Below, piece by piece: positions 1 to 64,000 of a stretch of DNA of 64,000 nucleotides. The notes below the pieces were generated by a model. It was not told the origin of the DNA, did not search any database, and was given only the letters and a program-made list of their open reading frames with translations. The stretch is from Oikopleura dioica (lineage: Eukaryota > Animalia > Chordata). Made by a program: the position numbers and the translations under genes. Where the stretch lies: contig OU015568.1 of the NCBI GenBank assembly GCA_907165135.1, positions 744,001 through 808,000 of the forward strand, in the 5' to 3' direction. Positions within the stretch are counted from its first letter, which is position 1, and every line of letters begins with the position of its first letter.

Positions 1-493
1 CTGCTCTTTCTCCCACTTCTGCGTCCGAAATTCCGGCTCATCTGAAAATCGAAAATTTTCCCCTTTTTGAATTGAAAATGAAGAATGAAGCTGCGAAACC
101 GCAGTTTAAATAGGTAGATACAGCGGAAAAATCATGATGAAGCTTCTTATGACGCGAATGAGGGTGATTATAAAGCAGTTGTTTTGAAGAAAGAGGATTT
201 TTGATGATCAAGGGTGATTTTTAGAGTCTCTTCAAGTTCTCGGAGATTTCTTTTAGCAAAATATCTGCTTGAAAGCCGCATTTGCATCTGAAAACACAAA
301 AATTGACCTCGCTAAGGTCAAGACAAGAAGCATTCCGGCAGTGAAATGGCCCGCGGCAGGGCTCGTTCCATTGATAAGACTAGGACAACCCATTTTTGAA
401 AATTTGCGCTAGAATCGTGTAATTACCCATCAAACCGCATAAAAAGAGAAAAGAAGTTGGAGAGAAGATGGATAAATGAGTTTTTCAACGATC

Positions 494-2032
494 ATGGGAG
501 CTTTTACGAATTATATTTTGATTTTTCTTTTGACGCTTCTTGGAACCTACATTTTTAACACAGAAGAACTTGAAAATCCAAAGTTTCAATATGCAGTCAG
601 TCATGTTCACGATTCAAGGTAAAATTCGAAAGGGATTTATCCTTTTTGAAAGCTGAATTTTAGCTGTAACCGAAAAGTCGCCTTGGGTGACTTCGGCCAA
701 TTTCCCGTGGTATTTTTGAGCTCGTTTCCTGGTTCGGGCAACACGTGGGCCCGTCAGGTTCTCGAGGATACGACTGGCTTCTACACTGGCTCAGTTTACT
801 ACGAAATGGAAATGACGCGCAATGGACTCAAAGGCGAGATGGAACACACCAGGAGTGGACGAACTATTGCGGTGAAGAATCACGGACAGAAAGAGTACGA
901 AAGTGCAGAAGGAAAGGGGCGAAAGTTAATCAATTCTATTTTGCTCGAAAGCCGCGAGCGGCTTCTTTCGACGTTTTCATCGATTTTTACCCGAGAGAAT
1001 AACCCTTACCCCTTGAAAAGGCATCATCATGGTCCTGCGAAATCCCTACGACGCGACTCTTGCTGATTATAAACGCCAAATGTCGGGCTCGCATACTGGC
1101 AATTTGGAAAAGAAAGATTTCGAAAACGAGATTTGGCGAAAATTCATCGACCAGCACATGCATCGCTGGTTCGGAAGCGCTGTTTGGTTTCCGATGTTTG
1201 CTGAAAAGGCGAAAATTCCGATGCTGATCATTTACTACGAGGATATGAAGGTAGAATTGAATAGAAAAATGAACTTTTGAGAGAAAGATCGCTTTAAAGC
1301 CGCTTGCGGCTTTTTCTACTCCCTCAAAGTAACCAAAAATGTATTTAATAGCCGCACGCGGCTCTTTTACGCTTTTATTTGACTTAACATTTTCGGGCAA
1401 TAACATAAGAATAAGAATAATTGTTAAGGAAAATCTTGTGAAAGAAATGCGGAAAGTCGTCGACTGGTACCGCGAGCATTTCAAAATTCCACTTGACGAC
1501 GCGGAGCATCGTCTCGATTGCCTTCTGAAGCAGGAAGTGAAATTCCACAGAAAGAAAACTGATCTCGGCGATATTTGGCCGGCCGACAAGATTCCTGGAC
1601 TCGACAAGGGAATCAGAGAGATGCAGGTAATACTGATGAATTTGGGCTTGAAATGATCTATATTCTCGAGGGAAAAGCCGCTTGCGGCTTTTTCGAAGTT
1701 ATTCAAATGTGAAACGCAGTTTTTATATTTTACCATCTATTATTGCACCCCCTTAAGAATTTTAAGGCTTTTTACGAGCATCACCAGCTGCCAGAAATGC
1801 CAGATTCGTATCTAAAAGACCCGGAAAAGTCGAAAAAACTTCCGTCTGAGCATTTACAGATGACTGTAGTTACTTCCCACGCGATCAAAAAGGTCGATGA
1901 AACAGTCAAAAAGAGGTACCGTCATCATTTTAAATTACTTTCTAGCGTTTTTTTTTCAGAGAACTCTTCATGAAAAACGGCCAGCAATATGTTTTCACGA
2001 CTGCCGATCAATTCCGAGTAAAAGCCGACTAG
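494..2032 (+). CDS. WSCD1/2-like Golgi type II sulfotransferase (6 exons)
   Basis: Exons ~494-618, 664-911, 1021-1250, 1429-1626, 1767-~1917, ~1959-2032 join in frame. N-terminal hydrophobic anchor (MGAFTNYILIFLLTLLGTYIF), 5'-PAPS motif SFPGSGNTW, VKNHG, 3'-PAPS motif LRNPYDA, IIYYEDMK. Intron 912-1020 is GA-AG. Confidence 0.82.
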
Positions 2033-2189
2033 AAAATCGACTCTAGAATCGTTTTTGTTACATAACTAAATATGCCGCTGCCTTCAACCCTTTCTTTTTC
2101 ATATTTTTTAGAATTTCCAATTTTGCAAGCTTGAAAAGTACAGTGATTTTTAACGCGTTTCGTATTTTCTGTGAATAAATAATATTTAT

Positions 2190-3705
2190 CTATATTTGTT
2201 TGAGAACATCCTGGGTAGTAAATTTTATGTCTTCGAAGGAACAGCGATCGGCAAGAGCAGCGGTAGAACATGATCGGATTTCCTGAAAGAAAAACATAGA
2301 AAATTTGTGAATTTTGGCTTTCAACTGGGAGGACATTGGCTTATATTCGAAAAAAGCCCCGTGCGGCTTTCCTGTCGTCTTATTTGATTGAAAAGCCGCA
2401 AGCGGCTTCTTCAAAAGTTCTATGAGCAAATCAAAGAGGGAAGAGATACGGTATCTCAGATACCTTTAGTTCGTCAAAGAAGTCGAGCTCTTCTCCGATA
2501 TTGGACAGTCCGGTCAAAATCCAGTTTCCAAAGCCGCATGTATGCAAAGCCGCGTTTTTCGTGCAAAGATTTTGCTGGCAGCGATTCTCGAACTCGTCGC
2601 AGGATTGATGGATTTTGTAAAACAACGAGTTCTTTACAAGAAATTTAGCAAAAAAGGGACGTGATTGAGCTTACTTTTGAATGATAATCGCTGCTGGAAA
2701 CGCAATCGCTGTGTTTTTCGCATTTCCTTTGCTCGAATTCTTCTTGCAACGAGTCCAAATCGACCAGATGCGCTTGGTAGTTCTCGTTCAACACGAAATT
2801 CGAGCCAGAAATGTCGTCAATGTACAGATTGTTGTCTTCAAGTTGGAGAAAGAGCTCGGCAAAGGACTGGATCGAGCGCCAGATGTTGCGTTCTACCTCG
2901 TCGTCGTGGACTTTGACCTCCGAAACGAGCGCTTCTTGTAGCTCTTCGAGGCGGAAACACTCGTCGTTGGTTCCGAATTCGTCGCTGCAGACTGAAAAGA
3001 TGAATTATTTCGGCCTTTCTCTCCAATCGAAAGCCGCTTGCAGCTTTCTTGAAGACATTTCTCCCTTCTACATTTTTCCCCTACTCTTACCTGGATCTCC
3101 ACCGACATCGGATAAAACATAAAGAAGTTCTTCTCCCTTGAAACAAGTATTTAGCACCTCTGGTTGTCCATACAAGATCTGTTTCTCCAATATCTCCAGC
3201 TCTCTTTTTAATTTCTCTCGTTTTAGCGGATCTGGGCGTGAAGAAAAGGAAGATTTGACAATGAAGGTTTCTCCGTTGACGAATATTCGATTCACTGTCT
3301 TGCCATTATCGTGGGAAAGGTCTTGGATAATCGGCTGAAGATGGATGTTTCCACAGCTAAAAAGCTGTAAGGGTTTGGTTGATTTTGAAGGGATTTTGAT
3401 AAAAATCAGGACTCGATCGCCTGTGTAGAAACCTGACTCAGGGTCCTCAAACAGATTTAACGAAAAACCGCGACCCTATTTGCGGCTTTTTTGCTCATTC
3501 TGCGGCTATTTATCCGAGCTTTTCCAAAACCCTGACTCAGGTTTCTACGCAGGTTTCTGAAACCTGCGTAGGCCTAAGGATGCCCAATTTTTTACCTCAA
3601 TTTACAAGCAGTAGAGTCACAAGCAACTTCATAATAAAGATACGAATATCCAATAAACACAAAAATCACGAATCCGCAAAATGCTATCAATTTAGGATCT
3701 CTCAT
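2190..3705 (-). CDS. Secretory-pathway divergent kinase, DIPK/FAM69/PKDCC-like (multi-exon)
   Basis: ATG 3705, MRDPKLIAFCGFVIFVFIGYSYLYY anchor; spliced exons give FIVK (VAIK-like), YIDDISGSNFVL (catalytic-loop-like), HLVDLDSL (DFG replaced by DLD) and a Cys-rich C-terminus; stop at 2190. Confidence 0.6.
3420..3553. mobile_element. MITE, family with CCTGASTCAGG terminal inverted repeats
   Basis: CCTGTGTAGAAACCTGACTCAGG ... CCTGACTCAGGTTTCTACGCAGG; lies in intron 1 of the DIPK-like gene. Confidence 0.75.
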
Positions 3706-4726
3706 TTTCCACTTCTTCTTTTCACTCTTTTTGATAGCTTTACTTTTTGTTTACCATCGTTCAAAATTCAAATTGACAATTGTAAAAAACGCCTTGTTTG
3801 CCTAGAAAACAATAAATTCTACTCAATTACTATTGCCACAGATTTTTACGGTAAAAATGCATCATAAATTTTTCAATGATCTTTTCTTTTGTAAAGCCGT
3901 AAAAAAATCTTCTTTTCAAAAAGTCTGAAAATTCGAGCTTGAGAGACCTTTCCTAAAAACACCTTTTTCTCATTGCTTTTCCGTCTTCTTGGTTTATCCA
4001 TTCGATAATTTCTCTTTTCCGATCATAAAAGAGCGCAATTTTTATCTTTGAAATTTACTCTATCTTTTTCGTGGCCACCCACGCGAATTTATCTTCGCGC
4101 GCCACGATTCTCGAAAGGAGTCAGATTTGGCAGCGGCTGTCAAAGCGATTCGATTCGAATTTGACGGTTTTGTACTGTTAGAACCGGTCGGTTCAAAGGT
4201 AAAATCGAAAGGGGCGATCGTTCTTCAGATTCTCTTTAGATTCTTTAAATTCTTCCCGTCTTAAAATTAGTTGAAGCGTCATCGAATTCAAAAATGAACT
4301 ATCGGAAACGATATTTTAATGATCGACTACTGGTATCGTTTGGCACGCTGGAGACGGATGTTTTTATGTATCGATGAACGGAGGTACAGTATTACTGAAC
4401 GTCACCATGGGTTCTCTCGGAGATTCAAATCTATCCACGAATTTTGAGAAGGAGCAGTAACTACGGTAGATCTTTCGTACAATCTTGGTTTGAACTACAG
4501 GAACTGTAGGAGCTGAAATAGAGCGTGAAAGTCGAGTGCACCTGCTCGTTATCTGCCCCAGTTCTGATTGACTGGTCGATCGTTACAGTCACTTCCTCCG
4601 CTTGGTGGCCTTGAACATGATAAAACTCACTTCGATTCCAGAGAGGTCATCAAATCATATTCTCCTCTTCTTCATCAACCAACTTTTCAATAAGAGAATA
4701 CTAAGAAAACAACCAAAGCTTCCAAG

Positions 4727-5662
4727 ATGAAGATCTTCAGTCTCTTCTTTACCTTTTCCTTCGCAATTGAGGACTTCCTCCTCTTCAGCCTCCTCAATGG
4801 CAATTCTGGTTCCCAATCCCAGACATCCCAGATGAACACTCTCCTTCCCCTCCTCCTTCTCAGCGACAACAACAGTACAAGTGACAACACTGATCTCCTC
4901 ATGCTGACAATGATGTCCGGCGGAACAAACGACATGAATCAGCTCCTCCCGCTTTTGCTCCTCTCCGACGATTCTGGCGATACCGACATGCTCTCTACTT
5001 TTCTGCTTCTTTCAACAATGCAAGGCGACTGCAATGTCAACACCAACGACGCCATGACCAATCTCCTTCCGCTGCTTCTCTTCGCTGATGATGGCAGCTC
5101 GCTTGGATCAAGCTCTGATTCGCTCATGACAATGCTTCTTTTCTCCACCATGAGCGGCGGCGAGGGATTCAGCTTCGAGACTCTTCTGATGCTCGATTTG
5201 TTCTCCGACGGCTCCAGCCGAAAGCGACGATCGACTGATGACGGCCTCGACGATGTTCTGATGATGGTTCTTCTTAGCTCCATGTCCGGCGGCATGAACA
5301 CCCAGAGCGGCTTCGACAACTCCTTCAACTTGCTCCTCCCCCTTCTTCTCATGAACGACACTTCTAGCGATAGCGACAGCAGCTCCCTTCTTGTGTTGAT
5401 GATGGCAATGCAGAGCGCCGCCCCCGGAACTGGAATGGGCAGCAACATGCTTCTTCCTTTGATGCTAATGGACGACAGTGGAGACAACGAGAGCCTCATT
5501 TTCTACATGATGATGTTCGGAGCTGGCAACAACGGTGGATGCAACGCGGCTACTGTCACCCTCCCGGAACAGATTGTCCAGCCAGCTCACCCAGAACAGC
5601 CAGTGGTTATCTATCAACAACCAAACTACCGAACTGCCGGAAATTACGCCTACTTCGGATGA
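4727..5662 (+). CDS. Intronless secreted Leu/Met/Ser/Asp-rich repeat protein (311 aa)
   Basis: Long ORF with coding-like composition, N-terminal hydrophobic signal, five LLPL(L/M)L repeats separated by acidic Ser/Asp linkers, central RKRR, AATAAA ~80 nt after the stop. Confidence 0.8.
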   Translation: MKIFSLFFTFSFAIEDFLLFSLLNGNSGSQSQTSQMNTLLPLLLLSDNNSTSDNTDLLMLTMMSGGTNDMNQLLPLLLLSDDSGDTDMLSTFLLLSTMQGDCNVNTNDAMTNLLPLLLFADDGSSLGSSSDSLMTMLLFSTMSGGEGFSFETLLMLDLFSDGSSRKRRSTDDGLDDVLMMVLLSSMSGGMNTQSGFDNSFNLLLPLLLMNDTSSDSDSSSLLVLMMAMQSAAPGTGMGSNMLLPLMLMDDSGDNESLIFYMMMFGAGNNGGCNAATVTLPEQIVQPAHPEQPVVIYQQPNYRTAGNYAYFG

Positions 5663-6290
5663 AAAACTTCTATTATTTATGAAGAGTTACTGTTACTCAT
5701 TTTATTTCTGTCACTTATTACCTGTTTTTTATGCTTTGAAAATCAATAAAAGAATTCAACAAAAATTCTTTCTTTCAATAAGCAACGTGGCAAAGGGAAG
5801 CTGATTCTTACTGTAACCTGATGTAATTTTCCATCGTTTACCATTTGATCCCCTCGTACGGCTGACTGCTCGACCCGTCGTTTTTCATGTGCGCTTATTG
5901 ACGTCTATTTTAGCGTCGACTCATGTCTCTTTTCCATCTCCCTCCTAATTCTACGATCCAGCTCAATTTACGACAAAGACAAAGCATCAGTATTCTCTGG
6001 TTCATAATTCAGTGGATTCGTGAGGTCACGAAGAAAATTCGAAAATTGGTGGAGTTAATTGGCTCGCTCGGTGAAGTCACTGGCGATTATTGTATATCTT
6101 CACAATCAAAAGGTCTTATTTCAGTCTTTCATCATCCTTTTGGAATGCGTGAGAAAAGCTTAAAAATCTATAATTCATGATTGACAACGATTTATAGTTC
6201 AATTTATTATTGCTTTACAAATAACAGTAAAAATAAATCGCATTTGTAGAATATTCTTTGTATCCAGATTAAAGGCTACTGACATATCTT

Positions 6291-6599
6291 CTATCTCAAC
6301 CAGGCTCCATTGTGGTAGTCGCGTCCGTAAAAAGGATGTGGGTCATGGTTAATGGGTCGGCGCCAGTCAGCGGCATCTTCTTCCTCAATCTTTTCGCCGT
6401 GCTTTTTGCCAAAATAGACAGCTGCGGCATCACCTCTCAAGATATCTTTAGCAAGACTGTCCAAGTTTTCCTGCTGCAAGAAGTTCTGCTGGCTTTCATC
6501 GAGATTTCCGTTGAATTCGTGAAGATCGTTGAAAATTTCTCCAAGCCTCTCTTGTTGTTCAGGACGGAGGTTTTCGATAAAAGCTTTCAAAGCTGTCAT
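6291..6599 (-). CDS. Hypothetical acidic helical protein (5' end uncertain)
   Basis: 102-aa ORF, frame stays open upstream of the Met; TTTATT (minus-strand AATAAA) at ~6204-6209; no recognisable domain. Confidence 0.45.
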   Translation of the reverse strand: MTALKAFIENLRPEQQERLGEIFNDLHEFNGNLDESQQNFLQQENLDSLAKDILRGDAAAVYFGKKHGEKIEEEDAADWRRPINHDPHPFYGRDYHNGAWLR

Positions 6600-7073
6600 T
6601 TTTAGACTCTGGAGATGGACGTCCGTTGCTTGATTATATGCGTTTTCAGGCGGAAATGAATTTTTATGCGGCTATTTTTTTGCTTCCTGTCTATTTTTAT
6701 CATTGACTTTATAATCGTTATTATAAAGTTTATTTTTTAAGACAAGAAACTCAAACTTTTGCCACCTCAATTTTGGTTTTCAAAGTAAACTGGCGGTAGA
6801 TAATTTTCAACTGAAATCAGCTTTGAATAATATTCGACCCCGAAGTGAACTTATGAGTGTGTTATCGAGAATTCACGCTGCCACCCGTTTCCGAGTTTGT
6901 AATCCAAACTGGAAGCGAACTCTCATTTCATCTTCCATGAAATCCTCTCTCTATCGCCCTCACTCGACAAGTTACTATAAAACAAGTCGCTTTCTAAAGT
7001 TCAAACGACACATCTCCAGTCCCAAGAAACGACAAACACTCTCCCTATTTAAAAAAAAATAATTAAAAAGAAG

Positions 7074-7304
7074 ATGCTCGGAAAAGTGCTTATGCTCCTC
7101 TTCATCTTCTCTTCATCCGTCCAAGCCTGGCGTCGCGAGTTTGACGGACACTCGCAAATCAGAAAAGAGCTTCAACGACGGGTCAACAACAGAGCTTCCA
7201 GACGCTCAGTTCTTTCATTCGATGCAGAAAAATACCAACGACGAGTCACAAGAAGACGATTGACGAGCAATATTCGGGAGCTCATTCGATACAGACGCCC
7301 CTGA
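7074..7304 (+). CDS. Small secreted Arg-rich peptide precursor (76 aa)
   Basis: Signal-peptide-like MLGKVLMLLFIFSSSVQA, 58-aa mature part with 17 Arg + 2 Lys, AATAAA ~55 nt downstream. Confidence 0.6.
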   Translation: MLGKVLMLLFIFSSSVQAWRREFDGHSQIRKELQRRVNNRASRRSVLSFDAEKYQRRVTRRRLTSNIRELIRYRRP

Positions 7305-7652
7305 ATGAATCTCTGACTGTATTTCTCCTTATGTGCTATGATTTTTCTCCTATTTATTTAATAAACCTTATTTAAAAATACTTTCTTGCGTATTAATTTC
7401 AAAAAACTTGCATAAAAATCGACACAAAAAACTCAATTTGAATTGATGACGCAAAATCCCTATAAAAAGACACCACAAGAACACGTTTTTTCTTCATAAA
7501 AATGCAAATTCAACCTTTTTCTAAAAGCTCACCCCATGGCAATCCGCCGCGCCACTTGACAGCTATGAAATTTTCCATAATTTTTTCGCCTCCTTCAGAA
7601 ATTCGAATTTATTCAATCATCAAGAAAAAAAGTGGACAATGATTCATTGTCA

Positions 7653-8733
7653 ATGAAGCTTTTTGAAATATTTTTTCTAAGCGCAAGTGTTTCCGGGATC
7701 AACTGGCCTGGTGGGAGAAAACTGACCTGGAGAGAGCTTCAAGAGATCATTTATCGACCAGAAACGACTGATTTACAAGCCAGATCGCAGTTTAAAAAAT
7801 CCTGGGGAGCTCCGGTCGGCGGTAAATTTTTGCCGCACCAGAAATGCCCAGCTCTTCCGGAATTCAAAGACTCGACCGGTTACGAATGCGATGGGGCCTC
7901 CTGCGCCATCAAGTGTCGCCCGGGATTTCAGCCAATCGGAGAAGCGAGGACGAACTGCATCAGCTCTAGAAAATCAAAGCCAATTTGGACCAATACTATT
8001 CGCGGCTGTGGAAGTTGCGTGCCGCCAGTTTTCAGCGACTTCAATCTTCGGGACTTCTGCTTCGTCGAGAAAGACAAGAACCAGCGCGTTTGTAAGGTGA
8101 GATGTACCGACGGAGCTGATGCGCTGAAGGGACTGAAGAAGGGAGAGTTGAGATGTGTTTGTACGAAGAAACTTGGCTGCAGATGGTTCAGTGGGAAGAG
8201 GAAGAATAAACCGCTGAGATTGACCAAAGCTTGGTTTCCTTTGTTTGAAAATCAATTTGGCGGAAATCTTATTTTCTTTCTTATGATTTTTTTTGTGAAA
8301 ATCACAAATTTGAAACCAAAAAAGTCCAGTGCAAAGCCCGTGAAGAAATGCGAATTCTAGAGGAGCCGCTTACTTGTGACCAAAAGCCACCAGGGTGCTT
8401 TGATATTTGGAACAATATCGGTCAGTAACACAAGCGAGGAAACTCTCATCTTTTTTTTCAGAGATCTACAGAACCTGGAGCTGTGATACTTGCTACATGA
8501 TTGAGGCAGATCTCGTCCCGCCAAGTTCCTTCGACTCTTCGGACTTCTTCGAGCTTGGTCTGTCGACTCCAATCAAAGAAGCGATCCAATGGTCTTTCCC
8601 GGTGAAGTCCGTGAATCACACTGAAATCAACAACGAGAACATTGTCAAAATCGATTTTACAAACGGAGATTTGGCGTCGATTGAAAAAACTGGCTTCTGG
8701 AAAGTGAAATTTCAAATCGAAATCAAGGAATAG
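7653..8733 (+). CDS. Secreted Cys-rich protein with sushi/CCP-like modules (about 3 exons)
   Basis: Signal peptide MKLFEIFFLSASVSG; CAIKCRPGFQPIGEARTNC...WTNTIRGC pattern; downstream exons (~8300-8395, 8462-8733) continue with Cys-containing sequence; first intron boundary not resolved. Confidence 0.68.
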
Positions 8734-9049
8734 TTCAATTTTTTTTTATTTCTGGCTTATCAGTCATTAAATATGAACAAATTTCGAACTTAAAAGGCTG
8801 AGAAAAAGCCAAAGCTTGAATATGCCAAAGGATGCTTTTGCTCGGAAGAACCTCAAGTTGATATCGACTTATAAAAAATTGCACTTTTTATACCAAAAAT
8901 TTTGTAATAAATTGCTTCTTATTGTTTTTTCTCGAAAAATTTGTTTGATTCTTTTTCCCGAAACCCCTGACGATCTTAGTGCTGCTTCTCTCCTCCCCGC
9001 TTCGATCCAGGTTAAAATATTTGATCTTGAGTCAGGTTTATTCTTTGAA

Positions 9050-9469
9050 TTATTCTTCAAATAAGTCCTCATACGCTGGTGGCGCTTCGTTTTCAAATTT
9101 TTCCTCGTTTATTATTTCGAGATGCGTTGGAGCAGACGGACCCATAGACGAAAATGGTTGCTCTGTGATTACTTCTGAGTGATTCGGTGTTTCATCATCT
9201 GTTTCAACTTTACAGGAATCTTCACAGCAGAAAAACGGCGATAGTAAAAATAGACCTTCCTTAAAGATGATAACGCAGTCGTTTAAACAATCAAATGGTG
9301 AGTAGCAATCGTCGCACAGCCAAGTGCAGCAAAATAAATTTTTCGCAATGAGAAGAAAAAGTGGTTGTAGAATTGCGTAGACTGTCAAACAAGCGATCCA
9401 TGGAGGCGTTATAATAAAACACGCTAAATAATCGAGAAATGCCGAACATAGACCTCTCTTGCAGGCCAT
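9050..9469 (-). CDS. Small Cys-rich membrane protein with C-terminal PPxY motif (140 aa)
   Basis: Hydrophobic Cys-rich N-half (CFIITPPWIACLTVYAILQPLFLLI; CCTWLCDDC; FFCC), acidic tail ending APPAYEDLFEE. Confidence 0.6.
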   Translation of the reverse strand: MACKRGLCSAFLDYLACFIITPPWIACLTVYAILQPLFLLIAKNLFCCTWLCDDCYSPFDCLNDCVIIFKEGLFLLSPFFCCEDSCKVETDDETPNHSEVITEQPFSSMGPSAPTHLEIINEEKFENEAPPAYEDLFEE

Positions 9470-9782
9470 TTTTAGATAGAAAAGGGTCAAACTTTCACGG
9501 TAAAAGGGTAGAGATCGTTGTGTGTTGCATATTATTCTCGCTTTTTTGTGGACATTTTATTTACTTTAACAAAGAAGTGAAACGCCTTGTGAACCATATA
9601 CACGAAAATTTATTGTTGAAGAATCTTTACACTTAATATTTTTATGCACAGAATAAGATAAAAAAAGAGGATGAAAATCAGATATCAAGAAAGAAATTTG
9701 TGTTGTGAGAATAAGACTTGCCAGAATAAAGCAGATTTTACATTAGAGAAGGAGTTATTTTTAAGAGTAGGGATCTTCGCTT

Positions 9783-10508
9783 TTAGTAATCTTCCTCTTC
9801 GGCTCCTCCGTAGTAATCACCGACGATGCACTGTGGCTGGTCTGCCACGGGACGCTTGCCATACTCGGGCTCATCTAGACTCTGGTTAGGGTAGAGAGAG
9901 GGTGAAATTAGACGCGCTACTCCCCAATACATTAAAAAATATTGACTCTAACGCTAATTTTTCTTAAAATTTTTTTTTTAAATTAAAAAATTATTGGGTC
10001 ATATTTTCAATAAGGGGATCCCTTTGTTAGCTATCAATTTTTTATTTTCAAAAATAAGATTTTCGGATGTGAATACCCTTAAAAATGGTAAGTTATCGCT
10101 TCACGGCGAGTCTGGAGTAGGAAGGTGGAGCAAACTAAACCAAATCCGAAATTCAGGATTATACAGCAGTTGCCACCCCGGCTCGCAGAGAATTGACACC
10201 GAGCGGATGTTTTGGCTGAATCCGCGCGCAGATAATTCAAAACCATTAAGAGTGTCAAGGTTGAGCACACCCTGCGAGCAGGTGCACCCAGCCTCATCCC
10301 CTTAACTCGTGAAAATTTGTTTTGAATATCGTTCTAAGGGTATCTTCTACATGAAGTAGGACACTAACTCTCTGAAGCCCTTAGAGTCTACAACGCCTGC
10401 TCTGAATTCACGAGTCGCAGCTCTAGCGGCGGACAATGTTGACATGTTGTCACAAACTTGTTGGAAAAATGTAACAAGGGATGCGACAAGAGCGAAATTC
10501 AGCACCAT
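9783..10508 (-). CDS. Tentative small secreted protein with one sushi-like module
   Basis: Hand-joined exons MVLNFALVASLVT... / GCTCSQG...ILCEPGWQLL / ...DQPQCIVGDYYGGAEEEDY*; splice phases not fully resolved and plus-strand readings also exist. Confidence 0.3.
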
Positions 10509-11277
10509 CAGAAACGATTAAGGACCTCCCTGACCGAAATTTAAACAAGTGATCTTCTATCAATAAGATATTTATGACAACAAGGAATTTAAAAAATACG
10601 CGCTTTGACGAATCAAAATCAACTCTAGAATTAGGTTAGAAGTACAAATAAATTTTTTATAAACGACTTAGGGTTTCCTTTAGTCGATGCTCTAGAATTC
10701 GATGTCGTGAGGGACAGTCTCTTCGGGGCTGATAAATAGCAAAACAAGATGCTCAGGAATTTACTGTGCGGGATGCCCTTATCACCAATCTCTGCGCACT
10801 CTCCTGGGCTCTTGAATATTTCGGAAAGGTTGGAATAAGATGGAATTCCCGCAAAGGAAACCAATCCCACTTGGACCATAAATTTTTCTGTCCCTCTTTT
10901 TCTCGTCATCTTTCCTAGTGATTACTTCACAAGAAGAAGTGAGTACAACTTTTATTCAATCAATCAGGCCTTATCGAAATTCGCGAAAAATCTCACCAGC
11001 GAGGACTCGCGTGCATTCTGGGCGCACCGTAATTCAGGCTTATGCAGCAGCCCCACTCACTCAATTTGAGAAAAAGCGCCACTTCTCGCAGAAAAAAGTT
11101 CTGCCCGGCAAAAAAGAGAACAATGGCCAAATTCAGAAATTTAATTAAAAATCCGAGTCTTGCTTCAAAATTCCCTATTTCTAATTTCAGAGAGCGAAAA
11201 TCAAGGGTTCAAAATAAAAAAGAGTCTTTTAACCTTTTTCAACAAAATAGCCAATTATTTGGTTAAAAGCTTAAAAT

Positions 11278-14200
11278 CTACTCTTCATTAAAAAAAGCGA
11301 ATACCCCGCCTAGAGCGCTACTAAGGAGTCTTTCAACTCCTCTTACCTCGTGACTCGGTCTCTTCTTTCGCTTTCTTCCAGTGTTTGCGGCCTTTTCTAG
11401 CGCCGAGAAGCCATTCGATTGATCTAATGAAGCGTCAAAAACTGCCTTGGAAAACGGTAACTCACTACCTTTGACAGCGAACTGAAGCCACTTCTGCAGG
11501 AGAGGTTTTAGTTTGCACATGTTCTTGAAGGAAAGTTGGAGGGCTTCGAATCGGCAAATGGTTGTTTGGGAGAAGACATTTCCGTAGAGGGTTCCAAGGG
11601 CAAGTCCAACATCAGCCTAGAACAATAAATAAGACAGCGGCCAAAAAAAAAACAGTAAAAAGATAATGATTCGAAGACCATAATAGGAAGGGCAGGTGTA
11701 AAATTGTGGATTAAATTTTTAAGTATCACTCGAAAGCTTATTTACTCCTTTATCACTCGATTCATCTAGCTTGAACATTTTACGTTTTTCTGTACAAAAA
11801 TGCAAGGCCACAATAAAAACCGCCTCTTTCAACTCTGACCACTCGGTTCGGCAGGGCTCGGTCGGGATTTTCCTTTATTGCGCTCAGCCGCAGCGCGATT
11901 CCGCATTATACTCCAGAGGTGGTCGCCCCCACCGACCCGATCTTTTTTGTGCTTTCTCAAATCTTATCGTCTGGATATTCGAAGCTCCGATATTCAAAAT
12001 CCTCCGGTATTGTTTTTTGGAGTCCAAAAGAAAAAGTCCCAACCGAGTTAAAAAAAGAAGGATGTTTTAAAGAGCGCGGAGAGCGGAATTTGCATTTTGA
12101 CATTTTAGTGAGTAAACAAAATGATTGCTCGCTGAATTTTTGATAAAATCGCCCCATAAACACACGAAAGGTCTTTTTACTTATTATGATCAATTGGTTT
12201 TTATGATGGTTTACCTGAGTGTAGCCAAGCTTGATTCGGCGCTGCTTGAAATCGCGGGCAAAGCCCTCGAGGTCGTCACTTGTCTTCTTTTAGCGATCAA
12301 CAATGAGCTAAGGGTATCACTTTCTTATGGTAAAGACATAAGAAAACTTCAAAAAAGGCTCAAAAAACTTTTGGTATTGAAAGTTAAGGGTGTCGCTATG
12401 ATAATTTTTCAGAAAAAAGTCGACTTAAATTTGTTGTTAACAATATCTACCCCCTTAATTTTTTAATAAAAGATTGTTGATCACTTTCCGGATTCGTCAT
12501 ATGATCTTCTGGGTGAACTCCATACTGGGCATATTGATCTGCATACTGATACGCATGCTGCTGGTAATACGGTAGGACGGATGGATGGGTACCCGGATGG
12601 CCAGGGCCAAAGGGATGAAGGGAAGAAAGAAAACTATGAGGATCGGTAGCGGAGACTGTTGAAGCTCCATGGGCAGAAGCAGCGGCGGCGGAGGAAAAAC
12701 CTGGGTACGAAAGAGAAGCAGCAGCGGCAGCTCTAGAAAAGGGATAAAAATGAGAAGGAAGAGGAAAGTCGTACCTAGAAGGATCAAGACCGGAGTAAAT
12801 ACTTGAAGAAGAAGGGTAGGGATAATTCCAGGCAGAGATTGACTGGGCAGTAGTCGGTGTATAACTTGATAAGGTGGAGGTCGTTATCTACAAATATTCC
12901 AAGTTACTGACCGAACAAACTTGATCGATTGCTTATCTACTGTGAGTGCTCCGATCGTCACTTTTCTCGAAAACTTACCGATGAGCTCATTGGAGGATTA
13001 TGACCAGTTGGGTCAATAGGGGTCAACACTGGGGAGGCGCTGGGTAGTTGTGGAGTGGAAATGGCAGAGCTAGAAACAGGCAGCGCAGATGGGGATGAGC
13101 TGAGCTCAGGCTGAGCAGGAGTGAGCTCGGAGCGGATGGTCGTCTCATCTGCTTCCACTTTGGGCTCCGTTTTGGGCAGATATGCGGCTTGGGAAGCGTT
13201 GTCGGGAGGCGTCTGGGAGAGGGAGGAAGTGCTCGAGCCAATGCCAGAGGAATTCGTTTTTTCCTAAAAAATAATGAATAACTCGAAGTTTTGATGATGT
13301 AAGAAGGTCCTTCGCTTCAAGATTTTTTACATCAATCAAAATCAGGTGCCCATTTGTATCCCACTCTAGAACTTTCTTTAGAGTTGTTCCTTGGGTTTGG
13401 GAGGATGGTAAAATAAATCATTGACTTTCAAAATGAAAAAAAATAGTCAATTTTTTTTATTTTTCTAAATTTTCGACTCGATGATTAATTTTACTAATTT
13501 TGGCCAAAAAGTACTAGAAGTTGATTTTTAATAAATCACGATTCGCAAATGTTCGTGTATCCAGCTGATCCTGAGCTAAGCGGGCGTGCATGTGGTGTTG
13601 TTGGTAGGGCGCGCTGAGGCTCTTTGCTAAACATCCGATTAGCATCCATTAGGCACTTCCGATTTTCACACCACGACGGGCACTTGGTTAGCGGAAATCT
13701 TTAATTTTATCCGCCCGCGAGTACCAGACCAGTCGAGATAGCGAAAATTACAAACTGCGCGAACTTGCAGAACTCGGACTAGGAAGGCCGGAAAGGGGTG
13801 ATTTGTAACGGGGGATTTTTGCCTGCTGAGATATGTGCACTATGGACATGAGGCAGGTATTTTGCTATTTTTTTACTTGGAGCCATTTTGAACTATCAAC
13901 ATCAGGAGATAGATTCGAAAGTAGACTCCGGAATTTGACAAATCTGGAGAGGGTAATTCTTTAGTAATCTTTGATTTTAAGCTTCATCTCAAAACTCGGG
14001 GTAAACTATAAATTCAAGTTCTAATTTTAAGTTTTATGGTCTCTCTTTTTCAAAATAAATTTTCCATTTCCAACTTCCAGAAAAACTTTGCACCGCCGAA
14101 AAAACACCAAAGCGCCAACATTTCCTGACGGAAGCGCTGACCAATTTCTTATCACCAAGTACAAGCGCGATTATCTTTCTCTCCTGCCGCGCCTGGGAAC

Positions 14201-15090
14201 CCTTCCCGCGCCAGCAAACAATGTTCCCATATATATACTGTCGAAAATTATTAGTAATTACGAGCTAATGACGCATCTGAAGGTCACACAGACACTTTGA
14301 CGCGATTTCATGGGCCATTAATTGTAAAAATATATTTACCTGAGTTCCAGTCCAATATGGATACGCCCCAGCTACAGTGTGATACTGAGCAGTCACAGGG
14401 CTTTGCTCGACCTGGCTGATGACGGAAGATGCTTGAGCAGCGGTGACAGGGGATGTTGCCGCGACATGGGCTGGGGAAATGTTTCCAGGAGTGTAGTAGT
14501 TGCGGTACTGGGCGGTGTTGACGGTGTCGTTGCTTTTTATGGGGATGAAAATTTTGAAAGAATATGACGTTTCAAATCCTTACTGAGATACTGAGCTTTT
14601 TGAGGAAAAATAGCCGCGCTCGCCTTTTTTCCACCAATTTAGTTCAAAGACAAGATATCGCTAAAAATTGTAAGCAAAAACTTTCGTGTCGAAAATTCGA
14701 GCGGCTTTCAAAATTTCAGAAAAAAAATTTTTAAAAGCCGCAATTTTGGCTTTCCACACCTTCTTTTAAAATTTTGATCATTAGAAAAAATTCAATCCCT
14801 TCCTGTACTGAACATTAGCCGCCTTGTACCCGGCTTCTTCCGGATAAAAGCTGACTGATGCGGCCATTTGGCCGATTTGTGTCTTCTCCAGAGTCTTTTT
14901 GGCTGCTCTCTTATCCTCTTGCTCGTCAATCTCTTGTTTGATTTCAGTCTTAAGGGTCTCTGCTTCCTTTTCGGGCTCTTTCTTGAGCTCGTCTTTTGCA
15001 GCTGATTTGCCAGTCCACCTGCTGATTGAACCTGTTACGTGGTTACAGTCGTAGTGAATATCAGCCCGTGGTGATTGGCTGAGGCGCACT
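11278..15090 (-). CDS. POU3F: Class III POU transcription factor (Brn/Oct6-like); POU-specific domain intact, homeodomain found only as far as [10 protein letters not shown]
   Basis: Exons ~12214-12284 ([23 protein letters not shown]) and 11347-~11617 ([44 protein letters not shown]...GRKRKKR); upstream Ser/Pro/Ala/His-rich exons at ~12490-12890, 12977-13263, 14341-14532, 14803-~15090. True 5' and 3' ends uncertain. Confidence 0.9.
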
Positions 15091-17123
15091 TTCAAATGCA
15101 AAAATATTCAAAATCTAGTGAATTTAATACGTTAGGGCGAATTCTGTTGAATACAGAGACGTGAATGATGATGCGTCAAGGCGCCCGGTTGGTGGCAGCA
15201 CCACCACCAGCACCAGAGCACCCAGCGAGTAGCGAACGGCGCCGGGCCAACGCCAGGTGGCGCGGTTTTTATTTTGCTCGAGAAAGGAGAGAATCAAGCT
15301 AGAGAAAGAAGCGGGCAATAAGGAAAGCTTGGCGGGGCGCTAGGGAGGACATAAAATACTAGAATGGTAGGCCGGGTTTCAAGATTAATGAAAAATAGAA
15401 GACGATATCTTTTTATTGATACGATATCAATGATGACAATAGACGATGATTCTTCAATTACAAGAAAATCGCAGGAACAATTGAAAAAAAATCGCTCTCT
15501 TTTATGTCTAAATTTAAGAATATCAAAATTTTAATCAAAAAATTGATGCTTTGGCCTCATTGAATAGGAGTTCGAAGACTGGACTTTTAATATTTTAATT
15601 TTTTGAATAAAGAATTGCCGAAATTTTCATATTTTTGCAGATTTCGCATTAATAAAGTGATACTCTTGTCCATTTATCAAAATTTTTGTTAGTCTCTTTT
15701 GTCGATAATTCTCCTTTACATCCTTAACCCTAACGGTAAGGGCCTAACCCTAACCCTAGACTATAAAGTTTGTTCTAATTCTGGGAGAAAAATTCTCCTC
15801 AAAATGTAAAAGTCAGCGGGTTTTTGTAGAGATTTTGAGCAGCGCCAAGCTGCGCTTGCTGATAAGCATTTGAGACGTTTGTTGAATTCGACGATTTTTG
15901 GCGAAAAGATTTTTTGAATTAGGTGGTGAATGGCTTGAACACGTTGTATTCGTTATGCAAACTAGGTGATGCAAGAAGCGTTGGCTTCCGCATTCAGAGT
16001 CGACTCCTTCTGAATTCAGCATATTCAAATATACCGGGCCGGCTAAGAAGCGTCCTGGTGTATTTTCTTTAGATCATTTTCGCTTCAAAACGCCATCAAC
16101 TGAATTTTCATTCATCTTAGATCACACAAATGCGCGTACGACGTTTCTCGCTGCATTTTCAACTCTTTATGGGAAATCATGGCGAATTGGAAGACATTTT
16201 CAACTTTTTAGATGACAAAAGTAATTTGCCTTTTTTATTGATATTTGTACCATATTGTCCTTTTAAAATGAATAGAACTTTTTTTTTTTAATTAAAAACA
16301 TAATTTTTTGATTAAAATTTAAAAAATAATTTTGACCAATCATAATTTGGATGGTGTCTGGAACCGACATAAAATTTCGACAATTTTGCGTGGGCGGCTA
16401 CTCGGCTGCTGATTGGCCGGTTTGCCAAATCCAGGTTTCTGATTGGTTGAAAATTTCCACGCAAAATTTGTCGAAATTTTTTTATCGGTTCCGGACACCT
16501 CCACTCATATTTTCGCATTCGGCTGGTGGTCGAATCAGATTTAATCAAAAAGATTTTCACGTAAAAATGAGGCCCAATAAGAAAGACTTCTTCAAAACCA
16601 GAAAGTTTAGATGTCAATGTTAGAAGACTCGGGAAAAAACTAGGGAGAAAAATTTGAAACCATATTTATGGTGTCTGAAACCGAAATATTAAAAACTCAT
16701 TTAAAATTATTTTATAAAAAACCTTATTGCATTAGGTAAGTACCAAATAAGGGTAGTACTCTGAGTTGATCCAACCTGTCGGATTGATATTCAATAGATC
16801 GGAAATTATTCAACCTTTTGAATAAGAAATCCCACCAGCGTCGCCCTAACCCGCCTCTCGATATTCATAGTTTCGTGAACAAAACTCGTCTAAGATATTC
16901 AAATATGTCAGTTATTGTATCGTGTGAGTCTACGCTTTGATCAGATTTGCATATTTTTATTGTCAAAGTGCTTGTTGTCGAGTGGCGCGCATTTCCGCAT
17001 TGACGGAAATTATCAGCGCCAGATTATGGTTCATGCAAACAACTTAGAAACGGAGAGTAATTTTAATTTGAAAATATAATTTTAGAAAAACGCTTTCATC
17101 GAAAGTTGTCGATTGATAAGATA

Positions 17124-17594
17124 TCATGATTAGGGCCGACGAGCAAAAATTCAACCCCAAGGACCATTTGTGGTAAAGCCTTGAAACTTTTGGACAATAT
17201 GTATTTGGGCCCAACTAACAAAATTGTTATTGAAAATTCAGGTTTCACGGGTTACTAAGGCCAATATACCTTGCAAAAAGGGCCATTTTGGACGCTTCAC
17301 TTCCCTCTAGCGAGTCATGTGATCTCGCCACCAAAAATGTTTTGGATTCTCTAGGAAGGACTTTTTGTGCTCTTTCATGTGAGCTACATAACGATCACCT
17401 GCGGTCAGGGGATCAAGGTTGGCAAGCTTTTCTAGCTTTTCGAGGGTCCGTATCACGTGATCACGTGATCATACCAAAAAAATTTCTATTACAAATTTTT
17501 AAGATGGGCTAAAATACATATAGTCCCAAAGTTTCGGGCAGTTACCTGAAGGGGTTTTAGGGGTTGATTTTTTGCTCGTCGACCCTAATCATGA
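17124..17594. mobile_element. TA-flanked MITE with ~90-bp imperfect TIRs (Tc1/mariner-type target)
   Basis: TA|TCATGATTAGGGCCGACGAGCAAAAA ... TTTTTGCTCGTCGACCCTAATCATGA|TA; tandem CACGTG at ~17455-17467 inside. Confidence 0.72.
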
Positions 17595-18923
17595 TAAGGA
17601 ACTTAAAAAATAAGGGTATCCCAAAGTAAATTTCAAAAAAAAGTAGAGGCAAACTGAATATTTTTGATAAAAATTTTTGAAATATTTTAACCCTAACCCT
17701 TTTGAAAAAAATTTTGATAAAAAATTTTCAACCCTAGCCACTGCCCTTAAATTTTTATTAAACAGTTTTGAAGCCTTGCCTTATCCCTTACCCTAAACTA
17801 AATTAAGGGTGTCAAACCGTAAACTTCATAAAAAAGTCGAAAGAAAATGCTAATAATTGATGTCCACCCCCCCTTAAAATCTCCGTGACGTAATATTCAA
17901 CAATCTTTTGGGCCCGGACTGGCGCGTATCTGAAATTCACAATTGTGAATATTCGAAATTCAGAAGGCAGGGAATAAGAAGAGAACTTCTAACAACTGCT
18001 CGTTTGCATAACGAATATAACGTGTTCAAAAAATCATCTTGGCTGCTGATTTCGGACAAGATGGATGACCGCCTTTTGATTCTTTTTAGAATCTGAGATT
18101 TTCTTCTTTTATTTAACCATTCCTGCGATATCCGGAAATTGAGGAAAAGGCGGGAAGCTACTCGGCATCTGGAATCCTTTTTGAGAGTTTTACAAGTTGG
18201 AGTCGGAATAACGACTTGTCAATCAAGCTCCTGATTGGCTAATCGAAAGATTTTTTCTTGATCAAAAACTCTTCCTGAAGCTGCTACTTGTGGTTGAACA
18301 ATGACTCCTTGAGGCTCAGAGCTGTAGGATCGCTAGAATAAATATTCTTGCAAGCTGTTTTCCTTGACCTTATTCTCGTACCTTGATCTTTGTAGAAATC
18401 AGCTTCCATGCCTTGTATGCTGCTGTGTTCTCAAGTGGCTCGGACTCGAATTGAGGTTGATAGGATGATAGTTTAAACAACAGTTTTCTGGGCAGCATGC
18501 AACCGAGAGTCTTAATTTTCAAAGAAAAATTATTTTTAAAATAAAAAAAACTAGGAAATCTTCATAAATAATAATTGAATATTCGAAATAAAAAATGGTT
18601 TCGTTCGGTTAACCGCGGTCAACCACGGTTAACATACAATTTTTTGGACAATATTTAAAAACTTAAAATTTCTCTTGCTCTTGTGAATAGATTCTACTGA
18701 ATAATCTATTTAAAACAAAAAGTGAAGACCTCAACCTCGCTCATGATGCTTTTAGGAATGGATTAAATTCAACATGGAATCGTTATTTCGTCCTCCCATC
18801 GACGCTTCACTGAGTTTCACTTTCCCCATAGTTGCTTCTTGAATATTCGGATATTCCTTAATACCGTTGTTTGTTTCCTTTATTTCAGAATAGCTATGTA
18901 AGTTGCTTATTGAGGCTTTCCGG

Positions 18924-19080
18924 CCTGTGTAAAAAACCTGAGTCAGGGTCCAAGAAGAGGTTCAATGAAAAGCCGCAGCGCGGCTTTTTTGATAATGAGG
19001 CCGCAAAGCGTCTTCTCTAGAATTTGAGTATCACCCTGATAAGGCTCTTCAAGAATCCTGACTCAGGTTTTTCACACAGG
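18924..19080. mobile_element. MITE, CCTGASTCAGG family
   Basis: CCTGTGTAAAAAACCTGAGTCAGG ... CCTGACTCAGGTTTTTCACACAGG with internal GCCGC-N3-GCGGC hairpin. Confidence 0.75.
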
Positions 19081-20929
19081 TTTTCGAGCGAAAGTAAACA
19101 AGTAATTGATTCAATGATTGTTTCCTCGGTTGTTCTATTCCTGAGATTCTGGGTCCATTCCAGAGCCGATAATCTGCCATTATCTTTGACAAAAATAGGA
19201 AAGTCGCTGTTGGCGCGATGTCACGTGAGTGTCACTTCGTAAATTGCGCTTCTCACAATTTCGCAAAATGCAACGAGCTGACTTGTTTTGACAAGCTATC
19301 CCTTCTTTGGTACTCCTCTGGGATCAAAAATCCTTCTCAGAAAACAACTCTTCAAATTTCCAACGGTCGGGGTTAGGGGGCGCCGTAAATTGCGGTCATC
19401 ACCGGTGGTTAATAAAATTATAGAAAACGGGTACAATGGAGCTTCCGCGCAAAGAACGCCCAAAGATCCGATTGAGGATTTCTTCAAAGGAAGCCACGTG
19501 ATCAATTTATGCAAATTTCTTTGGGAAGGGAACCACTAGTTATAGCGGTTGGAGGGTTAAGAATTATGATCAATAATTTTTTTGAATTTAGCGTACCATG
19601 TTGCATCTGCTATGAAACTAAGTCTGAGTCGTCATTTTCTACAAACTGTACTAATTCAAAAAATATATATTATGACTTATAATTTATAAGTAAAAAATTT
19701 ATAATTCTGATTTTCTTCGTAAAAATTTCTAGAGAAAAAATGATTTTCTAAACTTCTGACTCCATTTTTACTGTCCCCTTTGTTTATTTACAAAACAGAG
19801 GGACAAATCACTGCTCTAGAATTCTGGTACCACGGGCGCTGGGAAAGCCTGGCAAAGATAAAAGTTGCATAAGTCGGATTCTGCGGCTCTGGAGCTTTTT
19901 GTTTTCTACGGCGCTGAAATGGCTAGTTTCGTAAAATTTTAGGGTTAATTTTTGAAATCGAGGATTTTTATTTCGTTGGAAAGGGTTGAAAAGGGGGGTT
20001 TTGGAATTGGAGGAGAACCGGTGTGTTTATGGTTTTGTTGCTCTTGCTTTTTTGAAAAGTAGATTTTGAAGGGGCGTAAATACACGAGACTTAGGAAAAT
20101 CCGAAGCCCGGTGCTCGAGTGGCACCTCAAAGAGCTCAAAAACGCATTTTCGGAAAAGGCGACTGCGCAGCTCTGTTGCTGCTGAATCGGAAATAAGGCG
20201 GTGCCACGCTTGATCAATTAAGCACATGACTCATGTGACATGAGGGCCCCTCTCTCCTCTTCCTCAAACGAGCACATGAATTCGCTTTCCAGGGATTGTC
20301 CCTTCTTCCCTTCTTCTGTATTCTAGAGGCGCTTGGCCAAAATTTAGATAACCTTTTCGGAAAGATCTATTTGAATTTAGGGAATTTTCGCCTTTGAGAA
20401 ATTCGAAGCGGTCGATTAGGCTGCACAATGGCTGAGTGAAATGCTAATAAGGATAAACAAGAAAGCAAGTCCGAACAAACAAACTTCCGTTCCAGTAAAA
20501 AGCTTCTAGCGGATTATGGAGTTTTGCTGACCTTTAGAAGAAAGAATTGATAATGAGCTAGTCTATATCTCTTAGCTGTTCTCTTCCTATCCTTTTCCGA
20601 ATAAATATTTGTGTTGACGTCACATTCAGAAGTTTTACATCGCAGTTTATGCCGGTTTGTATCTGAAAGAGAGTTGGCTTAAATTTCAAATTGAGCTACA
20701 TGCATCAGCAATATTAGAAATGAACAAGACAGTGAATTATGAGAAGTTTTCTTCACAACCGGGAAAATATCGGGGGTGTTATGATTGCACTGAGATCACT
20801 GAGAAAATGGCCTCAAGTCCTTCAAGGAGACAGACATATGTTACTGCTTAAACTGTCAAGGCTTCTCAAATAATTTTTTTAAATGTATTTTAACTTATAA
20901 ACAAATTGACAAGAAATCCAAAGTGTTCT

Positions 20930-21530
20930 TTATATCAAAGATTCGAAGACAAGTTATGAAACTGTAATCTGCGATGCGAAGCTGAAATGTCCAGCGAAGA
21001 AGTGTGATGAGAAAAATTTGAGTGTACGGGAATTTTTCATCGGAAAATGTTGTGAGGCGGCGCGAAAAACCGTTGCAAAAGGTAAAAATGACTAGGGAAA
21101 ATACCTTTTGATCAGTCTTTCTAAATGGTCTTTTAGATAATCTTGAAAATATGACCCTTGTTCTGAATAATTTTCAAGAGGCAAAAGCTGATGTGAAGAG
21201 GCTCAAAGAAGAACTCGAAAAGGCAGAAAAGAACGTCCGAAGCATGGAAATTTCGCTTCAAGTTGCTGTGGCAGAGTCACTGGATGATATTGGTGTTTCT
21301 GGTAGATATTTCCCACCTGTACAAGACATATTTTTGATTTTTTAGTCCCTGCTATTCGGTGTTGCAAAATCTGCATGGAACGTTTCGACCAAAATAATCG
21401 CCGAGAATAAGTCCTTTTTTGTGGTCACAAATTTTGCTTCAAGTGCCTGACTGGCCTCTCTAGACGTATTTGCCCTGTTTGCCGAAAAGCTTTTACTCCT
21501 CAACAGATCATCAAGCTCTTCGAACATTAG
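20930..21530 (+). pseudogene. Cys-rich + coiled-coil + C3HC4 RING gene with in-frame stop in the RING
   Basis: Exons ~20930-21081, 21138-21301, 21346-21530 join in phase; CCKICMERF...E*VLFCGHKFCFKC...CPVCR with TAA at 21408-21410. 5' start not resolved. Confidence 0.72.
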
Positions 21531-22898
21531 ACTGCTCACTGCTTATATCTTCTTACAAGTTTTGACGCAAGAAGAGAGTCTTGACCTCCACAAAATGCAT
21601 TTTATTGCCAAAATATAAAACAAGAAATCAAAATTGCATAAGGGCGAGTTGTAGCCCAGGTTCAAATTTCCCTAAAATATGCAAAATCGCGATTACTCCT
21701 ATTAGGTGGGTGAGTGGGGAGTTCACTGTGCGCCCAGATTAATGCTCAATTCAAAACAAAGAGTGGCACTGGGCGCACGGCTAGCCAAGCTTGAACAAAA
21801 TGCGACGAGCTCGTACCGTTCGAAAAACAACGCGGAAAAACTAGCCGAACACGCTACTAACGGACTTGAAATACAGGATAATTATTCCAAGGTTGTTTTT
21901 TCTTGAATTCAAGATTTTTCCTGTGAATTTAGCTTTTTTTAACCCATCAAGCATAATTCAAAACCGAGAATCTTGAATTTCGAACATCTTTTAATTGAAA
22001 ATTTAACAGTGATACCCTTATTTAATGAAAAAATGGAATAATTAGGTCATTTTAAATATGAGCTCCGCAACCTGTGAAGAAGCCTGAGTCAGGGTCCTGT
22101 CTGAGCTTTAGTAATACTTCTTCAGTTCTATAAGGAGCCTGACTCAGGTTTCTACACAGGTAAAAAACTTAGAAAAGACGAAAATTAATCAAAATTAGAG
22201 CCAAATTTAACCTTTGAGCTTCAAATGGACCTTCAATCCGGCAAAACCTCATCGACCCTCAAAATACTGTCCCACTGCGTGAAGGAGCACGTCTTGTGGG
22301 AAAGCCATTTCCTGGTGGCACTTTGCTCCACTTTTGAGCATTTTTTTCATTTTGAGAATCTTTTTTGTAAAAGCTTGTTTTTGGCACGGAGGCGCGGCTT
22401 GTTGTCCATTGAGCCTCCTGAATATCGAGTTTTTCGACAAGTGCTATGCTTTTTTTTTGAAAATGGGAGCTTGATTTTTAGATTCGCTGCTCTAGTTTTA
22501 TTCAAAAATAAAGGATTTTTATTTTTTTTATTTTTATTATAAAAAATAGAAAAATATTTAATGAAATCAAGGAAGAGAACCATGCTCAGGGATGATTATC
22601 GTCGGGCATTCTGAAGTCCGAATCGAGTGCCAAAGCCAGATAAATTTCGTAAGCCTTCATGGCCGTTCTCATCAATAACTTTTTCTTGGCCGCAAAGAAC
22701 CCTAATAACCCGCGTTTTTCACTAAACGATTCAATAAACATTCGTGACTTTTGTGACATATTCAGTGTCATAAGGAAGTGCATTTCCCTCTTAATTCAAA
22801 AATGTTTGTTTTTTTTCTGGCAACAAATTTACCCGAAAGAGATTTTTTGAAAACCTCGAGTAACAAAAAAAAAACAATATCCTTCTCATCAGCTTAAA

Positions 22899-25374
22899 AT
22901 GCGAGTTACTACGCATCCGAAAGTGCTGAGCAGAAGAAAGATAAAAAAATGGCTGAAAGGTTTTGTCAAAAAATTGAAGAGAGAGACGACCAGAGGCGAC
23001 CTAGATAGACTGATTTTGTCTGTGGAGAGAATGGAGTTTGAGAACAAAGACTCTGCCGGCTGGGACGAAGTTATATTTGAAAATGAAGGGGGAAAAATAA
23101 ACTCTGTTGATGACTGGGGAGGAAAAATTTCTGAAAAATGGAGCGTCACATCATTGCAAAAGAAGATACTCGATTTCAATAATGATTTTGAAAGAAGAAA
23201 AATTAAGAGATCCGAGTTGAAAGAAGAAAATGGAAGGTGGTTCGTTGATTCTAATCTTTGCGCGCAAATGATTTCAACTGGAGGAGAAGCTATCGTTTTG
23301 AAAGATCAATTCGGGGATCTTGAAGTTGCTGTTCGTGTTCAAGTTTTTGATACAGCTCTTTTAACGAAGAAGGAAAAAGTGCTTTGCTTTGATATTCATT
23401 TGTCACAAGGTATTTTTTTCTCATTTTGAACGATTTTTGATGAATTTAGATTACGATGTTGCAGAAAACGCCGATAATGATAGATCGAATTCGATTCCTG
23501 TGCACAAAAACGTCATCAAAAATTATGCAAATATCGAGATCTTCTCCGCCGCCGACAAGAGAAAGGAAGACTGTTTGGGCTGGATAACAATCATGGAAAT
23601 TTGTGATACGACTTTGAGATGTAAGCTCAAGGCTGAAAGCCTTAATTTGGACGAAAGAAAGAAAATTGCCATCGGAATCAAAAAGGGATACGAGTATTTG
23701 TCTACCGTTGAGATTTTGCACTACGGCCTGAAGCCCGAAAATCTTCTTTTGAAGAATGCAGTGCCCAAATGGATTGACTTTGGACTTGTTCGGGAGAAAA
23801 CTGGAAGAATGAGCTACGCAGAAATGGGATACACGAGGAGAGGAAGCAAATACAAAAAGTATAAATTTCTTTGTAAGTTTTGCTTTGAGTGAAATTGAAT
23901 TAAAATCTTTCTAGATGCAGGCTCTGCTGCATTCGCTACTAACTATCAGCTTTGTCCGACATATTTTCATCACCATGATTGCTCTAGCATCTATATTTTT
24001 ATCTTCAGCGATTGGGGAACTGCTTGGAGTCTCCATTTCAACCCAATTAAACCGGCTCCAAGAAATCTTATTCAAAATGATCTTAGAGTATGTGAATATC
24101 AAAAAAATTAAGATAAAAAATTCAGGTTTTGAACAACGGATGGATTGAGAACAAGGACGATCCGAGTATCAATGAAATAAAAAGTCTTCAGAAAATTATC
24201 TCTCTGAGAAACATTTCATCTTTTTTCTGCCTTGATGATCCAAATTTGACAAAGTCTTCCGCAATGGCTTAGTTGAAGCAGGAAATGACCAAGCAGATGA
24301 ACACTGATTTCATAAATTTGACAAAGAATGTTTTAATTCAAAAAGACACAAATCTCTGCGTTGCAATCTCAATCACGTCTCTTCTTCGATGGGCGATGAA
24401 AAATAATTTATGCCTGTCTTTTGGAAACGACAAATGTACTTTTGAAAAAATATTCATATTGCTGACAATGATGATTTACCCGCGAAGTCTGGCCGGTCTC
24501 AATCTCAATCCGAATAGACAAGAAAAGGAGTTTCAACACAACGAAATTGAAATTCTTCTGAAACGAATGAAATTCGAGACATTTTTGAATAAAAGTGGAT
24601 GGAAAATCATTCAATCTTTTGGCTATGTTCACGGCAATTTCAACTACAGACAAAACGGACAATTCCGGAACGGGCAATTCCGGAGATTTGAGGGAAATCG
24701 GTAAAATTTTTGTAAACGCACAATTCCGGAAATTTCAGACAAAAAATTCAACTGAGAGGTCTATTTTGTATATAGGACCACCTTTTCGCGAAATATTACG
24801 AATAATTTTCAGAAAAAAAATGAGAGAAGGGTCAAAAAAGCCATGAGTAGCACTAAAAAAGCCCATTTTCTGGTTGACACCCTTAAAAAGGCACTTTGGA
24901 AGCAAAAAATTTTCAATTAGAATTCGGACAATTCCGGAGATTTGGCGCTTTTCCCCGAAAAAAAAACTTCCGGAATTGTCCGTTTTGTCTGTACGAGCAA
25001 ATTCTCCTGCACAACGATTTTGTTTTCACTCGACCATTGACAGTAACTGGGGCCTATCTGAAGCCAAATGGCGACGTTATTTTCCACCAAATGGTTCTCG
25101 ACCGCGTCGAAAACGACCAATACGTTCTCCAAAATACTCTTCTTTCTCATTCTCCCCTCAAATTCGAGTTTTTCTGAAGAACCGTTACTATGCGAGTTTT
25201 GAGTTGATGAACGATTGTTTAAAATCCAGTGGCGACTTCAATTACTACGGAACTAACAGAGAATTCCTACAACTGGCGAATGAGAAATGTAAAAACATGA
25301 TCTCTGGCGAGTGGTATCTTCTTCCTCAAGCTTTCTCAATAACCCTTACGCGCGAGAACTCATTGCTTGTATGA
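22899..25374 (+). pseudogene. Protein kinase + papain-like Cys-His-Asn domain fusion, disabled
   Basis: Kinase motifs STGGEAIV, VAVR, HYGLKPEN, IDFG; then QKDTNLCVAIS and FHQMVLDRVENDQYVLQNT. Lesions: catalytic Asp replaced by Gly, in-frame TAG 24270-24272, MITE in exon 24647-24991. Confidence 0.7.
24647..24991. mobile_element. 345-bp TA-flanked MITE inserted in a coding exon
   Basis: Perfect 24-bp TIR CAGACAAAACGGACAATTCCGGAA; TA at 24645-46 and 24992-93; removing it restores GNFNYEQILL. Confidence 0.88.
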
Positions 25375-25480
25375 GGTTTACAAAATAAGAATCATTGTCA
25401 AAATCTGCCTATTTTATATTTTTCCAACAATTACTTACTTTTTCTTCTTATAAATAATAATATAAATGATTTATTATGCT

Positions 25481-25820
25481 TTAAAAATTTACATTTTGTC
25501 GATTTGTAATAAAAACGATGAGAATGAAAATTCCAGCCACAGCTGCGACGGCGCCGATGATAGCTGCGGAAATAGCAGCGCTAACAGTGATTTCGTATTT
25601 CATTGCGACGGAGGTGTTTTGGCCATCGACGATGGCCCATCGTAGACCTGAATTTTTGGTAATTGCCTTTTCTAGAGCCCATGTATCAAGAATCACAAAA
25701 AGAAATAAAAATTTAAGAGCTCGGGAAATATTAAATGCGCCCGAGTCCGACCTTCGTAAAATTAGTCATAAAAATCAACAAAGTCGAAAAATACCGTGAG
25801 TGTTATTTCCGCATCCAAAT
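25481..25820 (-). pseudogene. Truncated duplicate of the protocadherin transmembrane exon and adjacent intron
   Basis: DGQNTSVAMKYEITVSAAISAAIIGAVAAVAGIFILIV nearly identical to 31570-31700; intron motif AAATACCGTGAGTG..TTTCCGCATCCAAAT shared with ~31918-31948. Confidence 0.8.
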
Positions 25821-26199
25821 TATAAAAGAAAAATAAGAAATTGAATTAGATCTTAACATTTTTGCTCAATAGAGTTTTCGAATTTCGGATATCTGTAACC
25901 GCTGTCTCGCCGGTTTATTTTTTAACCCTCTTCTATCTGCCAGTTAATTCAGATTTTGTCTGATCAAGTTTCCCCGCATTTTTAGTCACGGAAATCCCGA
26001 TTCTCGTCGACCTCCCCCCCCTTTGTTTGAAGATCGCATATTTTCAGTAAAAGTCAACAGATAAGTTTTTTTCACGAGTCATTTTTTATCATATTTTGGT
26101 CGAGATGGCAGATAAAAAAGCAGTTATAAGTCCAGAGAAACGAGAGATACCAGCAATTTATTTAGATGGAAATTACAGATTCACATCCTTTCACAATCA

Positions 26200-27228
26200 T
26201 GAGAAGGTGAAAGAACCAACATTCATTCACAAGTGCAGAATTTGCTCGTAAGTTCGGCGTGATGAAAAAAATTGTTTGGTTTTTTAGTGTTATTTCGGAA
26301 AAGTTCTTCATTCATGATTGTGGCGACTATTCAATCGAAAACAATGCATTTTGCGTGGATTGTTCGTCACAAATTACCCGAAAAAGAAGATGTCATTGTC
26401 GAGTTTACTTTTTCTCTGATCATTACACTCGCAAACATCGGAACCGCATCCGCTTCAAATGCTTCTTCATGGAATGTAACTCTTCTTTGTCTTTTTACGA
26501 ATTTCTCGATCATTATCAACAACGCGGATCTTCCGCTAATCACTTTCAACCTCGGTTTATGCAGAGCACTCAAGGAGCAAGTGCGCCAATTTTTCCTCGG
26601 ATAACTATTTCTTCTCGTGTAGGACATAATAATCGTGTCAGTCTTCCCGAGGATATTGAGAGGGATCTCAACCTCCGAGAAAACGAAGTGCAATCATTAA
26701 GGGGGTAGTGCCTGATTTGATGAAAATCAAGATTATGAAATATTAAAAAATTGTCAAACCACGAAAACCAGGCACTACCCCTTTAAGAAATCAGTTCGAA
26801 AAAATTTACTCGGAAGAAAAAACCGTTACCCAACAACTTGATACGGTTAAAAAAAAGATCATTGAGAATTCTTCGATGATTGAGAGTCTTCTACAGGAGA
26901 ATGACGGACTTACACGAGAAAAAGAAAGCCTTGAGAAAAAACTTGAAATGATAACAGAAAGAAAGGAGGAAGCTCGATATAAGCAAACTGATTTATCAGA
27001 TCAAGGTTCAACCAAATGTTTTAGATAAAATTCATTATTTTCAAAGGGGCCGACGAGAATTGCTGCAAGATCTGTTTCTCGACATTCGACAGAAATCTCC
27101 ATCACCAATCCTGCATAACCAGATGCTTTCATACCTTTTGCTTTCAATGTCTCAACTCTCTCAATCCGAAGAACTGTCCTAGCTGCAGACAGCCGTTTCA
27201 AATGTCCGAAATTCAAAAACTCTATTGA
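26200..27228 (+). CDS. N-terminal RING-like zinc finger + coiled coil + C-terminal C3HC4 RING; MITE in exon (possibly spliced)
   Basis: HKCRIC/SVISEKFFIHDCG...FCVDC...CHC; coiled coil 26788-27005; last exon 27047-27228 CCKICFSTF...CFHTFCFQC...CPSCRQPF. Start codon not resolved. Confidence 0.68.
26701..26782. mobile_element. 82-bp TTAA-flanked MITE with GG..CC-type ends (Kolobok-like)
   Basis: TTAA 26697-700 | GGGGGTAGTGCCTG ... CAGGCACTACCCCT | TTAA 26783-86. Confidence 0.82.
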
Positions 27229-27360
27229 GCGAAAATGTTAACATCTAATTAAATTTCTCATTTTTCAAATAAATCATCTGCAGCTCCTGCCATCTCTTCA
27301 TTCGCAAACAAACAAACCCTTGTTTTTAAATTTAAAGTTGAAATTCAGAAACAGATTGAA

Positions 27361-29942
27361 TCACAAACAGTAAAATTGATCAACTTGAAATAAAATCGGT
27401 CGATAAAATATTTCAGTGTGTTCATTGACGATTTTCGAGCTTTCAATCTTGTCACCATCCCAAACGAGCTTTCGAACGATGCCTTTACTAAAGAAGAAAT
27501 CAATAAAGTTAGTCAAAGAAGAAAAAATTACGGTTCCTGATCGCCGTTTACAAGAAAGATTGAGTTTCCTATTTTGATTGAAGAAGAATGATTTTGCTAA
27601 AACAGATCGCGACAAATGAAAAAAATTAAAAATAAATTACCTTTTCCTCAGTTTGTCCGACGACTGTCCATTTTAAGGATCGAAAAAGGAAAATGTCATG
27701 ATTAATTCCATATCTCCAACCCCCCAAAACGAGCAGCCCATTTTCTACTCCAACACAGGTGTGAAATCCCAATTTTCTACAAATTCATTATATTTGAAAT
27801 AAGATCAATTTTACTTAGGAATATCCGGAAGTTTCTCCCAGTTTACGGAGTTGAAACTCTCAACCGTTCCATGAGCTGATTTATCATCGCTCGAAGTCCA
27901 ACCACCTACCGCAACTGGCCGGTTCCCATCAATCGCTAAGCACGAGTGCTTATGAACAACCAGTGATTCAGGGCGAGTTGTTACTATTGATCCATCAAAT
28001 TCCTCACATTTTTTGAAGGTATCGTCTTCAAAGCAGATTAAAACTATTGCTTAATTATTAAAAGTAATTTTTGATCATTAACCAGATTGTCTATCGGCCA
28101 TTGTAACTGCACTCGATCGATGATTAACAGAAATTCCGAGCTTTGTGGTCATTTCAATGATTTTGAAGTTCTCGAGCATTGAAATCTGAAAATTTATAAC
28201 TATATTCTAACTTCTGTAAAAAGCGTACCCTGTTTATGTATCCTGAATAACCACCAAAAATATATATTTTACCGCGAATAGATGCCGCAATAGAATTATA
28301 AAGATAGTGGCGATCATGAGTTGAGTCTGGTTTCTGTATTTGCAAATCTTTTTTTGTTCCATCATCATCAAGAAGATATTTGACTGCGCCTTTGGTTCCA
28401 GCAAGAACAAACAGTGCATTTTTCATCATTTTGACGCAGTCAGGTTTTGTTTCTTCAAGCTTCAGTTTTGTAGTCGTTAGTTCTAGTGTTTCTATAATTG
28501 AAGACTTCTCGTAAGTACAATTTTGATTTTCATCCAAAAGATCTCCAACAACCCTCTTAAGCGCTTCCGTCTTGTCTTTTTCCTGGCCGATTTCATTAAT
28601 TCGTATTGAAATTTCAGATTCAAAGTTTTGTTGCTTTTCGACAATGTTTGCTTCGAGACGGAAAATTTCCTCACTTTTTTCGTCTTTCTCTGCGGCGCAT
28701 TTTTGATTTTCCTCAAGACTTCTCTCAATCAAATTAGTAAGGTTTTGATTTCTGTTTCTTTCTTCATCGAGCTCCGCAATTTTTTCATCGAGTTTGTCTT
28801 TATTATCTGTCAATTTTTCTTCGAACGAAAACTGCGTAAGAGTCGCATTAGTCAGGGTAATTTCTAGCTAATTTTCAAGCTGAGCATTTTTTGACTGAAG
28901 ATCGTGAACTTGTCTTGACAGGATTTTCACCCGCGAGATCAGTGAAGAAACTTCCTTCCTGAAACTTGAGTTTCTGCTTTCTTGTCTAGATCTTTTCAGT
29001 TGAAGATTTTCTGATTCTAGCTCTTCTCCGCGGCTAGGTTATCATTATTTAACAAGTAAAAGGTCTATCATACAGTTGACAAATTTCTTTATCGACTTGA
29101 GCTCGTTCAGATATTTTGTAAAGATTAATTATTTCCGACATCAATTTTTCCCTTTGAAATATTAAGTTTCGGACCTCTTGTTTCTGTTTGCCCATCAATT
29201 GTCTTTTTCAAAGTTCAAATAACAAATCAAAGGGTTAAGGGGGTAGAAACAGCTTTCTCGATTATGGACAGCAGCTGCATAAAAGTAAACATAAGATTTA
29301 TTTATGTTCACGGAATTTCCTGATAAATGTTCCTAGAAAAAGGGTTCAGCTTCACAAAAATGTGAAAGAAATTTGTTTAACTATCAGGGGACTCGAGATA
29401 TACGTGTTTAAAAATTTGGGAAAATCGAGAATTTCAGAGAGATGAGCTGCTTCTGAGCCCGCTTACTCAAAAATTTGATGACGAAAAAAAATTTCGAGAG
29501 AGATGTTCCTAGATCTAAGATGCATCTTTCGTAACCTGAAGAGAAAATTTGAAAATGTAAGATTCTCTTGTCTGTAGCGCCGGTCAAAAATCGTTTTTTT
29601 CAGAAAAAAGCTGTTTCTACCCCCTTAACGCAAAATTTGAAATAATTATAAAAATATTTCGGTATAATAAAAAATTTCAATTTCTGAACTTTAACGACAT
29701 TGAGCTAAATCAACTGATGGTTGAAAATTTCGCGCTTGAGTTTTATTATTATCATCGCAGAGACAATCGTTAAGCTGATGTTCTATCCGCTGCTTGCAGA
29801 TTTGAATGCACTCAGAATCAAAGCATCTACTGTTACAAAGCAAAAAACCAGCTTGAGCTGTTTCTTTGCATCTTGCCGAAGATTCGGGAGTGCATGACTT
29901 TCCAGCAGTTGTGTACCAAAGAAAAAAGAGAAATCTTATCAT
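27361..29942 (-). CDS. Secreted protein: signal peptide, Cys-rich module, long coiled coil, Kelch-like propeller
   Basis: MIRFLFFLWYTTA; CxxxC-rich exon; 28154-28813 heptad-rich ORF leading to IYIFGGY; later exons with VAVGGW, TVESF..WEKLPDIP; stop 27361. Confidence 0.62.
29239..29624. mobile_element. 386-bp TTAA-flanked non-autonomous element (Kolobok-like)
   Basis: TTAA 29235-38 and 29625-28; perfect 18-bp TIR GGGGGTAGAAACAGCTTT; intronic. Confidence 0.85.
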
Positions 29943-30492
29943 ATTTTCTCTCTTACATTCGAGTTGCCTTTGGGTGCTGTAAATCGGATGCCTGGACATT
30001 TCCCATGCACACGAGTTAGGCGAGGATACCACACCGCTCTACTAGCCTAGATATGGGGGCGCAACTGAGCGCGAATAGTGAAACCTTATCATTTTCAGAT
30101 CCTTCACCAGTGGAAGTTAAAGTCTCTTTTAAATTTGTAACTAAACTAAATAATATTAATATATTATTTTAAAATCATTAAATAACTTAGAACTTTTATA
30201 TAGATGCCTGCTCCGCGGGCAAAGTGGTAGGGAAACTCCTTCATTGAGCGGATCACACTTCTTTTTACGCACCGTCTTTTACTCCGGATAATTTTTATCG
30301 GAAAATTATAAATTCTAGTGCCCCCATTTCGGGGGAGAAATTCAATTTGGCGGGGCGACTCGCGAGCGCTACCTTTTTAGGTGTGGTAGCGCGGGATGGT
30401 AGCCTGGCTGAAATCGTGTGCATGGGAAATGTCCAATCTCCCCTGTAAATCCTCTTGAGTCACCATTTGAATCTTAACTTTGGTTCTCAAGA

Positions 30493-30675
30493 ATCATTTT
30501 CGAGATGATGAATGACTGTTTGAATTCCTGGGGCGAATACAACTATTATGAGACTTATGGAGAGTTTCTTCTACTGGCGAATAAAAAATGCAAAAACCTT
30601 ATCTCAGGCGATTGGTATCTTCTTCCTCAAGCTTTTTCGTTTACGCTTACCCGTGAAAATTCATTGCCAGAATAA
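30493..30675 (+). pseudogene. Orphan paralogue of the last exon of the kinase/papain-like gene
   Basis: FEMMNDCLNSWGEYNYY...LANKKCKNLISGDWYLLPQAFSFTLTRENSLPE* aligns by eye with 25195-25374; no upstream exons seen. Confidence 0.8.
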
Positions 30676-30812
30676 AAATTTCAGAATAAAAAATTCAGGA
30701 TAATTAAGCTATACAAATTTGCATTTATTGATGAACATTATTCGTCGATTTTTGATAAATACAGTGCTTGAGATAATTTTCATGTTCGTTTGAGGTAATT
30801 GAAAGAAAATGT

Positions 30813-33800
30813 TCAAACAAGGCAAGGTTTGTTTGTTGGCGAATGTAGAGTTGGCAGGAGCGGTAGGCGAGTTCGGTTCTGCTTTCCGGAACTGTTGTTT
30901 CCGGAAGACGTTGTATGCGAGCTGTAGTCGGATGTCCGCTCCCAGACGTATAATGAAGACACCTGAAAAACAAGGGATTAATCAATTCGTTCAATAGAGA
31001 ATATTGTAATTTCGTATTCCAAAATGAGACTGTTCTAGATGGTTACCTGGTTGATTTTGTCGGAAACATCGACTTCAAAAGGCTTCGAGGACGAATTTGA
31101 TGGAAGCCAGCAAGCATCAGAGTGGCCAAGGGTTAGACAGTCTTGATTACAGTAATGACCAAGCATCGCCAGCTGAAAAGAGGGTTACTAGAATTCAAAG
31201 CAAAAATGAGGATTATAAACCCAAAATCTGAGTCAAAAATAGTTCAATTTTCAATTCATCTATTTTTCTATCTTATTTTGTCAGTTTTCTTCCTTGATTT
31301 CAAAACTCACATGATTTCTTGATTGCGTTTCGCTCCCAGATTCGCCTCTCCCCGAGTCCGAATCCGCCCTTCTGGAATTACTCTTCTGGTTCATCTGCAA
31401 AGCTCCCCTGGCCGTACAAATCGTTCCCTCGCTGCCACTCCTCTCCGATTTCATCTTCATGTCAATGATCAAATCCGTGCGCGAAATATTCTGCGAGTTC
31501 GCGGAATTATCCCCGAAATTCGACGAATTCATTTTGTCGTTGTGCGCAGCGCGGAGCCGCCGCTGGAGGAAAATGAAGACAACGATGAGAATGAAAATTC
31601 CAGCAACAGCTGCGACGGCGCCGATGATAGCCGCGGAAATAGCCGCGCTGACGGTGATTTCGTATTCCATTGCGACGGAGGTGTTTTGGCCATCGTAGAC
31701 CTATAATATTTGATGATTTTTTTCTAGATTTTTTTTATCAAAAATCATAAAAGAAAAAAAATTCTGAAGCGCAGGAAATATCAAACTAATAAAGAGTTGA
31801 GATCCACTTGACAATATCTGTAACCATAGTTAGAATGGAACTAAGAATAAATTGTATTTATGTCAGTCAATTTCTTTGATAAAAAAAAAATGAAAAAGAC
31901 CCTATTTGATGGCCTCAAATACCGTGAGTGTAATTTCCGCATCCAAATCGCGCGAATAATTCGACTCGAAAATCAAGTCGTGGCCACGAAGCGCGAATAA
32001 TTCTGCATCTCTTCCTCCAAGTTGAATGACTGGTTCTGTTCCATCTGCGTCAGAGATCTAAAATTGCCTATTACAAAACCTGTTTTAAAAATTGAAATAG
32101 AGTCTGGAAAAATATATAAAATATGTTTCAAAAAAAAAAAGAGAACGGCGACCATTAAAAATGTCCCAAAATCCTCCTTGTTCGGCGATGTCGATTTTCT
32201 CAGAGTGTTTTTGTTTCTCACATTGGCATTTGCCTCAACTAGATTCCTCGGTGGCTCTTTTCATTCGGAGAAGAGTCCCTTAGCAGAATTCGAAAATAGT
32301 GGCGGGCGGATAATAACGTAAAGCATTCCCACGAGAAAATGGCTTATGCGCCGCTCCCGCCATTAACAATCGGACTATACTTTTCCACAACAATCGCATC
32401 TTTAAACTTGACCAAAGTTTACGAAGAAAAAGTACTCCCAACAAAACGTGTCGATAAAAAACGATTTTTGAATCTTAATTTCGGATCCAGGAGCAATTAT
32501 GGAATCACCCTAATTTTCTATTCAAATTTGCCTTCGAAAAATATCCTGCTTTTTAGTTTTTTGGCAAAATAAAATAAGGGTGTCACCATCTTATTTAACG
32601 CTTCGTCTGACGGATCGAATAAGGGTATCACTATCTTAAGTTTGTCTATCAAAAGAAGGGTCAGTTGAAGGAAGAATCAAGTTTTGATCGATTTTTTTCG
32701 AAGAAATAAGATAGTGACACCCTTATTTTAGTTTGTCATCATTTTGGAATGAACTGTAAGAAAAGCTTTCATATTGTCTTGATCCCCTAAAAAACAGAAT
32801 AACAAGTCGAAAACGTGATAATTTTAAAATATCTAAGCCGCCGATTACATTTTCGCCCATAAATATGCTCGGCTATATCCTGTTACATAGTCTTTTCCTG
32901 AATATTCACCAGCAGCAGTGATGTATGTTTTCAACCGCCCAAGTGAGTTTTAACACATTTTCTCCCGAAAAAGAGCGGCGATAAGCAAGAACTTTGAAAG
33001 CTGCTTATTGAAGTTTATTCAGGAATTAAAATGGAGCGTGTTCATTTAGAGACTAATAAGCGCTCTAAAAGAACTTGTGCAAGGAATAACAATTCCAGCC
33101 GCAAGCTCGACCGCTCTTTGTGTCTCACTCGCTCATTTTAATACACCTGTGGGGAGAAAATACAACTCATTTTCAAGCAAACAAAAAATTCTTAAGGAGA
33201 ACTATTTTGCTCTAAGCTCGCCTCTAATTATTTCATGCTGGGTTCTTATTCAGTAATGTAAATTTCAGCCAAATTTGGATTTCATGAGAGCTGCATTTTT
33301 TCAGTATTCTGAAACATTTGAAGAATCTTTCAAAACTATTTATGACTAAGAAGAGTTAACTTTTTATGGTGCTGAAAAACTCTTTTTATTGGCATTGCCA
33401 CCATTGGTCAGAAAAAATTGCGCATTTAAACATTTACAAATCATTTTAACCATTATAAGATATTATAAATTCTCATTTCGAAAATGTATTTTATGGTTAT
33501 TTAAAATAAAACCTGAGGTTATTTGAGAACTAGAAACTTTTTGATAGAATACCTAACCTCAAAAGTTCCTATCCCTAACCCTAACCCCTAACCCTAACCC
33601 TAACCCTAACCCTAACCCTAGATTCTAGGGCCTAGAATACCTAACCTGAAAAGTCCCTAACCCTAACCCTAACTCTAACCTCAAAAGTCGAAATAACATC
33701 TCCAAACTGAACATCACTCGCCAGCGCAATGTATTTCGGAATCACGGCCACAGGTCGATTGTCGTTGACATTCTGCACTTGAATCTTCACCAGTCCTTTG

Positions 33801-36800
33801 GTCGATTTGCCGCCTCCATCCGTGACAAGAACCGTCATCTAAAAGATCTCATGAAAACTGAAAATTTCGAAACGAAAAATTGGGAAACGCCTTGAGATGA
33901 GCAGCGAATCCGATCAAGCGAGCGTGGAGTTTATTTCGAAAAAGAGAGTTTTGGACACGATCAGAGAAGTCTTAAGGGAGGGGCAGGCGATAAATGGGAA
34001 ATTGGAAAAGACAGTGTTGGGTTTACTAAAAACTTTGGCTTCATTGGTAAATGAATCATTATGTTTTCAAAATTGAAGAATTGGGTCAATATTTAACCCA
34101 AATGCCTGTCAAATAATTTGAATCTATAAGGGACTTGAATTCTTAAAATTGTTGAAGTGTCATTTTTACTGCTGTTTTTGCTGCAATAATTCGATTTCAT
34201 TATTATTTTTTATTTCGCTTTCTCAAAAGATTTCTCAGGACGTCTTTATAGAAACCATAAAAAAATCTGAGTTTTTGCCACATGCCGATTTTTTCATTAG
34301 ATAAATGCTGAAAATAAATTCCTAGCTTCGCTTGAATTTCCATATTTCGCGCGAAGCGGTTTCGCCTTAATTTTGTCCTTAACTAAGCTTGATAAAAAAC
34401 TACATCATCGAAAAACCTCGTTCCTCAGAAAGAGAACTCCAGGTTAAACTCAAGTGGAGAGGGAGTGAGGTAAATCGTTGCTCAAAGACGGGTCCCGCTC
34501 GAGCCCCACTCTTGAAGATATCGCCAAATCAAAATACGAAAGTGAAATGTCTCCTCTTCACGGAAACGGACGCATAGCTACTCCTTCTATTAATTAGACC
34601 CTCCACTTTTTCCAAAAAGACTGACAGCTTTCGCCAAATTCTAGTGTCCCAGATTTATAAAGAAGATTCTACATGCAAAAAAGCGCCTGAGTTCGACAAC
34701 CTTAGTCAGGTTCTGAAAACATTTTACGAAAAGCCGCGTAGCGCTTTTAATGAAGCCGCGAAGCGGCTTTGCAAGTATTTTGAAATAGATCTAAATCATA
34801 ATTTTGGAAGCCGCTTCGCGGCTTCTTTATAGAAAAAGCCGCTACGCGGCTTCTCAGAACCTGACTCAGGTTTTCATAACAGTTTGCCGATCACAGGCGG
34901 TTTTCTTGCATGTAGCATTTTTTCTTTATAAATTTGTTCCTAGAAAGGTCGATTTTCTCGGGGCTCGTTTCTGCCCCCGCAAAAGCGCAATTAGAGGCTG
35001 TCGAGCAATTTGTGTTGTGTGAGTGTTGAGATATTTCAAATTTTCCGGAGGTGTTGTTTTGCGCACGTTTTCTAGCGCAACAGTTACGAAAGAAAGAATG
35101 CCCAGACCCGTGCGTGAAATCAGACTAGCCCCTTCATTTTCCTCTAAATTCACAGCTCACCCGCCAACTTGCCAATTTGGGGACTAAATAGATTTTACGC
35201 AGCGCGAAAATTTAAGGAGCACTTCTCAATGAGTGAATCAGACTTGACTCTAACTCCGGATAGAAAAAGAGTCAGTAACTGCTCAATTAAAATCACAAAG
35301 AAAAATACTATTCTTCAATCGAGAAGCCGCTTGCGGCTTTGAGTGAAAAACGACCATAGACGCCCGAAGCCCGGCTTTTCGCAGAAAGCCGCAATCTTCG
35401 TAAAAGGAAAGAAAAATTCTTTGTACGAAAAAGAAGGATTTCGAAAAGACGCGCTTCTTTCGACTTCGAATCTTTTTGACTCGAAGGCGCAAGCAGCTTC
35501 TCGATTTTCTTCATACAAAGAATTTTTTCTTCTCTTTATGAAGATTGCGGCTTTTCTGAAAAAGCCGCGCTACGCGCGTTTTTGATCATTTTTCGCTCAA
35601 AGCCGCAAGCGGCTTCTCGATTTATGAAGCCCGTTTTTAGTGACGAGTGAAAGCAGAACTACGTCATTTTTCTCTTACACCCCAAAACTCGAAAATCTCC
35701 ATGCTCCCAAATGATGTCGATCACGTTCCGCGGTCTTCATCCTTTTTAAAACTGCGCAACTTACATTGTATTCCTTTTTCGTTTCATAGTCCAGCTCATC
35801 TTTCACAAATATTTCTCCACTTTCCGCGTCGATTCCAAATTGTTTTTCTTCAACATCAAGTTGGTAGCTGAGTTTTCCAAAGAGAAAAGGGTCGTCTTTG
35901 TCGGTTGCGAGGATTTTTCCAACGACAGTGCCGATTTTTGCGTCTTCTGGGATCGAGAATCGGACTGAATCTGATCGAAGAAGCGGGGAGTTGTCGTTTT
36001 TGTCAGAAATTTTGATCGTTTTCTTTTCAGAAGAGCACCTTAAAGACTTTTTATTAAAGATGAAAAACAAGTAATTTAAGGGTGTAGACAGCGCTTTTGA
36101 AATTTCCGGAGTTCAATCTTTCTGACACCCTTATTCTCGATCATTTTTTGAAAATAAGGGTGTCACTAAGTTAACTTGATGATTGTTTAAAAATGAGATA
36201 AGACAGGGATACCCTTATTTTTGCCTCTTTTCTTTGAATTTTTAAAAATTGCATTTTTCGTTGACTCATTTAGGGCCCCTTATCTCATTACAAAAAAAGT
36301 GTCTCCAAATCCGCCCTTGCGCAATAAGCACCCCCAATTTGCGGTCAATTTCTAAATGAATTAGTTTTCTTCGCTTTCCGCCCGTTCGGAAACAATTTCG
36401 AAGAGGCCGAACATCAGAAACTCGTAACACGTTACGCTGACGATAAAACCACAATTTCCAATTGTTATCGTCTCTCGAAACCGCTTTGTTTTGCGAAAAA
36501 TCGTAAGACAAAAATTTTCGTCAATTTTCAAAATTTTAAAATTTCAGCATTTTCTTGAGCACTTAAAAATTGTAAAAAAAAAAAGGAAAAATGACGAGAA
36601 TTGTGTACTTTTTGGAATCTATGAAATATTGCCGAGTTCGCTACGTAATATCTTCGGCGGACTCTTACGACTTAGGAGTCTAAACACGCGACTCAGGAGC
36701 GAACTAACGACGCTAGAAATTTCCCAGCAAGCTCACGAAATTCCGAAGTTTTTTAGTTCATCCCTTTCGAAGGGCTGAATTACGTGGCATTTTTTAAATT

Positions 36801-39800
36801 TTACTGAAATTTAACTATCAATTATTTTCTAATTTAAAAATTTAGATGTTGACACCCTTATTATAATTAAAAAAATAAGATTTTTAAAAATACTATTTAA
36901 TAAAATTATCAAAGAGATACCCTTATTTTTGACTCATAAAAACAAAATTTATCAAAAAATATCAAAAATAAGGGTATCACCATCATAATTTTTAAAAAAT
37001 ATTTAAATAAAAAAATGGTTTCAAGAGATGATCATCTCGTCTAGTTGACTCAAAATATCAATTTTTGGCATGTTCGCACGTTCGGGCGAAGTTTTGATTT
37101 CTGGTCCTTTGGAAGTGCGGCTGCCAGCGAGCCGATCACTTCTAACAGGCGACTGTCTTCAAATGAAACTATCGCAACACTTTATCCAAAACAATTGTTC
37201 TAAACGCGCGCCTGGGCTTTTCTTCTCGCAAAAAATTTTGACGGGCCGTATTTCAAATAGATTTTCTTCCAACATTTCTTATCGAACTAATAAAGTTCTG
37301 GCGTAATCTGCAAAGGATGGAGATGCGAAATAAGGGCGTCTCCTTCTTCAACGATCGGGGGGTTAAATTAACACTTGATCGGAGCGATTGTGCGCGAGGC
37401 GATTAGACCGCCCCATCATCCAGAATTTCGCCCTTTTCCAAAATGCCTATTACCAGAAATTCCGAAGTCAGTTTGCGACACAAGTGCACGTTGTCCCCTT
37501 AATCAGCGGCCCTATCGTAAATTTCAAATTTACAAACAGGAATTACTTCTCTTTGAGTAATTCCTGTTTGTTTCTATTTAAACAGCAAACTTTTTCGATT
37601 CAAGATAGTGACACCCTTATTTTCTCCGTCGAAAAAATGCATGAAAACTTAAAATTAAACGTGTCATGATGTTATTCCGGTTAAAAAAGGCAATCGAATT
37701 AATATGAGTGACTCCCTTATTTGATCGAAGGCAAAATCTGAAATAAGGGTGTCGCTTCACAATTTTTATGAAGAAAAATTGAAACAGGGCCTCTAAAGTG
37801 AGGAACTCGAAGAAAATGATGAGTGGTAAGTTTTACAGTATTTGCGAAAATCGGCAAAAAGGGGCACTTCCCGATTTCGATTTTTGGCCGCTAAGGCGCC
37901 CAGATCCCCGACTGATCCAAATTAACTTGCCGGATTAGGACATTCTCCGCTTTCGCCAATTTGAACTCTACTCCCGTATCTTCCCTTCCCGTGAGGAGTA
38001 CTGTACCTTTGAGGCTTTCCACCGTCGCAAGCAGTAATCTCGACATTGTAGCGATCCTGAATTTCGCGGTCGAAAGTCATCTTCGATTCCAATATAAACT
38101 CGTTGTCGCTTTCGCGCCGAATGTGAAAATAATTGCTTTTCGAGCGGTTCAACACATGTCTAATTTTGGAAATAAAAAGTCTGAGAGCCAAAAATAAATT
38201 ATTTCGGAAATAAATTTAAAGCTAAAATTATAATTGCTGAAGCGTTTATTTCGCTTTCGCTTCTGAGTTTGAACCGGTCCTAGGTTTCAGATCAATGTCG
38301 ATCGCAGAGTTGATTTCGCCGTCCAGGTCAGATACAGTAACGAAGGCGACGAAAGAGCCAGGTTTTTGTTTTCAGCCAACAGGATTGATCCTTGAAATTT
38401 ATTTTAAAAATTAAAGAAAACAGTCGATTTTCGCCAAAAGAGTTTTGACTCGAAACTTTTGAGTCAAAACTTTTGACCGAATCTTGGCTCCAAAACCTGT
38501 GTTGAAAACCTGAGTCAGGATTTGAAAGACCTTTGGCATGATTCTTTTCAATTGTCTTTTAAATCCTGACACAGGTTTTCAACACAGGTTTCAGAGCTCA
38601 GCAAATAGCTATGAGAAGTTTTTATCGTATCATCTTTTTAATCCCTATAATTTCAATAAGCTCCTCTTTTTCAACAAAAGACAAAATGAGCTGAAACAAG
38701 CTCTAACAAGAGAGAAGCAGCATCTTTCTCAAGGCAATTACGGCGGTGTCGAAAATCCGCCAAACGACCCACCAAACGAGCATTTGTTTTGAAACGAGCT
38801 CATCGGCTTCCATTATGAGTTGCTTCTATACGTGAGATACGAAGCTTTCAAAACTGTAATTTCAGATTTTGTAGATTTTTTCGGACTTATCAAGTTTTTC
38901 TGGAGTAAATCAGACTTTCGACCGGATAAATTTGAGAGCTTAAAAGTGCTACGGAAAAAATTTCGAAAAGATTGAAAATTGAGCGTCCAAATTTGTTCCT
39001 AAAAATCGCAAAACACTTTAAATATTTATGCTTGCTTCGCAGCGGGATACTCGACGCTTATCAAGTGTCGCGCAGCTCGTAAGTGGCGTTAATTCAAGCT
39101 TCTAATCTCTGGCTCTTTTCATTATTTTTCGTGTTCACTGCTACTAGTCGTACACACAGGCTCTTATCCTTTAACCTCTTTTGACAGGATAAAAACGTGA
39201 CGAAAAGTCAAAAATCTACTTTTTTCGAGGACTATTTGAATCTGTCAAAAAACGAGAAGCCACTTGCGGCTAGGATCGGCAAGCTGTGTAGAGAGCCTGA
39301 GTCAGGTTTTTAAAAGCTTAAATGAAAAGCCGCGTAGCGGCTTTTTTAATACACGAAGGCGCAAAGCGGCTTCGCCAATAATTTGAAACATGCAAGAGCC
39401 TTGTCACAGGACTGATTGTGTTGCGAAGCCGCTTCGCGGCTTTGTTTTTGAAAAAGCCGCTACGCGGCTTTTAATCTTAGCCCCCTAGAACTTGCCTAAG
39501 GTTTTCAACACAGGTTGCCGAGCGAGTAGAAAAAGCCGCAAAAGCCGCGACTCTCAACTCTTTCGAGCCAAAAGCTGCGAGAAGCGTCTACTTGATAAAA
39601 TAAGGGTATCACTACGTTATCTTTCTTCAAAGCAAAAATTCCCCTTATTCTTGTTATTTTCAATATTGCCACTGTATCTTCCTCCGCAGGGGCATTTCTA
39701 GTGCCTCATTATTCGGAAATTACACGACCACGAAAATAAATGCCGACCACGATCGAAATGCGCCAAAAGAACATTTCAGTCGAGATCGCGAGGTCGAAAT

Positions 39801-42800
39801 TATATTCCTCTCGTGGTCGTCTTTTTCGCGAAATAGAAATTCCTCAATCGCCATTTTTCAAATTTTTTGGGAAGAAAATTACACTCATTAAGAGGAGGGT
39901 TTACGTAATGGGTTACTACAGCTTGTTTGTTTGCAAGAATGCTAGAATAATTAAAAAGACGCGTTAGGTACAACTGGCTCTAGAAAACGCCCAGTTCATA
40001 CAGGAAAATAAAGCGGCAGTTTATTTGGCAAACTTGAATATTTTCCGTAGAGCGTCAGATTCGCATGAAAATAATTCGCTGGAGAATTAAGCGTTGCTTG
40101 ATTTAATCAAGTTGACAGAAAAATACTCAATTTACGGATTCCCAAAGTTGTTGACGGAACAAAGTAAAAACCCTATTTTGGCAAAAACATTGCGGAAATG
40201 GGATAATAATGAGAGTTTGAAAAAACTTAGACATCGGGGCTTATTTATTGAATTTGAAACAGTTTTATTTCAAAGAGCGGGTAAATAGGTAAATATTTTA
40301 GTTTCTGCTGGTTTAAATTGTTAATTTGGCGAGAAAAAACGATTATTATGAGCTCGAACTTTGAAAAATTCCGCTTTCTTGAAGAATCTTTTCCTCTTTC
40401 GGTTTAAAACAGCTGTTCGATTTAAAATTTTTATGATGTCGGAAATGATTAAGAAAAAGGGTTTTTGATGCGTAATTAGTTGATTATCGGCAGCTGGATA
40501 CCGGTATAAAACAGCTTCTGGAAAAAATTTTATCACCATTTTAAAAATGAATCGACAATGAAGAACAAATGATGATAAATTGCTCTTTTGAGCGGTTTAC
40601 TATAATTTTTCTTTATAGTTTTTATTAGACAAGAAATCATCGAATATATCATCGAATATCGAAATCACGATACTTTACTGCTACTTTTCTTAATAATTTT
40701 CCATTTTCGATGAATAAAATAATCTTCGTCACTTATTTCAAAATTTTGTACATTTATTCAATTCTAGTTGAAAGTCAATCGAGTTTTTTCCACCTCAAAA
40801 AGTTGCCCTTCTCCTGAAAGTTTTAGGCTGAAACTAGCACAAAGTATCTGAATCAATGATAAAACGGTACTTATTCCGAGTCAACAAGCAGCCAACTACT
40901 GAACCTCTCCAGTTGAAGCGCGAAAAAGAGAGGTTTGGTACTTGGGTGATTATTGGATTGGTGGAGAGTTATAGAGTGAATTGTTGTGCCACTTCAAGTG
41001 CCCAGTACAGCACACACACTCGAGGGTGCTCAAAGACGTATTCATCAAATAGCACAATTAGCAGCCCCTTATGAAACAAAAACCAAAATAGCACGAACTT
41101 ATTCTGGAAGAAAAAGAAAACTAATGAACCTGGCGCCTCCCGGGTGGAGCCAGTTTTATTCAAAAGTAATGAAAAAATATGAAAAAAAAGACTTGTCTTT
41201 CATACATAGGCTCAGAAACCTGTGTTGAAAACCTGAGTCAGGGTCCTGAAAAGAGCTCAAATTAATAGCCGCAGCGCGGCTTTAGTTTTAAATGAAGCCG
41301 CAAAGCGGCTTCGCCAAAATAGAAAAGACTTTTTCAGGACCCTGACTCAGGCTTTTTACTCAGGTTTTGCACCTTTTTTCTGTTTCTTTTTTGCGAAAAT
41401 TTCGGCAAATTTAGGGAAGAAAAAAACGTGTGGCCACTTGAGTATAAAATTACTAAAGTCTAATGGGGGGCGCGATAAGGCGTTTTTAAATCTCCCGCTG
41501 AGTAGCAGATGAATTTTCTTATCGGTTACGAAAGTACTCACCGTCTTCCGCGAGTCCGTTGATTGGCATCACTGACACTTGTGGCGCGTGGTCGTTCAGG
41601 TCCAGAATTGAGACCTCGACGGTCGCGTAGCCGGATCGGGAGGGGTTGCCCAAGTCGCGGGCTTCGACCCGAATTCGAACGCTAGAATTTTTAGTTATTC
41701 TTTTTTTTATTTTTTTCCGGAAATCCCTGAAATTAAAAACATGTGTTTATGGTCCTTACTAAACGATCTTTTCCTGTTTTTCCAGCAACAAATTACCCCC
41801 TTTGATTCACTTGATATTTCTATATTATGCCCGGAATACTTAAGAAAAGCGCCCCGAATTTATATTCAAACAATCGAAACAACGCATTCGTTCGATTTGT
41901 TAATTGAGGAAGTTGGCTTACGCCCCGCCAGAAGCAACAAATTGGCCACTTATGGGATCATCCCTGGCGTTTTTCGCTGGTCACGATGAAATTTACCGCG
42001 ATTTTTTCTTTTCTTGACCGTTTCCACTCGGAAAAGACAGGTTAATTTGAGGATTGAATCGATTTCTGTCATTCGAAATTTGAAAATGAAATGTAAAAAA
42101 TACAAGCCGCCCCGTGTAGTACAACTTCCGGTTCTGACTCTTTGCTGAAAGCCGAAATTATGGAAATGATTGGGCGAGAACGCTCAGCTATTAACTAACA
42201 TGGGAAAAAACGAAGCTCTAAAATGATGCGGAATTTCCTGAAGAGCCGATTTTCTTTTTGCCCGTCAACGTGACTTTTTATCGAAGAGTTTTGATAATGA
42301 CTTTGATAAATGAATGAGAGAGTTGTCAGAAAAAGCTCAAGAAAATGGTTTTTCTTTGGCTTTTGTCTTAAGGAAACACATGTTCTTCTCTTTGTTGATT
42401 TTCTATGGCACTTTTCGCAAGGAAAAAATTTGAACTTGGTTAATAATTTAACCATTTCTTGAACCTCAAGGTCCCACAAGCGGCTTTTCTATATTCAATC
42501 ATGTGCGGCTTCTATATCTCCAAGAATAAATGACTAGTGTGGTAGTGTGGCCAAAATTGAGCGATTTGGAAGGATTGAAGAGTTGATTTTTGGAAGAGCT
42601 TTTGTTAGCTCTAGAATTCCGGGGTTTGGTTTTGAAATAGAAGCTAAAGCGGGTCGCTCACCCTCGTCCGTTTCCAGTTCACTTTCAAACTTGTGGTCGC
42701 GCCGACAAGTGGAGCGGATGAAATTTCGGGATTAAGTACCGACTGGGAAACTTTTCCCTCGCCTTAGTTTTTAGAGCTTGATTGATCTTTGGCCAATTTA

Positions 42801-45800
42801 CGGTTTCGAGAATATTTCCCCCTTTTCCGGAAATGTACACAAGCGACTAGGCACATCCCTTCTGCGCCATTTGAATGTCAGGCGAAATGGTAAATCGGCT
42901 CAAGATTCAGCTCATTTACCATGAAATTGGAAGCAATTTCGATTTTTTGCTTATTTTGTTACATTTATGTTTAGACCAGAGTTAGAAATGTAGTAGGGTA
43001 GTAACGTAGTAATGTAGTAAATTACTACATTTTACTACATCAAGTGGTAGTAATGGTAGTATGTAGTAGCATTCTCAGAAGTATGTAGTAATGTAGTAAT
43101 ACTACATTACTACATGCAGTTCTAGAGATAAATTTATTTTGGGAAACTAGCCATTTTTCGCTTTATTCTTTCCAAAAGAGTTGTCTAATTTTTTTCTTAC
43201 GTTATCTATGTCTCTTTTCTTTATTAAAAAATGTAATGGTAGTATGTAGTAGCCGTTTTTGGAAACCGAGGTAGTAATGTAGTAATGTAGTAGAGGTATT
43301 ATTGAGCGCTGTATTCTGGTGGTAGTAATGGTAGTATGTAGTAGCAAAATGTTACTACATTTCCAACCTGGTTTAGACTTCTCGAAAATTTAGGCTTGGA
43401 AACCTGAGTTGGAAACCTGAGTCAGGGCTCTGATAGAGTCTTGAACCTGCGTAGCGGCTATTTTCTAGAGAAACCGAAAAGAAATGCATAAAAACAGATT
43501 CTGGCTTTTATCAAAGCTTCAGGACCCTGAGTCAGGTTTTCTACACAGGATTCTCAGCCCAGTGTAGAAAAAGGGGCTTCTATGTCTTTTACCTTTTGGT
43601 CGTTTCCCGATCAATTGCTCCAGTCGTCGAAATCACCCCAGTTTTCGGCTCCATTTGAAACTTCCCGACTGCCGTTTTCGGATCAACACTTTCAATCTCG
43701 TATCGAATTTCTCCATTCAGCCCGTTGTCCAAATCATCCGCACTGACTTTGTAGACGAATGTTCCTGCGGGCGCGTTTTCAACGACGCTGGCGGAGAAAA
43801 CGTCTTGGTCGAATTTGGGCGAATTGTCGTTGCTGTCTTGGATGTTGATAACGAGTTTCGTTGAGCCTTCTCGTCCCCCGCCGTCGGTGGCGATAACGGA
43901 TCCCTCCCAGCGCGGGGCTAGTTCGCGATCGAGCTTTTTTAGGACCTAGGAAATTGATGAGGTGAGGGTTGGGGTCAAAAAGCTGTCCAAGAATCAAGAA
44001 AAAAACGCAAAATAAAGAAGTTAGAAAGTAACTCATATCTTATTATTCGCCATTCTTTTCTATTATCTTTGAAGGGAACCCGCGGTAAAAAGTGCTCAAT
44101 GTTCAATTTTTAAGTTTAATCGTCGCAATTCAAAAATTCATCTTGAACAAGCGCTCCAACACCTGCATCTGAATTTTTAAAAGCGCGCTGACTGTTTTTG
44201 TGGCTCTTTTTGCGAACTTGATATTTCTCTGCATTTTTGTCTGCTAGACAAGTATTTTCGGATGCCGAAATCTTACCTTCAAGAAAGGCCTTCCATTTTG
44301 GACTTGAATATCGAATGTTCCGGGCGGGACGATACTGTAGCTGACTGCCGCAAATTCTCCGATATCAGCGTCCTTGGCGATCAAGTCGGAAACTTCGAAT
44401 TCTTCTCCGATTCCGAGGGCTTCTGGAATTTCTAGAGAGACGAGATTCGAGCGGAAAACGGGCGAGTTGTCGTTGACATCAGTGATTTCGATCGAAAGGA
44501 TGATTTTTCGTAGACTTCTTGCGGCATTACTGCGATCTTAAATACCAAAGTAAAACCTTATTATCTGGAATCATTGAAAATTTCAATTAAGAAGAGCTTT
44601 TACTTTTGAAAAAGTAACTTCTGAGGAACGAGAAGTTGTTGATAATCAGAGTAAATATGTATTCTCAAAATCCAGCAAGAGACGGAAAAAGTCCGAATTC
44701 TAAAAATTGATACATAGTTATGGTTTTCAATTTCTTTCGATTTTTAATTCTTTAACTTGGCGCTCGATAAATATCGCTGTTTTTCTTTCCCACTAGTTTT
44801 TGATTCAAATCATCAACAAAGTCAAAATCCCCTATTGAAAAATTGAGAAAGACCTACAAATTGAAGGCAACAATTTTCCAAATTTTCCTTGCCCACAGTG
44901 CTCCTTACGATAAGCCTGGATCATCGCATCGTTATCTCGCCCTGAGCCACTTCCCTGGCCAAGTAATGGCTATAAAATTATATCGTAACGAGCCTGTTAT
45001 CACGCGAAAAACTTTCCGATCCTGGATCCGTTAGAATGTCGACTTTCCAAAAATCGTGTAAAAAGCTTCTTCAACTTACGTTTATCGAAAAAAGAAAAAA
45101 GAAAGTCATCAATACAACATCATCAAAAATTCAATAAAACAAAGTCATATCATCAATAAAAATCACCAATAAACAGAATCCAGTTCAATCAAAGACGCAT
45201 CTAAATATTGGTGATGCAACAAGTCAGATGCGTCTAACGAGTTAGGCGTAAGCGATAATTTATTTAGATAACTCGTGTCCACCCTGGACTGCCAAATCTG
45301 ACGGCGCGGTGAATTTGCGGGCTGGGCCAGCTCTTGTCCTTTTAATATAAATCACTGTTTTCTGCTTCTGGGTTGACCAGCACTCAATAACCTAATTCAA
45401 CCGGCTTTTAAAGGTCGAAGTTAACCCTAACGGCAAGTGTTTAGGGTTAGGCTCTAGGGCAAAAGATGTGGCTGGGCGTTTCTGATTGGATAAGTAGTGT
45501 TTGTCCATTAGGGATTGGGTGATGGAAACAAATATCGGCCTCTTATTGGCTGAGAGAACCATTACCCCAGATTTTTGGACACAGTTAGGGCCCCCTTCCT
45601 ACCACCCACCCTAGGACCTAAACAATAGTCAGGATAGGGTGAGCTTAAGGACCCCGTCAGCTTTTTCGAAAAATCAAAGCTCGGAATTTTAAAATTTTGA
45701 CCCCGGAAATGGATTTTACGAGTCGAAAAATGATTATGAGGCTTCATTTTTTGGGGGTCTATCTCGTCTCCTTCACCCTCAAAATCGCGTTTGAAAATTG

Positions 45801-48800
45801 GACTTTTCGCCAAAAATTGACGAATTTGCCTGAATTTTGGCGATAATATTGTTTTTTCTTGGTCAAAAAGTCCTCTTATAAAGATTTTGAAGCAAGTTTA
45901 ACCAGAGGACGCATTAAGAACCAAAAATATGGTGTTTTTAAAAATTTCCATTTTTCAAAGGAAAGAGCTGACGGGGGGTCCTTAACCCTTCAAAAACCAT
46001 CTTTTGAGTGCTTTGAGTGGTTAAGTTTGTCCATATGATTATGGCTCCCTATTAAATTGAGTAAATAGTTAGACTAATTTCTAGCTTCTAACTTGTTCTA
46101 GAGCGTGAGCTCCGATAACAGCTCATATTTTTATTCTGCGTTTTGAGTCGACCGCGGCCAATTTCATCCAAATTGTTTTCCCACTTGCGGCGGCGATCAT
46201 TGTATTTTTCTACTCGGGAAACTTGAGAAGAACCACCCCTAATCTAATAAACCGCGTATCAGTAGATACAGCATGCGCGCTACGGCTCTAGTTGATGGAG
46301 TGAGCAAGAGTTGTTTAGGCGCCTTATCGCGGTGAGTATTATTTTATGCTCGCGAGCTGTCAAAGACAGCGGCGGATCAACGCACACCAGCACAGGTGGA
46401 TGATATTTTTCCTGGAGCTTCGATAACTTTATGAAATAAGGGCTACTGGAAAGAAAACCTGAATGGAGCATTCATTCACTAGCGATAATGAAAATCGTTC
46501 TCAGAATTGAATCAGGGTCCTTTTGCCTGAAAATGAGGTTTCATGAAAAACTGAGTAGATAACCTGACTCAGGGCAAATTACAACTTAAATCTCCTTTTT
46601 TAATTAAGGGAAGCCGCTCCGCGGCTTCGTTTCTTAAAAAGCCGCGTAGCGGCTTTTCGCTTAAGATCTTTTAGACCCTGACTAAGGTTCTCAACATAGG
46701 ATTTTTCGTGAAAGCTCATTTTTGTGCGAAAAAAATGAGACAGGAAATGACCTCTTATCGCCATCGAAAAAATGTAGCAAATTGGCTGAGCCACTTATGC
46801 GTTACTTTATAAATATATTTCTCTCTCCTTTTAAAAAATATTCGTGCCAAGGAAATACGCTGCGGAAATTCTAACTGAGCATGTTCCGGAATTCCGTCCG
46901 GCCCTCGTGTTACCGCAGCCCAGAAAATGCCCCGTCGCCCGTGTTCTAACATAAATTGACTTTTGCTTACGTTATTCTGAATTTCGTTAACTGGCTGACT
47001 CTTCCGCAACGAAACATAATTACGTTTTGTTTTCGAGGTGGAGGATCGATCATGTTCTTTAAATAATTAAGGCGTTCGGAAAAATCAACCGGAAATTGAG
47101 TTTTTGACCATTTTGAGGATGGTCAAAAACCGTTTATTTTCTGAAGTAAGCCTAAAATTTCAATCATTTGAAAATTCAGAACAAAAAAGGCGCCGCGCTC
47201 AAAGCTTTTTCTAAACAGAAAAAGGCATATTCAGCTGTCAGGCTCGATTCCATCACGGATGCAATTGGCACCGCCCGTCAAAAATCGAATTTGGGCACGA
47301 TTGGGCACTTTGTACCGAGCGCGCTGATTTCTGACTTCTTGGATAATGCCACGCTCGAATAAATGACGTGATTTTTTCGCGCCGTTGAATTGGCTTTTCA
47401 TTTTTTTTTATTTGGATTTTGACTCGATAAAGGTCAATTAAAAAAATCCTTCCCGTGCATTTTCGGAGAGTCAGAAGCTTCTTATCAGCATCTTTTTTAT
47501 CTTATTTAATCTGTCGAAAATCCATAAGAGCCCCGATTTAATCTGGGCAGGAAAGACTCTGAAACAAACAAAACCATTCTCAACAGACAGGAGCAGCTCC
47601 TGTCCTTGAGAGCAAAAAAGATCGATAAGAGTGTTCCCTTCAAGAGTCCAATTTCCGCCTTTCGAGCCTCCGCATATTGCCATAGCAAAGATAAATCGAC
47701 TCGCAGCTTCCGTCGCACTTCCGAAAATCTTTTCATTTTTCATTAAATGAATTTCTAGCACTCCAAAATGTCGTTTCAATAAACAATACTCAAAAGAAGA
47801 ATACAAAGATCCGCAAATCTTTTTGAAAAAAAAATGTTTGATGAAGTGGGGATAACAATTAATTTCTTGTTTGAATGGAGGATAAGAATTAAGGGGACGA
47901 AGATCAATAATGTATCAATGCGACTTTGAGTCAGTAGGGCGCTTTTGATATGAATAAATTTAAAGTAGTTTCATTTATTAAAATAACAAAGCGAATCTGG
48001 CAAAAGATCAACCAAGATTATCTTTTTCAATGTAAAAATCTTCTGTCTCCTTAAAATAAGGGGTCCCCATTTCAACGAAAATCTTAATTTTAAAAGATTT
48101 TAAATTCCTCGAAAATTGCCGATTTAACGGATTTTCTAGCCAAAAGCCTTTTCCTAGCAATATTTCAGACGATCCGTTAAGATGGTGCCAACCTTAAAGG
48201 ATATTTAACTCGTTAATTAAAAATCTATTGAAGTTATTATTTTGTTAAGATGGAGAATCCCTTAGTTGATAGAGAAGCATGAAGAGGCAATTTTTGGTCA
48301 ATTTCGCTCGAAAAGGTTAATAAATTTGGATTATTGAAATGAGAATTTTTGTCTCTTGGAAAACTCCATTTTTCATTCATTTTAATTTTCCAAATCAAAT
48401 TCCCTGTTTTTAAACAAACGAAGTGAACAAGAATAAAAATGCTTGTCAACCGGAAATTCTAAATCGATCCGGAGCAAGGTGAAAAAGCAAAGTATTGCCG
48501 ATTATAAAAATACAAAATAGTTTTCGTTGTATCACTTTGTTTTGGGACAATAGCCCCTTTTTGTAAAAAATAAAGCCTGGGGATTATTGGGAGATCACAA
48601 AGAGAGAGACGCGGGGAAAGAAACGTATTTATAGCGAAAAGTAATTATAAATTGTTAATTGGGGTGAAAATATTGTTATTCAATTCTAATTTGGGAAAAT
48701 TGCTTTGTTATGAAATCTATCAAGACTAACCTTTTTTGCAAAAAAACGGTCTATTTTTCCCCATTTTGGCGAAAAAAATACCAAAAAATCAGTGAAAAAA

Positions 48801-50828
48801 TGTTTTTCTATTAAGAAAATGACCTTTTTCGTGTCACTCTCTTATTTAACCCATTTTAGCTGAAGAAAAAAAATCTTAAAAGTCTATTTTTTCAACGAAA
48901 TGGTCGTTTTGTGCCACTTTCTTATCTTAACCTATTTTCGTCGACCCTTAGAAAATCATTCTTTATCAACCCTTTTTTTTTCTCAAAATAAGAGAAATCC
49001 TCAAATCCTCAAAGACAACAAACATATCGCCCCTTGAGCCGCTGGACAGTATCACTCGCCCAGAAACCCAAATATCCCCTTTTGTGTGCCCAGATATCGC
49101 TTGGCTCTAAAAGCGCCGGCGGCAAAGTCCCCAGACGCGCCGCAATAGTAAGACAGTAAGAAGCGCTAATCGCCTTTTGACCTTGTGCGACAGAAAAAAG
49201 GGACGAAAATAGCGGCCATTGATTTCCATTATCCCTGTTTATATTGGCGCTCTTCCTGTAAAAAGAAGAAATTCCAGTAGAAAAGAAGAAAAGAATTTCT
49301 AAAATTGGGAAGCTTACAGTTGTGTCGAAAATGCATTCTTTCTTTCTTCCACAAAGTGACTCGCGGTCGAGGGATTTCTTCAGCAGGACTTGCCCTGAGG
49401 CGAGAACTTCTACCAAGTCGGAATTCTTCTGCAATTGGAAAATCCTGAAGACAAAAAATATTAATTCAAGTTTTGACGAATAAAAGTTGAAAAAATACGA
49501 GAATTTTGACCAAAATTTTGGTCAAGTTTTAGGCCAAAATTTTAAGAAATGACCGGGTGGCGGGCGCCCAGGTTCACAATCGGTTGGTTCACAATTTTGT
49601 GAACCCGGTTCACAATTTTGTGAACCTGGTTCACAATTTCGGTCAAAAAAGTGACTCAAACTGACTAAAGGCGCGGCTGTAGAGAAAGTTTATAACGTCA
49701 AAAATGAGTTTCTCTTTGAAATCAGGCGCGGAGCGCATACAGACCCCTGATTTTATACTTTTAAAAATTTTGCGAACCGGGTTCACACAGATTGTGAACC
49801 GGGTTCACAAAATTGTGAACCGGGTTCACAATTGTGAACCTGGGCGCCCTACACCCAAATGACCCGAAAAAGAAACCATAAATCTGAAATTTCTTATGTT
49901 GCTCTTATATTTATTGATACGACATTTTCGATGGTAAATAAAAAGCTTCAGTATGAAAAGTAAACTCAACTATGTACAGTCGTTAACTCGCTCAAAACCA
50001 CTAAAAAATGCTCAAGGGAAAAAGTGTTGCTAGAAATTATTCAAACAAATGTCGACTTCCTCCACGTGTGAACCTCTCTTCTCAAAAACGGGTTGAAGCC
50101 GTGTTTCATCCCTTCTTTTCAAGAACAGTTCATATTCAAAACTCACTAGAACAAGTAAATGGGCGTAAGACGCTTTTTAGAACCTTTATTCTGTCAAATT
50201 CTATTAAAATGCATTTCTGCGAAAGTAGACAAGCGGGCTTATCGCTTTCTTGAATGTAATGGAAAACGAGGCCGGGCTTGAAATTTGAATTTATCAACAG
50301 CTCCAGCCTCGTGTTTCTGGCGCTGGGTGTTGTTTGGAAAAAACAGCTACCCGGAAAAATGATAAAATACAACTCAGCTGGGACGGGGCGCTTTTTAGAC
50401 ACTTTTTTCTAAACAAAAATCTCGGAAAAAAAATTCCAAAAGAGAAATTAACCCATCGACGCACAGATGACCAAATTTTTGTCTTTTCGCGAAAAAAATG
50501 CTAAAATTTTATTGACAATAAGAAGCTTGAAAATTTTAATTTTTTTTTTCGCGAAAAGATCAAAATTTTGTCCTCTGTGCGTCGATGGGTTAATTCCTCT
50601 TTTGCTTGAAAGACAAAGAAGACGCTGATTATCAATATTTTTTTGTAAAAAAATTATTTTTTTTTAAGTAAGCTCTAGAATTAGATACCTTTTTATGTCA
50701 GTCCTATCAAATGTGAGTGAGTTGAGGTTGAAAAGCTGCTCTCCAGATCTGAGTCCTTCCGGAACCGAAATTTTCTTCGTCTTCGAGGCGGCCAGAATGC
50801 TCCACGCCAAAACTGATAACCATAATAC
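30813..50828 (-). CDS. Delta-type (delta2-like) protocadherin, at least 12 exons over ~20 kb; ATG exon not found
   Basis: Exons ~50689-50828 (signal, ISVPEG), 49316-49445 (LDRESLCG), 44281-44540, 43632-43950, 41541-41682, 38280-38390, 37988-38159, 35760-36035, 33680-33838, 31311-31700 (TM, DSGRGES = CM1), 31047-31172 (CLTLGHSDACWLP = CM2), 30813-30962. Repeated LDRE/DxNDN/AxDxD motifs. Apparent 1-nt frameshift at ~38363-38372. Confidence 0.9.
32570..32730. repeat. AAATAAGGGT(G/A)TCAC inverted-repeat family (also ~36120-36220, 36850-36985, 37605-37755, 53000-53165)
   Basis: Motif and its reverse complement GTGACACCCTTATTT recur in both orientations many times; no transposase seen. Confidence 0.6.
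33545..33688. repeat. Interstitial telomeric (CCCTAA)n arrays interleaved with duplicated splice-donor sequence
   Basis: About 8 CCCTAA units 33573-33620 and 3 units 33655-33672; TAGAATACCTAACCT(C/G)AAAAGT at 33545 and 33633. Confidence 0.85.
38496..38588. mobile_element. MITE, CCTGASTCAGG family (short form)
   Basis: CCTGTGTTGAAAACCTGAGTCAGGATTT ... AAATCCTGACACAGGTTTTCAACACAGG. Confidence 0.75.
41219..41351. mobile_element. MITE, CCTGASTCAGG family
   Basis: Same termini, two internal GCCGC-N-GCGGC hairpins. Confidence 0.7.
42985..43360. repeat. GTAGTAAT/ATTACTAC tandem and inverted minisatellite
   Basis: Two clusters sharing TGGTAGTAATGGTAGTATGTAGTAGCA (~43046 and ~43318) with inverted TTACTACA units. 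Confidence 0.7.
43403..43549. mobile_element. MITE, CCTGASTCAGG family
   Basis: AAACCTGAGTCAGGG ... CCCTGAGTCAGGTTTTCTACACAGG. Confidence 0.68.
45649..45981. mobile_element. 333-bp TTAA-flanked element with GG..CC ends (Kolobok-like, second subfamily)
   Basis: TTAA|GGACCCCGTCAGCT ... AGCTGACGGGGGGTCC|TTAA. Confidence 0.75.
49562..49849. mobile_element. Foldback-like MITE with GGTTCACAA..TTGTGAACC internal palindromes
   Basis: TIR GGGCGCCCAGGTTCACAAT / ATTGTGAACCTGGGCGCCC; tandem palindromic subterminal units at both ends. Confidence 0.75.
50452..50589. mobile_element. 138-bp piggyBac-type MITE
   Basis: TTAA|CCCATCGACGCACAGA ... TCTGTGCGTCGATGGG|TTAA; most of the element is self-complementary. 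Confidence 0.82.
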
Positions 50829-51717
50829 CTACAACAAAAGTAAAGAATCGGTTTTAAATTCATGTCATTATTTTGAAAAATAAAACGAAATTGTAAAAAT
50901 GTATAGACAACTCGGCTTTGTAAAACGTTAATAAATTAATTCGTAAATTTTTAAGAAAATGCATATGATATTTGACTCAAATAAAATAATCTTTAATATT
51001 TATTGTTATTTAAATAAGAACAAAGCAAAGCAAAAAAGCATGTTGAAAAGAAAAGAAACAAATTAGGGATGATTTATATTTGCTGGAAGGTCAAATTAAC
51101 AGAAGGTGAGCCCAGAGGGGTCGTCCGTCATTTTGAGAACTACAGTGAGAAATCTAATCCTTCGTCAAAATTCTTAATTTTGATTGATAATGCCGAGAAA
51201 AATCTGAATTTCAGGAAATTCTGAAAAAATCACCGAAAAAACCCTCAAAATTTTGAAATTTTCGGCTAAAATTTTCCCTAAATTTTCGTTTTCAAAAGAA
51301 ATGCTAGGATAAAAGATGAGATTAAATTAATTTTTTGTAAAAAAGAACCTGGTTGAATATTTTTGTTATCATTAAGACGCTTCTTCGTTTTTTTCTTCTT
51401 ATAAAATCTCTTTTTTTTACAAAAATTCTTCTTCGATAATCTCTATAAATAAAAAAAACCAACTACAGGAAGTACAACTGTAGTCACAAAGTACAAGTTC
51501 TTTCTTTGATTATATAAAATTATTATTCGTCCGGTGGAAGATCCGACGCGACGGGCTCGGCGCGCGCGCATTTTCAGCGCGGCTCTCCAGCGCCTCCGAA
51601 GCGTACTTTTTCTCAAAATTTTTTTCAAGAAGCGCCATCTTGTGGAGCGCCAAGCGCATTCTGACAAGGTGGGTACATACTATTAATGGCAATTACGCAT
51701 GCTAATTGAATTAAATA

Positions 51718-52126
51718 CCGTGGTTTTCCATCTTAAGAGCGCCCAACTTAAGAGCGTTTTTGCCAATATTTTCCATATTCTGTCATCTGAAAAAATCCCA
51801 ACTTTAGAGCGTTTTTTGAAATTTTTAATTAATAATTAGAATATCGTTTATTTCAACCTGTAAAATCATTGAAAAAAATTGTTTTCTACGCTTTTTTTCA
51901 GGTGAAATCATAGCCTCTGATTCAAAGATCGTAATTTTTTTTATCATAAATAGGTAAAAATGACCTCAGATGCATTTTTAGAGTTTTGGAAAAAATTCAT
52001 TTTATGCATTTTTATTCATCATTTTTTTCCCACTGTCATCCTAGTTTGATCGTAAATTTTCCAACTTAAGAGCGTTTTGGTCTACCCTTGTCATCTGAAA
52101 AACGCTCTAAAGATGGAAAACGACGG
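51718..52126. mobile_element. 409-bp TA-flanked Tc1/pogo-type MITE
   Basis: TA|CCGTGGTTTTCCATCTT ... AAGATGGAAAACGACGG|TA; internal AACTTAAGAGCG repeats. Confidence 0.78.
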
Positions 52127-52187
52127 TACATAATTTTCAAAAGAAAAGATAAGAAAATTTAAGAAAACCAAAAATCCTGTCAAAAAA

Positions 52188-52349
52188 CCTGTGTAAAAAA
52201 CCTGATTAGAAAACCTGAGTCAGGGTCGAAAACGATAAAAAATTAAGTGTTATTTCTCAAAAGCCGCTCCGCGGCTTCGTTTTGGAAAAAGCCGCAATGC
52301 GGCTTTTTATTCAAGCTTTTTAGGAACCTGACTCAGGTTATAAACACAG
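52188..52349. mobile_element. MITE, CCTGASTCAGG family
   Basis: Same termini plus two GCCGC hairpins. Confidence 0.68.
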
Positions 52350-54359
52350 TTTTTCAACTCAGAAAAGGACCAAATTTAACTTGAAAAAGTTTTTAGCGTC
52401 TTAAATGTTCGGCTCAAGTGAGCGCGTTCTGAAAAAGCGAAGAAAGCGATCATTTAGCCCTTTGGCTTTTGATGTTCATAAGAGGACAGGGGCTCTTAGT
52501 CCTCGCTGATCCGGAGCCCCGTGTGTCGACCATGGGAACTGATCATCGCTAGAGTAGACACGTGAAAGTGCTCCCCAGGCTCTCCAGGAGTACTCGTTTA
52601 GCCGCGCTTTTTCGTTTTCTTTGATCATTTTTTGAAAATAATCTTATTCTCGAATATTTGATTCCAGAATAACCCGAATTCTTTTTCAAAGAATATCTGT
52701 TCATTACTTGTCAGATTGAGCTTTATTTAGTTTCTCATGAGTTGGATCAAAAGCGGGAGAGTAAGTAAGTTGAGCGGCGTACCTGAGTGGTGGTGTTTAG
52801 ACAATGTCAAAAGCGCGAAATTAAATCACATTCGAATCACCTCCCACCGCAAAGGGATGGAAACTAAGTGTTCAAAATCGAAAATGGAGATTAAATCAGG
52901 AGAAATGTTTCTTTTCAGGCGGAATCTTCAAATCATTCGACTATAAAATTTCACGCTAGGAAAAAACGTGACATACAAAATAAATCATATCATAGAGACA
53001 CCCTTATTTTCAAGCCAAAAGAAAATGAAATAAGGGTGTCGAGAGCTTATTCGATAACAGGGCTCGACAATCTGTGTACAAAACCTGAGTAGGTTACAAA
53101 TAGAAGGCTTTCTAGCCCACTTACCAAATAAGATCGTGACACCCTTATTTTATTCTTCTTTTGACTACAAAATAAAGGTGATACTATGATATGATTATTT
53201 CTAGAAATGACAAATTTTGAGCGGCTGAGTTCGGTTTTAACAGTGTATTTCCGACTCCTGACTCAGGTTTTTAACAGAGCTTTCCGAGCCAAAATTATTG
53301 CAGCGAAATGAGCTTGAAGATTTTGCTAAGCGATACCTCCTCCCCTTGAAACCATAAATATGCAAAAAATACTATCAGTCGACCTCGATATGCATCATTT
53401 GGTTACTGTTTCTTTCGCTGCCTAACGACATGTTATCTTATGGAACTTATTGAATATTCATTTTTTCAAGACGCGTGCATAAAATCATGATTTCCAGAAT
53501 CAAAAAAGGCTAAGTAAAGTTTTTTATTGAAAACATTCTGTTTTACCGCCTTTTTCCGCGCCGGGTACAATTTGATGATGTCCTCTAAAGTGGAGCCTGC
53601 TGCATTGACGGGCTTTCATGTAATTTGGACAGTTACCTGGATCAAATAGTCGATCGTGTCAGTGTCATGCGACCCCGATATCGTGACCGAGCGGTGCTCT
53701 CTTATGCAAATTAACAGTTAAGGGTGTATTACAGCATCGCTCATGTTTTTTGACTTTTATTGATGCACAATTCTCAACCCTTTTTTCATCATGATTTTCT
53801 TCAAAAATTTAAGGGAGTCACTATGATAAAAAAATTTAAAAGAAGTCGTTTTTGTCGGCCGCATTCCTTTTATTATGTATTAAAGAGCATTGGATTTATT
53901 TATAAAATTAATGATGATTTAAAAACTAAGAGGCTCCAACTTGATTGTTGTTATCATTTGCAATTAGAAATTCGATGCGACTCCTCCACCCGACTAAGTG
54001 GATTTACACCTAACTGATCCATCAAATTTACCGCATTCACCGATCCTAAAAATCTCCAGTTCTCAAATTCAGAATTCAATGGTCCCCAAAAGCAAAAACA
54101 TACAAAAAACAGGAAATGAACCGGAAGTTATTGAGCTCCAGTTCGCCAGTTTTGCCCAATTTGCTGGATCTCGATCTTCCTTATTTTTCTTCGTAATGAT
54201 TTATTATGTCTACTTTTTAAAGAGGCGACGCCCTTAATTTCAAAGTTTACAAGTTTTGGCGAAATTTGCTAATTGGGGAAGAAAATTTGATTCGAAAGCC
54301 AGTTAGAAAAAGTTCGAAAAAATTGCTTCTAGCGGCGGATTTTCGAGAAAAGCTGGGTT

Positions 54360-55730
54360 CAGGGGTCTAAATTCGCAGTGCGAATTCGCTTTTTTGCGAA
54401 GCGATGCGAAGCGAAACGAATTCGCTTTCGCTTCGCTTCGCACTGGAGAGCAGAATTCGCTTCGCTTTCGCTTCGCAAAAATTCCAAAATTTTCGCTTTA
54501 ATTTTCGCACAGCAAGCGGCTTTGTTATTCGGAAGATTCTTTATCAAAGATTTGTAGAGGGGCATCATTGATGCCGCTTTAAATTCAAGTTTTCTCCGTT
54601 TTGTCAATACGAGTCTAATGGTGGGTCTAACTCTTGATAAATCCAAGGAGTGACCGGTTAGCAAGCTAATTACCGGAAATCTCGTTGTCACCAGCCGTTT
54701 TTATTGTAAGTATGCTAGACTAATTTTTGAATGATAAGAATGATCTTTATGAACAGGGCTTATCTAGAATCGAAGATGACCGCCATATCTTATCTGAGGT
54801 AAGTTATCTCCTATCGAGTAGGGGTGACCATTCGGGCAAGAAATCGTCGGTTGGCCGCCCGAATACCCGGCCGAAATCAAGGGCCAAGAGTTGCGCCGTC
54901 CGAATTCCCGTCCGAGCCGAGGTGCCCGAACTGCCCAGTCGGGCAAGTGGACGAAGTGCCCGAAATGCCAGAAAATGCCCGGCCGGGCAGGCAACCAAAG
55001 TGCCTCAAACGCCCAGTTGGGCATTAATTTTCGATTTTCAAGTCAACAGAATTGGACTGGTGATGGGATTTTCGATAGATAAGGGCTAGAAAAATAAGTT
55101 TCGAGGGGCTTTTGATTCAGTTAGAGGAGCAAAAGAGCAAAAACAGTTATAAAGAATGCGAAATTTAGGAATTTTCCTCGGCGCGAGCTTGACCAACTAC
55201 CCAGAAGCGCCGAATTGCCCGAAAGTGCCCAACTTGCCCAAATGCCCGAAATGCCCGCTTTTGCCCCGCCAAATTAAAGGGGCTGAGCCGAACGAATGCC
55301 TGACCGAACACATTTTGCCCGAAAATTGACCGTTTTGCCCGACTGCCCGATGCCCAATTTGGGCAGCCCAAATGGTCACCCCTGCTGTAGTGTTTATTAC
55401 TACCTTGGAATTATCAACAGTTAGACCCACCATTCGGCTTATATTGACGAGCTGAAAAGTACAGTAACAGATTTTTTGTAATTATCTGCCCAAAAATAGT
55501 TTTCGAAATCATCATCGCTTTTGAGTTGCTGATTGCTAAAGATTCTTGCCAGAAAATGCGTATCAATTCAAGCGAAAAAATTTTCGCCTTTTTTTCGCAA
55601 TTTTCAATGATATTTCGCTTCGCACTTGGGCGAAGAATTCGCTTCGCTTTCGCTTCGCAAAAAATTTGAAAAAAACGTTCGCTTTCGCTTCGCTTTCGCA
55701 CTAGGATTTCGGCTGAAATTTAGACCCCTG
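54360..55730. mobile_element. hAT-like non-autonomous element with TTCGC subterminal arrays
   Basis: TIR CAGGGGTCTAAATT / AATTTAGACCCCTG; direct repeat CTGGGTT(C) on both flanks (7 or 8 bp). Confidence 0.8.
54819..55384. mobile_element. Nested hAT-like element with GCCCGA subterminal repeats
   Basis: TIR TAGGGGTGACCATTCGGGC / GCCCAAATGGTCACCCCTG; target duplication not clearly preserved. Confidence 0.7.
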
Positions 55731-56355
55731 CTGGGTTCATTATCTACGTAACTAGAAAAATATTGTGTTTATACGAGCATAAGTAACCACCGGCAGCGCC
55801 AGCAAGAAGCAGGTGAATCAGGGTTCTTAGAAAAGCAAGAGAAAATTTGGCGAAATATTTTTTACAGTTCAAGAGCTCGAGGAATTCGGCTTTCCGGAAA
55901 GACAGGTCGAGGCGCAAATTGAGCGCGAAAGACGGTCAAATTGGCTATTTGGTCAGCCATTTGTAAAATGACATTGCGAGGCTGCCAGATGGCACAGTAC
56001 TTGGAGCACGAGCGATTGAAAATAAATACTGGAATTCAAATCGACGGCGACAAATTGATAAATATTTGAGGAAAATGGAAAGGAATGAAAATCAAGTTGG
56101 TTGAGTTGGTCAGTCAAAACGCGGCGGAAACAGGGTGGATTGTGTACTGACAGACGCGGAAGTGGCCCTTGGGTTGCTGTCCATCCCCTACTGTTTTTTT
56201 GTCCGCGGCCACGTACGGACGAGGTAGAGTGCTACAGCAACAACTTTCAAACAACCACTGAGTGTTTTCGACAAACAAAAAATAATCCAACTTGGTAGCA
56301 GGGCTTTGGACCGATCATTATTCGTCGTTCATTATATTCTCTTATAGGCTATAAG

Positions 56356-57210
56356 CAGAGTTGCAAATTTTGTGAGCTAGCTGAGCTGAGCTATCTGAGC
56401 TTGCTGAGCTACAGGTCAGCTCAGCTCAGCTCAGTAATTTTGAGGTGAGGGTCAGCTCAGCTCAGCTCAATTTGACCTCAGCTCAGCAAGCTCAGCTCAA
56501 TGGCTACACGACGTTTTGACTAAACCGACGTTCTCGCTAACCGACGTTTTCGCTAAACCGACGTTCTCACTAAAAGTCAAAACGTCGGTTTAGTCAAAAC
56601 GTCGGTTTAGTCAAAACGTCGGTTTTCTCTAAAAATGCGGGGGGGAATCAGAGCGAATGAGAATAGGCACTTCCTGGATTAAAAATTCTGTCTAAAGCCT
56701 GCCGTCGTCCTCAAACCGAAATTTCCTTAAATTGTTAACTTGGAAAAACAAAATATATATTTTTTAATTTATTATTTTAAAATTATTATTTGAATAACAA
56801 AATCAATAATTTTGGAAAATATTAACTCTGCATAATTTACTGATCTTTTTACATTTTATCGGTGTTGAAATCATTTTTAAAAGATTTATTTTAGTTATAT
56901 TAGTTAATTTAATGAAGATATTCATTATTCTTATACTTTTACTCTTCACAAAGATCTTTCGAAAGATAATGAAAACGTCGGTTCGACGAGAACGTCGGTT
57001 TCCAAACTGAGTCTTAACCAAATTCAAGGCGCCCACGCATTTTTAAGGAAAACCGACGTTTTGACTAGACCGACGTTTTGACTAAACCGACGTTTTGACT
57101 TTTGGTGAGAACGTCGGTTTAGCGAAAACGTCGGTTAGCGAGAACGGCCCAGCTCAATGGTTCTTCGAAAAGAGCCAGCTCAGCTAGCTCAGCTCAGCTC
57201 AGTCTATTGA
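56356..57210. repeat. (AGCTC)n-rich element starting CAGAGTTGCAAATT, interrupted by a nested element
   Basis: Arrays of AGCTC/GAGCT on both sides of 56502-57149; same left end as the 57800 copy. Confidence 0.65.
56502..57149. mobile_element. Mutator/foldback-like element with ~115-bp TIRs of ACCGACGTTT units
   Basis: GG...CC ends; 9-bp direct repeat CAGCTCAAT at 56493-501 and 57150-158. Confidence 0.75.
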
Positions 57211-57799
57211 GCGGACAAAGATCGAACCACTTTTGATTGGTTTATTTTCAAAAACTTCGACGTTTTTTCTATTCATTCTTTCCTGTTGGTCAATTTTATA
57301 GCTCATACTTTAGCACTCTGTTTTTTTCAAGGATAGTTATATTTTTGAAATCTTGATTACGCATTTGAGTCGTATTTCTTGCAGAGCTGGAAGTGGATCG
57401 AAAGAAAGCCAAGGCAGACAGTCGCAAGAGCGATGTTTAGCATTATCACTAAAAATTATTTAATAACCAATATGAAGTTTGATTCGATTACTGATTGCTT
57501 CCCCAATGGTAAAAGAAGCGGGAATAGAATCATCGCTTGTTGGTTTGTTCACTTCTCCGGATTCAGGGGCATTTTTCTGCTGATTTTTAGCGGGGAAGAA
57601 TCGATGAATGAGTTGTACCAAGAATATAATTGAGAAACCGACGGCTAGAATATAAAATTCAAATTGATCAATTAAAACCTAGACAATATAACCAAGAGTG
57701 GTGAATGAAAGGGTACTCGTAACATTGGCCAGGGCACATTGATTGGGTAAGGGTGATTATCACTGTAGTAATCGTAGAAAAACAAAAGAATGTTCAAAA

Positions 57800-58245
57800 C
57801 AGAGTTGCAAATTTGCTGAGCTGAGCGACCGCTCAGCTCACTCAGCCAGCTCAGCTCAGTGATTTTGGAAAATGATCTGATCTGCTCAGCTCAGCTAACC
57901 TCAGACAATTTTCACTCAGCTCAGCTCAGCTCAGCTCAATTTTTTGAATATGATCTGTTCTGCTCAGCTCAGACAACTATCACTTAGCTCAGCTCAATGA
58001 TTTGAATACAATTTTACTACCAGAAAACAGTAAAAAACAACTCAGCTCAGCTCAATCAGCTCAGCTCAGCTCTAATTAGGGTCCGCTCAGCTCAGCTCAA
58101 CTCTCTTAAACAAAAGGTCTGCTCAGCTCAGCTCCGCTTTATGACCTCTGAAAAAGGCCAGCTCAGCTCAGCTCAGTTTCCTTCGGAATAGGCCAGCTCA
58201 GCTCAGCTCAGAGAAATTTTTACTTAGGTCAGCTCAGCTCTGCTC
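57800..58245. repeat. Second (AGCTC)n-rich element copy
   Basis: Starts CAGAGTTGCAAATTTGCTGAGCTGAGC; many CAGCT/AGCTC units; abuts the GC-richer island. Confidence 0.65.
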
Positions 58246-58568
58246 GGAAAAAATAACAAAGTGGTTCAAATAACTTGCAAAAGGCTCACTTCCTAAGCTA
58301 GAAGACCTGCTGAAAGAAGACAACAATTTTGTAGTTGCCAGAGCCAAAGAGCACCTGGACTTCAAACATGTTATGAACAGAACTTGAAAAGAAGCTCACC
58401 TGTGGGTTGACTCTCTTGGAATGAGGTCGTCAACTCCACAGGCAAGATGCACAGCTTGATAAACAAGGGCGCCAAACGCGAGACTTCAACCGAATTCGAT
58501 CTTCGCTTGATTTCGTCGCTGAACTCTCGTGAAGGGTCGAATATGCGGGTCGCGTGGCCCCCAAGCTT

Positions 58569-59372
58569 CTAGTGATGTCGAGCGTTTCGCTTCTTCTTCT
58601 TCGGTTCGACGACTTCTTCCTCCATGATATCGAGCAGTTCGCTGTCCGGCGTTTCAAACTCATCAGACTCCGAGGAGACAACTTCCTTCACGATCTGGCG
58701 TGACCGCTTGTTCGCCTTCGTTGTAGTCGTTACTCGCAGGGAAGATGTCTTCTTCGCCGACTTCGAAACCGCGTTCCGACGAACTCTCTTCTTCGGTTTT
58801 CGCGAAGTTGTACCTGATGATGTTCCTGGTTCGTTAATGAACTCCAGTTCAGGCAGAGGAAGAAGATCGTCGTCGCTCTCGTTCTTTATTTCAACTCCGA
58901 GCTCTACTACTTCCTGCAACGATGTTTCGAGCGTTGCATTCAACAGCTGCTGGTCCTGTTCATGAACTTCATCCCCAGGGTATCCGTGGGGAAACCAAAT
59001 GGCGTCTCCACTCGCCATCACTTCGCCCTGAACTTGAGCTAGCCTGACGTAGACGTCCATCCGGCCCGACAAGCAGTTCCAGATGCCCAACGGGATCGCC
59101 TTCTGAAGTCTGCGACCCTTGGCACCGTATTCATCGCCGGATTGGATGGTAACAGCTTCCGAGAACTTGGCTTCCATCTCGAAATGACGACGGTGCGCCA
59201 GTTCCCCCATCAACGACGGTGACGATAGCTCATCCAAGTCCTTCTCCAATTTTTGAAGAATCTTGATCGCCCGGCGTGTGGATGGTCCAAGTTCCTGCTG
59301 TCGTTTCTCGTCAAACTCGTGCGGTTTGAAAGCAGTCCGCAAAACTGCTCTGCTATCTTCGGTGTTCAACAT
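58569..59372 (-). CDS. Intronless 267-aa orphan with acidic tail and NLS-like basic clusters
   Basis: Uninterrupted ORF; RKPKKRVRR and PKKKKR; no domain recognised. Confidence 0.65.
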   Translation of the reverse strand: MLNTEDSRAVLRTAFKPHEFDEKRQQELGPSTRRAIKILQKLEKDLDELSSPSLMGELAHRRHFEMEAKFSEAVTIQSGDEYGAKGRRLQKAIPLGIWNCLSGRMDVYVRLAQVQGEVMASGDAIWFPHGYPGDEVHEQDQQLLNATLETSLQEVVELGVEIKNESDDDLLPLPELEFINEPGTSSGTTSRKPKKRVRRNAVSKSAKKTSSLRVTTTTKANKRSRQIVKEVVSSESDEFETPDSELLDIMEEEVVEPKKKKRNARHH

Positions 59373-59832
59373 CTCTTGAACTTAGTTCGGCTCTGACTGG
59401 CGGATTTTCCACTCATCGACCGTTTTTAAATGGCGATGTTTTCCAGCTTCAAATCTACCTCGAGCGCCATGTTTTCCAGCTGAACTTGTTTTCCAGTCAT
59501 CGAGTTCATCCGATTTCTCGGGCTCGAGCCATTTTCAAAACACGCTCGGCCAATCAGCTCGCTACAAATGGAGGACCGTTTCTCCCATTTCGCTGCACTT
59601 GCTTGACCTACAGATCTTTCATCTTCATCCTTCTGCCAGAGAAATTTTCCAGAGAAAACGTCTCCTATGAAGATTTCATCAAGTTCAACCTTCTTCGTTC
59701 TGCAACTTTGAGATGTGTACCAGTTCTTGCACTTTCTTCTTTTTATATTTAAATTTTTTTATTTTTCGAGAAAGAGTTCTTTCCTTCAAAAACTTCTTTC
59801 TTCAGCATAGATCATCGAAGTCCGTTGTTGTG

Positions 59833-62800
59833 ATGCCTGTCGTTCGATATGTCTCGACCGGCACTTCTGACGACTCCAGGAGCGACTCTTCGTCTTCCCC
59901 GCCGTCTTCAACTCCAACTTCCCTCGTTCTCCGCGACCACTTCTATCCTGAAATGTCGGGGATTTATCGTCGAGATCCAGGCGTTGGCGGTGATTCGCCT
60001 TCCTTCTCCACGATTACCGGTTTCACCGGCATTTCCAGTTCCACTGGCTTCTCTCGCTTCGTTCCGGATGAGCCCGTGCCCATCTTCTCGCTCGCAGTTC
60101 TCCCTGTGGCGCAGCCCAGCCTCCCTGACTACTCAAAGCGGGTGCCCTGTATCGCCAGTCGCCCGAATGCTGACCTCGGGTACGAGCAAGATGAGCTAAG
60201 TCGACTACTCTTCGCACCTGGTAACCCAGCGTCTGGAACCGAGGATTGGATTACTCCCCCTCAAATTCTTGTTGGTTTCCTCAACGCTCGTCACATGGAC
60301 TCGTCTCATGATGCCGACTTCTCTCATCCTCGCGACGTGGAGCAGCTTCATCCATCTACCGGAGAGTTGTGGGCTGTGAAACGAAGACGTCTCGGAGCTC
60401 CACCACCTACTCCTCGAGTTCTTGCTGTAGATTCAGGTCGTCCCGCGAACTCCTGGAGTATCCATCCTTCGTTCAGCGCACGATCAACTGCCCGTGATGA
60501 AGCTGATCAAGAAGCTACTTGGCGCGTTGAGTCTGGAACTGTCGATGCTGCCCTTGCCGTTGCAACTCATCGTTCCGTCGGCACCGGGACTTCTTTGGGC
60601 TTTCCGGATCTGCTCGCCCGCGATGTTGATTCCCTTCGCAGAGGTACATCGCTTCTGGCTCCGATTGAAACCCCTGTAAAATCGCGAAGTAAGTTCATCA
60701 ATGTTGAAATCAACTAGTAACTTCGGTCATTTAGATTTGGCGTCTGCTAGTGAAGTTTCTCGTTTTTGCGAGACTTATCGTCATGACCGTGTTTATCGTC
60801 AGCTCGGGTTGGAGCGGTATCTTCCGGTTCTCGGCCACAATCAGCCTATCGACGATACCTGCCACGCGCTGTTTCGCCCAACCCCTGACTCTCGGTTCAC
60901 CGTACCACTTCTGCCGAAGTCATCATCGCTTGGTCTTCCCGGTCCCGACTACTATCCTTGCGAGTGGCCTGATCGCTTCTGCTCTGACCCTGACTACGCT
61001 GGATACGACATCGAGGAAGACATTCAAGCTGCTCGCGACGCGTTTGCTGCTGCCGGAGGCCAGATGCATGTGCTGGAGCATACTCGAGTTCGTCACAACG
61101 TGGAGTTGTTTGATCACTCTCGCGTCTACCGAACTGTAGTCGTAGTTCCTCCAGGTACGATGTGAACCGTTCAACTAGTATTCAACAAGTTCTAGATAAT
61201 GATGTCCGAACGCAGGGCAATCTTCTTCCTGATCCGCTCGAAGTTGGCTTGTTCGATCAGCTGACCAAAGGTGGCTACGCTGATGCTTCTGTTCTTGATC
61301 GTATCGACTTCGGCAAGTCGCTCTGTACTCTAGGATCTCCAACCGTTCTTGATACTGCTACCGGAACTGGTTTCTTGGTGAGTCATCGTTTTCGCGCAGA
61401 TTTTTGACTTCTTCTTTTCAGTCCGAGTTGTTGGATGATCCACGTTACTGGGATCCAGAGCGCGGTGTGACCCGTCTTGCCGATTTGTTGTCGCCGATTT
61501 TACGATCACGGGACTGGTTCGACCCTTCTTCTCCTCTTTGGCGCCCCGATATCCAGCAGATTCATCATCGGAACGACTGCTTGCACTGGGGTTATCCGCT
61601 CACTGAGGGTCTCGGTGAGAATCCCTTCGGATACGAAGGTTTCACGTTAGTGCTTATTAACTTCTGCACTTTTTAATAATTTTATTTTTCAGGTTGGCTG
61701 ACACGATCTTCGCTGCTTGTCGTCTTGAGCATCTTTATCCGAAGGAGACTGATCGTCGGGTCATCTGCTTGATTCTTGGCTTGGATGTGAACTCGATTCG
61801 TCCACTGTTCCTCATCTCGCCATTTGAGATGTATCAGCTTCAGCTCGCCAACATGATCCGCCCTTACACGCTGGTCAATCGAGATGACGGTGACGTACCA
61901 CGTGATCCTGAGTGTCCTCTTGGACGAGAACGACTCCGGCTTCTCGATGTTGGTCATTGGTCGACCCAGGCGGCTGATGTCGACGCACATGGCTTAGGAG
62001 TCCTCGAAGTTGCCTTGATTGGACTCTCCGTTCTTGCAGCTGAGTTCTCCCTGACGCCAATCTGCTCTCTCGATGGTGAACCGGCCTTCTATTTTGATCA
62101 TAGGGCGCGGTTTCATGATGGATTGATCCTCAGCGGTGGCAACGGTGGTCTCAAGCGAGGTGCTTCATTTCTCGCAGCTCTACTTTGTGGCTGTCGCCCG
62201 TCCACCGATGCTGATCCGTCAACGATTCGTGATGGTGCTTCCGGTTCTGGAACAAGCAAGGAAGTGTCGGCTCCGAAGTGCTACTACGATGCAACTACTG
62301 GACGCCGATTCCCGCCCGTTCCGTCGTTGACTGGACTTCGTCCTGGCGAGTCCGTTGTGGCCCCGTACCAGTCCAAGTTCGTGCGATCCACCGCTTTCTC
62401 CGACGAAGCCGAACCTATTCGTCATGTTGGCATGACTGGCTACTCCTTGAAACGACTTGACGGTGGTGAGTCTTCCAGTCGAATTCTTCTTGAGTTCCTC
62501 GACTCACTTATGTTCGTGAGTTTGAAGGTGAGTCGACCCTCTCTGTACTTCATTTCGTGACTTGTGATCTATTTAGCAACCGGAGCCGCTGTGTACGCCA
62601 CTGTGAAGCATTTGCAGCAGAAGGGATCGTACTCGATGGGTGAAAGAACTTCCAACCGCTTCCCATATCGTAAGTCGATGAAGACTAGTGGGATGAAACC
62701 CATTGAATCTTGAATTCAGAGCTTCTTCCTGCTAGTTTCCAGGAGTGGTACGCGGCTGGAGCTCATTGTAAGTACTATGGAGGTACAACTCGCGACGTTG

Positions 62801-63237
62801 TCGACACGATTCTCGGTATGTTATCCGATGCCGAACGTCTGACTCTCCACGGTGGTGAATGTCTCTTCCCCTTGTTTCGAGGTCGAGAGGTAAATGTTTC
62901 TGGTAAGTGTAGTTTGTTGGTGATTTGATGTTTTACATGATTTGTACTTGATCCGTTGGTTTTTCATCTTGTTTTAGTTCACTTCGGACGCCGTGCTACG
63001 TTCGCCAGGAGCTCGACTCGCGGCTTGTGTCACCGCTACGCTTCGGGGCTTGCCAAGTATCAACTCGACGAACGTGGTGATCCTGTCGGTCTCAATGAAG
63101 AGGAGCGTGAAGCTCTGCTACGACGTATTGATGCTGATAAAGCCTCAGCTCTTGTCCCTCTGGCGAATCCAGCCGGAGAAACTGGAGGAACTGTTGAATC
63201 CTCGACTGCTGAAGATGATTCGAACTTGGCCGATTGA
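59833..63237 (+). CDS. 8-exon orphan gene, ~998 aa, all GT-AG introns
   Basis: Exons 59833-60688, 60735-61154, 61190-61377, 61422-61645, 61693-62465, 62577-62669, 62720-62902, 62978-63237 total 2997 nt with every phase matching; the exon 5/6 junction has alternative donors (62466, 62516, 62528). Confidence 0.75.
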
Positions 63238-63506
63238 GCATTATGCTCAGTACTCCGACCTCATCCAACGTAAGTTTTATTGTACGTCGTAGCAAGTTGA
63301 CAACGGAGTTTGTAGTGATGGTGTCCTCAACTGGTTTTCACCCAACTTACGACTGTTCCATCTCTACAGAAACTACCACGGCGGCGGCGAAGAAGCAAGA
63401 TGAAGAAAAAAATTTGAAGAGAACTGTTCCTACTCTGTAGTTCCATGTACCAACGCTTGATCGAGTTCCAAACTGCAGGCGTAATAAATTTACCCGTCGT
63501 GGCCAC

Positions 63507-64000
63507 TTACATGTAATCTTCACTTCTGTAGCGATCTGGTTCTCTTCTTGTCCTTGAGCTTGTGCGGATCTTTAGTTTATCAAGATCCGACTCATTTAAC
63601 GCAGAAGAAGATGCTACAGAGTGGAACGAGCAATCCTCGCTCGACTCGTTGTTTTGTACAGTTTCGTCTGTCTCGTTTAGATCTGTTTCTGGTGAAGCTG
63701 TCCACACTCCCGTGTCTCCTGTTGTTAGTAACCGGCTCACGATGTTGTTCGAACACCAAAGCCCGAATGAGGATTTCAGCGTCTTCGACGGAGTTGATTG
63801 CTTCGGTGAAACTTCAATTTCTGGTGCTGGCGTCGGTGGTAATGTCGATTTCGGCCCGAGGGAGATTGCTGAGTCATCGAGAAGGTCGATTCGATGAGCT
63901 CTTGGTCCCAGATGGTTCTCGTCGGCTTCTTCCCATACTGACACGTCTTCAGGTTGCATCAGCCACAATCTAGCCATCGGATTCGACAGTAAGTTATCGC
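63507..64000 (-). mobile_element. Probable C-terminus of a Ty3/gypsy-type (Tor-like) Pol/integrase, running off the window end
   Basis: Frame open to 64000; Pro/Ser/Thr/Glu linker ending RTSSRTRREPDRY, resembling the R-S-x-R-x-R-x-P-x-R-Y tail of gypsy-family integrases; A-rich coding strand. No catalytic core is in the window. Confidence 0.5.

Follow-up and report, generated by a model that had tools for sequence, protein, structure and literature searches.

What becomes of a gene when a transposon inserts into its coding sequence and brings an in-frame stop codon with it? The question is raised by a locus in the chordate Oikopleura dioica, where an 82-bp MITE occupies positions 26701-26782, by a reading of the sequence, inside exon 2 of a gene encoding a Cys/His-rich domain, a coiled coil and a RING. 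The window, meaning the whole stretch of DNA that was analysed, is 64,000 nt long and corresponds to C1:744001-808000 of the assembly searched (64,281,565 bases in 19 pieces). The element probably gave rise to an old intron, one that is spliced out in frame and has since then been an ordinary fixed intron. The features on which this argument draws are listed below; percentages are identities between the window and a metagenome (sister) lineage introduced further on.

26105-26247, plus strand: exon 1, starting at ATG 26105; open reading frame with a GTAAGT donor; 92% identity to the metagenome orthologue, dN/dS 0.11.
26248-26287, plus strand: intron 1, 40 nt, GT-AG; 82%.
26288-26704, plus strand: exon 2 up to the proposed donor, with the Cys/His-rich domain and the start of the coiled coil; drawn from the open reading frame, the paralogues and protein P0001; 96%.
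26697-26700, no strand: left TTAA of the target-site duplication, from the sequence and a repeat finder; kept in both lineages.
26701-26782, no strand: the 82-bp MITE, with TIR cores at 26701-26714 and 26769-26782.
26706-26708, plus strand: in-frame TAG made by the element; the same stop terminates P0001 in the sister lineage.
26783-26786, no strand: right TTAA of the target-site duplication; replaced by CAAA in the sister lineage, where the next G is unchanged.
26705-26787, plus strand: proposed intron, GT-AG, 83 nt, adding one Gly; from pair enumeration, with GT at 26705-26706 and AG at 26786-26787.
26702-26787, plus strand: alternative candidate intron, GG-AG, 86 nt, leaving no scar; its removal would restore the ancestral message exactly.
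26788-27005, plus strand: exon 3, coiled coil; no stop or indel difference between lineages; paralogues join exon 3 directly to exon 2; 85%.
27006-27046, plus strand: intron 3, 41 nt, GT-AG, with an AAG acceptor; 71%.
27047-27228, plus strand: exon 4, C3HC4 RING, stop codon at 27226-27228; Pfam matches; dN/dS 0.06; 93%.

What kind of gene is the host? An earlier note on this DNA had called it a RING/coiled-coil gene, and this description stands: the last exon has C3HC4 cysteine spacing and matches Pfam zf-RING_5 and zf-C3HC4_3 at E 1.5e-5, slightly short of the curated cut-offs, and exon 3 encodes a coiled coil. The acceptor assigned to intron 3 is the sole one that yields the RING frame. A Pfam search with the Cys/His-rich N-terminal part matched no family. 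The gene belongs to a lineage-specific family of at least 15 members, in which a Cys/His-rich N-domain is followed by a coiled coil and, at the C-terminus, a RING, and which lie partly in a tandem cluster (C1:5.538-5.547 Mb and other loci, L014-L032); one paralogue, L015, has no intron preceding the RING exon. In a word-index search of a 5.8-billion-protein set, no relatives of the family were found besides the metagenome orthologue.

What inserted, and where? The element and its flanks are laid out in the window as ...TCA TTA A|GGGGGTAGTGCCTG...CAGGCACTACCCCT|TTAA G AAT CAG..., the host G directly after the right TTAA being position 26787. The TIR cores match at 13 of 14 positions. With the flanking TTAAs included, the repeat finder reports an inverted repeat with arms of 22 nt (26697-26718 and 26765-26786) that are 91% complementary, and in the 64-kb window the 13-nt core GGGGTAGTGCCTG is present in just two places, one per strand, against an expectation of 0.13. 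The TTAA duplication, the TIRs, the small size and the absence of coding capacity identify a TTAA-targeting (piggyBac-like) MITE. The upstream frame runs from 26259 to the TAG at 26706-26708 and has the C-terminal sequence ...NEVQSLRG. The earlier note had described an 82-bp element with TIRs and a TTAA duplication that, if unspliced, halts translation at 26706-26708; every coordinate proved right on re-reading, and the TAG indeed follows ...QSLRG.

The state of the site before insertion is preserved in the paralogues. The genome search found at least 15 of these, with the match to the exon-2 piece spanning residues 1-138. In several, the match to the end of exon 2 abuts the match to the start of exon 3 base for base; for example, an exon-2 match at C1:5780656-5781042 lies beside an exon-3 match at 5780458-5780655, and one at C1:5542916-5543290 lies beside 5542727-5542915. 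Five paralogues are uninterrupted across the site, reading VQSMRN(E/K)FEKI in open frames ...DIERDLNSRENELQSMRNEFEKIY.... Since the paralogues are contiguous here, the element inserted in coding sequence, and there was no older intron at the site. The paralogue frames also imply that the ancestral residues were Leu-Arg-Asn-Gln, encoded by TTA AGA AAT CAG, and hence that the target was TTAA followed by G. The ancestral L-R-N-Q that had been proposed from the window is thus in agreement with five genes of the same genome that read through the site.

How old is the insertion? A word-index protein search with exon 2 returned a single protein, P0001, a sequence of 144 aa with 94% identity that terminates at the same ...SLRG stop. 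P0001 and the next open reading frame, P0002, were located on four marine-metagenome contigs, each from a separate assembly. Over 3.2 kb, the DNA of the contigs is 89% identical to the window, and the contigs differ from one another by ~1.2%. In the metagenome lineage, a segment matching window 30707-31751 (L034:11-1067) is inverted and sits immediately upstream of the gene, whereas in the window it is 4.7 kb away; the rearrangement breakpoint is near window 26021. The level of identity, the inverted upstream neighbour and the small mutual difference together indicate that the contigs represent a separate lineage. The element is present at the identical site in 4/4 contigs, which are identical to one another there. 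Because the element is common to both lineages at one site, the insertion predates their split. Between the lineages, dS is 0.32 for exon 1, 0.54 for exon 3 and 0.36 for exon 4 (Nei-Gojobori), and the flanks are 78-81% identical.

The element itself has changed unevenly. A gapped alignment of the two lineages has 15 differences in 82 nt, 14 of them within the 40 nt at the centre and the other at the edge of this centre; that no more than one difference should fall in the outer 42 of the 82 positions has a probability of 1e-4, or 0.006 for the right arm alone. This comparison, like the other conservation arguments, draws on one lineage pair. That the left arm is perfectly conserved is no evidence for a role of the hairpin that the element is predicted to form (see below), because this arm runs on from a near-invariant block in exon 2. 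Window 26319-26558 has only 2 differences in 240 nt (dS 0.06), and the block reaches 26720, including the left repeat; synonymous constraint or a recent exchange of the segment are possible causes. An exact-pattern scan of JGI metagenomes with the left repeat gave no match. One JGI contig (L102) matched a 20-mer from exon 2; it was otherwise without similarity to the window and was set aside as a chance match.

The insertion is most likely old and fixed, not fresh. The earlier note had suggested that the element was caught shortly after insertion, and had proposed a search for an empty-site allele. The first suggestion does not fit an insertion shared with a lineage at dS 0.3-0.6 (exons 1, 3 and 4) and altered at 14 of 40 central positions; as for the second, all four metagenome contigs of the diverged lineage are occupied and none is empty.

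Is there still a gene downstream of the stop? The simplest view of an in-frame TAG is that the gene is broken, with the element never removed, translation ending at 26706-26708 and the downstream sequence decaying. The TAG is present, the splice signals are weak and fall within a strong predicted hairpin, and protein searches, for which the queries were exon 2 alone and a paralogue-ORF alignment with the exons as separate rows, recovered only the two open-reading-frame pieces P0001 and P0002; neither of the two word-index searches returned a full-length or transcript-derived protein. Yet the downstream exons are under purifying constraint in both lineages, each of which has the element. By the Nei-Gojobori method, dN/dS is 0.19 for exon 3 (dS 0.54) and 0.06 for exon 4 (dS 0.36), and neither exon has gained an indel or a stop between the lineages despite this divergence. 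For the two exons jointly, the excess of synonymous over non-synonymous change has a Fisher P of 9e-10. A broken gene is thus left with a very low probability.

A second possibility is that the locus makes two products: the upstream part would end at the TAG, and the coiled-coil/RING part would be made separately, for example by SL trans-splicing at the AG followed by initiation at an internal AUG. Oikopleura does use operons and trans-splicing (PMC4122922), and in the window there is an in-frame ATG at 26876. However, this codon is ACG in the sister lineage, where the frame runs into a TGA within the element and next meets an ATG only at 26948; yet the first 52 codons 3' of the element, which precede that ATG, have a dN/dS of 0.11 (P 5e-6). 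Separate products are very unlikely. Codons that are under selection, have no start of their own and lie behind an in-frame stop must join the upstream frame, and splicing is a simple route by which they could do so. We infer from these comparisons that the element is removed from the message.

Which splice sites would achieve this? G(N)...AG pairs near the element were enumerated, requiring that they be in frame and stop-free, and each was checked in the sister lineage. GT 26705 with AG 26787 is the sole canonical pair that retains all ancestral residues. As the earlier note had it, the GT comes from the element, and the AG from the duplicated TTAA together with the G beside it; the note's arithmetic also holds, in that taking out the 83 nt of 26705-26787 joins the frames as L-R-G-N-Q, with no stop after joining. 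There are further in-frame GT-AG pairs, among them GT 26688 with AG 26794, whose use would cost seven conserved residues. The GG-AG alternative at 26702 would be in keeping with the permissive splicing of this species: the O. dioica assembly OKI2018_I69 has a median intron of 49 bp and 11% non-GT/AG introns (PMC8008620), and G(N)-AG introns make up 11-12% (PMC8008620, PMC4122922). The exact sites proposed here are putative, being read from DNA.

The proposed donor, GTAGTG, is weak, and the proposed acceptor is AAG. An AAG acceptor is also present at intron 3 of the RING gene, and ...TTAAG| acceptors are found in a gene of tandem EGF repeats, at three of the repeats; at one of these three, the TTAA is occupied by a copy of the transposon family. 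This copy, 386 bp long (L052, G000:C1:3174606-3174999), is inserted at a native ...TTAAG| 3' splice site, on its TTAA, where the duplication re-creates CCCCCTTAAG| ahead of the exon; sister repeats have ...CTTAAG| and ...GTTAAAG| at this position. In a crude self-trained matrix, the MITE donor and acceptor score at least as high as the sites of intron 3 in the RING gene. These scores are given little weight because the training set, consisting of ORF-bridging GT-AG candidates in the window, was contaminated when seeded, and unseeded training converged on coding-like noise.

When transcribed, the element is predicted to form a hairpin of -34.5 kcal/mol, with a stem of 14-18 bp and a z of -7.6, and the predicted energy is identical in the sister lineage. 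An Rfam scan of the element gave only generic hairpin matches far under threshold, with no known RNA family or mirtron-like precursor. Both proposed splice sites fall within the predicted stem. Such a stem could impede splice-site recognition; alternatively, by analogy with other introns that end in repeats (PMC11282704), it could draw the intron ends together.

Could the element be removed from DNA rather than from RNA? A piggyBac-type transposase might excise it in somatic cells and restore the TTAA, as happens with the internal eliminated sequences of ciliates. Such a mechanism would suit the conservation of both repeats around a drifting centre, and the genome does contain two matches to piggyBac-type DDE transposase (PF13843), at C1:539284-540003 and C5:1088671-1089363. 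These matches are short fragments, however, one with two stops, and a search within 1.5 kb of either found no GGGGGTAG ends. In addition, the element is present in all the metagenome and assembly DNA. GT, GG and AG are unchanged in both lineages, the first codon past the AG differs synonymously (AAT in the window, AAC in the sister lineage), and the right TTAA has become CAAA. Retention of the AG while the right TTAA decayed fits a 3' splice site and not the TTAA requirement of a transposase. Removal at the DNA level is extremely unlikely, and splicing of an old MITE-derived intron is the reading pursued here.

Where did the element come from? A genome search with the 82-bp sequence found no second copy, and the count of the full 17-nt element end in the genome is not above that of a control. 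The terminal motif TTAAGGGG(N)TAG occurs 443 times in the genome, compared with 46 for the reversed control, and many of the matches form plus/minus pairs ~385 bp apart. Sixty chromosome-1 sites yielded 32 complete elements, two of which, the 82-bp element and a 386-bp copy, are in the window, and all 32 are flanked by TTAA. They fall into several sub-families that have GGGGGTAG in common and then diverge. One sub-family, of 675-1435 bp with ends GGGGGTAGTCC(C/T)(T/C)GCTTTTG, can be aligned with the 82-bp element for ~45 nt on the left and ~37 nt on the right, and since both ends align, the 82-bp element is an internally deleted relative of this sub-family. The longest such relative found is a non-autonomous, TTAA-flanked element of 1435 bp with ends GGGGTAGTCCCTGCTTTT (L033, G000:C4:4246652-4248086). 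Family ends begin GGGGG; canonical piggyBac ends begin CCC.

There are other traces of the family in the window. A 386-bp MITE at 29235-29628, 2.4 kb off, has a TTAA duplication and the TIR GGGGGTAGAAACAGCTTT and belongs to another sub-family, the most abundant one, with dozens of copies of equal size on chromosome 1. A solitary family end, CTACCCCCTTAA, lies at 12447-12458, with a possible degenerate partner, TTAAGGGTGTCGC, ~70 bp upstream.

Does the family generate introns as a rule? The earlier note had supposed that any insertion of this family at TTAAG is a ready-made intron and that the element may be an active intron generator. The arithmetic of the first idea is sound: for a five-G end at TTAAG, GT-AG removal replaces TTAAG with TTAAGGGG, a net gain of three bases (GGG), whatever the length of the element. 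The chromosome-1 sample did not yield a second case, however. Family ends are followed by G in 94 of ~400 instances (5 for the control), which is about a quarter and no more than base composition predicts. The comparison of family copies with exons that the earlier note had called for was run on chromosome 1, where 17 ends are flanked by TTAAG; long open frames are bridged only by the 82-bp element (164 and 79 codons), and none of the other 16 bridges at least 40 open codons on both sides, the next best having 20-31 on the shorter side. Whatever the flanking base, sampled copies on chromosome 1 lie in long open frames about as frequently as random TTAA sites do. None of the 31 other sampled chromosome-1 copies clearly splits an exon; one is in an older intron and one is on a native 3' splice site. 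The copy in the older intron (L063) had been a candidate for a second exon insertion and was dismissed on account of its AAT|GTAAGT donor.

A young insertion of an active family, forming an intron wherever it lands at TTAAG, is accordingly hard to sustain, even though the family is abundant and the frame arithmetic is valid for any five-G end. A diverged lineage also has the 82-bp copy, with 14 changes in the 40 nt of its centre, the 82-bp form is unique in the genome, the G after the duplication is not enriched, and the chromosome-1 ends include no other exon bridge (0/16). Such an origin is highly improbable, and the 82-bp element does not have the marks of an active intron generator: its form is single-copy, and the chromosome-1 scan gave no other case. 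A strict definition of an introner family demands many near-identical intron copies in unrelated genes, which are not what was found. Hence, the locus is classed as a single old transposon-derived intron.

There is a bolder reading, which we regard as doubtful: the GGGGGTAG/TTAA MITEs of O. dioica may be true chordate introners, with repeats selected for the hairpin, and this locus may be an old survivor. If so, every landing at TTAAG would, through the five-G end, be either frame-neutral (GT-AG, adding GGG) or scarless (GG-AG), and after fixation the hairpin joining both splice sites would be required for removal of the intron.

The course of events that probably explains the locus is that of a single old intron. 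A short, internally deleted, TTAA-targeting MITE would have inserted at TTAAG, across Leu-Arg codons, in exon 2 of a lineage-specific RING gene, after the gene's origin by duplication and before the split of two present-day Oikopleura lineages. The insertion would have survived because the pre-mRNA could be spliced. The 5' splice site would be formed by the element's fifth and sixth bases (GGGG|GT), and the 3' splice site by the pyrimidine-rich right repeat together with the final A of the TTAA duplicate and the adjoining host G (CCCCTTTAAG|). Removal of 83 nt would keep the frame intact and add one glycine; use of the GG at 26702 would give back the original message. Later, the centre would have drifted and the right TTAA decayed in one lineage, with both ends and the AG retained.

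What are the implications of this locus? First, the origin of new spliceosomal introns is a long-standing question, and clear examples in animals are few. Second, each step is preserved here: the pre-insertion state in the paralogues, the donor family still in the genome, and the duplication that appears to have been co-opted as an acceptor. Third, the two lineages suggest that selection maintains the ends and the AG but not the centre or the TTAA. Fourth, the locus could be used to ask whether terminal hairpins promote or impede splicing, in an organism known for permissive splice sites. It is one well-dated case, and the mechanism is not new.

Indeed, there are several known systems with which it can be compared. 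According to PMC11282704, the introners of Micromonas and Aureococcus (Huff et al. 2016) take their donor from the element and co-opt their AG from the duplication, and like the present element they are non-autonomous DNA transposons, with TIRs and a target-site duplication, lying in exons. Each of their families comprises hundreds to thousands of near-identical introns, whereas the 82-bp form is single-copy; almost all the sampled relatives of the Oikopleura element lie outside coding sequence, and its duplication is TTAA, with one host base needed for the AG. Oikopleura is absent from the main text of an introner survey of 3,325 genomes (PMC9860276). The non-conventional introns of euglenids also have TIRs that pair in RNA, conserved ends and a variable interior (PMC11282704), but they have no spliceosomal signals and leave as circles, whereas the Oikopleura element has a GT, a pyrimidine run and an AG. 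Another case is that of the MITE-derived introns of Fritillaria borealis (Henriet et al. 2019), a member of the same animal class; as described in PMC11282704 and PMC13326754, these have TIRs and duplications at their borders and occupy lineage-specific positions. The Fritillaria introns are mostly AG-AC or AG-AT and need an altered spliceosome, unlike the candidate intron here, which would be GT-AG, or G(N)-AG as is found in O. dioica. Transposon insertion as a route of intron gain is also on record for Oikopleura itself: it is tabulated in PMC3443670 from Denoeud et al. 2010, with species group and proposed route both as here.

What the first reader, a model, noticed from the sequence alone, without database searches (positions are those of the whole stretch)
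58270..64000. Candidate retroelement carrying a spliced antisense cargo gene
Seen: from ~58.3 kb the DNA becomes visibly GC-richer, loses the MITEs and long A/T runs of the host, and the minus strand is A-rich throughout. On the minus strand lie a probable gypsy integrase tail (63507-64000) and an intronless 267-aa ORF (58569-59372); between them, on the plus strand, is an 8-exon ~998-aa gene. Established: introns in the sense of a retroelement's genomic RNA are lost on reverse transcription, but antisense introns persist; Oikopleura Tor elements are known to carry extra env-like ORFs. Inference: this may be an LTR retrotransposon or endogenous retrovirus with a large intron-containing antisense accessory gene, which would explain why only the antisense gene has introns. 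Alternatives: a Maverick/Ginger-type DNA element, or host genes next to a Tor insertion. I found no LTR or polypurine tract in the window.
Basis: partly seen in the sequence, partly recalled or inferred. Interest (0 to 1): 0.82.

Follow-up and report, generated by a model that had tools for sequence, protein, structure and literature searches.

The report
Retroelement carrying a spliced antisense gene
The last 5.7 kb of the window is the 3' part of a reverse-transcriptase-encoding mobile element of the tunicate Oikopleura dioica that carries, on the opposite strand, a large intron-containing gene of unknown function, an arrangement known from plant retrotransposons but, in the papers I could read, not described for this animal's elements.

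Summary
From 58256 to 64000, GC is 0.505 against 0.39 elsewhere, and the minus strand is A-rich. The window is Oikopleura dioica OKI2018_I69, PAR chromosome. The same 5.7 kb lies on chromosome 2 at 99.86% identity. Similarity stops at 58256, where the composition shift begins, and the flanks differ. All three genes therefore travel together. The minus-strand ORF at the window's end is the C-terminal tail of an annotated 1301/1365-aa gene with RVT_1 and RNase H hits on record, but none for an integrase core. "Retroelement" is supported; "gypsy integrase tail" is not. The plus-strand gene (59833-63440; deposited models 1055/1065 aa) has 8 canonical GT-AG introns of 41-88 nt. One exon has seven clusters of relatives at about 40-50% identity, all unnamed marine-metagenome fragments, so the gene is real. 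Its function is unknown: no Pfam or PDB match, and AlphaFold pLDDT 33. The 267-aa ORF has no relatives. LTRs, target-site duplication, the 5' end and the element's class were not tested. I did not fetch DNA beyond the window or the relatives' contigs, because of the bar on fetching animal viruses; both steps are referred. The closest known kind is the antisense extra ORF between pol and the 3' LTR in plant LTR retrotransposons. This is a new variant of that kind.

The parts
58256..64000 (-). 3' part of the mobile unit as far as the window reaches; its sense strand is the window's minus strand
   Evidence: Blastn of the chr2 copy (L001) against the window gives 99.86% identity over 5747 bp, from window 63999 down to 58256, with unrelated flanks beyond that point. 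The GC and AT-skew shift begins at the same place.
63507..64000 (-). C-terminal 163 codons plus stop of the RT/RNase H polyprotein gene, which runs off the window
   Evidence: Gene call of 1301 aa (this copy) and 1365 aa (chr2) with Pfam RVT_1, RT_RNaseH_2 and RT_RNaseH on record. The tail itself has no Pfam match and no PDB integrase match. It is identical in the two copies.
59833..63440 (+). Antisense multi-exon gene (Oidioi.mRNA.OKI2018_I69.PAR.g8582; P0002, 1055 aa; chr2 paralogue P0006, 1065 aa). Given as one part because this copy differs from the chr2 copy by one single-base indel inside the coding span.
   Evidence: It has 8 canonical GT-AG introns of 41-88 nt. Intron GC is 0.356 against exon GC 0.541. 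The copies differ here by 4 substitutions (2 synonymous, 1 non-synonymous, 1 intronic) and 1 indel column.
61694..62212 (+). Conserved domain of the antisense protein: the first ~173 residues of its largest exon
   Evidence: HMMER over 1.84 billion representatives finds only this protein and three fragment clusters, E 1e-39 to 9e-20. A profile word search finds 7 clusters at 43-56% identity. There are 30 invariant columns in 8 sequences.
63483..63488 (+). AATAAA downstream of the antisense gene's stop codon, 19 nt from the stop codon of the RT gene on the other strand
   Evidence: Read from the sequence. This is a motif only; there is no expression evidence.
59373..59832 (.). 460-bp spacer between the divergent 267-aa ORF and the antisense gene; candidate internal two-way promoter
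   Evidence: TATA-like runs face both ways (59744-59753 on +, 59423-59430 on -) and CCAAT lies at 59550-59554. Four of the window's seven TTTTCCAG sites are here, all on the + strand. The spacer is identical in both copies. Its function is inferred.
58569..59372 (-). Intronless 267-aa ORF in the element's sense (P0001)
   Evidence: The same protein is encoded at both copies, with one synonymous difference. It has no relative among 5.8 billion proteins by word search, no Pfam and no PDB match. It has no hydrophobic segment and a basic/acidic C-terminal third.
58256..58568 (-). 313-bp non-coding 3' terminal region of the unit
   Evidence: Shared by both copies, with 2 single-base indel columns. 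AT skew is opposite to the rest of the unit. It has no repeat elsewhere in the window. The end reads ...TTTGT in the element's sense, not ...CA.

Best explanation
Window 58256-64000 is the 3' part of a recently copied retroelement of Oikopleura dioica. Its genomic RNA would have the sense of the window's minus strand. Downstream of its RT/RNase H polyprotein gene the element carries two accessory genes: a 3.6-kb, 9-exon gene on the opposite strand and a 267-aa ORF on the sense strand.

Shown: the three genes and the terminal 313 bp occur together at two chromosomal sites with one shared boundary. The whole unit has its own base composition. The antisense gene is a real, conserved protein-coding gene with host-type introns.

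Inferred:
- The antisense gene keeps its introns through copying. On the element's full-length RNA its splice sites are present only as reverse complements, so the spliceosome cannot remove them. Sense-strand genes must be intronless or escape splicing.
- The antisense gene and the 267-aa ORF are transcribed outward from the 460-bp spacer between them, which would act as an internal two-way promoter independent of the element's terminal promoter.
- The antisense protein acts on the element's own life cycle or on the host's control of it. Its one conserved domain holds invariant Asp, His, Glu, Arg and Lys columns and glycine-rich turns, which I read as a catalytic or metal-binding site. My guess is an enzyme rather than a structural or envelope protein.

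The class of the element (LTR/Tor-like or tyrosine-recombinase/DIRS-like) is left open.
For: - The second copy on chr2 is 99.86% identical over 5747 bp. Similarity ends at 58256, and the flanks differ, with a trypsin gene on one side and CTCAG arrays on the other.
- The RT and RNase H families are on record for the gene whose tail lies at 63507-64000.
- The composition shift coincides with the copy boundary. Coding GC at codon positions 1 and 2 is high in all three genes, unlike 8 host ORFs used as proxies. Third-position AT skew is -0.47 on the antisense gene's own strand, but +0.10 and +0.33 on the sense ORFs' strand. This is one strand-wide bias that ignores coding direction.
- The antisense gene has 8 GT-AG introns of 41-88 nt, against a median intron of 49 nt in this genome (PMC8008620). 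Intron GC is 0.356 against exon GC 0.541.
- Protein-level relatives of one exon have E values from 1e-39 (single sequence) to 1e-106 (profile). They share the exon's start. They all end by reading through what looks like a splice donor.
- No orthologue of the 1055-aa protein exists in any annotated proteome outside this assembly. That fits a mobile element better than a host gene.
- Tor elements of this species are known to use internal promoters for a third gene (PMC4402516). Antisense extra ORFs between pol and the 3' LTR, transcribed from their own promoter, are known in plants (PMC7264820; PMC4408406).
Against: - Only two copies are known, and only one end of the unit was seen. No terminal repeat, target-site duplication, primer-binding site or convincing polypurine tract was found.
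- No integrase hit is on record, and the 3' end is not ...CA.
- The window copy of the antisense gene differs from the chr2 copy by one single-base indel in the coding span. The deposited model bridges it with an implausibly short extra intron. This is either a frameshift or an error of the Nanopore-based assembly.
- No expression data were available to me.
- The function of both accessory proteins is a guess. There is no Pfam or PDB match, and the AlphaFold models are unusable (pLDDT 33).
- T-rich third positions also occur in some host ORFs (down to -0.32), so the skew argument is only moderate.
Confidence: 0.7

Rival explanations
1. Host genes next to a retroelement, copied together by a segmental duplication. 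The element would end just downstream of 63507. The plus-strand gene and the 267-aa ORF would be ordinary Oikopleura genes that were duplicated from one chromosome to the other along with their neighbour.
For: - Only two copies are known.
- The antisense gene looks like a normal host gene in intron size and splice sites.
- No terminal repeat was seen at 58256-58568.
- The plus gene's last exon and AATAAA lie within 70 bp of the RT gene's stop, as with convergent host genes in this compact genome.
Against: - The composition shift (GC and strand skew) covers all 5.7 kb and starts exactly at the duplication boundary.
- The plus gene's coding composition matches the RT tail and the 267-aa ORF, not the host ORFs used as proxies.
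- No orthologue exists in any other annotated proteome, although other O. dioica proteomes are public.
- Only 66 bp separate the two stop codons, which leaves no room for a terminal repeat that does not overlap the plus gene.
Confidence: 0.15
2. A nested or composite unit. The antisense gene, with or without the 267-aa ORF, belongs to a second mobile element or gene fragment. That piece landed in reverse orientation in the 3' part of the retroelement shortly before the last round of copying. It is carried passively and has no role in the element.
For: - The two accessory genes have no similarity to known Tor genes or any named protein.
- Only two copies are known.
Against: - No internal repeats or element ends flank 59373-63440 or 58569-63440.
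- The strand-wide compositional bias is uniform across the parts, which argues for long co-residence.
- The relatives of the antisense gene form four to five deep lineages at 38-53% identity. It is an old family, not a one-off capture, although their context is unknown.
Confidence: 0.1
3. The plus-strand gene is an artefact of gene prediction in a T-rich, stop-poor strand opposite to real minus-strand coding sequence.
For: - GC-rich DNA gives long chance ORFs, and several overlapping ORFs exist on both strands.
- The 3' exons have an alternative open frame (62956-63237).
- One deposited model needs an implausibly short intron.
Against: - Independent metagenome ORFs match one exon at the protein level, with 30 invariant columns.
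- There are eight canonical introns of host-typical size whose GC is 0.19 lower than that of the exons.
- No minus-strand ORF over 102 aa lies between 59372 and 63507.
Confidence: 0.03

Closest known systems
Antisense additional ORFs between pol and the 3' LTR (aORF-3R) of plant Ty3/gypsy elements: maize Grande gene23, rice RIRE2, Silene Retand, Phaseolus PvRetro13, Tat-lineage eORFs
   Same: An extra protein-coding gene lies on the strand opposite to gag-pol, in the 3' part of the element downstream of pol. In Grande it is transcribed from its own promoter upstream of the gene, and the products mostly have no known function (PMC7264820; PMC4408406).
   Different: Those are plant elements with single ORFs; the review I read never mentions introns in them. 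Some carry PMD or transposase-28 domains, which Pfam does not find here. Here the host is a chordate. The gene has 9 exons and 1055-1065 codons, and a second, sense ORF sits back to back with it.
Tor elements (Ty3/gypsy Oikopleura retrotransposons)
   Same: Same host species. They are retroelements with RT and RNase H and exist as copies of very high identity. A third gene lies downstream of pol and, in Tor3b/4b, is expressed from an internal promoter (PMC4402516). TORs are the dominant annotated repeats of this assembly (PMC8008620).
   Different: The Tor third gene is a sense-strand, membrane-anchored Env-like glycoprotein. Neither accessory protein here has a signal peptide or a convincing membrane anchor, and the large one is antisense and spliced. 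Tor Pol has a Pfam-recognisable integrase, but none is on record here. I could not compare the pol sequence with Tor.
DIRS1-like / Ngaro / PAT tyrosine-recombinase retroelements (OdDIRS1 is reported from O. dioica)
   Same: They have RT and RNase H of the LTR-element type without a DDE integrase, and termini that are not TG...CA. They are present in this species (PMC2685390; PMC3266345).
   Different: Described DIRS1-like elements are under 6 kb and have three co-oriented ORFs. This unit is at least 9 kb by gene lengths and has an antisense gene. Tyrosine recombinase, methyltransferase domain and the special terminal/internal repeats were not examined.
Antisense genes of complex retroviruses (HBZ of the human T-lymphotropic viruses)
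   Same: A protein-coding gene on the strand opposite to the genomic RNA, with its own promoter at the 3' side (as cited in PMC7264820). From my own knowledge, its transcript is spliced.
   Different: HBZ is a small bZIP regulator transcribed from the 3' LTR. There is no sequence likeness here, and the gene here is many times larger, with eight introns. This is an analogy only; nothing was fetched or compared.

Membership tests
Retroelement with LTR-type RT (Ty3/gypsy, DIRS and kin) | Reverse transcriptase and RNase H domains in a polyprotein gene | tested here: met
   Precomputed Pfam hits RVT_1, RT_RNaseH_2 and RT_RNaseH are on record for the 1301-aa and 1365-aa gene products whose 3' end is window 63507-64000. 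I did not read the domains myself, because they lie outside the window.
Ty3/gypsy LTR retrotransposon (Tor) | DDE integrase core (Pfam rve) C-terminal to RNase H | tested here: inconclusive
   No rve or integrase zinc-finger hit is on record for either product, although every family on record is listed. The last 163 residues have no Pfam match and no PDB integrase match. The gene models and the precomputed table may be incomplete.
Ty3/gypsy LTR retrotransposon (Tor) | Long terminal direct repeats enclosing the element | not tested
Within the window, 58256-58600 has no second copy.
Ty3/gypsy LTR retrotransposon (Tor) | Termini TG...CA and a 4-6 bp target-site duplication | tested here: not met
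   This applies to the 3' end only. Both copies end ...TTTGT in the element's sense, and the flanks diverge directly after that. The 5' terminus and the target duplication were not seen.
Ty3/gypsy LTR retrotransposon (Tor) | Polypurine tract just upstream of the 3' LTR | tested here: inconclusive
   Purine-rich runs exist at the very end of the 267-aa ORF and just after its stop. Without the LTR start, none of them can be assigned.
Mobile element in general | Several copies at unrelated sites with the same precise ends | tested here: inconclusive
   There are two copies on different chromosomes at 99.86% identity, with the same 3' end at 58256 and unrelated flanks. The other end was not seen, and no third copy is known.
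DIRS-like tyrosine-recombinase retroelement | Tyrosine recombinase gene; methyltransferase domain after RNase H; inverted or split terminal repeats with an internal complementary region | not tested
   These features would lie outside the window, except the 3' terminus. No direct or inverted repeat of note lies within 58200-64000. No such Pfam hit is on record, but these domains are often missed by Pfam.
Maverick/Polinton or Ginger DNA element | Protein-primed DNA polymerase B and/or a stand-alone retroviral-type integrase, with no RT | tested here: not met
   The gene at the window's end carries RT and RNase H. None of the window's ORFs matches any Pfam family of these elements.
Plant-type antisense extra ORF (aORF-3R) | Protein-coding ORF antisense to gag-pol, between pol and the 3' terminus, present in the element's copies | tested here: met
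   The gene at 59833-63440(+) lies between the RT gene's stop (63507) and the 3' end (58256), in both copies.
Plant-type antisense extra ORF (aORF-3R) | PMD or transposase-28 domain (Tat lineages) | tested here: not met
   There is no Pfam family at E<=1 for P0002 or its relatives.
Tor Env-like third gene | Sense-strand ORF after pol encoding a membrane-anchored glycoprotein (signal peptide, C-terminal transmembrane segment) | tested here: not met
   The 267-aa sense ORF has a maximum 19-residue hydropathy of 0.62 and no hydrophobic N-terminus. The antisense protein has a hydrophilic N-terminus and one moderately hydrophobic internal stretch. No relatives among named proteins were found.

The most novel reading that the evidence does not exclude
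A lineage of larvacean retroelements has for a long time carried a multi-exon antisense gene that encodes a new enzyme-like protein family. The gene would be expressed from an internal two-way promoter, and its introns would be preserved through reverse transcription only because it is antisense. The metagenome relatives at about 40-50% identity would then be the same gene in sister elements. That would make it an animal counterpart of plant antisense extra ORFs and of retroviral antisense genes, and the first with a full host-like exon-intron structure.
Probability: 0.4. Interest if true: 0.8.

Novelty: new variant of a known kind. Interest (0 to 1): 0.62.

Why it matters
Retroelements are expected to be intron-poor because they pass through spliced or spliceable RNA. 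A 9-exon gene that rides in one on the opposite strand is a natural illustration of the rule that antisense introns survive reverse transcription. It would also show that an animal retroelement in one of the most compact animal genomes can hold a 3.6-kb accessory gene larger than most host genes.

If the association is old, the gene's conserved domain defines a protein family with no known fold or function that exists only with these elements. It would be a candidate regulator of the element or of host control. It would also extend the puzzle of antisense extra ORFs, so far mainly a plant matter, to chordates. Practically, the two deposited gene models (PAR.g8582, chr2.g6485) and the 267-aa ORF are probably element genes rather than host genes.

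Tried and rejected
- Pfam on every ORF piece, on both deposited models and on the metagenome relatives gave nothing.
- PDB sequence and profile searches with the exon, the whole protein, two alignments, the RT-gene tail and the 267-aa ORF gave nothing meaningful. A 0.005 hit of the serine/threonine-rich tail to a designed coat-protein chain is a low-complexity match.
- AlphaFold2 on P0006 alone and on the conserved exon with its alignment gave mean pLDDT 33 in both cases. I therefore ran no fold search, since matches of such models are meaningless.
- The word search with the full-length model found only its own cluster. The 267-aa ORF found only itself.
- Repeat searches for LTR-like, split or inverted terminal repeats inside 58200-64000 found only short chance pairs.
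- The bacterial promoter/terminator scan does not apply to this organism.
- The tRNA and Rfam scans of the window found nothing.
- I first guessed a nematode host from the TTTTCAG acceptors; the contig identities reject that.
- An Env-like reading of either accessory protein is rejected by hydropathy.
- The Maverick/Ginger reading is rejected by the RT/RNase H hits.
Full report
**1. What is there**

Composition. GC rises from 0.33-0.455 in every 2-kb window before 58 kb to 0.48-0.53 after it. The + strand becomes T-rich, with AT skew -0.12 to -0.22. For the unit 58256-64000, GC is 0.505 and AT skew is -0.184. The rest of the window has GC 0.390 and skew 0.001. None of 113 two-kb windows elsewhere exceeds GC 0.455 or |AT skew| 0.105.

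ORFs. The minus-strand ORFs at 58569-59372 (267 aa) and 63507-63977 (open to the window's end) are real ORFs. Between them the + strand holds a chain of ORFs joined by short GT-AG gaps.

**2. Where the window comes from, and the second copy**

I looked up the 267-aa protein (P0001) with the flank capped at 4628 bases, so that nothing beyond the window's own bounds was drawn for its locus. The look-up found the protein on two records of NCBI assembly GCA_907165135.1.
- OU015568.1 is 17,092,476 bp. Window coordinate = record coordinate - 744,000.
- OU015567.1 is 16,158,756 bp.

These lengths are those of the PAR and chromosome 2 of Oikopleura dioica OKI2018_I69 (PMC8008620). The protein names returned later say the same.

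Blastn of the chr2 locus (L001) against the window gives one match. It is 99.86% identical over 5747 bp, from window 63999 down to 58256, with 5 substitutions and 3 single-base indel columns. Beyond 58256 the two loci are unrelated. The window has CTCAG-based arrays there, and chr2 has other sequence and a trypsin gene. So the RT-gene tail, the plus-strand gene, the 267-aa ORF and a 313-bp terminal stretch travel together.

**3. The gene at the window's end**

The gene calls that came with the look-up list it as a product of 1301 aa (this copy) or 1365 aa (chr2). Pfam RVT_1, RT_RNaseH_2 and RT_RNaseH are on record for it. It is therefore a retroelement polyprotein gene, which excludes Maverick or Ginger for this gene.

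No integrase-core family is on record for either product. The 163 residues inside the window match no Pfam family at E<=1 and no integrase in the PDB. The shared 3' end reads ...TTTGT in the element's sense, not the canonical ...CA of LTR elements. Tor Pol proteins were annotated with Pfam integrase domains (PMC4402516), and O. dioica also has DIRS1-like elements (PMC2685390 and PMC3266345). I therefore leave open whether this is an LTR/Tor-type or a tyrosine-recombinase-type element. "Integrase tail" is not supported as written.

**4. The antisense gene**

I searched exon by exon by reference, and then used the annotators' own deposited models, which the search returned under ids.

Relatives. 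I ran HMMER over 1.84 billion representatives with the largest exon (window 61694-62464). It found the deposited 1055-aa protein (P0002, Oidioi.mRNA.OKI2018_I69.PAR.g8582) and three fragment clusters of 180-201 aa at 49-54% identity, with E from 1e-39 to 9e-20. The chr2 paralogue is P0006, 1065 aa. A profile word search raised the relatives to seven clusters. By global alignment they are 40-49% identical to the window exon; by best local alignment, 43-56%. All are unnamed ORFs on marine-metagenome contigs of 0.9-5.6 kb. Among themselves they form four to five deep lineages at 38-53% identity.

Conservation. In the eight-sequence alignment 30 columns are invariant. They include Asp95, Asp97, His99, Glu105, Glu117, Asp135, His136, Arg139, His141 and Lys154, and eight glycines (positions in the exon's translation). 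The relatives' ORFs begin at the same codon as the window's exon. All of them end a few residues after an invariant Pro-Val, which reads like a GTnAG donor translated through. They look like exons of intron-bearing genes too.

Introns. Mapping the deposited models back on the DNA gives 8 canonical GT-AG introns of 41-88 nt shared by both copies. The median intron of this genome is 49 nt (PMC8008620). Intron GC is 0.356 against exon GC 0.541. The gene is real, and its introns are host-like.

Breaks. Between the copies the gene differs by 3 exonic substitutions (2 synonymous, 1 non-synonymous), 1 intronic substitution and 1 single-base indel inside the coding span. The window copy's model carries one extra, implausibly short intron that the chr2 model lacks. 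So this copy has one frameshift relative to the other, or the Nanopore-based assembly has a one-base error. Two of the three indel columns overall lie in homopolymer runs. I give no place for the difference.

Function. There is no Pfam family and no PDB relative by sequence or profile. No full-length relative exists outside its own cluster. AlphaFold2 gave pLDDT 33 both for the whole protein and for the domain with its alignment, so I ran no fold search. The protein has no signal peptide and only one moderately hydrophobic stretch, so it is not Env-like.

**5. The 267-aa ORF**

It is identical in protein at both copies, with one synonymous difference. It has no relative among 5.8 billion proteins by word search, no Pfam and no PDB match. 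It has no hydrophobic segment. Its C-terminal third is alternately basic and acidic. It is an orphan accessory ORF; a nuclear location is a guess.

**6. The spacer and the gene ends**

The 460 bp between the two divergent genes are identical in the copies. They hold TATA-like runs facing each way and a CCAAT. They also hold four of the window's seven TTTTCCAG sites, where about 0.04 are expected. I infer an internal two-way promoter, by analogy with the internal env promoter of Tor3b/4b (PMC4402516) and the gene23 promoter of maize Grande (PMC7264820). Nothing here shows transcription. The antisense gene's stop and its AATAAA lie within 70 bp of the RT gene's stop, so sense and antisense RNAs should overlap there.

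**7. Composition as evidence of co-residence**

All three genes have high GC at codon positions 1 and 2, unlike eight host ORFs used as proxies. Third positions are T-rich on the antisense gene's own strand (AT skew -0.47). They are A-rich on the sense ORFs' own strand (+0.10 and +0.33). This is one bias of the DNA strand that ignores coding direction. It fits a unit long copied through an A-rich minus-sense RNA. The argument is moderate, because one host-side ORF reaches -0.32. The terminal 313 bp has the opposite skew, which I cannot explain.

**8. Best explanation and rivals**

Best explanation (0.7): this is a retroelement whose 3' part carries an antisense, spliced accessory gene and a sense orphan ORF. 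The antisense orientation explains why only that gene has introns.

Rivals:
- Segmental duplication of host genes next to an element (0.15).
- Recent nested or captured passenger (0.1).
- Prediction artefact (0.03).

The compositional coincidence argues against the duplication. So do the lack of orthologues in other proteomes and the 66-bp gap between the two stop codons, which leaves no room for a terminal repeat. But only one end and two copies were seen.

**9. Comparison with what is known**

The closest kind is the antisense additional ORF between pol and the 3' LTR of plant LTR retrotransposons: Grande, RIRE2, Retand, PvRetro13 and the Tat lineages (PMC7264820; PMC4408406). The review never mentions introns in them. 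In the Tor paper I could read, gag, pol and env are co-oriented and no antisense gene is mentioned (PMC4402516). The original Tor description (Volff et al. 2004) is not in the library, so I cannot say it is silent on this. I file the finding as a new variant of a known kind.

**11. Slips**

- The look-up was made before anything viral was known about the region. It returned 5.7 kb of the second copy (L001). I used it only to compare and describe, and I made no further look-ups.
- The script printed the block bounds of both deposited models before I knew that one of them bridges a one-base difference. The place can be inferred from that output, and I worked it out in my reasoning. It is not repeated in the notes or in this report.
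- That is closer to a consensus line than the rule allows.

Noticed in passing
window 56373-56501 and 57885-58250: The host flank is filled with arrays built on the pentamer CTCAG, with periods of 5, 14, 19, 30-35 nt. They end exactly at the element boundary 58255/58256.
   Followed up: partly
window 56509-56625 and 57050-57146: A 17-nt tandem unit occurs in one orientation and then in the inverse one. A 115-bp repeat (56529-56643 vs 57032-57146) is 95.7% identical. The structure looks like a MITE or foldback.
   Followed up: no
window 59439-59652 (+): Four exact TTTTCCAG sites lie in the 460-bp spacer, three of them within 58 bp. The whole 64-kb window has only seven on both strands. They may be factor-binding sites of the inferred internal promoter.
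   Followed up: partly
window 58310-58399 (-): A 90-nt stretch in the element's sense strand, inside the 313-bp terminal region, begins GTGAGC and ends TTTCAG like a host intron. I do not know whether it is spliced from any sense transcript.
   Followed up: no
window 58256-58568: The terminal 313 bp has AT skew +0.152 on the + strand, opposite to the rest of the unit at -0.18 to -0.25. This is unexplained.
   Followed up: no
window 62956-63292 (+): Two overlapping open frames cover the penultimate exon of the antisense gene. The deposited models use one (62978-63268). RNA data are needed to choose.
   Followed up: partly
window 4001-6000: This is the second-richest GC stretch of the window (0.455). 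It has overlapping ORFs 4727-5662(+) of 311 aa and 4939-5499(-) of 186 aa. The 311-aa ORF has no Pfam match and GC3 0.66; the 186-aa ORF was not scanned. It may be another repeat or element remnant.
   Followed up: no
window 22899-26708 (+), 28154-28813 (-), 49009-49434 (-): Host gene pieces are present: a protein kinase domain exon (E 7e-10), weak Kelch motifs and a weak cadherin-like hit. No tRNA gene and no Rfam family was found anywhere in the window.
   Followed up: no
L001 7325-10060 (chr2 copy's flank): The chr2 insertion lies about 1.6 kb from a gene of 888 aa with a trypsin domain. The PAR insertion has no called gene in the 4.6 kb beyond its end.
   Followed up: no
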